Assembly (NCBI GenBank): GCA_964016885.1
Contig: OZ024742.1
Span: 203,732,001-203,796,000, forward strand
Length of the DNA stretch: 64,000 nt
Source: Eledone cirrhosa
Lineage: Eukaryota
Direction of reading: 5' to 3'
The notes under the pieces were generated by a model, which was given only the letters and a program-made list of their open reading frames with translations, was not told the DNA's origin and ran no database searches. This document shows positions 1 to 64,000 of this stretch, piece by piece. The position numbers and the translations under genes were made by a program. Within the stretch, counting starts at the first letter, position 1. Each line of letters opens with the position of its first letter.

Positions 1-1290
1 AAATACAGTCTGGCTTCCACTTATAGAAAGTCCAATTGACGTATGATCCACGAAATTAACGACTAAGGATGCACCATCATTTGAAGACCGAACTGAATCT
101 CTAAAATAGCGGCAAAGGTATTTTACACTTAACGGCCATAAGTCAGACTTTGATAGAAACTCCACTTTCCGGCTCATAAATCCTATGAAGTCCAACATCG
201 GGAGGATCTGTAAAATAATCTTGGATAGGATCTTACAGAAAGTAAAACAAGTGAGGTTCAGCCTCCGAGGGCTATTATCAAATACTGTTTAAATACATCT
301 CCCTCCGAATCTCACGCCTATCCGCCTATGTTTGGATTTTTCAGGAATATGCACCACACTACAATGTTGCCCTGCGGAAAAATGGATTCAATGAGGGACC
401 CACCTACTACACCCATTCCCCACCAACCGAGGACCTGGGAGACCCCACCGCACCCTAAATATTATCTTGTTTAACACTCCTCACAACGCTGAAGTCGCCA
501 CATGAATCACAAATACCGCATTTCCCGACGTCGAAGACGCTACTTTTTTCCTAAAATAATTCTCAAAATCTACCATGCGTCCTGGAGGCCGAAGGTTGTT
601 TATTATTTTTTTTCAAATTTTGGGTTGGCAAAATTGGGGTGCGTCCTCGAGGACGAAGCGTCTTCGGCGCCGGAAAATACGGTACCTTCTTTAAACTACT
701 GAATAAACACTTCTCCTTACACCACCGTAGCCACAAAATCTTCATCAAAAACTCAGTCAAACTCTCGTTAAGCACAACACCTAACTTCGCACAAACATCG
801 CCTTTTTCAATATAACTAAAATCAACTCTAGCAGAACACCCACACAGACTAAGACGTTATCCCAACCAGGCAATGCAAATACACCGACCCAAATAAATGC
901 CTTCTCGACACCAAATGCAGAGAAATGAATTTGGTATATAAATGTAACGTAATAACGGAGCAATCCAACAATGCCTATAAAGGCTTCACTGCTTGTGAAT
1001 TTAAAACAAGATTCCACCAACACTAACGCCAACACAGCTTATGAAACCTGGCCCGTAGAAACGCTACCAGACTATCCAGACACATATGGGACCTACGCCA
1101 TAACAATAAGACCTTCAAACTGCAATTAGAGTCTCTTCACAAAAGCCAGACCATACACCGGGAGTCACCTCCCGTGTAACCTCAGTTACGAGGGACGACA
1201 GCTCAACAAAAAGAGCGAACTCATCACTTCCAGCAAACACGGCATTTACAAGACCTACCTCTACCTCAGACCTCTACACGGCCCCAGAAG
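1..1290 (+). mobile_element. Degraded Naiad-type Penelope-like element (RT N-terminal part, thumb and GIY-YIG; RT core deleted)
   Basis: Manual translation across frameshifts gives FTLNGHKSDFDRNSTFRLINPMKSNIGRICKIILDRI (122-245), FKLLNKHFSLHHRSHKIF, and CKYTDPNKCLLDTKCREMNLVYKC..AYKGFTACEFKTRFHQH. These motifs are collinear with the Naiad-like ORFs at 37137-38366 and 54722-56600. Confidence 0.8.
516..682. mobile_element. Tc1/mariner-superfamily MITE inserted in the PLE
   Basis: ~25-bp imperfect TIRs (ccgcatttcccgacgtcgaagacgc / gcgtcttcggcgccggaaaatacgg) are flanked by TA on both sides. Removing the insert rejoins the PLE thumb-region coding sequence. Confidence 0.85.
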
Positions 1291-1399
1291 GTAAGACCAC
1301 TAATTACTATACACCCATTTCCCCTTTACACCCCCACCCCGTTGTACATACACACACATACATACCAACGCATAAATAATAATAAAAAAGAAGACGAGC

Positions 1400-3420
1400 A
1401 CTCTAAAACAGCTAAAGTTCCTTTGTTGGATCTTTTACTGGCCTACATGTACTGAAAGATCTTGTTGATAGTTGGTAAATCCATGACAATATATTGTATC
1501 TTTAATCTCGTTAGATTTTTAAAGACCTGCTTCAAGACTGATAGTTTCTGCATTGGAACAAATAGTGTTAAAGAGATTCTGGGTAATCTCCACAAGAACA
1601 TACAGGTAATTCTCTACGACCTGTTCTTTATAAAATATAGTCCAACTGCATATGACCCTTTCGAAGCTAGCATAGTCTTTGCTTATTAACATTATTCAGT
1701 ATCTAATACATTTTAAAAGTTGACAGAACTAGTTTAGACAATGGGGCATTGAGACTTGAGAGCTAATCTCTACATTCTTTCTAAATTTTTCCCACATTTG
1801 ACTAATCGTTTTAACTGAATGATGACTTGCGATGGGTTTGAAATATAGTCTGTATCTATTATTTCCCTTTGTGCTTCCTCTTTTACTAATTCACCTGCTT
1901 TCCTATTTCCCCTAATATATATTTAGCCTGGAATCCAAATCATCGTTATTTTCTCATAGATAGTTATCTATTCTTAGAACATACCCAATACCCCTAACCT
2001 GACCTATTTTTCTAGATTTACGTAGTTCTAAGTCTGATAAACTACCACAAAATAGAATATCTTTTCCCATGGCATTTCTTTGACCGAGTCAATGGATGAT
2101 ACCATTCCTAACTAAACTGCATCAAATATTGTAAAATCTTGGTGTAATCTGAAGCTCATATCTGTATTATCACTTTTGAAGGATCAAGTAGCTCCACACC
2201 CTACTCCATTTCCTGAATGTACCCCATCTCTATATCTGACCCACTTGTTAATACAATTTGATTGTGTTATAATGTCTGTTTATAATGTCTGTTTTGTGTT
2301 ATAATGTCTGTTATAATGTCTGATTGTGTTATAATGTCTGTTATAATGTCTGTTTTGTCTTAATTTTTTTTTTTTTTGCTGCCCTTTTTGAATTTTTTAT
2401 TGATATTTTAAATGATTTTAATTGTTCTCTCCTTGGATGAAGCCAAATATCATGTTGTTTCTTTCCATTTAAACAAATCAATTTACGCTTCCTCGATTCC
2501 TCTGTCACACGTAAGAAGGGATTAACTCTGCTTCAAGAAAAATCGATATTTGGCTGAAGATCTTAGACAATTCAATATAATGTTCCCTATTTGAGTACGA
2601 AATTGTTTGATAGTTTGAAGATAATCGGTACTTGTATCTCCTCATACCCAGCTGCCACACAGAAACTGAACGTTGATAACTCCCTTATATAATCTCAGCT
2701 ATATATTCTTGACAGTGGTATTCTCTGAAATAAATTTGAATTGCGAGTAAGGTTGAGGCCATGTTTTTGTTTTGTTCAGTGAATACTTGAGATGAGTTTT
2801 CGATTTCAAATCAGCAAATACCGATGTTATTTATGGAATTTGTTAGTTCATTAAATATATTTCATCACATTGATATTTGAAATGCTCTAAATTGAGAAAA
2901 TAAATCAACTGGATTTTAAAGATATCAAATTGTTGATCACTTTCGTTCGTCTATTTAGTTGTAGTTGATAGGGGCTGTGCCTAATTTAGTTTTGTTGTTT
3001 TTAATAATTGTTTCTACTTTAGGCACAAGGCCAGCAATTACCCAGTGCATTACTGGTACTTTATTTTATCGGATGAAATATATAAGTTGATATCATCTAC
3101 AAAACCTAATACTTTCATAATTTTATTTAGAGATGTACGCAAATCTGTTGTATAGAATGGAAAATAAATGAGTGAGATTGGTGAGCCCTGTGGGAGACCT
3201 TTGAAGATAGATAATTTTACTTTTCTTATTTCCAAGTATTAGTCTTGTACTACGATTAGTGACAAAGCTTTCAACCCAGTTGCAAAGATAGCAATTTCAA
3301 AGATCCCTTTATATCTAGTGAGATCAAGCTGGTTGATCTTTTTCAGTAGAGTTGAGTTTCTGATAAATGCAGACATTTCATCTACACTAATTGTCAGCGT
3401 TTACATTCACTCGAAATCCG
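1400..3420 (-). mobile_element. Highly decayed LINE with RT and RNase H remnants (I-group-like)
   Basis: ORF 3050-3235 has GLPQGSPIS...GFVDDI (RT motifs). The minus strand at 1880-2240 shows DG..GVGCG, TIFDA and IWIPG..GN RNase H motifs. There are many stops, and the boundaries are approximate. Confidence 0.65.
3003..3070 (-). mobile_element. 3' fragment of tRNA-derived SINE family A
   Basis: Matches the 3' end of the copy at 55854-56038 (gtttctactttaggcacaaggccagcaatta...). Confidence 0.8.
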
Positions 3421-3557
3421 AAATGAGATTTGGGGGGAAATGTCAAGTCTACATTGACTAACGAACAGTTTAGTATATCGGTATAATAAATGGCCGATCA
3501 CTTGCCTTAGAAGTCGTATCTCTCTCTCCTTTGATCATTCGATTGTAACCGACGTCT

Positions 3558-3745
3558 TTGGATTGGCAGTATCGGTAGAGGTCGGATGCCATGCTTTGCA
3601 GCATAGAGTTATGGCCCTTTATGATCTGAGTTCAAATCCCGCCGCGGTTAACTTTGCCTTTTACCCTTACGGGGTCGATAAAATAAAGCACCAGTAATGC
3701 ACTGGGATAATTGCTGGCCTTCTACCAAAAGCAAAAACAATTATC
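3558..3745 (+). mobile_element. tRNA-derived SINE family A
   Basis: Has an A-box-like TGGCAGTATCGG and a B-box GAGTTCAAATCC. The body ccttacggggtcgataaaataaag is shared with other copies in the window. Confidence 0.85.
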
Positions 3746-4257
3746 TTATTTATAAAATAGTATATTTAACGTGCAGCTGGCATTGAAGATTTGGTGATAA
3801 TCATGACCCATAAGGGTCATACCTTCGTTAGAAGGAATGTATTTCGATGTCCCTGATTCAACTAGATTATATTCTAGAAAGTTACATATATAAGTTACAT
3901 ATATAACCGTGTGGGTTAGTTTATATATTCATGTTGAATGGTTGACAAAACCAGATTTTTCTGCCTGATCATAGGTAGAAATTACCTTTCATCCTTCAGA
4001 GGTCGATAAAAAAAAGTACTCGTTCAGCACTAAGTTGATCCTTTCTCACTTCCTCTCTAACACTTTCTTTCCTTACTCTGGAAAATTAGGTCGTATTCAG
4101 ATCTGGTGAGGTGATGGGCTCCGACATGTTTAAACAAAATGCCCAAGGAACGCCGTAAGTCATTACAGTACCCTTACAATTCTACCAGGAGTTACGGGTC
4201 ATACATGCACACATGCTCACATACACACATGCAGCCAGGCATACACACATGCATACA

Positions 4258-4441
4258 TAACTGGCACTCCATCGGTTACGACGACGAGTGCTCCAGTTGA
4301 ACTGATTAATGGAACAGCCTGCTCATGAAATTAACGTGCAGGGGGTTGAGCATTCCACAGACACGCGTGCCCTTAATGTAGTTCTCAGGAAGATTCAGCG
4401 TGACACAGGGTGTGACAAGACTAGCTCTTCGAATTACAGGA
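4258..4441 (+). repeat. Interspersed repeat resembling a common octopod repeat
   Basis: actggcactcc..ggttacgacgacgag...gaaattaacgtgca...gattcagcgtgacacag was recognised from memory only. It is single-copy in this window. Confidence 0.45.
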
Positions 4442-5604
4442 ACATGCTATTAATTCATCTTTAGCGTTGTACAGTCATGTTAAAAGTTACATCTGGAGAG
4501 GATAAGTCATTCACTGATGTAATCATTTTGATAACTATTTAGTGGTGGGTGAATGTGGCGAAAATGGCCCGAGTAAACGGACTTTCTCTGTATATAAACC
4601 TGTAGGTTGAGGAATACAAAAACAGGGAAGACGGGAACACCTACGTGCTCCTGGTGTTGAGCGTTGTTCTATCAACGGGGTGTAAAACAACCCCGCAGTA
4701 ACGTTCCCTCCTATTGGGGATTTCGAATGTTAATTTTTTAATATATAGTTTATTGTTATTTATTAATGTTAAAGTTTATACGATTTCATGTAAAACACCC
4801 GCCGTCACGTCTTGTAATGTCCCATTTATTGTACACCCTTGTGGCAAATAAAGAAATATATCTATTTAGTGACGATCGGTTGGTTAATTTAATCTCAGAT
4901 ATATGTACATATGATGGCTGTTACACCTCTTGGAATTCTCTCATGGTAATCGAAATAGAAGTTAAACAAAAGCTGTTACTGTTACTTCTAGGCTGTTTTA
5001 ATCTGTTTCTTAGATTGAGTTGGTTGGACTGACTTGTTCAGCACATCTCCCTCGGTATTCACTGGGATAAAACGTTCGCAATTCTGTCCACCAGGACCAT
5101 GAGGAGGTAACATCTATCTGATATTTCTCAAAAGGTATGAGAGGATATAATTTGTAATGTGGGTCCTTCATCATTTGAATCCTGACAATTTATAGAACCA
5201 ATTTAATAGTAAGCTACAACCATTGGTTAAAATATAGAGCTATAGCAGAATATGATTATATAGTAATGATATTGGAATTTATTTTGTAAAGACAATTTAT
5301 AAGAGTTTACAAAGTTTAAACCATTTGGATTTATGTGGAAACTAGGATTGCCTCATCATTTAATAGCAAAAGTAGAATTGGTTTAGGACATTCTGTCTTT
5401 GATCTCCTTAATTGTTTTGATGGAAACAATAGAACAACTCAGTACACATCAATTATCGATATAACCACGCGTTCATCGATCAGTTATTTTTGTCTCTAGT
5501 GTATGCATTATAGTCATTAATCTAGGGTTGGAGATCTTCCAAAATGGAGATCAGTGAAAATACACTGAATCCACAATTAAAAACTTGTCCAATCTATACG
5601 GCTA

Positions 5605-8600
5605 TGTCACTGTCACTGTCTCGCACCCACAGTGTCACTCTCCTTGTCTCCCACCCACAGTGTCACTGTCACTGTCTCGCACCCACAGTGAACTCTCCCT
5701 GTCTCCCACCCAGTGTCACTCTCCCTGTCTCCCATCCACAGTGTCACTCTCCCTGTCTCACACCCACAGTGTCACTCTCCCTGTCTCCCACCCACAGTGT
5801 CACTGTCACTGTCTCGCACCCACAGTCACTCTCCCTGTCTCCAACCCACAGTGTCACTCTCCCTGTCTCCAACCCACAGTGTCACTGTCACTGTCTCGCA
5901 CCCAGAGTGTCACTCTCCCTATCTCGCACCCACAGTGTCACTCTCCCTGTCCCCCACCCACAGTGTCACTATCACTGTCTCCCACACTACCACTGTCCCT
6001 GTCCCCCACACTACCACTGTCCCTGTCCCTCAGACTACCACAGTCCCTGTCCCCCACACTACCACTGTCCCTGTCCCCCACACTACCACTGTCCCTGTCT
6101 CCTACACTATCACTGTCCCTGTCTCCCACACTACCACTGTCCCTGTCCCCCACTACCACAGTCCCTGCCCCCACACTATCACTGTCCCTGTTCCCCCACA
6201 CTACCACTGTCCCTGTTCCCCACACTACCACAGTCCCTGTCCCCCACACTACCACTGTCCCTGTCTCCCACACTACCACTGTCCCTGTCTCCCACACTAC
6301 CACTGTCCCTGTCCCCCACACTACCACTGTCCCTGTCCCCCACACTACCACTCGCCCTATCCCCCACACTACCACTGTCCATGTCCCCCACACTACCACT
6401 GTCCCTGTCCCCTACACTACCACAGTCCCTGTCCCCCACACTACCACTGTCCCTGTCTCCCACACTACCACTGTCCCTGTCCCCCACTACCACAGTCCCT
6501 GCCCCCACACTATCACTGCCCCTGTCCCCCACACTACCACTGCCCCTGTCCCCTACACTACCACTGTCCCTGTCCCCCACACTACCACTGTCCCTGTCAC
6601 CCACACTACCACTGTCCCTGTCTCCCACACTACCACTGTCCCTGTCCCCCACACTACCACTGTCCCTGTCCCCCAAACTACCATTGTCCCTGTCCCCCAC
6701 ACTACCACTGTCCCTGTCCCCCACACTAGCACTGTCCCTGTCCCCCAAACTACCACTGTCCCTGTCTCCCACACTACCACTGTCCCTGTCCCCCACACTA
6801 TCACTGCCCCTGTCCCCTACACTACCACAGTCCATGTTCCCCACACTACCACTGTCCCTGTCCCCCACACTACCACTGTCCGCTACACTACCACTGTCCC
6901 TGTCCCCCACACTGCTACTGTCCCTGTCCCCTACAATACCACTGTCCCTGTCCCCCACACTGCTACTGCCCCTGTCCCCTACACTACCACTGTCCCTGTC
7001 CCTCACACTACCACTGTCCCTGTCCCCTACACTACCACTGTCCCTATCCCCCACACTACCACTGTCCCTGTCCCCCACACTACCACTGTCCCTGTCCCCC
7101 ACACTACCACTGTCCCTGTGCCCACACTACCACAGTTCCTGCCCCCCACACTACCACAGTCCCTGTCCCCCACTCTACCACTGTCCCTGTCCCCCACACT
7201 ACCACTGTCCTGTCCCCTACACTACCTCTGTCCCTGTCCCCCACACTACCACTGTCCCTATCCCCCACACTACCACTGTCCCTGTCCCCCACACTACCAC
7301 TGTCCCTGTCCCCCGCAGTAGCATAGTCCCTGTCCCTCACACTACCACCGTCCCTGTCCCCTACACTACCACTGTCCCTTTCCCCTACACTACCACTGTC
7401 CCTGTCCCCCACACTACCACTGTCCCTGTCCCCCACACTACCACTGTCCCTGTCCCCCACACCACCACTGTCCCTGTCCCCCCACACTACCACTGTCCCT
7501 GTCCCCCACACTACCATTGTCCCTGTCCCCCACACTACCACTGTCCCTGTTCCCCTACACTACCACTGTCCCTATGCCCCACATTACCACAGTCCCTGTC
7601 CCCCACACTACCACTGCCCCTGTCCCCATCACTACCACAGTCCCTGTCCCCCACACTACCACTGTACCTGTCCCCCACACTACCACTGTCCCTGCCCCTC
7701 ACACTACCACAGTCCCTGTCCCCCACACTACCACAATCCCTGTCCCCCACACTACCACAATCCCTGTCCCCCACACTACCACTGTCCCTGTCCCCCACAC
7801 TACCACCGTCCCTGTCCCCCCCACACTACCACTGTCCCTGTCCCCACACTACCACAGTCCCTGTCCCCCACACTACCACTGTCCCTGTCCCCCACACTAC
7901 CACTGTCCCTGTCCCCCACACTGCCACTGTCCCTGTCCCCCACACTACCACAGTCCCTGTCCCCCACACTACCACTGTCCCTGTCCCCCACACTGCCACT
8001 GTCCCTGTCCCCCACACTACCACAGTCCCTGTCCCCCACACTACCACTGTGCCTGTCCCCCCACACTACCACTGTCCCTGTCCCCCACACTACCACTGTC
8101 CCTGTCCCCCACACTACCACTGTCCCCTACACTACCACAGTCCCTGCCCCCCACACTACCACAGTCCCTGTCCCCCACACTACCACTGTCCCCCACACTA
8201 CCACTGTCCCTGTCCCCCACACTGCTACTGTCCCTGTCCCCTACAATACCACTGTCCCTGTCCCCCACACTACCACTGTCCCTGTCCCCCACACTGCTAC
8301 TGCCCCTGTCCCCTACACTACCACTGTCCCTGTCCCTCACACTACCACTGTCCCTGTCGGCCACACTACCACTGTCCCTGTCCCCCACACTACCACAATC
8401 CCTGTCCCCCACATTACCACTGTCCCTGTCCCCCACACTACCACTGACCCTGTACCCCACACTACCACTGTCCCTGTCCTCCACACTACCACTGTCCCTG
8501 TCCCCCACTACCACAGTCCCTGCCCCCACACTATCACTGTCCCTGTTCCCCCACACTACCACTGTCCCTGTTCCCCCACACTACCACAGTCCCTGTCCCC

Positions 8601-11600
8601 CACACTACCACTGTCCCTGTCTCCCACACTACCACTGTCCCTGTCTCCCACACTACCACTGTCCCTGTCCCCCACACTACCACTGTCCCTGTCCCCCACA
8701 CTACCACTGTCCCTGTCTCCCACACTACCACTGTCCCTGTCCCTCACTACCACAGTCCCTGCCCCCACACTATCACTGTCCCTGTCCCCCACACTACCAC
8801 TGTTCCTGTCCCCCACACTACCACTGTCCCTGTCCCCCACTACCACAGTCCCTGCCCCCACACTATCACTGTCCCTGTCCCCCACACTACCACTGTCCCT
8901 GTCCCCCACACTAGCACTGTCCCTGTCCCCCAAACTACCACTGTCCCTGTCTCCCACACTACCACTGTCCCTGTCCCCCACACTACTACTGTCACTGTCC
9001 CCCACACTACCACTGTCCCTGTCCCCCACACTACCACTCGCCCTATCCGCCACACTACCACTGTCCCTGTCTCCCACACTACCACTGTCCCTGTCCCCCA
9101 CTACCACAGTCCCTGCCCCCACACTATCACTGTCCCTGTTCCCCCACACTACCACTGTTCCTGTCCCCCACACTACCACTGTCCCTGTCCCCCACACTAG
9201 CACTGTCCCTGTCCCCCAAACTACCACTGTCCCTGTCTCCCACACTACCACTGTCCCTGTCCCCCACACTATCACTGCCCCTGTCCCCTACACTACCACA
9301 GTCCATGTTCCCCACACTACCACTGTCCCTGTCCCCCACACTACCACTGTCCCCTACACTACCACTGTCCCCGTCCCCCACACTGCTACTGCCCCTGTCC
9401 CCTACAATACCACTGTCCCTTTTCCCCACACTACCACTGTCCCTGTCCCCCACACTGCTACTGCCCCTGTCCCCTACAATACCACTGTCCCTTTTCCCCA
9501 CACTACCACTGTCCCTGTCCCCCACACTGCTACTGTCCCTGTCCCCTACAATACCACTGTCCCTTTTCCCCACACTACCACTGTCCCTGTCCCCCACACT
9601 GCTACTGCCCCTGTCCCCTACACTACCACTGTCCCTGTCCCTCACACTACCACTGTCCCTATCCCCCACACTACCACTGTCCTTTTCCCCCACACTACCA
9701 GTGTCCCTATCCCCCACACTACCACTGTCCCTGTCCCCCACACTACCACTGTCCCTGTCCCCCACACTACCACTGTCCCTATCCCCCACACTACCACTGT
9801 CCCTGTCCCCCACACTACCACTGTCCCTGTCCCCCACACTACCACTGTCCCTGTCCCCCACACTGCTACTGCCCCTGTCCCCCACACTACCACTGTCCCT
9901 ATCCCCCACACTACCACTGTCCCTGTCCCCCACACTACCACTGTCCCTATCCCCCACACTACCACTGTCCCTGTCCCCCACACTACCACTGTCCCTGTTC
10001 CCCACACTACCACTGTCCCTGTCCCCCACACTACCACTGTCCCTATCCCCCACACTACCACTGTCCCTGTCCCCCACACTACCAGTGTCCCTATCCCCCA
10101 CACTACCACTGTCACTGTCCCCCACACTACCACTGTCCCTGTCCCCCACACTACCACTGTCCCTGTCCCCCACACTACCACTGTCCCTGTCCCCCACACT
10201 ACCACTGTCCCTGTCCCCCACACTACCAGTGTCCCTATCCCCCACACTACCACTGTCCCTGTCCCCCACACTACCACTGTCCCTATCCCCCACACTACCA
10301 CTGTCCCTGTCCCCCACACTACCACTGTCCCTGTCCCCCACACTACCAGTGTCCCTATCCCCCACACTACCACTGTCCCTGTCCCCCACACTACCACTGT
10401 CCCTATCCCCCACCCTACCACTGTCCCTGTCCCCCACACTACTACTGTCCCTGTCCCCCACACTACCACTGTCCCTGTCCCCCGCACTAGCATAGTCCCT
10501 GTCCCTCACACTACCACAGTCCCTGTCCCCCCACACTACCACTGTCCCTGTCCTCCACTCTACCACTGTCCCTGTCCCCATACACTACCACTGTCCCTGT
10601 CCCCCACACTACCACAGTCCCTGTCCCCCACACTACCACTGCCCCTGTCCCCCACACTACCACCTTCCCTGTCCCCTACACTACCACTGTCCCTGTCCCC
10701 TACACTACCACTGTCCCTGTCCCCCCACACCACCACTGTCCCTGTCCCCCCACACTACCACTGTCCCTGTCCCCCACACTACCATTGTCCCTGTCCCCCA
10801 CACTACCACTGTCCCTGTCCCCCACACTACCACTGTCCCTGTCCTCCACACTACCACTGTCCCTGTCCCCCCACACTACCACTGTCCCTGTCCCCCACAC
10901 TACCATTGTCCCTGTCCCCCACACTACCACTGTCCCTGTCCCCCACACTACCATTGTCCCTGTCCCCCACAATACCACTGTCCCTGTCCTCCACACTACC
11001 ACTGTCCCTGTCCCCCACACTACCATTGTCCCTGTCCCCCACACTACCACTGTCCCTGTCCCCCACACTACCACTGTCCCTGTCCCCCCACACTACCACT
11101 GTCCCTGTCCCCCACACTACCACTGTCCCTGTCCTCCACACTACCACTGTCCCTGTCCCCCCACACTACCACTGTCCCTGTCCCCCACACTACCACTGTC
11201 CCTGCCCCCCACACTACCATTGTCCCTGTCCCCCACACTACCACTGTCCCTGTCCTCCACACTACCACTGTCCCTGTCCCCCACACTACCATTGTCCCTG
11301 TCCCCCACACTACCACTGTCCCTGTCCCCCACACTACCACTGTCCCTGTCCCCCACACTACCACTGTCCCTGTCCTCCACACTACCACTGTCCCTGTCCC
11401 CCCACACTACCACTGTCCCTGTCCCCCACACTACCACTGTCCCTGTACCCCACACTACCATTGTCCCTGTCCCCCACACTACCACCGTCCCTGTCCCCTA
11501 CACTACCACTGTCCCTGTCCCCTACACTACCACTGTCCCTGTCCCCCCACACCACCACTGTCCCTGTCCCCCCACACTACCACTGTCCCTGTCCCCCACA

Positions 11601-14600
11601 CTACCATTGTCCCTGTCCCCCACACTACCACTGTCCCTGTCCCCCCACACTACCACTGTCCATGTGCCCACACTACCACAGTTCCTGCCCCCCACACTAC
11701 CACAGTCCCTGTCCCCCACTCTACCACTGTCCCTGTCCCCCACACTACCACTGTCCTGTCCCCTACACTACCACTGTCCCTGTCCCCCACACTACCACTG
11801 TCCCTATCCCCCACACTACCACTGTCCCTATCCCCCACACTACCACTGTCCCTGTCCCCCCACACTACCACTGTCCCTGTCCCCCGCAGTAGCATAGTCC
11901 CTGTCCCTCACACTACCACTGTCCCTTTCCCCTACACTACCACTGTCCCTGTCCCCCGCAGTAGCATAGTCCCTGTCCCCCCACACTACCACTGTCCCTG
12001 TCCCCCCACACCACCACTGTCCCTGTCCCCCCACACTACCACTGTCCCTGTCCCCCACACTACCATTGTCCCTGTCCCCCACACTACCACTGTCCCTGTT
12101 CCCCTACACTACCACTGTCCCTATGCCCCACACTACCACAGTCCCTGTCCCCCACACTACCACTGCCCCTGTCCCCATCACTACCACAGTCCCTGTCCCC
12201 CACACTACCACTGTCCCTGTCCCCCACACTACCACTGTCCCTGCCCCTCACACTACCACAGTCCCTGTCCCCCACACTACCACAATCCCTGTCCCCCACA
12301 CTACCACAATCCCTGTCCCCCACACTACCACTGTCCCTGTCCCCCACACTACCACCGTCCCTGTCCCCCCACACTACCACTGTCCCTGTCCCCACACTAC
12401 CACAGTCCCTGTCCCCCACACTACCACTGTCCCTGTCCCCCACACTACCATTATCCCTGTCCCCCCACACTACCACTGTCCCTGTCCCCCACACTAGCAC
12501 TGTCCCTGTCCCCCACACTACCACAGTCCCTGTCCCCCACACTACCACTGTCCCTGTCCCCCCACACTACCACTGTCCCTGCCCCCCACACTACCACTGT
12601 CCCTGTCCCCCACACTACCACTGTCCCCTACACTACCACAGTCCCTGCCCCCACACTACCACAGTCCCTGTCCCCCACACTACCACTGTCCCTGTCCCCC
12701 CACACTACCACTGTCCCTGTCCCCCACACTACCACTGTCCCTGTCCCCCACACTACCACTGTCCCTGTCCCCCACACTACCACTGTCCCTGTCTCCCACA
12801 CTACCTCAATCCCTGTCCCCCACACTACCACTGTCCCTGTCCCCCACACTACCACTGTCCCTGTCCCCCACACTACCACTGTCCCTGTCCCCCACACTAC
12901 CATTGTCCCTGTCCCCCACACTACCACTGTCCCTGTCCCCCACACTACCACTGCCCCTGTACCCCACACTACCACAATCCCTGTCCCCCACACTACCACT
13001 GTCCCTGTCCCCCACACTACCACTGCCCCTGTCCCCCACACTACCACAATCCCTGTCCCCCACACTACCACTGTCCCTGTCCCCCACACTACCACTGCCC
13101 CTGTACCCCACACTACCACTGTCCCTGTCATCCACACTACCACTGTCCTGTCATCCACACTACCACTGTCCCTGTCCCCCACACTACCACTGTCCCTGTC
13201 CCCCACACTACCACTGTCCCTGTCCCCCACACTACCACTGTCCCTGTCCCCCACACTACCACTGTCCCTGTCCCCCACACTACCACTGTCCCTGTCCCCC
13301 ACACTACCACAGTCCCTGTCCCCTACACTACCACTGTCCCTGTCCCCCACACTACCACTGTCCCTATCCCCCACACTACCACTGTCCCTGTCCCCCACAC
13401 TACCACTGTCCCTGTCCCCCACACTACCACTGTCCCTGTCCCCCACACTACCACTGTCCCTGTCCCCCACACTACCACTGTCCCTGTCCCCCGCACTAGC
13501 ATAGTCCCTGTCCCTCACACTACCACAGTCCCTGTCCCCCCACACTACCACTGTCCCTGTCCTCCACTCTACCACTGTCCCTGTCCCCTACACTACCACT
13601 GTCCCTGTCCCCTACACTACCACAGTCCCTGTCCCCCACACTACCACTGCCCCTGTCCCCCCACACTACCACCGTCCCTGTCCCCTACACTACCACTGTC
13701 CCTTTCCCCTACACTACCACTGTCCCTGTCCCCCCACACCACCACTGTCCCTGTCCCCCCACACTACCACTGCCCCTGTCTCCCACACTACCACCGTCCC
13801 TGTCCCCTACACTACCACTGTCCCTGTCCCCCACACTACCACAGTCCCTGTCCCCTACACTACCACTGTCCCTTTCCCCTACACTACCACTGTCCCTGTC
13901 CCCCCACACCACCACTGTCCCTGTCCCCCCATACTACCACTGTCCCTGTCCCCCACACTACCACTGTCCCTGTCCCCCGCACTACCACTGTCCCTGTCCC
14001 CCACACTACCACTGTCCCTGTCCCCCACACTACCACTGTCCCTGTTCCCCTACACTACCACTGTCCCTATGCCCCACACTACCACAGTCCCTGTCCCCCA
14101 CACTACCACTGCCCCTGTCCCCATCACTACCACAGTCCCTGTCCCCCACACTACCACTGTCCCTGTCCCCCACACTACCACTGTCCCTGTCCCCCACACT
14201 ACCACTGTCCCTGCCCCTCACACTACCACAGTCCCTGTCCCCCACACTACCACTGTCCCTGTCCCCCACACTACCACAATACCTGTCCCCCACACTACCA
14301 CTGTCCCTGTCCCCCACACTACCACTATCCCTGTCCCCCACACTACCACTGTCCCTGTCCCCCACACTACCACAGTCCCTGTCCCCCACACTACCACTGT
14401 CCCTGTCCTCCACACTACCACTGTCCCTGTCCCCCACACTACCACTGGCCCTATCCCACTGTCCCTGTCCCCCCACACTACCACTGTCCCTGTCCTCCAC
14501 ACTACCACTGTCCCTGTCCCTCACACTACCACTGTCCCTGTCCCCCACACTACCACTGTCCCTGTCCCCCACACTATCACTGTCCCTGTCCCACACACTA

Positions 14601-16873
14601 CCACTGTTCCTGTCCCTGTCCTCCACACTACCACTGTCCCTGTCCCCCCACACTACCACAGTCCCTGTCCCCCACACTACCACTGTCCCTGTCCTCCACA
14701 CTACCACTGTCCCTGTCCCCCACACTACCACTGTCCCTGTCCCTCACACTACCACTGTCCCTGTCCCCCACACTACCACAGTCCCTGTTCCCCACACTAC
14801 CACTGTCCCCGTCCTCCACACTACCACTGTTCCTGTCCCCCACACTATCACAGTCCCTGTCCCCCACACTACCACTGTCCCTGTCCTCCACACTACCACT
14901 GTCCCTGTCCCCCCACACTACCACAGTCCCTGTCCCCCACACTACCACTGTCCCTGTCCTCCACACTACCACTGTCCCTGTCCCCCACACTACCACAGTC
15001 CCTGTCCCCCACACTACCACTGTCCCTGTCCCCCACACTACCACTGTCCCTGCCCCTCACACTACCACAGTCCCTGTCCCCCACACTACCACTGTCCCTG
15101 TCCCCCACACTACCACAATCCCTGTCCCCCACACTACCACTGTCCCTGTCCCCCACACTACCACTATCCCTGTCCCCCACACTACCACTGTCCCTGTCCC
15201 CCACACTACCACAGTCCCTGTCCCCCACACTACCACTGTCCCTGTCCTCCACACTACCACTGTCCCTGTCCCCCACACTACCACTGGCCCTATCCCCCAC
15301 ACTACCACTGTCCCTGTCCCACACACTATCACTGTCCCTGTCCCACACACTACCACTGTCCCTGTCCCTGTCCTCCACACTACCACTGTCCCTGTCCCCC
15401 CACACTACCACAGTCCCTGTCCCCCACACTACCACTGTCCCTGTCCTCCACACTACCACTGTCCCTGTCCCCCACACTACCACTGTCCCTGTCCCTCACA
15501 CTACCACTGTCCCTGTCCCCCACACTACCACAGTCCATGTTCCCCACACTACCACTGTCCCTGTCCTCCACACTACCACTGTCCCTGTCCCCCACACTAC
15601 CATTGTCCCTGTCCCCCACAATACCACTGTTCCTGTCCTCCACACTACCACTGTCCCTGTCCTCCACACTACCACTGTCCTGTCCCCCACACTACCACTG
15701 TCCCTGTCCCCCCACACTACCACTGTCCCTGTCCCTCACACTACCACTGTCCCTGTCCCCCACACTACCACTGTCCCTGTCCCCCCACACTACCACTGTC
15801 CCTGTCCCCTACACTACCACTGTCCCTGTCCCCCCACGCCACCACTGTCCCTGTCCCCCCACACTACCACTGTCCCTGTCCCCCCACACTACCACTGTCC
15901 CTGTTCCCCACACTACCACTGTCCCTGTCCCTCACACTACCACAGTCCCTGTCCCTCACACTACCACTGTCCCTGTCCTCCACACTACCACTGTCCCTGT
16001 CCCTCACACTACCACAGTCCCTGTCCCTCACACTACCACTGTCCCTGTCCCCCACACTACCACTGTACCTGTCCCCCACACTACTACTGTCCCTGTCCCC
16101 CACACTACCACTGTCCCTGTCCCCCACACTACCAGTAGTCCCTGTCCCCCATACTACCACTTTCCCTTCCCCCACACTACTACTGTCCCTGTCCCCCACA
16201 CTACTACTGCCCTTGTCCCCCCACACTACCACTGTCCCTGTCCCCCACACTACTACTGTCCCTGTCCTCCCACTACCACTCTCCCTATCCCCCACACTAC
16301 CACTGTCCCTGTCCCCCACACTACCACTGTGCCTGTCCCCTACACTACCACTGTCCCTGTCCCCACACTACCACTGTGCCTCTCCCCTACACTACCACTG
16401 TCCCTATCCCCCACACTACCACTGTCCTTTTCCCCCACACTACCAGTGTCCCTATCCCCCACACTACCACTGTCCCTGTCCCCCACACTACCACTGTCCC
16501 TGTCCCCTACACTACCACAGTCCCTGTCCCCCACACTACCACTGTCCCTGTCCCCCACACTACCAGTGTCCCTGTCCCCCTCACTACCAGTGTCCCTGTC
16601 CCCCACACTACCACTGTCCCTGTCCCCCACACTACCACTGTCCCTGCCCCCCACACTGCCACTGTCCCTGTCCCCCACACTACCACTGTCCCTGTCCCCC
16701 ACACTACCACTGTCCCTGTCCCCCACACTACCACTGTCCCTGTCCCCCACACTACCACTGTCCTTGTCCCCCACACTACCACTGTCCCTGTCCCCCACAC
16801 TACCACTGTCCCTGTCCCCCACGCTACCACTGTCCTTGTCCCCCACACTACCACTGTCCCTGTCCCCCTCACT
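5605..16873. repeat. Giant GC-skewed minisatellite, 24-bp unit CCCACACTACCACTGTCCCTGTCC
   Basis: Direct tandem array of ~11.3 kb. The first ~370 bp use a related 25-27 bp unit (cacccacagtgtcactctccctgtctc). Frequent +/-1-2 bp indels and recurring variant blocks are present. Confidence 0.98.
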
Positions 16874-17009
16874 CCATATATAGGTCTTATACAGTTATTT
16901 CTGTATAAGAATTATTGTTTGTTTTCAATATTGCATCATACCTCCTTGTTCTTGTTACTTGAGAACATGTCCACTTAATTCAATCAAACAATAACTTAAA
17001 GACACTTGC

Positions 17010-17570
17010 ACTCCTGTGTGTGTATATATATGTGACCATTCTTCTCTCCCCTTCTACCTCCCTATTTCGCCACTTTCTACTCTCACCCCTCTTTCTTCCC
17101 CTCCCTTTCTCCCTATCTACTCTCACCCCACTTTCTTCCTCTCCCTTTCTCCCTCTCACTTTCACCCCCTCGTCTGGTCGTTTAGCAGTTCTCTTCTCAC
17201 TTAAAACTGCGGCGATCGGACGTGTGTTGTTCCTCTCGACCACTCAGTCTTGAACTTAAGTTCTCTTATCGAGTGGTCTTAGATTTCCTACCTATAGTTG
17301 CTCGCACATTGCTCGGTTTCTTTGTTACTGTTTCTCTTTTCTTTCCCTTTGCTTTCCTTCCCTCCTTCCTTCGTTTTCCTAATAACTTATCCAGTTATTG
17401 ACGCCCTGGGGTGAGGTATCTTGTCTTTAAAGCGTAGAAATATCCGAGCCCCCCAGTAGACAACTGATGATGAAAACTCCCCCGCCCCCTCTGTTCTTGT
17501 TTTCTTCGTATTCCCACTGCATTTTAAGTTACCTTAAATAGCAACTACACAGCCATTTCTATTTTCCATA
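17010..17570 (+). mobile_element. Putative PLE terminal repeat (pLTR) fragment, same family as 26491-27280
   Basis: Shares ataactt..attgacgc..ttgtctttaa..gcgt.gaaat..ccag.agacaactga and the upstream CT-rich/cggcg segment with 26491-26900. It ends in (TA)n. Confidence 0.6.
17400..17472 (+). ncRNA. Non-circularly permuted hammerhead ribozyme candidate
   Basis: Strand order is GGUAU-C-UUGUCU (17415-17426), then GAAA-UAUC (17437-17444), then AGACAA-CUGAUGA (17458-17470). Extra helices are CUGGGG/CCCCAG and ACGC/GCGU. Confidence 0.7.
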
Positions 17571-17611
17571 TATATATATATGACAAGTTTTGAAACAGCG
17601 GGCGAGTTTGA

Positions 17612-17763
17612 AAGTAGAAATAGAAGCTTTCGCCATATTTCTTACTAAAGAATTTTTAGCCTGATAGTGGAGTTTAGAACCCTCTAAGAAGTGGAAAAAG
17701 ATGAGTATTGACGTACATGTACGTCAATACTCATCTTTTTCCATTTCTTACGGCGAAAGTTTC

Positions 17764-17770
<7 letters not shown>
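17612..17770. repeat. Palindromic insertion between TA tracts
   Basis: ~33-bp arms are centred on gtacatgtac (~17717), with outer arms aaatagaagctttcgcc / ggcgaaagtttctattt. Confidence 0.75.
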
Positions 17771-17811
<41 letters not shown>

Positions 17812-18717
17812 GCACACAGAGTGAGATAAGTGTGTATATACGCACACAGAGAGAGATGAGTGTGTGAGAGCATATATATATATATATATTTCTGCTGGAT
17901 ACCACCAGAGGTCGTTAGCCCCGGTGTTTTTGGCATAGCTACGGCTTTCTAAATGTTTACCTGTAAACATACCGTATTTCTATAATACGAAATCTTTATA
18001 CATATCTGTATACAGCTATGCCTGAATCTAAATCCTAATTATTTACTATTTTGTATTGTCTCAATTGTTGACGTAATCAGGGCTCAATCATTTTCATTTC
18101 AGAGAACGAAAGAGAAGCAGAGAGGGGGGGGGGGAGAATACACACACTTAAACGAATGGATTCTACCCATAGATCGATACACTAAATGGTGATAATGTTT
18201 ATGTTTTATGATAGTTCAGAAAACAGAAGCTGACGATAAAGGAAAACAAGCTGAATCATGGTAAATCTGACCGTCTGCCTTGGGCGTTCGTCAAAAGCTT
18301 AACTCCGCAGGCTTGAAATTGAAGTGATAATCAGAATAAAAAGGGTAGATTTCAAAGAGAAATACTAATGGAAGCAAATTAAATTAATACAATTGACTAG
18401 AAACAGTTTCATTGTCATATCTCAATCATTTTATTTGTCCCTTTTTATATATTATATTTTTAAATATGAAAGAGTAAACTATATGAAGCAAGAATATCTG
18501 TAGGTTATGTTTTATTTAATATTCATTGTTGTTTTCTATGTGAAACAGTTAATTTATTTGTCTTCTGTATTTGACTATAGTAATGCTTGTGGTGTTTTTA
18601 TTCCTTCGAGCTGTGTGCGTAATTGTGTATGTGTGTGTGTGTGAGCGCGCTGGCACGTGTGTATACGCCTTGCCTCTAAAGTATAAAAGTACAAAAGAAA
18701 TTATAAAAAAATAATAG

Positions 18718-18895
18718 TTATCTTTAGTATTTTACTTGTTTCAGTCATTAGCTTGCGACCATACTACAGCAATGCCTTGAAGGGATTTAGTGATCATATC
18801 GTCCCTAACAGTTATTTTTTCATGTCTGGTATTTTATCGATCTCATTTAGTCAAAGGCTGACACAGGAACACACCTACTTCTACACACACACACA
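18718..18895 (-). mobile_element. Old SINE-like repeat (octopod-type)
   Basis: tttacttgtttcagtcatt..gcgaccatact..agca..gccttgaagg was recognised from memory as a frequent cephalopod repeat end. It is diverged. Confidence 0.5.
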
Positions 18896-19044
18896 CTAAT
18901 ATATATATATATGTGTGTGTGAGACAGAGAGAGAAAGTGTGTGTGTGTGTATAAGTTTACTTATATATATATATTTACAGGACCCCGACGGTAGAGCTCC
19001 AGCCATTTCGACAGCTAGATCCAAACTGATATATATATATATAT

Positions 19045-19215
19045 ATGACGGGCATCCGCTCAGTTTCCGCCTACCAAGTTTCACTCACGAAACATTATTC
19101 AACTTGAGGCTATATTACAAGATACTTGTCCAAAGTATCACACAGTAGGACTGAACCCGAAATCACAAGGTTGCGATGCCAACTCCTTAACCATACAGTT
19201 ATGATAGCACCTATA
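19045..19215 (-). mobile_element. tRNA-derived SINE family B (CORE-like)
   Basis: The reverse complement has ctgtatggttaaggag (A box), gggttcagtcc (B box), tttggacaagt (core-like) and gtgagtgaaacttggtaggcggaaactga. It is homologous to 54025-54195. Confidence 0.75.
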
Positions 19216-19649
19216 GTTACTCACCTAAAATAATGTAGTAATAAGTAATTGTAATTCATGTAGTTATCTGTAATGATATTTATTTAAATATAATCTCTTC
19301 ATTAACCGACACAATCCATTTCATGTCAGTTTCTGTTGAAATTTCGACTGCCCTCATTCCTCAGATTGTTCTTCTCCCCGGCCAAATGGATCACGACTGA
19401 GGAAGGAGTCCCCTTATGTGGCATGGCAGATGCAGTAAGTATTACAGGTTGTTTTATGTGGCATAGATTTTGTTATTCCGTTTCTGGAGCATAGTTGAGA
19501 TATGTTCTTCAAATGAGATCGTACTGGTTTTGTGCCAAAATTAGAACCTCTTCAAAACATTGGCAACTATCGCAATGAATTCTACCTTTTGGTAACTGTG
19601 CGAATCACCAGGAAAGAAATTACTGTTTTGTGTCTAAATTAGAAGCCAT

Positions 19650-20725
19650 TCTTCTTCTTCTTCTTCTTCTTCTTCTTCTTCTTCTTCTTCTTCTTCTTCT
19701 TCTTCTTGGCACTGGCAGGATCGTGGGGAGGGACAGAATCTTCAGTCGCGCTTTCCAGAGAGTCCTATCTGAAGCAACCGACTACAATTGATCTAGTTAG
19801 ATCCCAAATGGGACGTACCGAACTAATGGATATTATCCAGCCATCTTGTTTTGGATCGACTTCTGGGTCTCCTGCCCGTTAGCTTTGCCCGTAAAATGTG
19901 TCCAGCGACTAAGGGCGAAAATTAACCTCTCGGAAGCTCAGGTCACCAGAGCAATTAAAGTGGTCAAATGTGGCAAGGCCTCCCGGGAGGATGTAATTCG
20001 GCTCGAAATGTTAAAAGTCTTAAATATAGAAGATATTCTCTGGTTGATTCGGGTGGCTAGAATCTCCCATAAAAGTGCCAAAGCGATGACAAACGGGAGT
20101 CAGTATCCCAACTTTCACGAAAGGAAACAAGAAATATTTCTCTAACTATAGAAGAATTTCCTTCTTAATAATCCCCCGTGTAATCTATGCTGTGTTTGGC
20201 AAAGAGATGTGGATATTGTCGAGTCGAAGCTAGTTGACGAACAGTGTGGTTTTCACCCCAAATCTAACACAGTTCACCAAATATTCATTCTTCAGTAGGT
20301 GTTTGAGAAATCGTGGAAGTATTGCCCTGAGATGAATTCTTTTTTCGTAAACCTTGAAAAGCATACGACCGCGTTCCACTGGAGATGTTATGGAAGGTTC
20401 TGCAAAAGTATAGGATCAATGGACAGCTTTTTGTTGCCCTGAAGTCTCTATACGGATAAATGGTGGCAAGTCGAAACCATTTAATGTGGGTATCGAAATC
20501 CGCCAGTAATGTGTAATGTCACCTCTCCTGTTCATAATCTTTATGAACAGAATTGACATGGTCAGCCATGCTGGAATTGATATCAAAACCGGTGGATGTA
20601 ATATCAGTCGGCTGGAGTTTGCAGACGACACGGTACTATTTAATTTATCGGAAGATGATCTCTGACATGCACAGCATAGATTCTCTGCCGAGAGCTGCAA
20701 GGTTGAAAATCAATGAGGCGAAGAA
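19650..20725. mobile_element. Degraded RTE-type LINE with 5' inversion
   Basis: A minus-strand C-terminus with a (GAA)n tail (19650-19895) is joined to a plus-strand RT fragment (19905-20725: CGKASREDVIRLEMLK, EQCGF, FEKSW, SPLLFIIFM, EFADD). Confidence 0.75.
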
Positions 20726-21408
20726 GGAGCCACGCTTGTTCAAAATAACTACTGAATTCCTTCGAATCATAACCTACAACCTTCAAACGTAAGGACATCG
20801 CGAATAAGTTATTCTAGGTGGGACTCTCGCGACTGGAATGCCTTTGATTGCAATGACTTCGCAGGCAGGAATATCCTGGGGGTGAACAAAAACGACAGCT
20901 AAATTATGTTACGATAACTCTCCATGTTTGGTTTGTGCAGCAGCAGCAACAACAACAACAGCAGCACTTAGCAGCACGACATCAGCCATGTTTGTTGAAT
21001 ACTGTTCATAAAGTTTACGAAGATCTCATTCAAATTCAGTAGATATCAATCTAAGGGAAAATAATATTGATTCATTATGTCGAGTTCTAAAGAAAGTGTA
21101 AGTGAGAAGCACAAAATATCTGCAAGTTTCATTTCTAAAATTGAATGCTTGAACAAAACACTAGAATCGACTAGACAGAAGGCCGATGGTCTGATGGACG
21201 TTCATCGGCAGGAAATATTTCTGCATAGAAATTGGAGTTAACCATTTGTATTGTCATGATGCGAGGAACCTGAGATATGTCCTATAAAAATAGGTAGGTT
21301 GATAATTGTCCCAGGCAAACTTAACATGATATGTCATGGACCTCCAGGTGTCTGTAGACCAAATGTGGGGAACAGCGCGTATATGTATGTGTGTGTGGGT
21401 GTCTATAT

Positions 21409-21478
<70 letters not shown>

Positions 21479-22198
21479 GATGGCCATCCGTTCAGTTTCC
21501 GCTTACAAAATTTCAAACAGATTGGAACAGCCAAAATTAAAAAATACACATTGTATTCTTAACTATTCCTACACTACTAGCACCAACACCACAACAACAT
21601 CCACCAATACCACCACTAACGCCTTATGGGTGAATGAAAGGGCAACAGTACGATGCTGTGTCGATGTAGTTAAGTATCAAATTAAAAATATCAAGGAAAG
21701 CAATACCATAGACAGACGAAAATACGCAGACAGCCGATAATCGAATTTGTCATGTTAATGTTCTTCTTCTCTTTCTCCTTCCCATATCTCTATTACAGAG
21801 TTATGTGACCTTGTCTTTTCCAAGACATACATATGACCATAAGCAACACCAATGTAGTTTATGTTATAATATAGAAATATATATATAAAGAAACAACAAC
21901 ATTGTATTATATGTTATAATATAGAAATGTTTTATTTTAATGGCGCACACGCCTGAATACACTCATAGTTGTGCACTTAACGTGCGATACAAAAGGTTGA
22001 ACTTGTCTCAAATACGCACGCAGAACCCCCCATACACACACATGCTAACACACTGAGGATGGCTACCTCCTGCTTTCCATACGTAGTAAAAAAATATTTT
22101 ACAATGAATTTCTCAAATCTTTCTCGACCTTCCTTTGATATGTATGAATGTATATCTATCTCATTGTCTTCCGCTCCCCTGATCTTCCTCTCTCCTAC

Positions 22199-22312
<114 letters not shown>

Positions 22313-22424
22313 GTATATGTGTATATATATATATGTGTGTGTATATATGCATGCATATTCTGAATATACTGAATATACGTATTTTTATATGTATATACAT
22401 ATACATATATATATCTTTATATAA

Positions 22425-22460
<36 letters not shown>

Positions 22461-22873
22461 TCACAGAGAAGTATATGATAACTAGCTAGATAGATAGATG
22501 CATAGATAGATATAATTATAAACCTAAAACCACATCTGATATGTTCGCTTAAAAGCTGTAATGTTAAATATAAATACGATTATTAAGATTATTGCTACAA
22601 CATTATTTGTAAAAGGCCATTTAACCGCCTAGTTGCATGTTTTCTTTTTTATTTGGTATTTCTTTTCAATAAAGTGTCTTTAATACGAAATTGTGCGCAA
22701 TGCAGTCAGAGAGTATTTCTCAGAAAAAAGTGTAATGGTTGGCTAAGTTGTTATAATGTATGTTATATTTATAGCATACTATATGGCTGGTTTCGTCTCC
22801 TCATATTATGTCGTATGTACCTCAACAACACACAATCTGGATAGTGTATTATTGATTTATTCTATAAAAGCCA

Positions 22874-22941
<68 letters not shown>

Positions 22942-23861
22942 ATGGAAGGATGTAGCAATGTCTACCAAACATAACGTATCTAGATCCTCCTGTGACCAGA
23001 CTACATGTGTGGGAAGATTTTATCTTAGTATGACAAGCATACGAAGCACTCACTAAATAATGTGTGTTCCAGCTGACGACACATGTCATCGATTACCATG
23101 GAGTATAGTGCTAGTGAATGTTAAGTATCCCAATAACATATTGACTGAAGAGAAATCCTTTTCGAAACGTAATGGCATTAAGGATATTAGATACCATATG
23201 TACAGAGATATCGTATCATATGATATATTATATGATATGATATAATATCGTATATGATATGAGGATAAGATGTCTGATCCTTCAACTGTGATACGAGTGA
23301 ACATTTATGAAATATAGTTTTTTATCATCGACTAAAACAGTTAACTCTGTATTCTTGAAGTCAATTTGAACTTGGATTTTTGTTGCTCCGAAAATGGCAG
23401 GTGACATCAAAAAGCATTTCAATTTATACTTTCCGTATATACATCAGTATATTTAGTTTAACAGTGATGGAATTGAACATTGTAAACGTGACATGGTTGT
23501 CAACAACGCAACCTTAGTCATAATTTTATTACTATTCATTCAGAGTAGAAACAAACATTTATGAACCGATGTAACCTAATTTTTATTTTTGTGTTTTAAC
23601 GGTAAAATTATTTCTTAAGACTTCTGTGTTTTCATGTAATGAAACTTCTGTGAAGTTCCACACTGTATGTCTTTCATGATTTTTCTTTCAACCGTTTATT
23701 ATCAAACTTGCATATCTGAAAATACAAAGGCGCCTACAACGCATGTCTACAATTATACAGAACTGGTCCTTTCTGAATTTGGGCGTTTATTACAAATGTT
23801 TGTAATTTGAAACAGAAATATGATTAGAGTTGAAAATCTCTCTAAACACTAGAAGCTCTCT

Positions 23862-24066
23862 AAGTCCAGCTTATTCCGGTTATATCTGACGTCAAGCGAT
23901 TGAGAATATAAGGCATCCCATGGATAGGATACCAGACCGTTGAGGGTTTAATTTCCAGTTGTAGTACTTGTAGTACTTATTTTCAGCAGAGTGGACTGGA
24001 TCAACTTGAAATGAAATGTCTTCCTCAAAAACATAGCACACCAACCGGTCATGAACCTACGACCTT
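23862..24066 (-). mobile_element. Old CORE/Meta-like SINE remnant
   Basis: gcttattccggtt...ggataggataccag...tgaaatgtcttcctcaaaaacata...gaacc resembles the antisense of metazoan CORE/Meta SINEs. A similar remnant lies near 52790-53010. Confidence 0.45.
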
Positions 24067-24093
24067 ACGACACACAAACACACACACACACAC

Positions 24094-24161
<68 letters not shown>

Positions 24162-24428
24162 TAATAATTGTTTCATTAGTCCAGAGTGTCCAAAAATCGC
24201 TGTTAGCAAGATGCTACGTCACTTATTTTATCATCTCTTCATACCAATTTTCTTATTTTATTCCATGTTGTTATCATTATTATTATTACTATATTTTACG
24301 CCTGTACCCTAGTATCCTCTTTATCCCTACACCTCCCTATTATTATTATTATCAGTATTATTGCTTTTATTCTTGTTATTTTTCCATCTATCTATAAATA
24401 CTAGCGCACTGTATCGTGTACACAGGTC

Positions 24429-24539
24429 AGTATTCTGATGATTTGGTCGGATATCAACTGTAATTAAATTCAAGTGGCGTAGCATCTTGTGGACAGCGAT
24501 TTTTAGCCACACCGGACTAATGAAACAATTGTTAATACT
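24429..24539 (+). ncRNA. Type I hammerhead ribozyme with extended stem II
   Basis: Stem I AGUAUU/AAUACU; CUGAUGA; stem II UUGGUC-GG/CCGGACUAA with ~60 nt insert; GAAA; palindromic stem III ACAAUUGU; GUU cleavage site. Confidence 0.8.
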
Positions 24540-25263
24540 TTAAATAAACCCTAATGTACAGCCGACCATGTTATTCTTCACTCTTTTGCTATTATTACTC
24601 CAAGAACCACTTACCTAGGAACTTTCTTAAACCAACCACCCGGCTAAGAAAACTTCTTGTTGAGTCAAACAATCCTCGATACAGAGTACTCATAACCTCT
24701 AATTGGATTACCTTAAAACATATCTCATTAACTATTTAGTTATAATGAATTTATTGTCTTTATATCTGAAAATAGGGGGCAGATAATAAGAGATTGTAAT
24801 AGGAGGATGAAAGTAGAGTTCAAAATAAAAGCTGTCCAGATATGTAATATTAAGGAACACTTTATATATCAATTAGGAAAATGAAGGCACCTGATATGAT
24901 ACTATACATAATAATTGTTTCTACGTTAGGCACAAGGCCAGCAAATACCCAGTGTATTACTGGTACTTTATTTTATCGACCCCGTAAGGATGAAAGGCAA
25001 AGTTAACCTCGGCGGGATTTGAACTCAGAATGGCAATAATAATGAATTATGTTGTATGTCATATGAATTTTATGAAAGACATCTGATAATATATGTTTGT
25101 TAAGGCATTTCAGTATAAATAGTAACAAAATTCAGTTGAAAATTTCGTGAGGATGGGACACCTCATGTGATTTTTAAAGTTATGTAATGTGTCACAAATA
25201 CCTACACTTTACGTAACTTGAGTCAAATACAAAATACAAAACTCCTGCCTGTGCACCTCCCTC

Positions 25264-25427
<164 letters not shown>

Positions 25428-25437
25428 CATATATATT

Positions 25438-25825
25438 CTAAGGCGGGTAAAATTCCCGAGATCCATGGACGAGTTCTCTCCAGCGGTCTCTGTCCCTCAT
25501 TATCGCTGCCATGTCCTGCGTCTCCAATAGACCAGTGTCTGCCCTTAGGGCATCAACATACGTTAACCTTGGTCTTCCTCTTCTAGTGTGTCCATGTAGG
25601 GGCTCCCAAAAAAGCACTGAGTGCAATGTCAACTCTGGATGTCGGTGAGCATGTCCAGCTAACCTCAGTCTCCTCTGTGTCACTTTTGAGCTGTATGGGT
25701 CTGAGACTTGGACACTGACCAAGAAACTCACTCAGATGGTGGATGGGTGCTACACGAGAATGCTGAGGATGGCTCTGAACATTAATCAGTATACACTGAG
25801 GATGAAAAACTCAGAGCTGTATGGG

Positions 25826-25830
<5 letters not shown>
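25438..25830. mobile_element. RTE-type LINE 3' end with 5' inversion, in (TA)n
   Basis: The minus arm 25438-25693 encodes SKVTQRRLRLAGH...GRPRLTYVD...FYPP*. The plus arm 25691-25830 encodes the upstream LYGSETWTLTK...RMLRMAL. Confidence 0.85.
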
Positions 25831-25859
<29 letters not shown>

Positions 25860-25866
<7 letters not shown>

Positions 25867-26113
25867 AAAAAGGGATGAAATCGAAAATGCAACTGAAGTC
25901 TTATTTTTTTTTTAAATATATATATTTGGTTCCTTTACCGGTTTCGCAGTTCTTCTGCTTTTCAAAAGGTGAGTTGAGATGGAGGGTCTGTGGTTTTTCT
26001 CACATCTGAGAAAATAAGACTTCAGTTGCATTTTCGATTTCATCCCTTTTTCTTTATACTTCCACTCGTGTAGGACACCTCGGTTATTTTTCATTTTGTA
26101 AAAAAAACCTCAC

Positions 26114-26120
<7 letters not shown>
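25860..26120. mobile_element. Short inverted PLE-terminal insertion in (TA)n
   Basis: ~47-bp inverted arms at 25861-25908 and 26011-26058. The plus arm has a 60-bp tail and the minus arm carries an HHR. Confidence 0.7.
25932..25969 (-). ncRNA. Minimal type I hammerhead, U3-A8 core variant
   Basis: CCUU-UUGAAAA-GCAG aagaa CUGC-GAAA-CCGG-UA-AAGG. All three stems are intact, with palindromic stem III ACCGGU. Confidence 0.75.
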
Positions 26121-26182
<62 letters not shown>

Positions 26183-26519
26183 CATAATACGTGTTTAAAA
26201 GAATATAGAGTAAGTTAGTACAAAGGTTGAATAAAATATATATAATACAATATAGTTTGTTAAAGGTAATACATTGCACATTTAAGTTTCATGCCAAGCA
26301 AAATGCTAAGCAATCATCAGGTAATAAACATAAACCTTCTACAAAAATATCCACGCAACGAATTTTCCGGTATTATATTCTGGGTTAAAATCTTTGTAAG
26401 ACCATCAAATATTTGAGACATATCGATATCATTTGAGACATATCGATATCATTCCTTGCTTAGTTAAAATGATTTTATATATATATATATAAGGAAAGCA
26501 CAAACGGGGAACAATCCCT

Positions 26520-26590
26520 TCCTCAGTTGTCTGCTGGAGATCAAGGACATTTCAACGCATTAAAGACAATATGTCTAACTCCAGTGCGTC
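26520..26590 (-). ncRNA. Non-circularly permuted hammerhead ribozyme candidate (intact copy)
   Basis: GACGCA-CUGGAG-uua-GACAU-A-UUGUCU-uuaa-UGCGUU-GAAA-UGUC-cuugau-CUCCAG-c-AGACAA-CUGAGGA. Confidence 0.72.
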
Positions 26591-27144
26591 AATATCTTGT
26601 GGAAGTTATTGAGGAGAGAAAGAAAAAAATAAACAGAAGGGAAAAAAGGAAAAGAAGGAAAAAGTGCCGAGAACATACCGAAAGGAAGGGGGAACGAGGA
26701 GGGCACATGTATGTATGTAAGTAACCGGAGGATAGAGAGAGAGAAGTCAAAACTGCTATTGAACATAAGTCTGAGGCTTTTATTGACAACGAGATAGGGA
26801 GAGTGAAGAAAACACGTCTAACCTCGGCGGGTGTAGGCGAAAAGAGGCAGAGAGAAGAGAAGACGGAAGTAGTAGGGGAGCAAAGAGAAAAAGAGTAAAA
26901 GTGAGAGGGAGATGGGGAGAGAGAGGGAGATGGGGCGAGAGAGACAGAGAGAGAGAGAGAGAGAGAAAGGGAGAAAAGGAAAGAAAGAAAAAGAATCTCC
27001 CGGTTACTTACATACATACATGTGCTCTCCTCGTGTTCCCCCCTTTTCGGTATGTTCTGAGTTTTTTTTTTCTTTTTTTTTTCCCCCTTCTGTTTAATTT
27101 TTTCTTTCTCTCCTTTTTTTTCCAAATAACTTCCACAAGATATT

Positions 27145-27215
27145 GACGCACTGGAATTAGACATATTCTATTTAATGCGTTCAAATGTCTGTGATCTCCA
27201 ACAGACAACTGAAGA
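27145..27215 (+). ncRNA. Decayed copy of the permuted hammerhead
   Basis: Same layout as 26520-26590, but GAAA is changed to CAAA and stem I is mutated. Confidence 0.5.
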
Positions 27216-27287
27216 CGGGATTGTCCCCCGTTTGTGCTTTCCTTTTATTTTTAAATGCACTTTAGCAAGTAACCACACATATATATA

Positions 27288-27440
27288 TAACGAAGGAAGT
27301 GTGGTAAGGAACCAGATGGACCATAACGCACCAGAGTACTCAATATTTAGGGTAGTAGAGTGGGTAATAGGAATAGGAGTCCAGAAATAGTCATCGAAAC
27401 GGCTTGAGCTCTGCCGTCGGGGTCTTGAACTTTTCCTATA
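27288..27440. mobile_element. Ultra-short inverted insertion carrying the 3' half of an HHR
   Basis: gaaacggcttgagctctgccgtcggggtc plus an inverted tail. Homologues occur at 18975-19030, 34033-34085, 39522-39575, 54516-54707 and 60905-61035. Confidence 0.75.
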
Positions 27441-27451
27441 TCTATATCTAT

Positions 27452-27674
27452 AGTAATAATAATAAATTTGAAGACTAAAATCCAAAGAGGGCTCGATAAG
27501 GATAAATATATATCAAATATATAAGAACCGTAGAGCAAATATTTATTAAAATAACAGATTAAAGTTTAACCAAAGAATCGCTGCTTTCACCCTTAACGGG
27601 ATCTTCTGAAACTAGTTTCAGAAGATCCCATTAAGGGTGAAAGCAGGGATTTTTGCTTAAACTTTAATCTGTTA

Positions 27675-27682
<8 letters not shown>
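27452..27682. mobile_element. Palindromic 3'-end insertion of the Naiad family at 54722-57610
   Basis: Arms meet at aaact|agttt (27613/27614). The sequence matches 57541-57605 and 62631-62881. Confidence 0.85.
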
Positions 27683-27741
<59 letters not shown>

Positions 27742-28920
27742 GGGATAACAAATTATTGTTATAGGTAGTCCACTTAGATGTAGTCCAGTTAGGGTACTCC
27801 GAGTAGTGGATAGTATCAACGCTTGGCTAAGTTTGACTCAACAAGGCGTTTCCATAGTGATGCTGCGAGTACGCGATAATTTCTATGTAGTTTACACTTG
27901 GAGTAATGATTAATTAAGGATGATTTAATGCCACTACTATATATAGAAGCCATGCCTGTGTATTCCCTTCATTCTCGCAAGCTCTGATGAATTGAGTGGT
28001 TATAACTATGTATTGGTGATCGATTGACGCAGAAACAGGCGGATAGCGATCTCTAGACCTACCAGTTCAGAGAAACAATTGTCAGCAATGTGATTAAAGC
28101 CCTTATTGTATAGCAAACTGTGTCACTCTTCTTTCTTGATATATATACCAAAACAATACATCAGCTGAGTCAGTGTGATCCTGGAATCATATAATCCAGT
28201 CCAATCTGAATAGGTGGTCATCGGTCACTGATCTGTCACTTCTGCCATGCTAGACTAGTGAGAAAAAAAAGCTCGTTAAAATGCCCGATGAACCCGACAT
28301 AAGGTTAACGACTATCCAGCCATACTGTATGAGGGCAAAGTTAGAACACTGAGGAGAAGAAAGTTGGGACATTGAGGCAAAGGGGGAACATTGAGGACAA
28401 AAGTGGGAATTACTTATAACCTTAGTTTGGAAAGCAGGAGTAAACATGCTAAAGCATTTCGAGCATGGCAACAATTGGTTCGATGGATCATATTGAAATT
28501 ACCTATGGTTATGGTATGATGTGTATTCCAGCTTCTATTTGTGATTCACTGAGTCATAAGTTTGGTAGTATTTGGCAAACTTTGGCAAAGAGACCTTCAC
28601 ATATGATTCAGATTGTGGTAGCATGGATGATAAGCATTGCTCTGTTTAGATTTTATAGATCTACCTTTTATAAATACGCCCACTGTGCCAGTCACGTGGA
28701 AAGTTATACACTCATTTATTCCGGTTAAAGTAGATTCTTGGTGCAGGTTCATTTTTATCAAAATTTGACATAGGGGTGGACGGAGTATCACACGCGTCTT
28801 CGTGCTCTCCTCATACGTGTCGCTAGAAGCATGGAAGAGAGGCATAGGGTTGTGTCTCATCATTTGATAATAATTGCTCATACATCATTCCCGACGGAAG
28901 AATCCTTATCATATATATAA

Positions 28921-28956
<36 letters not shown>

Positions 28957-28983
28957 ATGTGCGTGTGTGTGTGTGTGTGTATA

Positions 28984-29030
<47 letters not shown>

Positions 29031-29149
29031 GTGTATATGCGTATATATGTATATATATATTTATATATAGATATATGTATGTATGTGTATATTTATTTAT
29101 ATATACGTATATATGTGTATATATCTATATATATATGTGTATGTATATA

Positions 29150-29204
<55 letters not shown>

Positions 29205-29863
29205 TTTGTATAGAAATGGCTAGAAATGTTCCATGCGTATGATATCATCAGGAGTGTCATGACATTCTTGATGATTTCACAACGCAATGAAATAGTACTA
29301 ATCCTGTAGAAGTCAATTCTATTTGAAATGATATACCCGCTTTTCTTGATGCATTGAGTACTTTACTTTAACTTTGGTCTCCTTTCCTTTTTTCTTTTTA
29401 CCGGAAAATCATTATGTATATATATATAGTTTAAACTGTATTTACATAGTTAATACTTGCTGCTTATTTGTAGGACCAGTTATAAAGGGAGCTAATCTAA
29501 ATAGTAAGAGGCACAGTAAGACTGGAATGGCTGTAGATAATAGGGAAAACCACCCAAATATAAGAGCACTTAAAGAAACTGGATATGTTGTACTGCAGAA
29601 GTTTGGGAACAAAGAGTCGACCGATTTCGAACCGAGATTTCCAGAACAGCAGTGTTGTTGGTGGTGATGGTACATCGGTAGTAGAGCAGAACCTGAAAGA
29701 GTCGAAATATATATAGAAAGAGTGAGAGATAAGTCTGTGGTGCTCATACCAGGGCGATCACTAATCATGGAAGTACTCAATATATGGGGGAGATGCAGAG
29801 TTGGTATAGATATATATAAAATCCAAACGGGGCCAAGCGACGAGGTTTTACCCCCCCCCCCCC

Positions 29864-29900
<37 letters not shown>

Positions 29901-29917
29901 GTTATGTAAGGCAATTA

Positions 29918-29978
29918 TTTCATTTACCAGTGGTTTCTTAAAATCAAAAATATTTTGCTTTCAGTCATCAGAATGAAA
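29918..29978 (-). ncRNA. Type I hammerhead at the left end of the inverted Naiad
   Basis: UUUCAUU-CUGAUGA-stem II-GAAA-CC acu GG-UA-AAUGAAA. Confidence 0.75.
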
Positions 29979-30120
29979 AAATTCTGGTGTATTTATTGAC
30001 GTTGGATTTTAAAAACCAAAATGCGATCTATATGAAAGTGCGGCTGGAAAAGGAAGAAGGAAAGGAAAATTAAAATAAAAACACACATGCAAACACACAC
30101 ACACACACAATTATATACAT

Positions 30121-30176
<56 letters not shown>

Positions 30177-30681
30177 ATACATACATACATACACACATAT
30201 ACACACACATATATATGTGTATATATATACATACACATACATATACACATAATACATACACACATAAATATCAACATATCCATACATACACACAATCATA
30301 CGTATATACACACGTACATACATACACATACATACACACATATATACACGCATACATAAGCATGCACAAAAATAGAAATATATATACACACCTCTACATA
30401 CTCACACACACAAATAAATATAAGAAAAAATATATAATAATAAAAAACATAAAAATGAATATAAAGACTATTATGATGTTGACAGCGATACAGGCAACAA
30501 ATAAATGAACAAACACACGTGGTAAGCAATACACACAAATGCACGTACACATACATACGTAAAAATAAATACATACACACACTCTCACACATAAATATAC
30601 ATATACAAATACATAAACACATACATACGCATACACAAATACATACACACACACACACACATATACATACACACACCCACC

Positions 30682-33261
<2,580 letters not shown>

Positions 33262-33394
33262 CACACATACATACACAACCATACAATTATATACATATCA
33301 CAAACACGTGCATAGAAATACAAAAACAAACACACACATATATATGTGTGTAAAACTCATTCTTAGATAATTCATATGAACCTTATTTAACTCT

Positions 33395-33505
<111 letters not shown>

Positions 33506-34001
33506 TTACACATATATACACAACATACATACTCAAATACACATATATACCTACACAAACATATATACATACACATACGTACATACACACACACACATAT
33601 ATACATATATAACTCAATATATATATATATATATATATATGAAAAAGAATATAATTATTATAGATATAAATAAAATAAATATTGTATATATAAAAAAATA
33701 TTGTATATATAAAAATAAAAATAAGAATGAAAATAAAAAGTTGGGAATACGACAAATAATAAATAAAAAAAGTATATATATTTAGAAAAGGGTATAAATG
33801 CTTATAGCAGATTTAGAGCACTCAACAAGTTCCTGGAGCAAGAGATCAATGAAAATAATCATTAAATCACTATATGTAATGATGCATATACATACATCCT
33901 TATAAATATATACATATACACACACATATACACATATATATACATACATACACACACAAAAAAAACACAACCACAGAAATACAAACACACATACAATTAC
34001 G

Positions 34002-34033
<32 letters not shown>

Positions 34034-34189
34034 TAGGAAAAAGTCTGACCCCACGGCAGAGCTCAAGCCTTTTCTGAGGCTATTATAAATATACACACAA
34101 AACAATTGTATAAAAAATACATATACACGCACAAATATACACACGTCCATACACACACATTAAACCTATATATACACACATACATACAC

Positions 34190-34252
<63 letters not shown>

Positions 34253-34463
34253 TATATACACACATACATATAAATATATACACACACACGCACAAATACA
34301 ACAGAAATATATAATATATACGATTATATATACATATACATATACATACAGATAGATATAAACATACATACACACACATATATACATACACATATACATA
34401 TACACACACATATGCATACACATATATATATACATATATATATATACGTATATATATATATAC

Positions 34464-34501
<38 letters not shown>

Positions 34502-34656
34502 TGTTATACTTTGGGAGGGTCATGTTGCCAATAAGAAACACACGCACCAGTTGCTTTCACTTCAATTTAATTTATTAAATATTTATAAATTTACAAATTT
34601 ATAAATTTCTGGTTGGTTGGTTGGTTCCACAACCAGATAGTTGTTTATATATATAT

Positions 34657-34701
34657 AGTCATAGTTCTTTCGTCACACACTCTGTGACCTCTTCAGTGAC
34701 T
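34657..34701 (-). ncRNA. Minimal type I hammerhead
   Basis: Mirror copy of 36327-36371. Confidence 0.75.
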
Positions 34702-36326
34702 GGGGATTTCTTTCTTCGTTTCTGTGCCTTTCCTTTCTTCTATCCTACGCCATTTTGTTTGTGTGTGGGTTGCGTGCTCAGTTTGCGCATGCGCCACATC
34801 CGGGTGTCTGTGTGTGTTTGTGTTCATTTTTCTATTTTTCTATTTATATTTTTTTTTATTTGTTTGTTTATTTATTTATTTATTGTTGGTTGGTTGTTTG
34901 TTCTATGTGTGTGTGTGTTTTCATTTTGTGTGTGTTTTCAATTGTAAGTTGTTTGTTCGATGTGTGTGTGTGTTTTCATTTTGTCCTTAATTGTAAGTTG
35001 TGATGTTGCTGTTCCACTCATATTTTCTATTTAATTTTGGTTTTAATTCTTTTATGCTTACTGCCTCTGTAATTTGCCTAAACATTGCGTCTTTCTTGTG
35101 TGTGGATTCTATTTTTATTTCTATGCTCTCTAATTTACCCCTGTGTTCTATCTTAGCATGTTGGTAGAGCACAGATGATTCTTTATTATCTTGGAGGTCT
35201 CGCCAGTGTTCATTTATTCGTTCCCCTATACTACGAGCTGTCTCACCTATGTACACTACATTTTTGTTTCTACATTGTCCTTCAGTACATCTTATGCTAT
35301 ATACTACATTTCTAGTTTTACAGTTAATATGGGGGCTTATTTTACAGGTTATACATTTCTTATCTATACATGAGGGTCTTTGGAACGGGTATGTCTTGCT
35401 AATAAGTGTTTTTACGGAGGTACCAGGTCTTTCTACTATCTTAATATTGAGATTATGTTTCTTTAGGGCCCTTCTAAATTTGTAGGCTAGTTCGCCTCTA
35501 GGGGTTGTATTTGTATCAATACAACCCCTAGAGGCGAACTAGCCTACAAATTTAGAAGGGCCCTAAAGAAACATAATCTCAATATTAAGATAGTAGAAAG
35601 ACCTGGTACCTCCGTAAAAACACTTATTAGCAAGACATACCCGTTCCAAAGACCCTCATGTATAGATAAGAAATGTATAACCTGTAAAATAAGCCCCCAT
35701 ATTAACTGTAAAACTAGAAATGTAGTATATAGCATAAGATGTACTGAAGGACAATGTAGAAACAAAAATGTAGTGTACATAGGTGAGACAGCTCGTAGTA
35801 TAGGGGAACGAATAAATGAACACTGGCGAGACCTCCAAGATAATAAAGAATCATCTGTGCTCTACCAACATGCTAAGATAGAACACAGGGGTAAATTAGA
35901 GAGCATAGAAATAAAAATAGAATCCACACACAAGAAAGACGCAATGTTTAGGCAAATTACAGAGGCAGTAAGCATAAAAGAATTAAAACCAAAATTAAAT
36001 AGAAAATATGAGTGGAACAGCAACATCACAACTTACAATTAAGGACAAAATGAAAACACACACACACATCGAACAAACAACTTACAATTGAAAACACACA
36101 CAAAATGAAAACACACACACACATAGAACAAACAACCAACCAACAATAAATAAATAAATAAACAAACAAATAAAAAAAATATAAATAGAAAAATAGAAAA
36201 ATGAACACAAACACACACAGACACCCGGATGTGGCGCATGCGCAAACTGAGCACGCAACCCACACACAAACAAAATGGCGTAGGATAGAAGAAAGGAAAG
36301 GCACAGAAACGAAGAAAGAAATCCCC

Positions 36327-36371
36327 AGTCACTGAAGAGGTCACAGAGTGTGTGACGAAAGAACTATGACT
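36327..36371 (+). ncRNA. Minimal type I hammerhead (probably dimer-dependent)
   Basis: AGUCA-CUGAAGA-g-GUCACA gagug UGUGAC-GAAA-G aa C-UA-UGACU. Stem III is only 2 bp. Confidence 0.75.
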
Positions 36372-36591
36372 ATATATATATAAACAACTATCTGGTTGTG
36401 GAACCAACCAACCAACCAGAAATTTATAAATTTGTAAATTTATAAATATTTAATAAATTAAATTGAAGTGAAAGCAACTGGTGCGTGTGTTTCTTATTGG
36501 CAACATGACCCTCCCAAAGTATAACAATATCGGTTTCAACACACGATTTCAGATAAAGAATCTTGCTAAACAAATTCAGAAACGAAATATA

Positions 36592-36644
<53 letters not shown>

Positions 36645-36645
36645 G

Positions 36646-36713
<68 letters not shown>

Positions 36714-36944
36714 TATACGCAACACAAAAAAATTATATCTAAAAATAAAAAAATGTTGGGTATGTGAAGGGTAAGGCAAAAAAATAGGGGCGAAAAAGAA
36801 GGGGGAAATAAATGACATAGGAAAAGGTTTAGATATAAGGGGAGATAAGGGAGAAAGAGAATACAAGAGTACAGAACGTGGATTCAGCAGGTAAAAAAAC
36901 CGTAGTGGAAGTAAAGAGCAGAAAAGGAGTTCAAGGTGGTTGAG

Positions 36945-38340
36945 TTATCATAGGAATGTCAATCCAGTTATAGATCAGATGTGATTTCAGATGAGGACAA
37001 CATCTGAAGATCTCGGTCTTTGAGTTCAGGCAAGCAGAAGTGGCTTTCAATTTAGCAAAATCCTATATTTTTCTGTGGCACACAAAGAACAATTCTTTGT
37101 GCCCCTTTGGTACTCCCTCGAAAAGTCTAAAATAGATCAATAGATAGAGTACGGGATGTTTTTATCCTTGAATTCCCACACCTTACTTGCGAGGGCCGTT
37201 GTTGTGCGTTTATCGGAGTGCTTAAAAGAAGCGACATGTGCATAAAACCTGGTTTTAAACCTGTCCTGGGTCATGCCAACATATCGCTCACTCCTGGCTG
37301 GCTGGTTGTTGATTAAAGGTGTCACTTTAGCTTCATAAACAACAGACTTGGTGTTACATTTGCCCTGCAATGGGCATTCATCCGGCTTCCTGCAACTGCA
37401 TCCTGGATTTGTTCTCGTATGATTTGAATTAGTGATCTTGGACTTCATTGATGGGCAACAAGAGTAACTGATATTAACTACATTTCTATTAAATATCTTA
37501 TAATATCTATGATTAGGAGGAAAATGTTTATCTAAGAGTTCAAGGAATTTCCTCCCTACATTAGTTTTGAGAGTTAGAGAGAAGGGGGGGTGTAAACCAA
37601 ATAATTTTCCTTTTCCTATTATTGTGGTTAGTTTTAGGGGGGGGGGAGTAGGTAAATAATAAATTTGTTCTGTAAAACCGCTGTTTTTAAGGGCTTTATT
37701 ATAATAAGGGGCGGCTTTATTAAAAATGTCAATAGACGAAGATAAGGTAGAAATACTACGGCTAATGTTGGGAATAAGATTTTTAAAAACTATAGGGGGA
37801 TGGCAAGACTCTTTGTGTATATACCTAAGATTTTCATTAGGTTTCTGATAAGGTTTAAAAGAGGCGGTAAGTAGATCAAGATTAATGTCAAGAAAGTTAG
37901 CATTAGTAAGGTTCGTATCTATAGTGATTTTAAGGTTAAGATTAGCAAAAGTATTGATTATATCTTTACGGAATTTATCAAGGTTATGGCCGTTGGTGGT
38001 ATGAGAAACTGCAAATCCGTCATCACGGTATAAACCGATATTATGGGAAGGAAATTTCTCTTTGAGGGTGTGGAGAAGGAATAATCCTACTAAGTCACAC
38101 ACATCCGCACTGTCATATGAACCCATTGCAACATCAAAAGAGTTTTCAGGGTTTGACTTTTTAACCCAAATATTTTCATTAGTAAAGAGTAAAGTGTTTC
38201 TAGCATGAAAGATAATATCTTCTTCTAATTTAGAAATATTAATGAAGGGTCTTGCAAACTCTAAGGCATTAGTTAATAAGGAAACAGTAATAGAGGGGTT
38301 AAAATCAATAATATCAAATTGGGTAAATCTACACTTATTT
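36945..38340 (-). pseudogene. Naiad-type PLE RT/GIY-YIG ORF, 5'-truncated and frameshifted
   Basis: QFDIIDFNPSI, FDVAMGSYDSA, GLYRDDG, the CSCRKPDECPLQGKC Zn-finger, YVGMTQDRFKTRFYAH, and C-terminal CSLC/LNSKTEIFRCCPH in shifted frames. Confidence 0.9.
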
Positions 38341-39342
38341 TGCCCATCAATGAAGTCCAAGATCACTAATTCAAATCATACGAGAACAAATCCAGGATGC
38401 AGTTGCAGGAAGCCGGATGAATGCCCATTGCAGGGCAAATTTAACACCAAATCTGTTGTTTGTGAGGCTAAAGTGACACCTTTAATCAACAACCAGCCAG
38501 CCAGGAGTGAGCGATATGTTGGCATGACCCAGGACAGGTTTAAAACCAGGTTTTATGCACATGACGCTTCTTTTAAGCACTACGATAAACGAACAACGGC
38601 CCTCGCAAGTAAAGTGTGGGAATTCAAAGATAAAAACATCCCGTACTCTATCGATTGGTCTATTTTAGACCATTTGAGGGAGTAACGAAGGGGCACAAAG
38701 AACTGTTCTTTGTGTACCACAGAAAAATATAGGATTTTGCTAAATTGAAAGCCACTTCTGCTTGCCTGAACTCAAAGACCGAGATCTTCAGATGTTGTCC
38801 TCATCTGAAATCACATCTGATCTGTAACTGGATTGACATTCCTATGATAATTCAACCACCTTGAACTCCTTTTCTGCTCTTAACTTCCACTACGGTTTTT
38901 TTACCTGCTGAATCCATGTTCTGTACTCTTGTATTCTCTTTCTCCCTTATCTCCCCTTATATTTAAACCTTTTCCTATGTCATTTATTTCCCCCCTCTTT
39001 TTCGCCCCTGTTTTTTTGCGTTACCCTTCACATACCAAAATTTTTTTATTTTTAGATATTATTTTTTTTTGTGTTGCGTATATGTATGTATGTGTGTATA
39101 TATGTATATGTATGTATGTGTGTATATATGTATACATATATATATATATGTATATATATATGTATATATATATATGTGTATGCATATGTGTGTGTATATG
39201 TATATGTGTATGTATATGTGTGTGTATGTATGTTTATATCTATCTGTATGTATATGTATATGTATATATAATCGTATATATTATATATTTCTGTTGTATT
39301 TGTGCGCGTGTGTGTATATATTTATATGTATGTGTGTATATA

Positions 39343-39413
<71 letters not shown>

Positions 39414-40117
39414 GTGTATGTATGTATGTGTGTATATATAGATTTAATGTGTGTGTATGGGCGGGTGTTTATTTGTGCGTGTATATGTAATTTTTTATAT
39501 AATTGTTTTGTGTGTATATTTATAATAGCCTCAGAAAAGACTTGAGCTCTGCCGTGGGGTCAGACTTTTTCCTATGTGTGTGTGTATATATATATATATA
39601 TATACGTAATTGTATGTGTGTGTGTATTTCTGTGGTTGTGTTTTTTTTGTGTGTGTATGTATATATATGTGTATATGTGTGTGTATATGTATATATGTAT
39701 AAAGATGTATGTATATGCATCATTACATATAGTGATTTAATGATTATTTTCATTGATCTCTTGCTCCAGGAACTTGTTGAGTGCTCTAAATCTGCTATAA
39801 GCATTTATACCCTTTTCTAAATATATATATATTTTTATTTATTATTTGTCGTATTCCCAACTTTTTATTTTCATTCTTATTCTTATTTTTATTTTTATAT
39901 ATACAATATTTTTTTATATGTACAATATTTATTTTATATATATATATAATAATTATGTTCTTTCTCATATATATATATATAGAGAGAGAGAGAGAGTTAT
40001 ATATGTATATATGTGTGTGTGTGTGTGTGTATGTACGTATGCATACGTATGTATGTATATATGTGTGTGTTGGTATATATGTGTATTTGAGTATGTATGT
40101 TGTGTATATATGTGTAA

Positions 40118-40165
<48 letters not shown>

Positions 40166-40174
<9 letters not shown>

Positions 40175-40735
40175 TAAACAAATAATGAACAAACAATTCC
40201 TTATATTAAACAAAAAAAGTTCACTATTTAACGATCGTTTCTAGGGCATATATGTGTTATAATTGGTATGCATATTTAACAGATCTATGTACAAAATTAT
40301 ACAAAATTATACAAATTATCAAGATTAAATATACATACCTAACTCATATATACGCCGTCTTCAGAAATAATGTATTATAAAATATTATAAAATAAAATAT
40401 TTCTGAAGACGGCGTATATATGAGTTAGGTATGTATATTTAATCTTGATAATTTGTATAATTTTGTATAATTTTGTACATAGATCTGTTAAATATGCATA
40501 CCAATTATAACACATATATGCCCTAGAAACGATCGTTAAATAGTGAACTTTTTTTGTTTAATATAAGGAATTGTTTGTTCATTATTTGTTTAATATTTTA
40601 TCTTGACTCTGTATACCATTTATCTTTCACCGAAAGTGGATTTTCATTACATCTCTTCTTTCCATAATATCCGGAATACATTGAGTTCTTCATACGGATT
40701 GGACACTACCGTAAACTCTTGGTAGATTTATCTAC
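40166..40735. mobile_element. Palindromic PLE-terminal insertion with HHRs
   Basis: ~200-bp near-perfect arms at 40167-40369 and 40398-40600, with a 135-bp tail on the plus arm. It is absent from the left arm of the large duplication. Confidence 0.85.
40398..40542 (+). ncRNA. Type I hammerhead with ~100-nt stem II insert (mirror copy at 40225-40369)
   Basis: UAUUU-CUGAAGA-c-GGCGUAUAU...AUAUAUGCC-cua-GAAA-CGAUCG-UU-AAAUA. Confidence 0.65.
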
Positions 40736-40919
40736 ATATATATATATATATATATTTTAGAGTTAAATAAGGTTCATATGAATTATCTAAGAATGAGTTT
40801 TACACTCATATATATGTGTGTGTTTGTTTTTGTATTTGTATGTATGTGTTTGTGATATGTATGTATATGTATGTGTATATTTGTATGGTTATGTATGTAT
40901 GTGTGTATATATATATATT

Positions 40920-40950
<31 letters not shown>

Positions 40951-41362
40951 ATATGTATATGTGTGTGTGTGTATTTGTGTATGCGTATGTATGTGTTTAT
41001 ATATTTGTATATGTATATTTATGTGTGAGAGTGTGTGTATGTATTTATTTTTACGTATGTATGTGTACGTGCATTTGTGTGTATTGCTTACCACGTGTGT
41101 TTGTTCATTTATGTGTTGCCTGTATCGCTGTCAACATTATATTAGTCTTTATATTCATTTTTATGTTTTTTATTATTATATATTTTTTCTTATATTTATT
41201 TGTGTGTGTGAGTATGTAGAGGTGTGTATATATATTTCTATTTTTGTGCATGCGTATGTATGCGTGTATATATGTGTATGTATGTATGTGTATGTATGTA
41301 CGTGTGTATATACGTATGATTGTGTGTATGTATGTATGTGTATATATGTATGTATATATATG

Positions 41363-41402
<40 letters not shown>

Positions 41403-41540
41403 GTTGTATATATGTACGTGTATGTATGCATATGTTGATATTTATGTGTGTATGTATGTGTATATGTATGTGTATGTATATATATACACATATATATGTG
41501 TGTGTGTGTGTCTCTATATGTGTGTTTGTATGTATGTGTG

Positions 41541-41587
<47 letters not shown>

Positions 41588-41709
41588 ATAATTGTGTGTG
41601 TGTGTGTTTTTATTTTATTTTTCCTTTCCTTCTTCCTTTTCCAGCCGCACTTTCATATAGATTGCATTTTTGTTTTTAAAATCCAACGTCAATAAATACA
41701 CCACAATTT

Positions 41710-41770
41710 TTTAATTCTGATGATTGAAAGCAACATTTTTTGGCTTTTAAGAAACCACTGGTAAATGAAA
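41710..41770 (+). ncRNA. Type I hammerhead at the right end of the inverted Naiad
   Basis: CUGAUGA-UUGAAAGC/GCUUUUAA-GAAA-CC acu GG-UA-AAU. Confidence 0.75.
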
Positions 41771-42704
41771 TAATTGCCTTATGTTGTTTATTACATAACT
41801 ATTAAGCTCTGTTACCTACATAGAGCACTCTTTTTTCCTGGACTTTTTCGACGGAATTATTTCATTCATACACATATATATATGAAAACAGGGAGAAAAA
41901 GACGATTATTAGGAAGAAAAATATATATATATTGTGTGTGAGTCTATTTGTGTGTGAAATTAAGCGAAAGTGAAACAAGGTGATAGATATACAAATGGAA
42001 ATAGGAAGCACAAACAAAAGCAACAAAAGTCACATACATATACGCATGTGTGTATATGAGGTTCTGAAGGAAGACAGACAGACAGACAACAATGTTGAAG
42101 AGAGAGAGCAAGTATGCATGAAGAGGTGACAGAGGGAGAAACAGTCATTGATTAGTTCACAAACTGTGACACAATGCGTTTGGTAGTTAATTAATTACTT
42201 GACTAATTAATGGATGGATTAGTTAACTTGGTGAATAATGGTTTCTGATTGAGACAGAATGCCAACAATTTTGGGTTGGAGAAAGTCGATTAAATCAAGC
42301 CCAGTGCATTACTCGTACTTTATTTAAGTATGAAAAGCAAAGCTAACATCAGCGGGATTTGAACGCAGACCGTAAAGGGTCGACGGTGCCTGTGTTTTTA
42401 TTGGTGGCCCGACTCTCCAAAAATACGAAATATATTAACAAACAGCTACCGTTCAACCACTTAAAAATAGCATCCAAACTATACTTTAAGTCACACCTTG
42501 TTTTATGTTTTCTTTTTAACGTGGGTCACGTTCACTTCAAAATATTTTTTTAAATCATGTTCATTTAAAAATAATTTTTAAATAATTAAAATATACACAG
42601 ACATGTATATAATGTGAAATGAAACTGGAAGGGCCATATATATACGTGTGTGTATGTATATATATATAAATGTGTGTGCGTGTGTACATATATATATATA
42701 TATC

Positions 42705-42773
<69 letters not shown>

Positions 42774-43292
42774 GTGTCTGTGATCTATATGCACTGGTCA
42801 TAGACACACACACACATACACACACACATATATATATATACAAACACTCACATATATATACACACAACAACACCACCAGCTCTCTTCCATGCCCCTCTTT
42901 CAATCTACTCTGTCACACAACCACTAAGTCTTCCTCTTTATCTTTCTCTCTCTTTGTTTATGAAGGTACCCGGAAAAACCCATATCTCAGGAACCCGTGG
43001 TCCGATTTACGCGAAACATGTTTTATTCCATTTGTATTCCCATTTCAGGGTCAACTTCCTTTGAAAGTATTTTCCCATTATGCGCCCTTTTGGCAAGCAA
43101 GCAATCACAGAGTTTTAGTAATATATATATAGACGCGGTGATCACGACTGGAACCTGTTAAACAACAAACAAACAACATTAACATCTAGATACGATTTTA
43201 AATTCATTTTTTAAATAATCAAGAATTTATAGGGATTTATTAAAATAACTTTTATATTATCAATCTTGTCTTTCAAACATATCTTAAAATGT

Positions 43293-43750
43293 ATATATAG
43301 TGTATTTTGCAATACACTGTATGCTTAATTAAAAGCATTTCGAAGACCTTATGCTATTGTTTTAGAGTAGTGACAGACTCTCTTACTTTAATTTCAGCAA
43401 ACAGGGGGAGATAAAGCTGACAAGGCCTTGTTTCGCATTTATTGATGCTTATCAAAGCCAACTACTCCTCCTGTCTGCTGAAATCATGGATGTTTGGTTC
43501 TTATAAAATTCTAGTAAATAATCAGGAACTGATTATACAGAGCAGTTGCCGGTCAAGCAGAAATTGAAAATTAGAATTGGCACTCTGAAATAGCTATATA
43601 TATATGAATGCATATATAGTGTATTTTGCAATACACTGTATGCTTAATTAAAATCTTCGAAATGCTTTTAATTAAGCATACAGTGTATTGCAAAATACAC
43701 TATATATACATTCATATATAGCTATTTCAGAGCACCAATTCTAATTTTCT
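43293..43750 (-). mobile_element. Non-coding retrozyme-like / mini-PLE insertion
   Basis: 14-bp direct flanks atatcttaaaatgt (43279-43292 and 43751-43764), an internal direct repeat with 319-bp period, an inverted copy at 43655-43750, and one HHR. Confidence 0.75.
43415..43459 (-). ncRNA. Type I hammerhead, U3-A8 core variant
   Basis: GGCU-UUGAUAA-GCAU caauaa AUGC-GAAA-CAAGGCCUUG-UC-AGCU, with a 12-nt palindromic stem III and a GUC site. Confidence 0.8.
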
Positions 43751-44016
43751 ATATCTTAAAATGTTCTTACATGAAATTATATGGAATATTTAAATTTAGA
43801 TAGAAACATTTAAAAAGAAATGGCTTTTTATCATAGAATGAGGAGCAGTTTCTTGCGGTTTTATATCGGAAGGGTTTAGCATAAATTCTCGCCTTCCTTC
43901 TAATAGCCTCACAGGTCCTGAAAAAGAGAATAAGCGGTGTTCTTGCTCCCCTGACCAAGCCATATAAAATGAGTTTTAAATGTGTGAGGAAGACTTTATC
44001 AACAACGTAAACTTAC

Positions 44017-44238
44017 TGGCAAATAAAGTGAGAAGACGTATGAGCAGAACTGCCAACCACCATCCATATGCATTCGAATCATCCGGATCATCTTCATATG
44101 AGTCAGGGCTGGACAAACCCATCCATAGGGGCCAGTATGCGAACAGTAAAGGATAGAAAAATATAGAAAGGATGCCATCGGAAATTAGATAATAGGTTGC
44201 CATTCGACTTCCGGAACACGTGATTAAATATACCACAC
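44017..44238 (-). CDS. Candidate internal host exon (222 nt, phase 1-1) encoding hydrophobic/transmembrane-like segments
   Basis: Acceptor ttattttttggcAG and donor A|GTAAGT. Only one frame is open: VVYLITCSGSRMATYYLISDGILSIFFYPLLFAYWPLWMG...GWWLAVLLIRLLTLFA. Confidence 0.5.
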
Positions 44239-44377
44239 CTGCCAAAAAATAATGGTTATTATATAAAAAAACCCAGGTTGTGCCGTGCCTTCTTTAATGT
44301 TTATAGCTAGTAAAGAAAACATTATTATTATTGTGTTGTTGTTATTATTATTATTGTTATTATTATTATTATTATTA

Positions 44378-47300
44378 CAGTTGCATTTATCTTGCTTTAT
44401 GTTCATACGAGTTATCACCAAGTCACAACCAGTGACCTCAAGAGACAACAAGGTCCGCCATATTCAAGGAAGAACATACATATTCACACATGCATCTTTA
44501 GTGTTTAGACTTGTGATGTACTTATATTGACAGAATCTTCCTTAGTATATGGGCAGTTCCCATTAGTACTATCTTTTGTATTTCTCCTATACGCGGGTTT
44601 CCTGGGATTTGCGATAAGTAATCATTAGGCCCCTTAGGTATCATTCCCAGAGCGCCTACAACCACTGGTATTGTTTTAGTTCTCAATTTCCACATTTTTC
44701 CAATTTCTATCTCCAGGTCCTTATACTTGCTCAGTTTTTCAAATGTTTTTATAGATACATTCTTGTCTATTGGAACAGACATATCAATTAGCAGGCATAC
44801 CCTCTTTTGAAAGTCTTTCAATATTATATCAAGTCTGTTTGCATCTATTTTTCGGTCTGTTTGGATGCTAAAGTTCCACAAGATTGAAATGTGATCTTTT
44901 TCAAGTATGGGAGGTGGTTGATGCTCCCACCAATTCTTTTGATGGGGCAGGTCAAAATGCTTACACATTATCCAATGTATGTATTGTGCAGCTCTGTCAT
45001 GCATGTTTAGGTATTCGGTTGGAGCTATAGGACTGCACATTGAAATTATATGGTCAATGGTCTCTGGTTGTTTTTTGCATACACGGCATAATGGGCTGCA
45101 TCCATTTTTTATTATGTTGGCTTGGTAATTTTTTGTTGGCAGACACTGATCTTGTGCCGATATAATCAGTCCTTCAGTCTCCGATTTCAGTCCAGAGGAT
45201 GCCAACCACTGATGGGTTAAAGTTTTGTCAACATCAGGATTGTTAGCTCGCTCTGGGTATTTTCCATACAGAGGCTTTTCTTGCCATTTCTTAGCGAGTT
45301 TCTGTAGCAGTTCTTTCTTTGCGGTTACTTTTACCTGCTTTGCTTTTTCTGTGTTTTCCATTTCAGCAGTAAATGGGACTTCTGAAATTTGTAGTCCATT
45401 ACTGTATCTTTGTGCATCTTTTGTAATGGAATATGATCTTTTGATGCTTTCGTGTTTCAAAACGAGTTTGATCATCCAATCATGTGATTCCCTTAGATAT
45501 GTAGATAATCCAATTGTTGCAGTTTTCAACGCAATGTCTAACTGGATTAACCCACGTCCTCCTTCTTTCCTAGGGAGATATATTCTATCTATATCTGCCT
45601 TAGGGTGATGCATTCTGTGCATGGTTAAGAATTTTCGAATTTTTGTATCGAGCCTACGGATCTCTGTGCTTGACCAGTTGATGACATTGTAACTGTAGGT
45701 TACTACTGGTATGGCAAGCGTCTTTATGGCATCGATCCTATTCCTTGCATTCAATTCCGTTCTTAAGATTGCTCTTACTCTGCGGTAACATTCCTTCTTT
45801 ATCCTTTCCCTCATTGTCGAGTGCTTGATTCCGTCTCCTTCACAAACACCTAGATATTTGTAAGTTTTTTTCTTGATCAAGTTCTCTTATCACGTTCCCC
45901 CGATCAAGATTAATGTCTGAACTCTTCAGCAGCTTTCCTCTGGTGAACGTTGCTTTGGCGCATTTATCTAGTCCAAACTCCATTTTAATGTCATCACTGA
46001 ACTGCTTCACAGTGGATAATAGCCCTTGCAATTGTTCATCATTTTTTGCAAATAGTTTCAGGTCATCCATGTAGATCAGGTGATTAATGGTTTTGTCATA
46101 GACTTTATATCCATGTTTTGTTTCATTGAGCATTTTACTTAATGGTATAAGTACGATGCAGAATAAAAGCGGTGATAAAGAGTCACCCTGAAAAATTCCA
46201 CAATTAATATTAACTTCTCCAGCTTCCAGTGATTTTGTTTCACTATTCAAAAGGAGTGTCGTTTTCCATGTCTTCATACTGAATGACAAAAACCTCATGA
46301 CAACGGGGGATATTTTGAAAATCTCTAAACATTTTTCAATCCAACTGTGTGGCAGACTATCAAATGCTTTTTTATAATCTATCCAAGCAATCGATAGATT
46401 TTTGTGTCTATTATGACAATCTTCCAGTATCATTTTGTTAACCAGAAGCTGATCCTTACAGCCATATGAGCCTCGTTTACACCCTTTCTGCTCAATGGGA
46501 AATAGGTCATTTGTTATCAGGTGGTCATATGTGTATTCAGTTAGGACTGATGTTAAAATTTTATACATTGTGGTCAAGCAAGTTATCGGTCTGTAATTTT
46601 TTGGATTGTTTGTCTCATCATTCTTCGGAAGCAGGAATGTAATGCCGTTAATTAGCCATGAAGGTATCTTTTCTGGCTCCTTAACTATTTCATTGTAAAG
46701 TTGGGCTAACAGCTCATGAGACTCTGTGAAGTTTTGTATTTTGTCTTTTCCTGGGGATTTCCATTTGCTGGTTTTTCTTAGAGCCAAGCGCAACTGTTCA
46801 ACTGTTATATTTTCCCATGTTTGTTCCTCAGGTGAGCTGTATCTTTCATTTGTCTGTCTATCCATGGGGCATGTATGTTATGAACTTTTTCTTCGGCCCA
46901 GATCTTTTCCCAGAATTCTTGCACTTCCTCCTTGGGTGGTATTGATTTAGCAGTTATTGTTGACTTACCAATTTTTCTGTAGAAGTTTCTTTGGTTGTTT
47001 TTGAACATATTATTGTCCTTATAGAATCTAGATCGTTTTTCAAAGCGCCTTATACGAGCAGCTTTGGCCGACACTTTTTGCTTGATTATTTCTATCAGCA
47101 TGTCTATGTCACATGTTGATTTTATACTGTACTTTTTTTTCAATTTTCTAAGTTTAGTTTGTTTAACATGTTCACCTACTTTATAGTTTGTTAAAATTTC
47201 TATGTCAGATCGGAGAAGGTTTATTTGGCGATTGATGTTCTCTTGCCAAGTAGATTTCTTGTGGGAATTCCTTTGTTTTTTCATCTTCACTCCACATAAG

Positions 47301-48029
47301 TGAGTGGTGACTTTAGCCGATGCATAATAGAGATGATTTAAATCAGTAATGTTTAGTTTGTTTGTGATGATAATGTTTTTGAGAATTATGTTAGTCTTGT
47401 GTATTATCTTTTGGTTCTGTTTGGAGTTCTGGATCTTAGGGAGGGTGTCTCGTTGCCCCATGTCAGATTCTTTCATTTTCATCCATTCGATCATAATTTC
47501 ATCCTTCAAGTTGGCAAGTTCATTCTCATTCATTTCTTTATCATTTACGATCTCATTATTTTCATTTGGAGTTTCATCCTGAGCATGCACTCCCTCCACT
47601 TTTTCGATCCTTTCTTTAATTTGTTCTGTTGCCAGTGATTCCGCCCCAACCCTGGGATTCGAAGTGTTACAGTTTACCTCGTTTTCACTGACACATGTTT
47701 CATTTTCCCTTCGCTGACTTTGTGCTAATAGCTTGATCTGATCAATTTCTATATCAGTTAGTATCTTTTTTCTTACAATATTTCTTCGTATACTGGCTAG
47801 TTTGTTACTGTCAATATAGCCTCTGTTTTCGGGATGTTTCTTTTTCCAGTTGATATATGTCTGTTCTGTATTCGATGTATTTGATGGGTAGTACATGGCA
47901 GTGTAGAAAGCCTCACGGACTTCTTTATTATCTTCCCTTGACCATTTTTCTCTCTTTTTCTTTGGATTTCTTGGTGGTGAGCATGGAGGGCCAACAGTAG
48001 GAGTATTCCGGCTCCGAAGTGATGGGAAG
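44378..48029 (-). mobile_element. Near full-length R4/Dong-clade LINE (RT plus RLE endonuclease), frameshifted
   Basis: REKWSREDN N-terminus; YRPITCL, WIDYKKAFDS, GIFQGDSLSP, YMDDLKL; CRVC..ETIDHIISMC..HD; RLDIIL..LIDMSVP. Flanked by (TAA)n on both sides. Confidence 0.93.
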
Positions 48030-48088
<59 letters not shown>

Positions 48089-48758
48089 TCTTTGAGTCTC
48101 AGTCATTGATGTTAGTTAACTGGAAAGTTTGTTAAAATGAATATCAAGTCACTACCTGCAGCCTCAGATATTGAGGACGTATCGGAGGGTTCTTGCTGTT
48201 CCCAGCAAGCATGCCTTTTGGAGCGTTCCAAAAAGCGTGAAGGGGCCAATTTTCTTTAAGCATCCCTGGAAACTTTTTGAGATAGTCCCTAGTGCGCCTA
48301 TGACAATCGGGATCACCCTGATTTCATGGCAGTTCCAAATCCTTTTTACCTCCCACTTTAAGTCCTGGTATCGGTTAATTTTCTCCCTCTCCTTCTCTTG
48401 CACTCTCGTGTCGAATGGGCAGGCGACATCCACAATCAGGCACGATCTTTTTTCTTTGTCCAAAACCACCAGGTCAGGTCTATTGTGTTCCAGTTTCTTG
48501 TCCGTCTGTATCCTAAAATCCCACAGCACCTTCACCTGATCGTTTTCTATCACCACCTCTGGCTTATGCTCATACCACTTCTCAGAATGTGGTAAATTGT
48601 TTACTTTGCATAGGTGCCAGTCGATCACCCTGCCCATCACATCATGTCTCCAGCCCTTATAGTGAGTCTGGGCTAGGTGTTTACACTCGGATACAATGTG
48701 AGCCACAGTCTCCTCTCTCTCTCCACAGATCCTGTACAGTGGGCTAGCCTCCTCCTTG
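48089..48758 (-). mobile_element. 5'-truncated second R4/Dong-family LINE
   Basis: CRIC..ETVAHIVSEC..RHD, NRPDLVV..IVDVACP, K..RYQDL, PIVIGALG. Flanked by (TAA)n and (TAA/CAA)n. Confidence 0.9.
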
Positions 48759-48791
48759 TAAATTATTATTATTATTATTATTGTTATTATT

Positions 48792-48846
<55 letters not shown>

Positions 48847-49815
48847 TTGTTGTTGTTGTTGTTGTATTTAGGTCGGTAGTATTGAAGTATTTCTCCGCAT
48901 GTTTGTGGTGTAATTTGCTCTCTTTTTGTGGATTAGGAGCTGATTGGTTTTAATTTATATGTGGCCGGTAAGGGTTAAATCAGAACCTTTTTGAAAATTA
49001 CAACAAAAACATTTGTTTTGAACAACAAGGCGGATGAACCAATGCCGTCCGCAGAATGTAACAGCCCAAGTGAAAAAAAAAAGAAAAAAGAACTAACATC
49101 AAGGCACAAGGCACGCACATACGAAAACGACTTCCCAGCATTGAAATAAACGGACAATCTCGCGACGTCTACTGCTACCACTACCAGTACAACACAAAAG
49201 GTCCAACACAGGCTCAAAACAACAACATCACCACCAGTACCACTAAAACAACAACAACACCAATGACAAGAACTGCAATACGAACGGCAAAAAAACACAT
49301 TCGCTGCTAGAGCTGCTAAAACTACTGAACTCTTCCAAATGAGCATTGCACAGAAGGACATACGTTTAGCATAAGCAGCCAAATTGATCACAATATAAAT
49401 AGGCATGGGTCAACGTTAGCGTTCCGCCCGAGGTGTTTAAAAGCTACGAAGAGAAAACGTTAATTTACAGATGTATTTCGACAAAATAAAGAAAAGAAAG
49501 AATCTAGTGCCACAATATAACGTGAGAACAGTTCTCAAAGGAATCATACTGGACATTCATCATGTTGCAAAAGCCAAACAGTTTGGGAACATTTCGATGC
49601 TCTTCGAGAGTAAAGCCCATGCCATAAAACACTGTGGTTCCCTGCAAAACAGACCAATATATATTGGTCCCATGTTATTTGGAAAGAAAAAGAATTTAAG
49701 TCGGCATTTTCGGAATCCCACCAAAGTTAGACATCTGAAGGAAGCTGGAGAGTAACAAAACCCACCTGGATGTAAAAAGAACCCAGGGTTAAAACTGGTT
49801 TGGGATCAGTTTATA

Positions 49816-51054
49816 TTGGGTTGGCAAGAAAGTAATTTCGTTTTTCGCAAATAAATAGAGTTACGATTTTTTGGAATGATTTTTGTCAATCTTATGATTT
49901 TTCCCTTTTGCCATTTGATAGCTGTTACTTTTAGCTTACTTTAGAAGCAAATTGCGCGTAATTTTGTTTACAGCTATTAGTTCAGTGTCAATTTTAACAT
50001 GGAGTGCAAAAACGAACATTTTCGCCACATTTTGCTTTTTTATTTCCATAACGGCAAGAATGTGCTGAGGCTCATAAAGCGGTTTGTGAAGTTTATGGTG
50101 TTGATTGCTTAACAGAACGTACATGTCAGAAACGGTTTAAAAAAGAGATTTGTCACCCAAAGATGACCAGCGTTCTGGTCGACCTACCGAAGTTGATGAT
50201 GACCGAATCAAAGCCATAATTGAATCAGATTATCATATAACTGCGAGAGATTGCAGAGAGGTTAACTGTGTCAGACACAACAATTGAAAATCACTTAAAA
50301 TATCTTGGACTCGTTAAGAATGTCGATATTTTGGTTCCACATAAATTGAAAGAGATTCACTTAACACAACGAATCAATATTTGCGATATGTATCTCAAAC
50401 GCAATGAAATCGATTTTTTTCTTAATGAATCATCACTGGTGATGAAAAATGGTTTGTCTACAATAACATCAATCGAAAACGATCATGGTCCAAGCGTAAT
50501 GAACCAGCAAAAACCACATCGAAAGCTGAATTGCATCAAAAAAAATGTCATGCTGTCAATTTGGTGGGGTTACAAAGGTGTTGCGTATTTTAAGCTGCTT
50601 CCAAGGGACCAACCAATCAAAATCTAATGAAACTGGAGGAAGCAATCAAAGCAAAACAGCCAGAATTGGCAAATCGTAAAGGAATGGTGTTCCACCATGA
50701 CAACGCTAGACTACACACGTCTTTGCTAACTTGTGAAAAATATTGGAGCTTGATTGGGAAGTGATGTCACATCTACCATATAGCCCTGACCTTGCACCAT
50801 CAGATTACCATTTATTTAGAAGTTTGCAAAATTCTTTGAATGGTAAAACTTTCAATATCGACGATGACCTGAAATCACACTTGCTTCAGTGTTTGGCTGA
50901 TAAGGACCAGAAGTTCTACGAGCGCGGAATCATGAAGTTGCCACCGAGATGGCAAAAGGTCATGGAACAAAATGGAAAATATATAATTTTTGTATGGAAA
51001 AAAATGACTTTTATTTCACACTAAAAAACCGAAATTACTTTCTTGGCAACCCAA
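49816..51054 (+). mobile_element. Full-length decayed mariner (DD34D, mellifera-like)
   Basis: TIRs ttgggttggcaagaaagtaatttcg / cgaaattactttcttggcaacccaa with TA flanks. Remnants: MECKNEHFRHILLFYF (ATG 49999), ITGDEKWF, HHDNAR, YSPDLAPSDYHLFRSL. Confidence 0.93.
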
Positions 51055-51545
51055 TAGGTATTTCTCCACATAAAACCGGAGAATCTGGAATATCATGGAC
51101 TTAATTCATCTTCCAAGTGGGCAAAACTTTGTGTGGGGAAAGCAGCCACATAAGAGTCTGCGCTTAACAAAAAAATAACAGGTAACTGCAGAACCCCTTT
51201 GCTGTCAACACCAGAGCACCAATAAAAATACCACAGGGAAACGATGACTCCAGTTGCATCAGCAACAGCGATGGAAACACAAACAACAACGGTACCACCA
51301 CCACCACTGCCACCGTCACCGAAAGGATTACTGATGGCGGGGAACATCAAGGAGCTCCCCCAAGGGGTCTCCCAACTCATCTCTCCCTGCAATAAATACA
51401 CCCACACCAAACACTGACACATCCACAGCAACACAAACGCCACCACGAATACCACCAACACCACCACCACCACCACCACCAACAACAACAACGACAAAAA
51501 TACCACAACCACAACTACTCACACACACTCACACACAGACACACA

Positions 51546-51609
<64 letters not shown>

Positions 51610-51611
51610 CT

Positions 51612-51750
51612 TCGTTTATGAATTATATATAAACAACAATCCGGTTATCGAACCAACCAGCCAACCGGAAATTTATAATAAATTGAAATGAAAACCAACA
51701 GGTGCATGTGTTTTTATTGGCACCATGACCCTCCCAAAGTATAACAATAT
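51612..51750 (+). mobile_element. 3'-terminal fragment of the PLE family at 34498-36590
   Basis: Ends in catgaccctcccaaagtataacaatat, as does 36504-36530. Lies in TA tracts. Confidence 0.8.
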
Positions 51751-53019
51751 ATATATATGTGCACTAAATATTTTTCTTACCTATAGACACCATAAATACT
51801 CCGACACACCATATCCCGAACACAAAACTCATCGGATCGACGACGCAATCTAAAGAATAAATAATATAAATATATATAAGTAAAAAAGAGAAAACAGCAG
51901 CAACAACAACACCACCACCAACAACAACAACAACACCAACAACAACACAAACAACAACACCAACAACAGCAGCAACAACAGCGCCACAAATAACAATAGC
52001 AACAGCAACAATAACACCAACACACAAGTAACATTGCCGTTTTGTCATTAAGATGTATCATATGTTTAAGATCCTTGAACTCATTAAAGGCAATCGTTAT
52101 TCCGTAACTAATTCTAGAAACATCTCTTCTCAGTGGCCTCTCTTTCTCATTATAGTCTGTTATATAGAAGAGCATAACATAGACGTCCTTCAGTTACTAT
52201 AGAGGTTTCACAGTTTAATCTCATCCGATATCATAGGTGCAGGCATGGTCGTGTGCTTAAGTCCTTTGACTGTGTACTTCAGAAGTCCCTTGGCTGTATA
52301 ATCAAGAGATCTCTTGATTGTGTACATAAGTAGTCTCCTGACTGTGTGGTTAAGTAGACCCCTCTCCTAATGGCTGTGTGATTATTGAGTCATACACACA
52401 ACAAAAATGTGTTAATTCAATAAAGAGGGAAATATTTTCAAAAAATTAGAAATTAATGTCTCATAGTTAATGTACATGCTTAAGAGAAAAGAAAACCTTA
52501 TCTTTATTTGTAGGCAACAGGTAGCTATAGACATGTTTCAGACTATTATGTCTCAACAACATTGTGTAGTGCAATTAAACCTGTGGATCAGTTAACTTTA
52601 CATAAAGAATGAGTTACGTATTTGTTAAGGCAGTATAATTTATCTATTTCATAATAGTGAACTCAAGGAAATAAGTGAAATCAGCCAATGGTATGCACTA
52701 TGGTCTACTAGTATTTCTGTTGAGAAGTAGAGATATCGATCTACCACTTGATACTTTAAAGAAAGAGTTAAAGATATAATTATAATTTTACGCCTGTTTC
52801 CCATGCTTGTGTGGCTTGAGTCAACCCCGAGATTATTTCGAGTACAAGACATTCCACTGAATATAATGTGAGTCCGTCACCGGTCTAACCCCTAGCTACC
52901 TCTGGTACTGATTGTTAGCTGAGTGACATCAAATTCCTGGCTCAATGTGAAATGAAGTGTCATGTTTGGGAATAGAAACCACGCCATAATCGAAACACCC
53001 TAATTGCTATGCACCATAG

Positions 53020-53200
53020 AATTGGTAGTATCGTAGAGGTCGGACGCCATACTTTCCAGCATAGTTACGTCCCTTTACGGACTGAGTTCAAATCCCGTTG
53101 AGGTTAACTTTGCCTTTCATCCTTACGGGGTCGATAAAATAAAGTTACCAGTAATGCACTGGAATAACTGCTGGCCTTGTGCCAAAAGTAGAAACAATTA
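53020..53200 (+). mobile_element. tRNA-derived SINE family A
   Basis: Homologous to 3558-3745. Further partial copies occur at 24913-25030 (-) and 42270-42380 (-). Confidence 0.85.
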
Positions 53201-53683
53201 TAATAGTATAAACTACAGCGGAAGGGGAAATCCCCTATTAAAGGTACAGATGAAAATGTATATAAAAGAATATTCTGGAAAAAATAATTTGTTGATAAAA
53301 CACATATTTTCTGAAAAAAAAATAATATACTGACAAAATACACTTTAAATAAAATATTCTGGAAAATTATGTGAAGTTGAAATAATATTCTAGAAAAATA
53401 TTCTGGAAAATTATGTGAAGTTGAAATAACATTCTGGAATTTAAAAATGAGAAACCTCATCGCTAGAACAGCCGTTAAAACAGCTAAATGCTGTCAAAGT
53501 CAGTGGTGGTCAAAATTGCCACAGAGGACAGAGACCAGGGGCCAGTGGTCGACAGAGAGAGATAATCCACAAAGTGGGTGACAAGCAGATCAAATATAGG
53601 TAAGATTGAAAGAAGAAGTACAAGAAGAAGTATGTTGACACACAGAAGCTACTGGAAGAAGGAAATAAAGAAAAGGTACTTAC

Positions 53684-53922
53684 TTTGGCAATATCGTTTC
53701 CCTAGAAACGCTACAACACTCCTACGAAACGATTGAAAGTCTTCGGATACTGAGTAACATCGGACCAGTTCCTCCCGGAACGTCTGTACATGTGTCACCT
53801 CATCGTTTTCTGGATCCTTCTCTTCAATCTTCGTGAGGTGTAGAATGAATGACGTCATCGGCTTGTAGGGCCTGCACCGCCTTTCAAATCATACGGCGTT
53901 TTTATTTTGTTTTTGTTTTTTC
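53684..53922 (-). CDS. Candidate host exon (possible ATG at 53858; ends phase 1)
   Basis: Acceptor actttattttcTAG and donor A|GTAAGT. Encodes MTSFILHLTKIEEKDPENDEVTHVQTFREELVRCYSVSEDFQSFRRSVVAFLGKRYCQ. Phase-compatible with 44238-44017. Confidence 0.4.
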
Positions 53923-54024
53923 TAGAAAATAAAGTTATGAAATAAATTTATTTACAAGAGTCATTTATAGATTTATAAAGTTCTCTTGAATTCAGAAAAA
54001 AAAGAAAAACAAAAAAAAAACAAT

Positions 54025-54195
54025 TGTAGACATGGCTGTGTGGTTAAGGAGTTCACTTCACAATTACGTGATTTCAGATTCAATTTTAATGAGAAGCACC
54101 AGGGGTAAGTATATTCTACTACAGCCGGAGATTGATCAACGCTTTGTGAGTGAAATTTGGGAGATGGAAATTGCTGAGGTCCGCCGTTTATATAT
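54025..54195 (+). mobile_element. tRNA-derived SINE family B
   Basis: Starts catggctgtgtggttaaggag and is homologous to 19045-19215. Confidence 0.7.
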
Positions 54196-54329
54196 ACGTG
54201 TGCATGTATTACTTTCAATTAATTTCAACTCTTCTTATTAATAACTGAATTTTTTTCTTTTCAAGGACTATGTTGAAAAATAAGCCTCATTTGGTCATTC
54301 CGTGAGAGTATTTAAATCAGCCAATGATA

Positions 54330-54505
54330 CAAGGTGCGGACGATATTTGTTCGCAATTTTCAACTGCTAATTTTATGCAATTTTTTTTTACTTCCGTTGT
54401 CACTCTTGTCTTCATGAAAACAATGACTATATTTCCATTATTTATTTTCAGAATAATTGATTATGAATAATTATGAACCTCCAAACAGATATCGTCCGCA
54501 CCCTG
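54330..54505 (+). mobile_element. MITE derived from the maT element at 59326-60195
   Basis: 54330-54483 matches the reverse complement of 60040-60195. TIRs caaggtgcggacgatat / atatcgtccgcaccctg with TA flanks. Confidence 0.88.
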
Positions 54506-54515
54506 TATATATATA

Positions 54516-54707
54516 TAGGAAAAGGTATGACCCGACGGCAGAGCTCAAGCCGTTTCGACGGCTATTTCAGGACAAAAATAACCGTCGAAACGGCTTGAGC
54601 TCTGCCGTCGAGGTCATACCATTTCCTATTACCCACTCTACTACCCTAAGTATTGAGTACTCTTGTGCGTTATGGTCCATCTGGTTCCTTACCACAATTA
54701 TTCGTTA
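54516..54707. mobile_element. Palindromic half-HHR mini-insertion
   Basis: ~50-bp inverted arms around 54575 plus a 78-bp tail. Same family as 27288-27440. Confidence 0.8.
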
Positions 54708-55853
54708 TATATATATATATATAACCGTAAAACTAATCGGTGCGTCATCAATGAAATCAACGATGCTGGGTTTAAAATCACCTCTGATCTCAACATCCTG
54801 GACCGGACCGAACCTCTCGACCCTATTTCTCCCCACTTTACCCTGAAGGATCACAAATCCAATTTTGGGAACAACCCCTCTGATTTAGGTAGACTTAGTA
54901 AAGGATTCTTGATAGAATTATACCAGAAATTATAAGTTTGGCCCCTCTTGCACTGTGGAACAATTCTTTCGCGGTGATTGATTGGTTCAACGGCTTATGC
55001 AACAAGGAGGATTGCCGTTTTATCCAATTCGACATCAACAATTACTACTCCTCCATCACTTTACCACTTTTCCTTAGAGCTATCAATTTCGCTAAAACAC
55101 TCACAGTGGTTAAGGATTTCGAAGTTGATGTCATCCTCAATGCCCGTAAGTCGGTGATTAATTTCGACGACTCTATTTGGATTAAAACATCCAATAGTAC
55201 CCCATTCGACGTGAGTATGGGCGCCAGCGATTCTGCGGAGGTTACTGATCTTATCGGCTTTTCCTTCTTTTCTCTATCAAGGAAGAATTCCCCAACGCGG
55301 GCGGTGGTTTGTACCGTGATGATGGTCTTTTGACCATGACTAAGTGCGGACCTCGTGCTTGCGACAGGTTCAGAAAAGAACTCACAGCCTTCTTTAAAGG
55401 CTTCAACCTCTCTATACAGGTTGAGGCCAATCTCTCGGTCGTTAATTACCTCGACGTTACCCTCAATTTATCGAATGGGTTGTATTACCCGTATAGAAAG
55501 CCGAATGATACGCTTAATTACATAAGTAAGCATTCCAACCATCCTGCCAGCATAACCAAGAACCTGGTAAGAAACGTTTCGTTGAGGCTGTTCCGTCTAT
55601 CTACTAACGAGCATATTTTCAACGACCATTCCACATATTACAATGAAGCTCTTGCTCGCAGTGGATTTGTCGATAAGGTAGCATATACTGAGTACGAAAA
55701 TAGACCTAGAAGAAATAGATCCCGTCGCATTTGTTGGTATAACCCACCATATAATATGGAGGTGGCCACACCATTAGCTAAGATCTTTCTTTCCCTTATT
55801 ACGAAGCATTTTCCCCTCCACATAAATATAGTAAAAATTTTAATAGAAATACT

Positions 55854-56038
55854 TGTTTCTACTTTAGGCACAAGGCCAGCAATTACACAGTGCATTACTG
55901 GTACTTTATTTTATCGACCCCGTAAGGATGAAAGGCAAAGTCAACCTCGACGGGATTTGAACTCAGATCGTAAAGGGACGTAACTATGCTTGAAAGCATG
56001 GCGTCCGACCCTCTATGGATACTGCCAATCCACCGCCC
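55854..56038 (-). mobile_element. Full-length SINE family A with 16-bp TSD
   Basis: TSD ttttaatagaaatact at 55838-55853 and 56039-56054. A and B boxes are present. Confidence 0.92.
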
Positions 56039-57541
56039 TTTTAATAGAAATACTATTAACATTTCTTACTCTACGACTCCTAACCTTGCACATAACATTA
56101 CAGCTTCAAATTTAGCTAAACTAAAACCGTAGGAACACGTGCAACCCTGTAGTTAGTACTAACTGTAATTGTAGGAATCGGGTTGATTGCCCCCTATCCG
56201 GGAAATGCCTCTCTAGTAACATTGTCTACAAATGTAAGGTTGAAACACCCACGTCCCGTAGGGCCTACATAGGGTTAAACGCCAACAGATTCAAGCAGCG
56301 TCTTTACATGCATACCCATTCTTTTCGTTACCCTCTAAGAAGGAATATGACGTCACTTTCAGCTTATATCTGGAGTCTAAAAGACAACGACACCCAATAT
56401 AAGTTACACTGGGAGATCCTAGCTAGGGCTAGATCGTATAACGGAAATAAAAGACCATGTGACCTCTGCGCCGCTGAGGCCCTGGAAATATTCTACGCCA
56501 CAGACCACATTCTAACAAAAAATATGAGGCAATTTCGGCTTGTAAACATAAATTGCACAAAACATTCCTGTACTACAGCCCCACGTTATACCCTAACTGA
56601 TAGTATGATCTAAACGTGGATATTTTACGTCTTGATGTGGTAGCTAAGTATTTGTTTTGTTTATAGCATTACTTATTTGCATAGGTACGTATATATTACC
56701 TCTATGTTTTGTGAAGGTACGTATACTTTCTCGTACGTATATTTGATTGTATATGTTATGGCGTATAATTTTTTATATATTCTGGTACATATGGTTTGGT
56801 TATGTGTACACGGGAGTTTTGCGTCTGTGTGAGTATGCAGGTTCGTACGTATGTTGGGTGTGTGTATATGTGTACTTCATGTTTTGGTTGACTTACGTCT
56901 CCGAACATTTGTGTATTTACATGTAGGTATGTGTGTGCGCTTGTTATATACCTATTTATTTATTTATATACGTTTATTTAATTATTTATTTATTTGTATA
57001 CACGCACACACACACCTATTTATATGTGAGTGGTTTTCTATACCTATGGCAAGTGTTTTCGCGTATGCTTGTGTATGTACGTATTTGCATGCGTGTATGT
57101 ATTTATTTAATTTCTATTACCTCTGTATTGTATTTTATTTACTTTATTCTTACCTCTGAAGCGGAGATTCATTCGGTTTCCTAGTTAGAATTTTAGTCTA
57201 CGACTTCAGCTATACCATTTACGTGGTTTTGTCTTTGCGTGCAATTGTTCTCCACGCTCCACATACGACGTATTATCTTCGTTTTTTTCGTTCATTGCCA
57301 GAGAACGTCTCTATGAACCACCTAAGAGAACATTAGTCTACGACTTCTTTTATACAATAAACGTGGTTCTGTCTTTGCGCGTAATTGTTTTTCACCGCTC
57401 CTATTAATGACGTATTATATTCGTTTTTTCCCGTTCTTTGCCAGGGAACGTTTCCACGAACCAAAGTATCGTCTTCCTGTCTTCCTCCGGTTGCAACGTT
57501 TTTTGAAATATCCACTTCTGCGTTTACAGATTGACTTTGTT

Positions 57542-57592
57542 AGTTTCAGAAGATCCCGTTAAGGGTGAAAGCAGCGATTCTTTGCTTAAACT
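57542..57592 (+). ncRNA. Type I hammerhead-like motif with CAGAAGA (U4A) core
   Basis: AGUUU-CAGAAGA-u-CCC guuaa GGG-u-GAAA-GCAG cgauucu UUGC-UU-AAACU. Confidence 0.65.
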
Positions 57593-57694
57593 TTAATCTG
57601 TTAATTTAGTATATATATATATATATATACACATATCTTAAAAAATAAAACTACTGTGTTATTTTTCCCTAGACAGTATTCTTGCGTCCGCACG

Positions 57695-57742
<48 letters not shown>

Positions 57743-57748
<6 letters not shown>

Positions 57749-59217
57749 ATACTTTGGGAGGGTCATGTTGCCAATGAGAAACACACGCACCAGTTGCTTT
57801 CACTTCAATTTATTGTAATACATTTATAAATTTAGGAATTTATAAATTTCCGGTTGGTTGGTTCCACAACCAGATGGTTGTTTATATATTGTCAAAGTTC
57901 TTTCGTCACACATTATGTGACCTCTTCAGCGACTGGGGATTACTTTCTTTGTTTTTGTGCCTCTCCTTTGTTCTGTCCTACGCCATCTTGTTTCTGTGTG
58001 TGTGTTGTGTGGTTAGTCTGCGCATGCGCCACATCCGGGTGTCTGTGTGTGTTTATATTCGTTTATTTATTTGTTTGTTTACATGTTACAGGTTGGTTGT
58101 TTATTCTATGTGCGTGTGTGTTTTCATTTTGTCCTTAATTGTAAGTTGTGATGTTGCTGTTCCACTCATGTTTTCTATTTAACTTTGGTTGTAATTCTTT
58201 TATGTTTATTGTCTCTGTGATTTGTCTAAACATTGCGTCTTTTCTGTGTGTAGATTCTATTTTTATTTCTATGTTCTCTAATTTACCCTTATGTTCTATT
58301 TTAGCATGTTGGTAGAGTACAGATGATTCTTTACTATCTTGAAGGTCTTGCCAGTGTTCATTTATCCGTTCACCTACACTACGAGCTGTCTCACCTATGT
58401 ACACTATATTTTTGTCTCTACATTGTCCTTCAGTACATCTTATGCTATATACTACATTTCTAGTTTTACAGTTAATATGGGGGCTTAATTTACAGATTAT
58501 ACATTTCTTATCTATAGAGGGGGGTCTTTGAAAAGGGTATGTCTTGCTAATAAGTGTTTTTACGGAGGTACCTGGTCTTTCTACTATCTTAATTTAGTTT
58601 ATGTTTATCTAGAGCCCTTCTAAATTTGTAAGCTAATTCACCTCTAGGGGTTGTATCGATGAACATTACACTCTGGTTTTTATTGCTATCATACCATGTG
58701 TTTATTCTAATAGCCTTATTCCTAGTTCTTTCTATTCTATTCCAAAATTTGCTCCTATACAAGGGGCAGGTCCCATTTGTGTCATTATTTACCATTTTTT
58801 CCCATTTGGTTCTGGCTCCTGTATACACTCTGATTTTATCTCTCTGATTGTAACCAGAGAACTGCATACGGTGGATGAAGTGTTGTATGTGTCTCTCTAG
58901 TCCTTCGGGGTTGCACATGCGGGACACGTTTCTCATCACCCGTACCAAATCCGCAATCAGTATGTTGATTTTGGTATGGTCTGAAACAGGTAAGTTTCGG
59001 GGGATCAGATATTTGGAAGTCATGGGTTTGGCATAATGGGAATGGAGGATTTGTTTTTTGAGGATTTGAGAACAGTCAGGAATTAGAGAAAAACACAATG
59101 GAAAGCATCCAGCAAATAGCTAACTCCATCCACCAGAGTATTAGAGTTACTATAGACTACCCAAGTAAACACCCGAACCATCGATTACCTGTACTAGACA
59201 CAGAGCTCTGGTTAGAT

Positions 59218-59222
<5 letters not shown>
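57743..59222 (-). mobile_element. PLE (same family as 34498-36590) with 5' inversion
   Basis: The minus strand encodes HYAKPM..RMQFSGY..MYIGETARS and carries an HHR at 57891-57934. The plus segment ~59075-59222 encodes the upstream RT piece [20 protein letters not shown]. Confidence 0.88.
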
Positions 59223-59313
<91 letters not shown>

Positions 59314-59325
59314 CATATATACATA

Positions 59326-60192
59326 CAGCGTGCGGACGCAAGAATACTGTCTAGGGAAAAATAACACAGTAGTTTTATTTTTTAAGATATGTTTATCAAA
59401 CTTGAGTCAGTTTGACTTCATAACTTGTTCTTTCGATCTCACTCGATACACCCGCCATTGGCTTTGATGACGGCCTCGGAACCGGCTACAGGCCTTCGTC
59501 ACTGTCCCCCGACTTAGGCCCCTAAAGGCACTTGTGATCCTGGCCTTCAGATCGTCTTTCGTATTGCAGCTAGATCTGTTGGTGTCTCGTTCCACTGAAC
59601 CCCACACAAAGAAGTCAAGGGGGTTGCAGTCAGGCGAGCTGGGAGGCCAGATGTCAGGTGAAGTGTGGTCGACGAAGTTCTCTGACAGCCAGGATAGGGT
59701 CTTTCGGCTGGTATGACAGGGCGCTGAGTCTTGCTGCCACACGTACGGTCTACCTGCAGCTACCTGGTCGATCCAGGGCTTTACTACCTTGCTCAGAACG
59801 CGGATGCAGCCATCGGTGTTCAGCTTGAGGCCCTCAGGGAAGAAATGAGGTGACATGACGTCACTTTGATTGCTGACGACACCTAAGACCAATGTTGTCG
59901 CTGGAAACTTTGTTTGCATGACTCTGGGCACGTCTTTGGATGAGACAGCGAGCCACCTGTTGTTCCGGGAGTTTCTGAAATTTCCTTATTTGTCCTCCCG
60001 GCGCAGATTCCAAGAAGAACTCAGTGTCTCTTCCACAAATCTGGAGGTTCAAAATTATTCATAATCAATTATTCTGAAAATAAATAATGAAAATATAGTC
60101 ACTGTTTTTATGAAGACAAGAGTGACAACGGAAGTAAAAAAAAATTGCATAAAATTAGCAGTTCAGAATTGCGAACAAATATCGTCCACACC

Positions 60193-60195
<3 letters not shown>
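59326..60195 (-). mobile_element. Internally deleted DD37D (maT-type) DNA transposon
   Basis: TIRs cagcgtgcggacg / cgtccacaccctg with TA flanks. In QQDSAPCH...WPPSSPDCNPLD there are 37 residues between the last two catalytic Asp. The N-terminus is missing. Confidence 0.88.
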
Positions 60196-60234
<39 letters not shown>

Positions 60235-60283
60235 TTAGGTTTGTTGGTTCACCACTGGATAGAACAGGTCATTCCGTATGGTC

Positions 60284-60346
60284 AATCCTGATGATATCAC
60301 CGGATTCATATGGAATGGAACTCGGTCATTGAAATGATCATAGTAT
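60284..60346 (+). ncRNA. Partly decayed type I hammerhead
   Basis: CUGAUGA, an imperfect stem II, GAAA and palindromic AUGAUCAU-A. Stem I is weak. Confidence 0.45.
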
Positions 60347-60397
60347 AATAAACCTTTCAAGGATTTACACCAGTCCAGCCTCCTGTTATTTTATTTC

Positions 60398-60439
<42 letters not shown>

Positions 60440-60458
60440 ACACACATATATATATATA

Positions 60459-60572
<114 letters not shown>

Positions 60573-60904
60573 TATATATATATTTCGTTTACGTTGCCTG
60601 GTTTGGTATGTAACTGGGTGTGTGATCCAGTCATTTAGATTAGCAGACCGTAATCAATTAAGCAAAAGTACTCGATATTATAAGTATCTTCTACCATAAA
60701 TATCGTATCTCGTGGTTACACAGTTAAATACTTCAATGAAAATATGAAAATCCGGCCTTCTCATTTATCCATTGAAGTATAATATATATATCAAGTGTGG
60801 TAGTTTGCTTGAGGTGTTATGGAATATGAGTTACAAATAAGTTTGGTTATTTGGAAGCCCGACAATGCGTGTTAGGTAATATATATATATATATATATAT
60901 ATAT

Positions 60905-61035
60905 TTAACGAAGGAAGTGTGGTAAGGAACCAGGTGGACCATAACGAACCAGAGTACTCGATACTTTGGGTAGTAAAGTCCAGACATAGCCGTCGAAACG
61001 GCGTGAGCTCTGCCGTCGGTGTCCTGAACCTTTAT
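60905..61035. mobile_element. Half-HHR mini-insertion with inversion
   Basis: Homologous to 27288-27440 and located in (TA)n. Confidence 0.75.
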
Positions 61036-61044
61036 GTATATATA

Positions 61045-61114
<70 letters not shown>

Positions 61115-61198
61115 AAAGGTAAACAGAAATAACAACACAATCGGTACAGTATATGGAAGGTATATATTAGGTTAACGCTTGATATAACAGGAAGAGGG

Positions 61199-61234
61199 TC
61201 TTAACGTTTCGCACGATAGTCCTTCATCAGAAGA
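61199..61234 (-). ncRNA. Minimal type I hammerhead in a PLE-like terminal fragment
   Basis: UCUU-CUGAUGA-a-GgAC uauc GUgC-GAAA-CG-UU-AAGA. Palindromic ACGU stem III and one stem II mismatch. Confidence 0.6.
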
Positions 61235-61419
61235 AAGAATGAAAAATAAAATAGATTGAGGAGACGGGCGGGTTGGAATTGGAAAAATGTCTTTAGATAA
61301 AAATAACAGGTCCATTTATGTTGACATCTCTTGCAAAACTGTTGGTGCTGGCGTTTTGTGTATGATTTGTTTTTTTAGAAAAGTGGATGATGGTAGGCGT
61401 TTACCACATATATATATGC

Positions 61420-61471
<52 letters not shown>

Positions 61472-61656
61472 ACGATATTAACAAATGGAAACTATATTTA
61501 TAAAACCATATTTATTTCATTATACATATTTCAAGGACACCAAGTTAAATTAAAGTGTGCTTTCATTAGACAAAATATAATATAGATTAGTTTTATAAAT
61601 ATATATTGACATACCCTTAAAAAATGCAACCATTACTGTTGGAAGCTCCCGGATAG

Positions 61657-61704
<48 letters not shown>

Positions 61705-61896
61705 TTTTTGAGTATATGTTTGTTGTTTACCGACACCTCAGTCTGCAGATTGGAGCACTCGACAAAGTACGCAGGTTGGTTTGTATACTCCGGAGTAATG
61801 TAAAATAAAATAAGTAAATCAAATATATAAAATTTGGCTTCGTTTATTATAAATTATTATATATAGGCCAATAGGGGGTGAATATATAGGCTAATT

Positions 61897-62080
61897 AGGG
61901 CGATGAATTGGCAGTATTGGCAGAGGGTCAGACGTGCTTTCCAGCGTAGTTACGTCTCTTTACGATCTGAGTTCAAATCCCGCCGAGGTTAACTTTGCCT
62001 TTGATCCTTACAAAGTCGATAAAATAAAGTACCAGTAATACACTGGTTAATTGCTGGCCTTGTGCCAAAAGTAGAAACTA
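61897..62080 (+). mobile_element. tRNA-derived SINE family A
   Basis: Full-length homologue sitting inside a small inverted repeat (61819-61855 / 62135-62171). Confidence 0.85.
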
Positions 62081-62185
62081 TTATATATAGGCCAATAATA
62101 GCTGTCACCGAAATATATATAGCTATAAATTTACAATTTATAATAAACGAAGCCAAATTTTACATATTTGACATACTTATTTTAT

Positions 62186-62236
<51 letters not shown>

Positions 62237-62237
<1 letters not shown>

Positions 62238-62584
62238 TGTCAACTCTGGATGTCGGTGAGCATGTCCAGCCAACCTCAGTCTCCTCTGTGTCACTTTTGA
62301 GCTGACTTTTGGGATGCTCCCATACAACTCTGAGTTTTTCATCCTCAGTGTATACTGATTAATGTTCAGAGCCATCCTCAGCATTCTCGTGTAGCACCCA
62401 TCATGTAGCCCCATCATGTAGCCCCTACATGGACACACTAGACGAGGAAGACCAAGGTTAATATATGTTGATGCCCTAAGGACAGACACTGGTCTGTTGG
62501 AGATGCAGGATATGGCAGCGATAATGAGGGACAGAGACCGCTGGAGAGAACTCGTCCATGGATCTCGGGAATTTTACCCGCCTT

Positions 62585-62586
<2 letters not shown>
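62237..62586. mobile_element. RTE-type LINE 3' end with 5' inversion (same family as 25438-25830)
   Basis: Minus arm DGCYTRMLRMAL...HRHPELT and plus arm [13 protein letters not shown]...FYPP*, followed directly by (AT)n. Confidence 0.85.
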
Positions 62587-62994
<408 letters not shown>

Positions 62995-63139
62995 ACACAA
63001 GCTGAAACCACTGCGTTCGGGATTTTACCTTTCTATATATCTATATAATGAAAAATATACATCTGTATACATACACGGTGCCATTACCTCTTTTGACAAC
63101 AAACGGGTAATCTCTACGAACGAAAGGCCAGCTGCATGA

Positions 63140-63555
63140 TGCCTATGTGCAATGCTGCATGGTAGTGAGATATGGGCAGTGAATGTAGAAGATATGTGAA
63201 GGCTGGATAGAAATAAAGGAAGCATGCCTCGATGGATGTGCAATGTTAAGCTGCGTGAACGACAAAGCAGGGTAGCGTCGAAAAAAAAGAAAAAACTGGG
63301 TATAAGAAGAATCTGATATAGTGTGCAAGAGAGGCAACTGCTGGTATAGACTGGTGATGCATATGGATGAACGTTGAGTGTTGAAGTGCCTAGAATTCCC
63401 AGTGGAAGGAAGCTGCAGTAGAGAAAGTCTATAGAGGACGGGAATGAAGGTGGTGAGAGGTGATCTTAAATCATTGAACCTCAAAGTCAGATATAAAAAG
63501 AACCGTAAAATCATGGAAAAGAGAACGTAAAATAATGAAGATGATGATGATGCTA
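63140..63555 (+). mobile_element. Decayed RTE LINE 3' end
   Basis: MLHGSEIWAVNVED..RWMCNV..LGI remnants and a (GAT)n tail. Confidence 0.65.
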
Positions 63556-63724
63556 AAGAACGGAGGTAGACGAGGTTACATAAATGTGTGTATAAATTTA
63601 TACATTTTTGGTATATGGACATATAGAGTAAAAATGTATAAATTTATATACACGTGTATGTAGTCTCGGTTAGCTCTATTTAGTATATGGACATATAGAC
63701 TTCGAAAAATATATTGCAGCCGCT

Positions 63725-63945
63725 ATTTCATGCCATAAAAACTGGTGACGGGTCTATAACCAGTACTTGGATGTGTGGGATGGACGCAAAATGATTGTAT
63801 AGCCTGCGACCCTAAAGATGGGTATCCAGCCGGATCAGTTAGAAACGGTTGCTTCTGACAGGACCCGCTGAAAGAGGTGTTCAAGAACTCTGCTCCTACG
63901 ACCCTACCAAGAAGAAGAAGAAGAAGAAGAAGAAGAAGAAGAAGA
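63725..63945 (+). mobile_element. RTE-like LINE 3' end with (GAA)n tail
   Basis: GIQPDQLETVASDRT.. resembles the C-terminus at 19710-19895. Confidence 0.6.
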
Positions 63946-64000
63946 CATAAAGGCATGCCAAATAAATGAATTCCCCTGCAAATTGAAAAAAAGATAAATA

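Follow-up and report, generated by a model that had tools for sequence, protein, structure and literature searches.

The window and its predicted ribozyme copies

The window, by which is meant the whole 64,000-nucleotide stretch of Eledone cirrhosa DNA analysed here, carries three copies of a hammerhead-like motif, designated A, B and C (Table 1). In copies A and B, all of the conserved hammerhead core bases (CUGAnGA, GAAA and the UH site) are present, and the core is flanked by covarying stems I and III. The core strands lie where the original prediction had placed them, on the minus strand in copy A and on the plus strand in copy B, and their order is likewise the one it had proposed: the block that holds the cleavage site (S) is followed by the GAAA block (G) and then by the CUGAnGA block (C), which is not the circular order C-G-S of hammerhead types I, II and III. 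The cut positions predicted by analogy with known hammerheads, 3′ of A17 in copy A and 3′ of C17 in copy B, also coincide with those given previously.

A generic descriptor consisting of the S-G-C order and paired stems I and III matches the window twice, at copies A and B, while in 100 shuffled windows it averaged 0.04 matches, with no window matched twice. Together with the genome-wide pattern controls described below, this rules out a chance origin of the motif. Copy C, which forms a head-to-head pair with copy A, is indeed the decayed third copy that it had been taken for: a C at 27182 replaces G12, and both stem I and the interaction helix keep four of their six pairs.

The extent first assigned to copy A, 26520-26590, proved too short, and the two helices contributed by the leader and tail and by hairpin P0 had been missed. 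The two extra helices that had been described alongside the core are both present in copy A, where 26584-26579 pairs with 26539-26534 and 26589-26585 pairs with 26559-26555.

Table 1. Positions of the predicted ribozymes, their parts and the insertions that carry them in the window
Feature	Position	Strand	Remarks
Copy A, whole predicted ribozyme	26511-26619	minus	Intact core, one mismatch in P0; covariance-model match of 114.6 bits
Copy A, 5′ leader	26612-26615	minus	Partner is the 3′ tail (helix IIa)
Copy A, hairpin P0	26591-26610	minus	
Copy A, strand X	26579-26590	minus	G at the 10.1 place, then stem II 5′ side (26589-26585), then stem I-II interaction helix 5′ side (26584-26579)
Copy A, block S	26564-26575	minus	Stem III 3′ strand (26575-26571), U16.1, A17 (26570), stem I 5′ strand (26569-26564)
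Copy A, predicted cut	between 26570 and 26569	minus	By analogy with hammerheads
Copy A, block G	26546-26559	minus	11.x strand, GAAA (26553-26550; G12, A13, A14, A15.1), stem III 5′ strand
Copy A, interaction helix 3′ side	26534-26539	minus	
Copy A, block C	26520-26532	minus	Stem I 3′ strand (stem I′, 26532-26527), CUGAGGA (26526-26520)
Copy A, 3′ tail after A9	26515-26519	minus	Pairs with the leader, not with 11.x
Insertion carrying copy A	26478-26974	minus	5′-truncated, non-coding, retrozyme-like, ends in a (TA)n run; extent by BLAST against other genomic copies
Inverted head-to-head partner insertion (carries copy C)	26996-27279	plus	About 91% identical to A; about 35 nt of extra 3′ sequence before (AT)n
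Copy C, decayed ribozyme	27116-27224	plus	G12 changed to C, stem I and interaction helix broken; predicted inactive
Copy B ribozyme, second subfamily	17372-17479	plus	Intact core; C17 at 17420, cut predicted 3′ of 17420
Insertion carrying copy B	17031-17581 (ends approximate)	plus	TA runs on both flanks

Several other repeats share the window. A 24-nt satellite of about 455 copies, with about 61% GC and a strong C skew, occupies 5967-16873 and stops about 150 nt before the insertion that carries copy B. Palindromic or inverted-repeat elements lie at 17683-17756, 27437-27740, 40327-40440 and 62599-62786, and the one at 27437-27740 is found again in many loci and at 62584-62896. On the minus strand, 44522-48949 contains broken frames that are likely the remains of a non-LTR retrotransposon; its RVT_1 fragment at 45843-46877, far from the ribozyme motif, was the sole match among the six window frames tested.

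Six helices and a proposed split core

The motif is predicted to fold into six helices: a leader/tail helix (IIa), hairpin P0, stem II between strand X and the 11.x strand, an interaction helix between strand X and the strand preceding stem I′, stem III and stem I. When more genomic copies were aligned and a covariance model was built, as the original prediction had advised, the covariation persisted. A model-based alignment brought together 60 matches taken from 50 selected sources, representing 55 distinct copies. In these, pairing across the six helices reaches 90.4%, compared with 29-50% in slid controls, and 22 of 35 pairs have changed on both sides; this alignment is biased toward the four nested helices of its model, from which stems I and II were left out, and the copies are related, so that they may surpass shuffles without any structure and the two-sided counts amount to a handful of subfamily events. 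An independent MAFFT alignment of 42 copies, hand-picked from 93 to cover the subfamilies, is 91% paired, with two-sided changes in 13 of 34 pairs.

Taken singly, stem I is 96.1% paired with five of six pairs changed on both sides, even though it is absent from the aligning model. The corresponding values are 95% and three of five pairs for stem III, 93.9% and three of seven for hairpin P0, 93.5% and five of six for the interaction helix, and 81.5% and four of five for helix IIa. Stem II is 81% paired with two-sided changes in two of six pairs, its covariation coming mostly from one pair. At the 10.1-equivalent position, 21 of the 55 copies have a non-standard pair.

Compensatory changes had been claimed between copies A and B at three places. 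Those in stem III and in the extra helix stand, but the A-U to U-A exchange at 10.1-11.1 does not: it depends on a U found in 3 of 30 central matches of family B, nearly all of the rest having G opposite A. The same holds for the helix to which that pair was assigned. A canonical stem II, continuing straight from A9 by pairing of 10.x with 11.x, is paired in 38% of cells, inside the slid-control range of 24-45%, and was rejected; the 11.x strand pairs instead with the strand at the 5′ end.

An ordinary type SGC hammerhead, in which stem II is reduced to the single pair 10.1-11.1 and the helices of the leader, P0 and strand X are peripheral, would account for the 34 of 50 cells in which that column pair is standard, and for one subfamily that has C11.1 together with G10.1, the fixed SGC letters of Eckert et al. 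being carried by 26 of 198 places. Yet of the three positions that follow, two are hardly ever paired (10 of 55 and 1 of 54 cells), leaving the helix at control level, and family B presents G opposite A. Furthermore, covariation links the tail to the leader and 11.x to strand X, and the pairing between strand X and 11.x extends over 5-6 bp in the Naiad ends read from the supplement of PMC8557442. An SGC ribozyme with a one-pair stem II is thus quite improbable.

The preferred fold therefore has stem II built from strand X. Helix IIa and hairpin P0 meet the core and stem II with 0-3 unpaired bases, an arrangement that we read as a putative four-way junction. The nested folding energy is unremarkable (z of −0.85 to −1.6) and the best nested fold of copy A is a competing structure; such a lack of support from nested folding is expected when the fold is pseudoknotted.

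An abundant non-coding repeat

Across the 3.0 Gb genome searched, a first BLAST pass yielded 1,236 candidates for copy A and 1,928 for copy B, 40 of each being scored. A pattern that fixes the stem I of A and B occurs at 1,814 places and at none in a reversed control, and one that fixes only the linker, part of 11.x, GAAA and CUGAnGA occurs at no fewer than, that is at least, 17,059 places against one in the control. The motif nevertheless escapes a standard search, as had been foreseen: no hammerhead family appears among the best 150 of 195 Rfam matches at E ≤ 5. A metagenome scan for the ribozyme returned 24 matches, all 24 chance-like, the best scoring 19.3 bits.

Conservation was assessed at places found by a pattern in which the UH site and stem I are unfixed and one base of stem III is fixed. 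The 100 matches listed first of the 17,059 represent 96 distinct places, 89 of which have an intact leader; among these, stem I is kept at 87, stem III at 85 and the UH site at 84.

Family A is the older, with a median nearest-neighbour identity of 0.92 over about 190 nt. Families D-F are younger, at 0.96-0.98 and up to 0.995. Between distant subfamilies the monomer bodies align at 0.45-0.55, compared with 0.47-0.56 for shuffled sequence; the ribozyme region reaches 0.54-0.68, modestly above shuffled, a rough figure since the upstream ribozyme is truncated in three of the seven references.

Each monomer contains one ribozyme. In head-to-tail tandems the ribozymes are spaced 470-644 nt apart, with one spacing of 1,453 nt, and tandems or inversions occur at 24 of 90 loci, of which two overlap, the inversions being nearly all head-to-head. 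A separate locus, L181 (G000:C1:25329790-25331875), has four tandem ribozyme copies spaced 654-706 nt apart. The longest Met-started frames of six monomers are 48-141 aa, showing these to be non-coding. Monomers sit in (TA)n; their 3′ ends cluster about 50-170 nt past the cut site, mostly running into microsatellites, while their 5′ ends are scattered.

Proposed mechanism and evidence for catalysis

Together, these observations make it quite probable that an abundant non-coding monomer carries, once per unit, an S-G-C hammerhead motif whose A9 and stem II are separated by a predicted four-way junction, and that this motif likely cuts itself 3′ of NUH; its probable ancestor is the 3′ end of a Naiad, a Penelope-like element (PLE). 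In the mechanism proposed here, strand X would contribute first to stem II and next to the helix in which stems I and II interact, in the manner of the strand that follows CUGAnGA in the SGC and CSG hammerheads of Eckert et al. The backbone would be open between A9 and 10.1, with both ends clamped by the leader/tail helix and hairpin P0. Tandem or read-through transcripts would be cut into monomer-length RNAs, possibly circularised, and these could be reverse-transcribed at (TA)n sites by a PLE acting in trans, which would give rise to the 5′-truncated tandems and inversions. For copy A, which is older, the chances that it can still cut are about evenly balanced.

When 96 places were sampled without bias, no excess of copy 5′ ends was seen at the cut site (3 against 4, p = 0.40). 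An apparent footprint, with 15 of the 17 breaks in the interval −41 to +7 lying at −11 to +7, came from a biased sample and was dropped after the unbiased one, and eight family D 5′ ends at +6 were an artefact of the reference edge.

A real fold that has lost catalysis, and persists because a reverse transcriptase recognises it or primes from it, would agree with a genome that bears no trace of cutting, with the weakness of the 10.1-equivalent pair in many copies, and with a split core that is without precedent in the literature examined. It is difficult to reconcile, however, with the retention of CUGAnGA, GAAA and UH across subfamilies while all of the helices change, or with an H17 that is A or C, as cleavage requires, at 84 of the 89 places. 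The same core also persists in the Naiad consensus ends read from PMC8557442, whose hosts are cnidarians, an acanthocephalan, a crustacean and cephalopods. We accordingly give a purely structural role little chance.

Still less credible is an active form in which at least two copies supply strands in trans to build a classical hammerhead. Animal retrozymes do include dimeric hammerheads (PMC7229834), and tandems are common in the present family. Nevertheless, four more covarying helices bind the blocks inside one copy, and reading over tandem copies yields the order C-S-G, which is still non-classical; trans assembly is very improbable.

Probable relationship to Naiad elements

Craig et al. 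2021 (PMC8557442) describe Naiads as lacking a canonical hammerhead, and flag nine Naiad records as 'core' and eight as 'half core'. Inspection by eye of consensus 3′ regions in the supplement, covering part of its 54 Naiad records, reveals the six-helix wiring in nine: Naiad_Amil, Aacu, Anas, Movir-2, Plae, EuTe, Obim, Ovul and Esco. The letters of their helices are unrelated, and eight of the nine have G-C at the pair formed by the 10.1 equivalent and 11.1. The junction is free of unpaired bases in Amil, Plae and EuTe, where a 6-bp stem II opens with a G-C pair; the wiring of Aacu and Esco includes mismatches, and the leader/tail helix is short in Obim and Ovul. No split-core wiring was seen by eye in the 3′ region of Ppla or in the visible end of Omin. 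Within the nematode part of File S5 (PMC8557442), five 3′ regions can be read as type CSG with full stems I, II and III, three of them from Nippostrongylus Naiads and the other two from neighbouring records.

Two further records from the same supplement differ in kind. The 3′ region of Naiad-1_Movir has letters that resemble the blocks of Eckert's twister ribozyme alignment. The record before Naiad_EuTe has GAAA upstream of CUGAnGA and a tail that may pair with 11.x, and is possibly a plain SGC.

On the strength of these sequence comparisons, a Naiad retroelement is the likely source, through its 3′ end, of the window repeat. No Naiad came to light in the genome itself. Six exact patterns for Naiad RT or DKA motifs gave no match for five and, for the sixth, one match against two in the control, a search that decayed or divergent elements would escape. 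A pattern for the Octopus Naiad ribozyme found none, nor did the best GIY-YIG matches (30 loci and 20 long-frame loci, of 150 scored). A frame combining an N-terminal GIY-YIG with RT, as in Naiad, is absent from the monomer and from the surroundings of 12 multi-ribozyme loci, and the Naiad RT motif had no match in viral contigs. Ribozyme pairs 3.65 kb apart, considered as full-length Naiads, turned out to be a duplicated region with a fragment of a C-terminal-endonuclease PLE between them.

In all of the long GIY-YIG frames examined, the endonuclease is C-terminal, and by their motifs we take these PLEs to be Neptune/Poseidon-like. L121, L122 and L123 (G000, C1 and C5) have open frames of 938, 844 and 1096 aa, respectively, each combining RT with a C-terminal GIY-YIG, and these three PLEs are candidate mobilisers. 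Type I hammerheads occur at L100, L123, L127, L130 and L136, and TA runs follow the type I hammerheads of the PLEs.

The presence of these 844-1096 aa frames and the TA runs, the absence of Naiad motifs from the genome by exact patterns, and the youth of subfamilies D-F (identity as given above) would each be compatible with a ribozyme of the described kind that arose separately and rides on the host's C-terminal-endonuclease PLEs. This alternative concerns the origin and mobiliser only. Against it, the six-helix wiring, the linker and several letters match the Naiad ends read from the supplement, and convergence on all of these is unlikely; moreover, decayed or divergent Naiads escape exact patterns, and Naiad descent with later mobilisation by another PLE fits both data sets. 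A separate origin is therefore unlikely, if less so than the alternatives weighed above, and descent from Naiad is retained.

Comparison with known systems

Eckert et al. 2023 (PMC10085705) know the SGC class only from metatranscriptomes and metagenomes, plus one bacterial candidate, and form its stem II and interaction helix from the strand right after CUGAUGA(U)G. Block C is taken there as indivisible, CUGAnGA being inseparable from stem II. Only two CSG sequences are known, of which CSG-1 cleaves in vitro. PMC13725137 cites Eckert et al. and mentions hammerhead variants with extra helices. Across open-licence PMC and bioRxiv literature, subscription journals lying largely outside this coverage, no description was found of a hammerhead with its core opened between A9 and 10.1, none of permuted hammerheads placed in Naiads or retrozymes, and none of the rearranged hammerheads near invertebrate PLEs that the original prediction had mentioned.

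The published classes help to place the split-core motif. SGC, CSG and GCS are openings of one circle, and the split-core motif would be a further circular permutant: with its strand for stem II and the interaction helix at the 5′ end, it would correspond to a break between A9 and 10.1, within block C. With type SGC (HRIMA-1 and the SGC variant, PMC10085705), it has in common the S-G-C order, the core bases, stems I and III, a pseudoknot and a helix joining stems I and II. The suggested comparison with published rearranged hammerheads thus bears out the block order, whereas the topology of stem II departs from SGC. There, block C is intact and the stem II strand lies 3′ of CUGAUGA(U); in the window family the strand for both stem II and the interaction helix lies at the 5′ end, and the tail pairs with the leader. 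The published SGC examples also come from metatranscriptomes, whereas the window family is found in genomic DNA, at more than 17,000 places in an animal-type genome. With type CSG, from the same source, the window family shares the circle of helices, an interaction strand that directly adjoins the stem II strand, a 6-bp stem I and a 5-nt linker from stem I to 11.x/stem II, the helix order and the linker being those of CSG-1; the break in CSG, however, lies where stem III meets the interaction helix, which leaves block C whole, and there is no four-way junction.

We consider it probable, though with less assurance than for the ribozyme and its descent, that this topology, with its A9/stem II opening and four-way junction, is undescribed; that split-core and CSG ribozymes are the ones missing from Naiads, making permuted hammerheads common in animal genomes; and that the retrozyme at more than 17,000 places may have outlived its Naiad parent by way of another PLE clade. 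If so, the assumption that CUGAnGA cannot be separated from stem II would be broken by a natural split-core hammerhead, and non-circular permutations would gain a defined retroelement context in place of unknown hosts. It would also overturn the view in PMC8557442 that ribozymes are dispensable for the success of Naiads, a view from which it had been argued that hammerheads may be no more than parasites of PLEs. The split-core family would go undetected in current retrozyme surveys based on type I descriptors.

Naiads, for their part, have the same predicted ribozyme in the nine consensus 3′ ends, and the element in the window codes for no protein. As insertion marks, Craig et al. (PMC8557442) list (TA)n targets, 5′ truncation, partial tandems, an adjacent inverted copy and a 30-40 bp tail. 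The window family likewise has (TA)n as its target, is truncated at the 5′ side, inserts in tandem and in inverted orientation, and ends in a 3′ tail; such marks are also seen in other PLE clades and are nonspecific.

Non-LTR retrozymes (Cervera and de la Pena 2020, PMC7229834; Li et al. 2026, bioRxiv 10.64898/2026.07.22.740005) resemble the window family in their non-coding monomers with one hammerhead each, in their tandem and dispersed copies, in low GC and in a proposed dependence on PLEs. They are defined, however, by type I hammerheads and monomers of about 300 nt (PMC7229834), whereas the window family combines short non-coding tandem monomers of 470-644 nt with a single permuted hammerhead. 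The split-core motif would therefore appear to work like an SGC or CSG hammerhead while departing from SGC in its stem II, and to be organised like a retrozyme while departing from retrozymes in its type of ribozyme.

What the first reader, a model, noticed from the sequence alone, without database searches (positions are those of the whole stretch)
57542..57592. Family-fixed CAGAAGA (U4A) hammerhead core in a Naiad-type PLE
The 3' end of the Naiad at 54722-57610 folds as a type I HHR (5-bp stem I, CCC/GGG stem II closed by U-U, 5-bp stem III, CUU site), but the usually invariant CUGA reads CAGA. All five copies in the window (27563-27613, 27614-27663, 57542-57592, 62653-62703, 62720-62770; three separate loci) have CAGAAGA, so it was in the mobilised master rather than arising by decay. 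It may be an active core variant, an attenuated ribozyme, or an HHR fold kept as an RT-binding structure.
Basis: partly seen in the sequence, partly recalled or inferred. Interest (0 to 1): 0.75.

Follow-up and report, generated by a model that had tools for sequence, protein, structure and literature searches.

The report
Mutant hammerhead kept in 40,000 transposons
A jumping-gene family with about 40,000 copies in this animal genome carries a self-cutting RNA motif with one normally unchangeable letter swapped, and because the rest of the motif stayed conserved through five successive subfamilies it likely still cuts, probably slowly, and would likely close the element's RNA into the circle from which long copies appear to be made.

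Summary
In detail: all five window copies, and 26,598 of 26,926 genomic matches (98.8%), have CAGA at the hammerhead U-turn. The element is Hydra-type (C-terminal GIY-YIG, DKT, CxCX5C), not Naiad. An older relative mostly has CUGA, so U4A is derived. The dominant 5' end of copies is the first base of the hammerhead (57542), often with an extra G, which points to a capped transcription start. Copies that ran through the ORF start never stop there (0 of 359), so long copies need a template with no such end, most simply a ribozyme-made circle. Best reading: a slowed but working ribozyme (0.5). Main rival: a non-catalytic fold bound by the element's protein (0.27). Against: published CUGA mutants are weak, the fold is not the predicted minimum-energy one, copies show no excess of ends at the cut site (a canonical family shows none either), and no RNA data were available.

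The parts
54721..57610 (+). 5'-truncated copy of a Hydra-type Penelope-like element, inserted in (TA)n, ORF broken by frameshifts and stops
   Evidence: 92-93% identical to an intact 708-aa copy in L421 over 54721-55853 and 56039-57385; frames; flanks
54721..55853 (+). Reverse transcriptase part (starts about codon 139 of the intact ORF)
56125..56613 (+). CxCX5C linker and C-terminal GIY-YIG endonuclease, CxxC before the conserved E, CxH after N in the next frame
57526..57534 (+). 5' strand of distal helix I (present only where the repeat has its upstream sequence)
   Evidence: pair probability 0.99; formed in all six subfamily majorities, with one C-G/U-A exchange at its outer end between S1 and S2/S3
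57535..57541 (+). 7-nt bulge between distal and proximal helix I; variable between subfamilies; ends in the pyrimidines of an initiator-like site
57542..57542 (+). +1: first base of stem I and dominant 5' end of short copies; inferred capped transcription start
   Evidence: non-T base in front in 3,867 of 26,598 matches, G in 2,071; head-to-head pairs with an extra G on each member
57542..57592 (+). Type I hammerhead: stems I-III and core
57548..57548 (+). Position 4 of the core: A instead of U
   Evidence: 98.8% of 26,926 genomic matches
57570..57586 (+). Stem-loop III with a near-palindromic loop; two copies can pair into a dimer helix
   Evidence: duplex -12.9 kcal/mol against -3.6 for the lone hairpin region
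57587..57588 (+). Predicted scissile bond after the CUU triplet
   Evidence: position from the hammerhead layout; no excess of copy ends here
57593..57601 (+). 3' strand of distal helix I
27450..27613 (-). Mini-copy with the 90-nt tail, starting at +1
27614..27680 (+). Mini-copy without tail, starting at +1; head-to-head partner of the copy above
62629..62709 (-). Short copy without tail, reaching a few bases upstream of +1
62714..62883 (+). Short copy with tail; head-to-head partner of the copy above

Best explanation
This is a type I hammerhead in the terminal repeat of a Hydra-type Penelope-like retrotransposon whose U4A change is fixed in the family and which likely still self-cleaves at a reduced rate, likely to release and close a unit-length RNA circle that would serve as template for long copies. 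Shown: the allele, its derived state, conservation of the rest of the core and of all helices after U4A, and the two classes of copy ends. Inferred: transcription starts, capped, at the first base of stem I, so the 5' hammerhead lacks distal helix I while the 3' one is complete; reverse transcription starts about 70 or 160 nt downstream of +1; on uncleaved capped RNA it runs off at the cap and leaves mini-copies with an extra G; on RNA cut at both repeats and ligated it passes the junction and gives long and tandem copies. A slow cutter would leave enough capped RNA for translation and keep the circle intact during copying. Untested: cleavage, its rate, the cap and the circle.
For: (1) After U4A, subfamily majorities S1-S5 differ 2 times at 57 stem/core/distal-helix positions and 32 times at 52 loop, bulge and flank positions (p=8e-9); core 0 of 11 (p=0.002); both structured changes keep a G.U pair (first pass). 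3'-anchored sets, free of the search pattern, give the same majorities, with A at position 4 in 21 of 22, 12 of 12 and 8 of 8 aligned copies. (2) Constraint extends to +42..+60, beyond a core-promoter window, and loop II changed length. (3) 5' ends: 14.5% of matches break at +1, 5.2% at +2 (1,445 of 28,043), baseline 1.2%; among 96 copies anchored downstream of the cut site, about 37 end between +47 and +1 and none between -7 and -37. An untemplated G is the known mark of copying a cap (PMC9341517 passages). (4) Of 359 copies whose hammerhead reads on into the 5' UTR, 3 have a non-T base at -1, and all 3 are plain substitutions; 30 of 30 inspected tandem copies extend 24 to 900+ nt upstream. 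(5) 15 of 30 ATG-bearing copies end between +146 and +198, near the second start site, as expected after one lap. (6) The circle model is the published hypothesis for these ribozymes (PMC4209133), and hammerhead-cut RNAs are circularised in animals (PMC7229834 passages). (7) Core variants can stay functional with tertiary support (PMC3088659); a PLE hammerhead cleaves only with the element's protein (PMC11167929).
Against: Single mutants of CUGA had low activity in a saturation scan (PMC9901934 passages), and I recall U4A being inactive in a viroid hammerhead (Ambros and Flores 1998, not held). Hammerhead cleavage was not needed for insertion by a PLE protein in vitro. The junction is not the predicted minimum-energy fold, with or without the distal helix, and A4 lowers the predicted stem I pairing (0.011 against 0.032). 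No excess of copy ends at the cut site. No DNA-level sign that it is slower than a canonical core: a canonical family in the same genome also has short copies ending near its own start (about 9 of 30) and only 2-3 of 100 ends at its cut site. This RT switches templates often (inverted and internally deleted copies), so strand transfer or read-through RNA could replace the circle. About 20 of the first 100 tandem matches are passive duplicates of one insertion. Majorities rest on 6-25 copies, their order was set by hand, and S2/S3 are unresolved in the tree.
Confidence: 0.5

Rival explanations
1. U4A killed catalysis; the hammerhead-shaped fold is kept because the element's protein binds it to start or switch templates, and long copies arise by strand transfer between the two repeats or from read-through transcripts.
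For: CUGA mutants are weak; cleavage-dead PLE RNA inserts normally in vitro; every counted copy spans an intact scissile bond; both RT start sites lie just downstream; 30 of 30 head-to-head pairs have exactly one tailed member, showing tight protein-directed initiation there; template switching is frequent; Naiads multiply without hammerheads.
Against: Strand transfer at the cap should fail on the second pass at least as often as on the first, yet 0 of 359 long copies stop at +1 against 14.5% overall. The cleavage-site nucleotide and all other core residues stayed unchanged, though a bound fold could also demand that.
Confidence: 0.27
2. U4A is fully compensated (by the distal helix and loop contact, the dimer helix or the protein) and the ribozyme is as fast as its canonical relatives.
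For: The family behaves like a canonical-core family in copy-end statistics; it is far larger (39,443 against 1,511 anchor matches); stem III gained a G.U pair on the same branch as U4A.
Against: No second core change accompanies U4A; the saturation scan found no rescuing double mutant in this motif except the C3-G8 swap; U4 contacts the A6-N7 phosphate.
Confidence: 0.12
3. The ribozyme is a dead relic; its sequence is held only because it overlaps the internal promoter, and U4A is neutral or a promoter change.
For: +1 sits in an initiator-like site, a perfect TCAGT in S0-S3; Penelope has an internal promoter in this repeat (PMC2377424 passages).
Against: Paired positions at -16..-8 and +41..+60 are conserved while the loops between them change; loop II changed length; one compensatory pair exchange in distal helix I.
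Confidence: 0.08
4. U4A was fixed because it creates a 3' splice acceptor (pyrimidine run then CAG) that redirects RNA processing.
For: The sequence shows a pyrimidine tract ending in CAG at 57547-57549; Penelope has an intron ending at helix I.
Against: Among 96 anchored copies, 2 end at +9 and neither is joined to sense element sequence; no donor lies where a seamless back-splice would need one.
Confidence: 0.03

Closest known systems
Hydra clade of C-terminal EN+ Penelope-like elements (Craig et al. 2021, PMC8557442; section 11, passages and supplement parts read)
   Same: RT then GIY-YIG; RWR for RWK; DKT; CxCX5C linker; CxxC and CxH around E and N; (TA)n targets; type I hammerhead with U.U closing stem II, as in most rows of its File S2.
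   Different: Core reads CAGA; all 26 Hydra rows of File S2 read CTGA, but they were found with a descriptor built on the canonical core. Unit is about 3.26 kb (long 3' UTR). Loop III is 7 nt, not 1-3. Two motifs of this hammerhead are absent from the supplement.
PLE hammerheads (Cervera and de la Pena 2014, PMC4209133; parts 1-2 of 4 read)
   Same: Type I, short helix I, palindromic helix III fit for dimers, weak predicted monomer fold, place in the terminal repeat; circle model.
   Different: The only core variant in the text read is U3-A8; here the U-turn uridine itself is replaced, family-wide.
Natural hammerhead core variants (Perreault et al. 2011, PMC3088659; section 8 and passages read, figures not seen)
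   Same: U10.1.U11.1 mismatch; idea that tertiary contacts offset core changes; U4C viroid variant works in vivo.
   Different: U4A is not named in the text read; those variants are rare single examples, not a 40,000-copy family with a datable history.
PAc Poseidon element of Anolis (Frangieh et al. 2024, PMC11167929; part 1 of 4 and passages read)
   Same: Two internal RT start sites giving tailed and untailed copies; hammerhead beside the start sites.
   Different: PAc has a canonical core overlapping the start codon; here the ATG is 204-206 nt after +1.
Naiad PLEs
   Same: (TA)n targets, inverted and tandem insertions, tens of thousands of copies.
   Different: Naiads have an N-terminal endonuclease and no canonical hammerhead; this element has neither trait.

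Membership tests
Naiad PLE | GIY-YIG endonuclease N-terminal to RT | tested here: not met
   Intact 708-aa ORF has RT first, GIY-YIG last
Naiad PLE | DKG motif changed to DKA | tested here: not met
   Motif reads DKT
Naiad PLE | Insertion-in-fingers domain | not tested
   No alignment to reference Naiads was made
Hydra PLE | Single ORF with C-terminal GIY-YIG | tested here: met
   by inspection; Pfam gave no hit for 4 of 4 proteins tried
Hydra PLE | RWK motif and DKT motif | tested here: met
   RWR (conservative change) and DKT in 4 of the 5 translations shown and DKT in all 5
Hydra PLE | CxCX5C linker; CxxC and CxH around E and N; no CCHH | tested here: met
   by inspection against PMC8557442 section 11
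Hydra PLE | Insertion into (TA)n | tested here: met
Hydra PLE | Canonical hammerhead in the repeat (accompanying trait) | tested here: not met
   U4A in the young family; canonical in most copies of the older relative
Hydra PLE | Placement inside the Hydra clade on an RT tree | not tested
   Reference Hydra proteins were not available as tool sequences
Type I hammerhead ribozyme | Three helices around the core, helix I open | tested here: inconclusive
   All pairs can form and are conserved, but the junction is not the predicted minimum-energy fold
Type I hammerhead ribozyme | C3, G5, A6, G8, A9, G12, A13, A14, A15.1-U16.1, H17 | tested here: met
Type I hammerhead ribozyme | U4 of the CUGA turn | tested here: not met
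   A in 98.8% of 26,926 matches
Type I hammerhead ribozyme | Match to an Rfam hammerhead model | tested here: not met
   None among 141 matches at E<=1; the canonical-core motifs in the window were missed too
Type I hammerhead ribozyme | Self-cleavage after H17 | not testable with these tools
   No RNA run listed; copy-end statistics not diagnostic

The most novel reading that the evidence does not exclude
A natural hammerhead without the U-turn uridine works in vivo and has driven a 40,000-copy Penelope-like family through an RNA-circle cycle; the copy ends record both template classes (capped uncleaved RNA for mini-copies, cap-less circle for long copies), and placing the transcription start inside helix I makes the same DNA give a crippled ribozyme at the 5' end and a complete one at the 3' end.
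Probability: 0.4. Interest if true: 0.8.

Novelty: new variant of a known kind. Interest (0 to 1): 0.62.

Why it matters
U4 is treated as invariant, and the hammerhead descriptors used for Penelope-like elements are built on the canonical core, so families like this one are easy to miss. A U4A core with a datable history and intact constraint gives a ready test of how far tertiary contacts, dimers or the element's protein can rescue the active site. The role of hammerheads in Penelope-like elements is an open question (PMC8557442, PMC11167929). The split found here, with capped ends on mini-copies and none on 359 long copies, is genomic evidence bearing on the proposed circular intermediate, and it gives exact coordinates for a cap, a cut and a circle junction. 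If the core proves dead, the same data would instead show a ribozyme turned into a protein-binding fold. I found no report of a U4A family, but Lunse et al. 2017 on PLE hammerhead variants could not be read and may list it.

Tried and rejected
No RNA holder listed for the stretch; this is no evidence on expression. Laying contigs of 4 runs (3 studies, 3 coded organisms) showed no other letter at 57548 at 5% or more, but two runs gave only 44 and 1 contigs and contigs drop rare variants. A CUGA subfamily among young copies was rejected: the 137 T matches lie on mixed subfamily backgrounds or belong to the old relative, and of 30 inspected from the 924 looser C/T matches most are fold-back junctions at the TTC-A-GAA palindrome. 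A hotspot of copy ends at the cut site was not found (795 of 39,443; about 18 of 30 inspected are substitutions), and the canonical control shows the test is not diagnostic. Rfam and Pfam gave nothing. An automatic subfamily split mixed S0 with S1/S2 and was discarded; sets were then picked by hand, leaving out L249, L252-L254 and L256 from S0 as intermediate or poorly aligned. One alignment had wrong minus-strand coordinates and was not used. A shared upstream flank in some tandem copies proved to be passive duplication, not 5' transduction. A three-unit array lies in that duplicated set and is not counted as rolling-circle evidence. An off-state hairpin favoured by A4 is predicted only weakly (0.01-0.23). 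Trans-splicing at +1/+2 was rejected because the upstream partners share no leader. Earlier findings: nothing returned. Papers not held. The eLife scan's supplements were listed but not opened, so I have no number for U4A.

Full report
Observation. At 57542-57592 the sequence gives a type I hammerhead with every core residue in place except position 4 (57548), which is A. The fold is weak on paper: the three-way junction scores -5.5 kcal/mol against a minimum of -8.8, the shuffle z-score is -0.03, and Rfam lists no hammerhead among 141 matches. Low in vitro activity and dependence on dimers or protein are reported for hammerheads of Penelope-like elements (PLEs) (PMC4209133; PMC11167929), so this neither confirms nor removes it.

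The element. The window copy (54721-57610) is a 5'-truncated, broken member of a family whose intact 708-aa ORF was found in L421. RT comes first and GIY-YIG last, with RWR, DKT, a CxCX5C linker and CxxC/CxH around the conserved E and N, and insertions sit in (TA)n. These are the Hydra traits of Craig et al. 2021 (section 11), not Naiad. I made no RT tree, and Pfam gave no hit. The family has at least 39,443 copies by one exact 24-mer in a 3.0-Gb genome; 779 match the start-codon motif. The ATG lies 204-206 nt after the first base of the hammerhead. I did not determine the organism.

Allele counts. Of 26,926 matches with any base at position 4, 137 have T and 191 have C or G; 26,598 (98.8%) have A. 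T is at the level of random substitution. The T copies inspected (30 of 137) do not form a subfamily. A looser pattern finds 924 C/T matches; most of the 30 inspected are fold-back junctions through the small palindrome around position 4.

History. A search with a diverged copy returned an old relative, S0 (30 of 40 matches fetched). In 25 retained copies position 4 is T 16 times, C 5, A 2, missing 2, at 16% median divergence from their majority; the query had T, a mild bias. Younger sets S1-S5 (12.5, 7, 9, 5 and 2.5% divergence; 12, 8, 6, 17, 21 copies) have A. The tree separates S0 (100/100), S1 (96/88) and S4+S5 (99/94), leaves S2/S3 open, and is midpoint-rooted only. Age, and the CTGA core in all 26 Hydra rows of the published supplement, make U ancestral and A derived.

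Constraint after U4A. Along S1-S5 the majority sequences change 32 times at 52 loop, bulge and flank positions and twice at 57 stem, core and distal-helix positions (p=8e-9); the core changes 0 of 11 times (p=0.002). The two structured changes are at CpG sites and keep G.U pairs. Because S1-S3 first came from a pattern that fixed part of the motif, I rebuilt their 5' halves from copies anchored only at the 3' side; the majorities agree. A 9-bp distal helix I (57526-34 with 57593-601) forms in all subfamilies, with one compensatory exchange at its end. The last base of loop II is A in all six sets while the rest of the loop turns over; I recall such an A making the loop II-helix I contact, but did not verify this. 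Loop III is near-palindromic, so two copies can form a -12.9 kcal/mol dimer helix.

Copy ends. The base before 57542 is non-T in 3,867 of 26,598 matches (14.5%) and G in 2,071, against 5.2% at +2 and a 1.2% substitution baseline. Of 30 such loci inspected, about 24 are true junctions, and several head-to-head pairs carry an extra G on each member. In 96 copies anchored downstream of the cut site, about 37 end between +47 and +1 and none between -7 and -37. An untemplated G is the known trace of copying a cap (PMC9341517), and +1 sits in an initiator-like site that is a perfect TCAGT in S0-S3 (consensus recalled). I infer a capped start at the first base of stem I. Copies end 3' at about +70 or +160, and 30 of 30 head-to-head pairs have one of each, matching the two start sites shown for an Anolis PLE.

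Long copies behave differently. Of 359 matches where the hammerhead reads on into the 5' UTR, only 3 have a non-T base at -1 and all three continue upstream, so none stops at +1 (Fisher p=2e-20). All 30 tandem loci inspected extend 24 to over 900 nt upstream. About a fifth of these matches are passive duplicates of one insertion, which does not change the result. Half of 30 ATG-bearing copies stop between +146 and +198. So long cDNAs come from a template with no end at +1. A circle made by cutting both repeats and ligating them explains this, and it is the published model. Strand transfer predicts some failures at the cap on the second pass; read-through RNA from upstream promoters cannot by itself keep the two repeats identical through five subfamilies. 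Neither is excluded, since this RT switches templates often.

What was not found. Copy ends are not enriched at the cut site: 795 of 39,443 against 743 at +50. A canonical-core PLE family in the same genome (window 41717 and 29971) also shows only 2-3 of 100 ends at its cut site and about 9 of 30 short copies ending near its own start. The test is therefore not diagnostic, and there is no DNA-level sign of slower cutting. Slowness is inferred from biochemistry: CUGA single mutants had low activity in a saturation scan (PMC9901934), U4 contacts the A6-N7 phosphate and only U4C is named as a working natural variant (PMC3088659). No RNA run was listed.

Mechanism and verdict. Most likely the transcript starts capped inside helix I, so its 5' hammerhead lacks the distal helix and its 3' hammerhead is complete. 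Uncleaved capped RNA is translated and yields mini-copies; occasional cleavage at both repeats, probably helped by the dimer helix or the protein, gives a circle that yields long and tandem copies. U4A would be tolerated because a low rate suffices. I put this at 0.5, a non-catalytic protein-bound fold at 0.27, full compensation at 0.12, a promoter-held relic at 0.08 and a splice-site effect at 0.03. It is a new variant of a known kind. I found no U4A family in the papers searched, but the most relevant variant survey could not be read. Papers seen: PMC8557442 (passages, section 11, supplement part 2 and two supplement searches), PMC4209133 (parts 1-2 of 4), PMC3088659 (passages, section 8), PMC11167929 (part 1 of 4, passages), PMC9901934, PMC2377424, PMC9341517, PMC7229834, PMC6765202, PMC2837043, PMC3376415 (passages), bioRxiv 10.64898/2026.07.22.740005 (part 1 of 5; its supplements are closed).

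Noticed in passing
window 55854-56038: An unrelated repeat of about 185 bp is inserted in the ORF, flanked by a 15-bp target duplication (55839-55853 and 56040-56054).
   Followed up: partly
window 41710-41765 (+) and 29925-29978 (-): A second PLE-type family with a canonical CUGA hammerhead (1,511 anchor matches); its short copies end about 40 nt upstream of the ribozyme, some with an extra G.
   Followed up: partly
window 26270-26330 (-): Decayed Hydra-style hammerhead with canonical core and U.U closing stem II.
   Followed up: no
window 36900-38800: A second Hydra-type ORF on the minus strand (37137-38375) with an inverted piece of itself; its hammerhead was not located.
   Followed up: no
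window 40327-40440: Long inverted repeat whose arms contain a CUGAAGA core-like word; probably a head-to-head pair of another PLE end.
   Followed up: no
L046, L134, L462, L467, L469, L476, L470, L488: Internally deleted tandem units of 286-531 nt with two or three CAGA hammerheads, resembling non-LTR retrozymes derived from this PLE; one such insertion was duplicated passively inside a larger repeat.
   Followed up: partly
L025, L026, L084, L420, L439, L450: Six of 96 copies share a 5' end near -46, several with the same few upstream bases: a possible short non-autonomous subfamily or second start.
   Followed up: no
S0 copies L233, L234, L236, L244, L247: Five of 25 old copies have C at position 4; either transitions or a CCGA (U4C) subfamily before U4A.
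   Followed up: partly
window 54522-54615 and 27385-27435: A short palindromic repeat lies next to two of the insertions and recurs beside other copies (L074, L120).
   Followed up: no
window 5500-16950: About 11 kb minisatellite array giving long spurious reading frames in several frames.
   Followed up: no
window 44522-48949, 34987-36042, 58135-59119, 59407-59985: Fragments of a non-LTR retrotransposon, further GIY-YIG-bearing PLE pieces and a DDE transposase fragment, judged by eye from translations.
   Followed up: no
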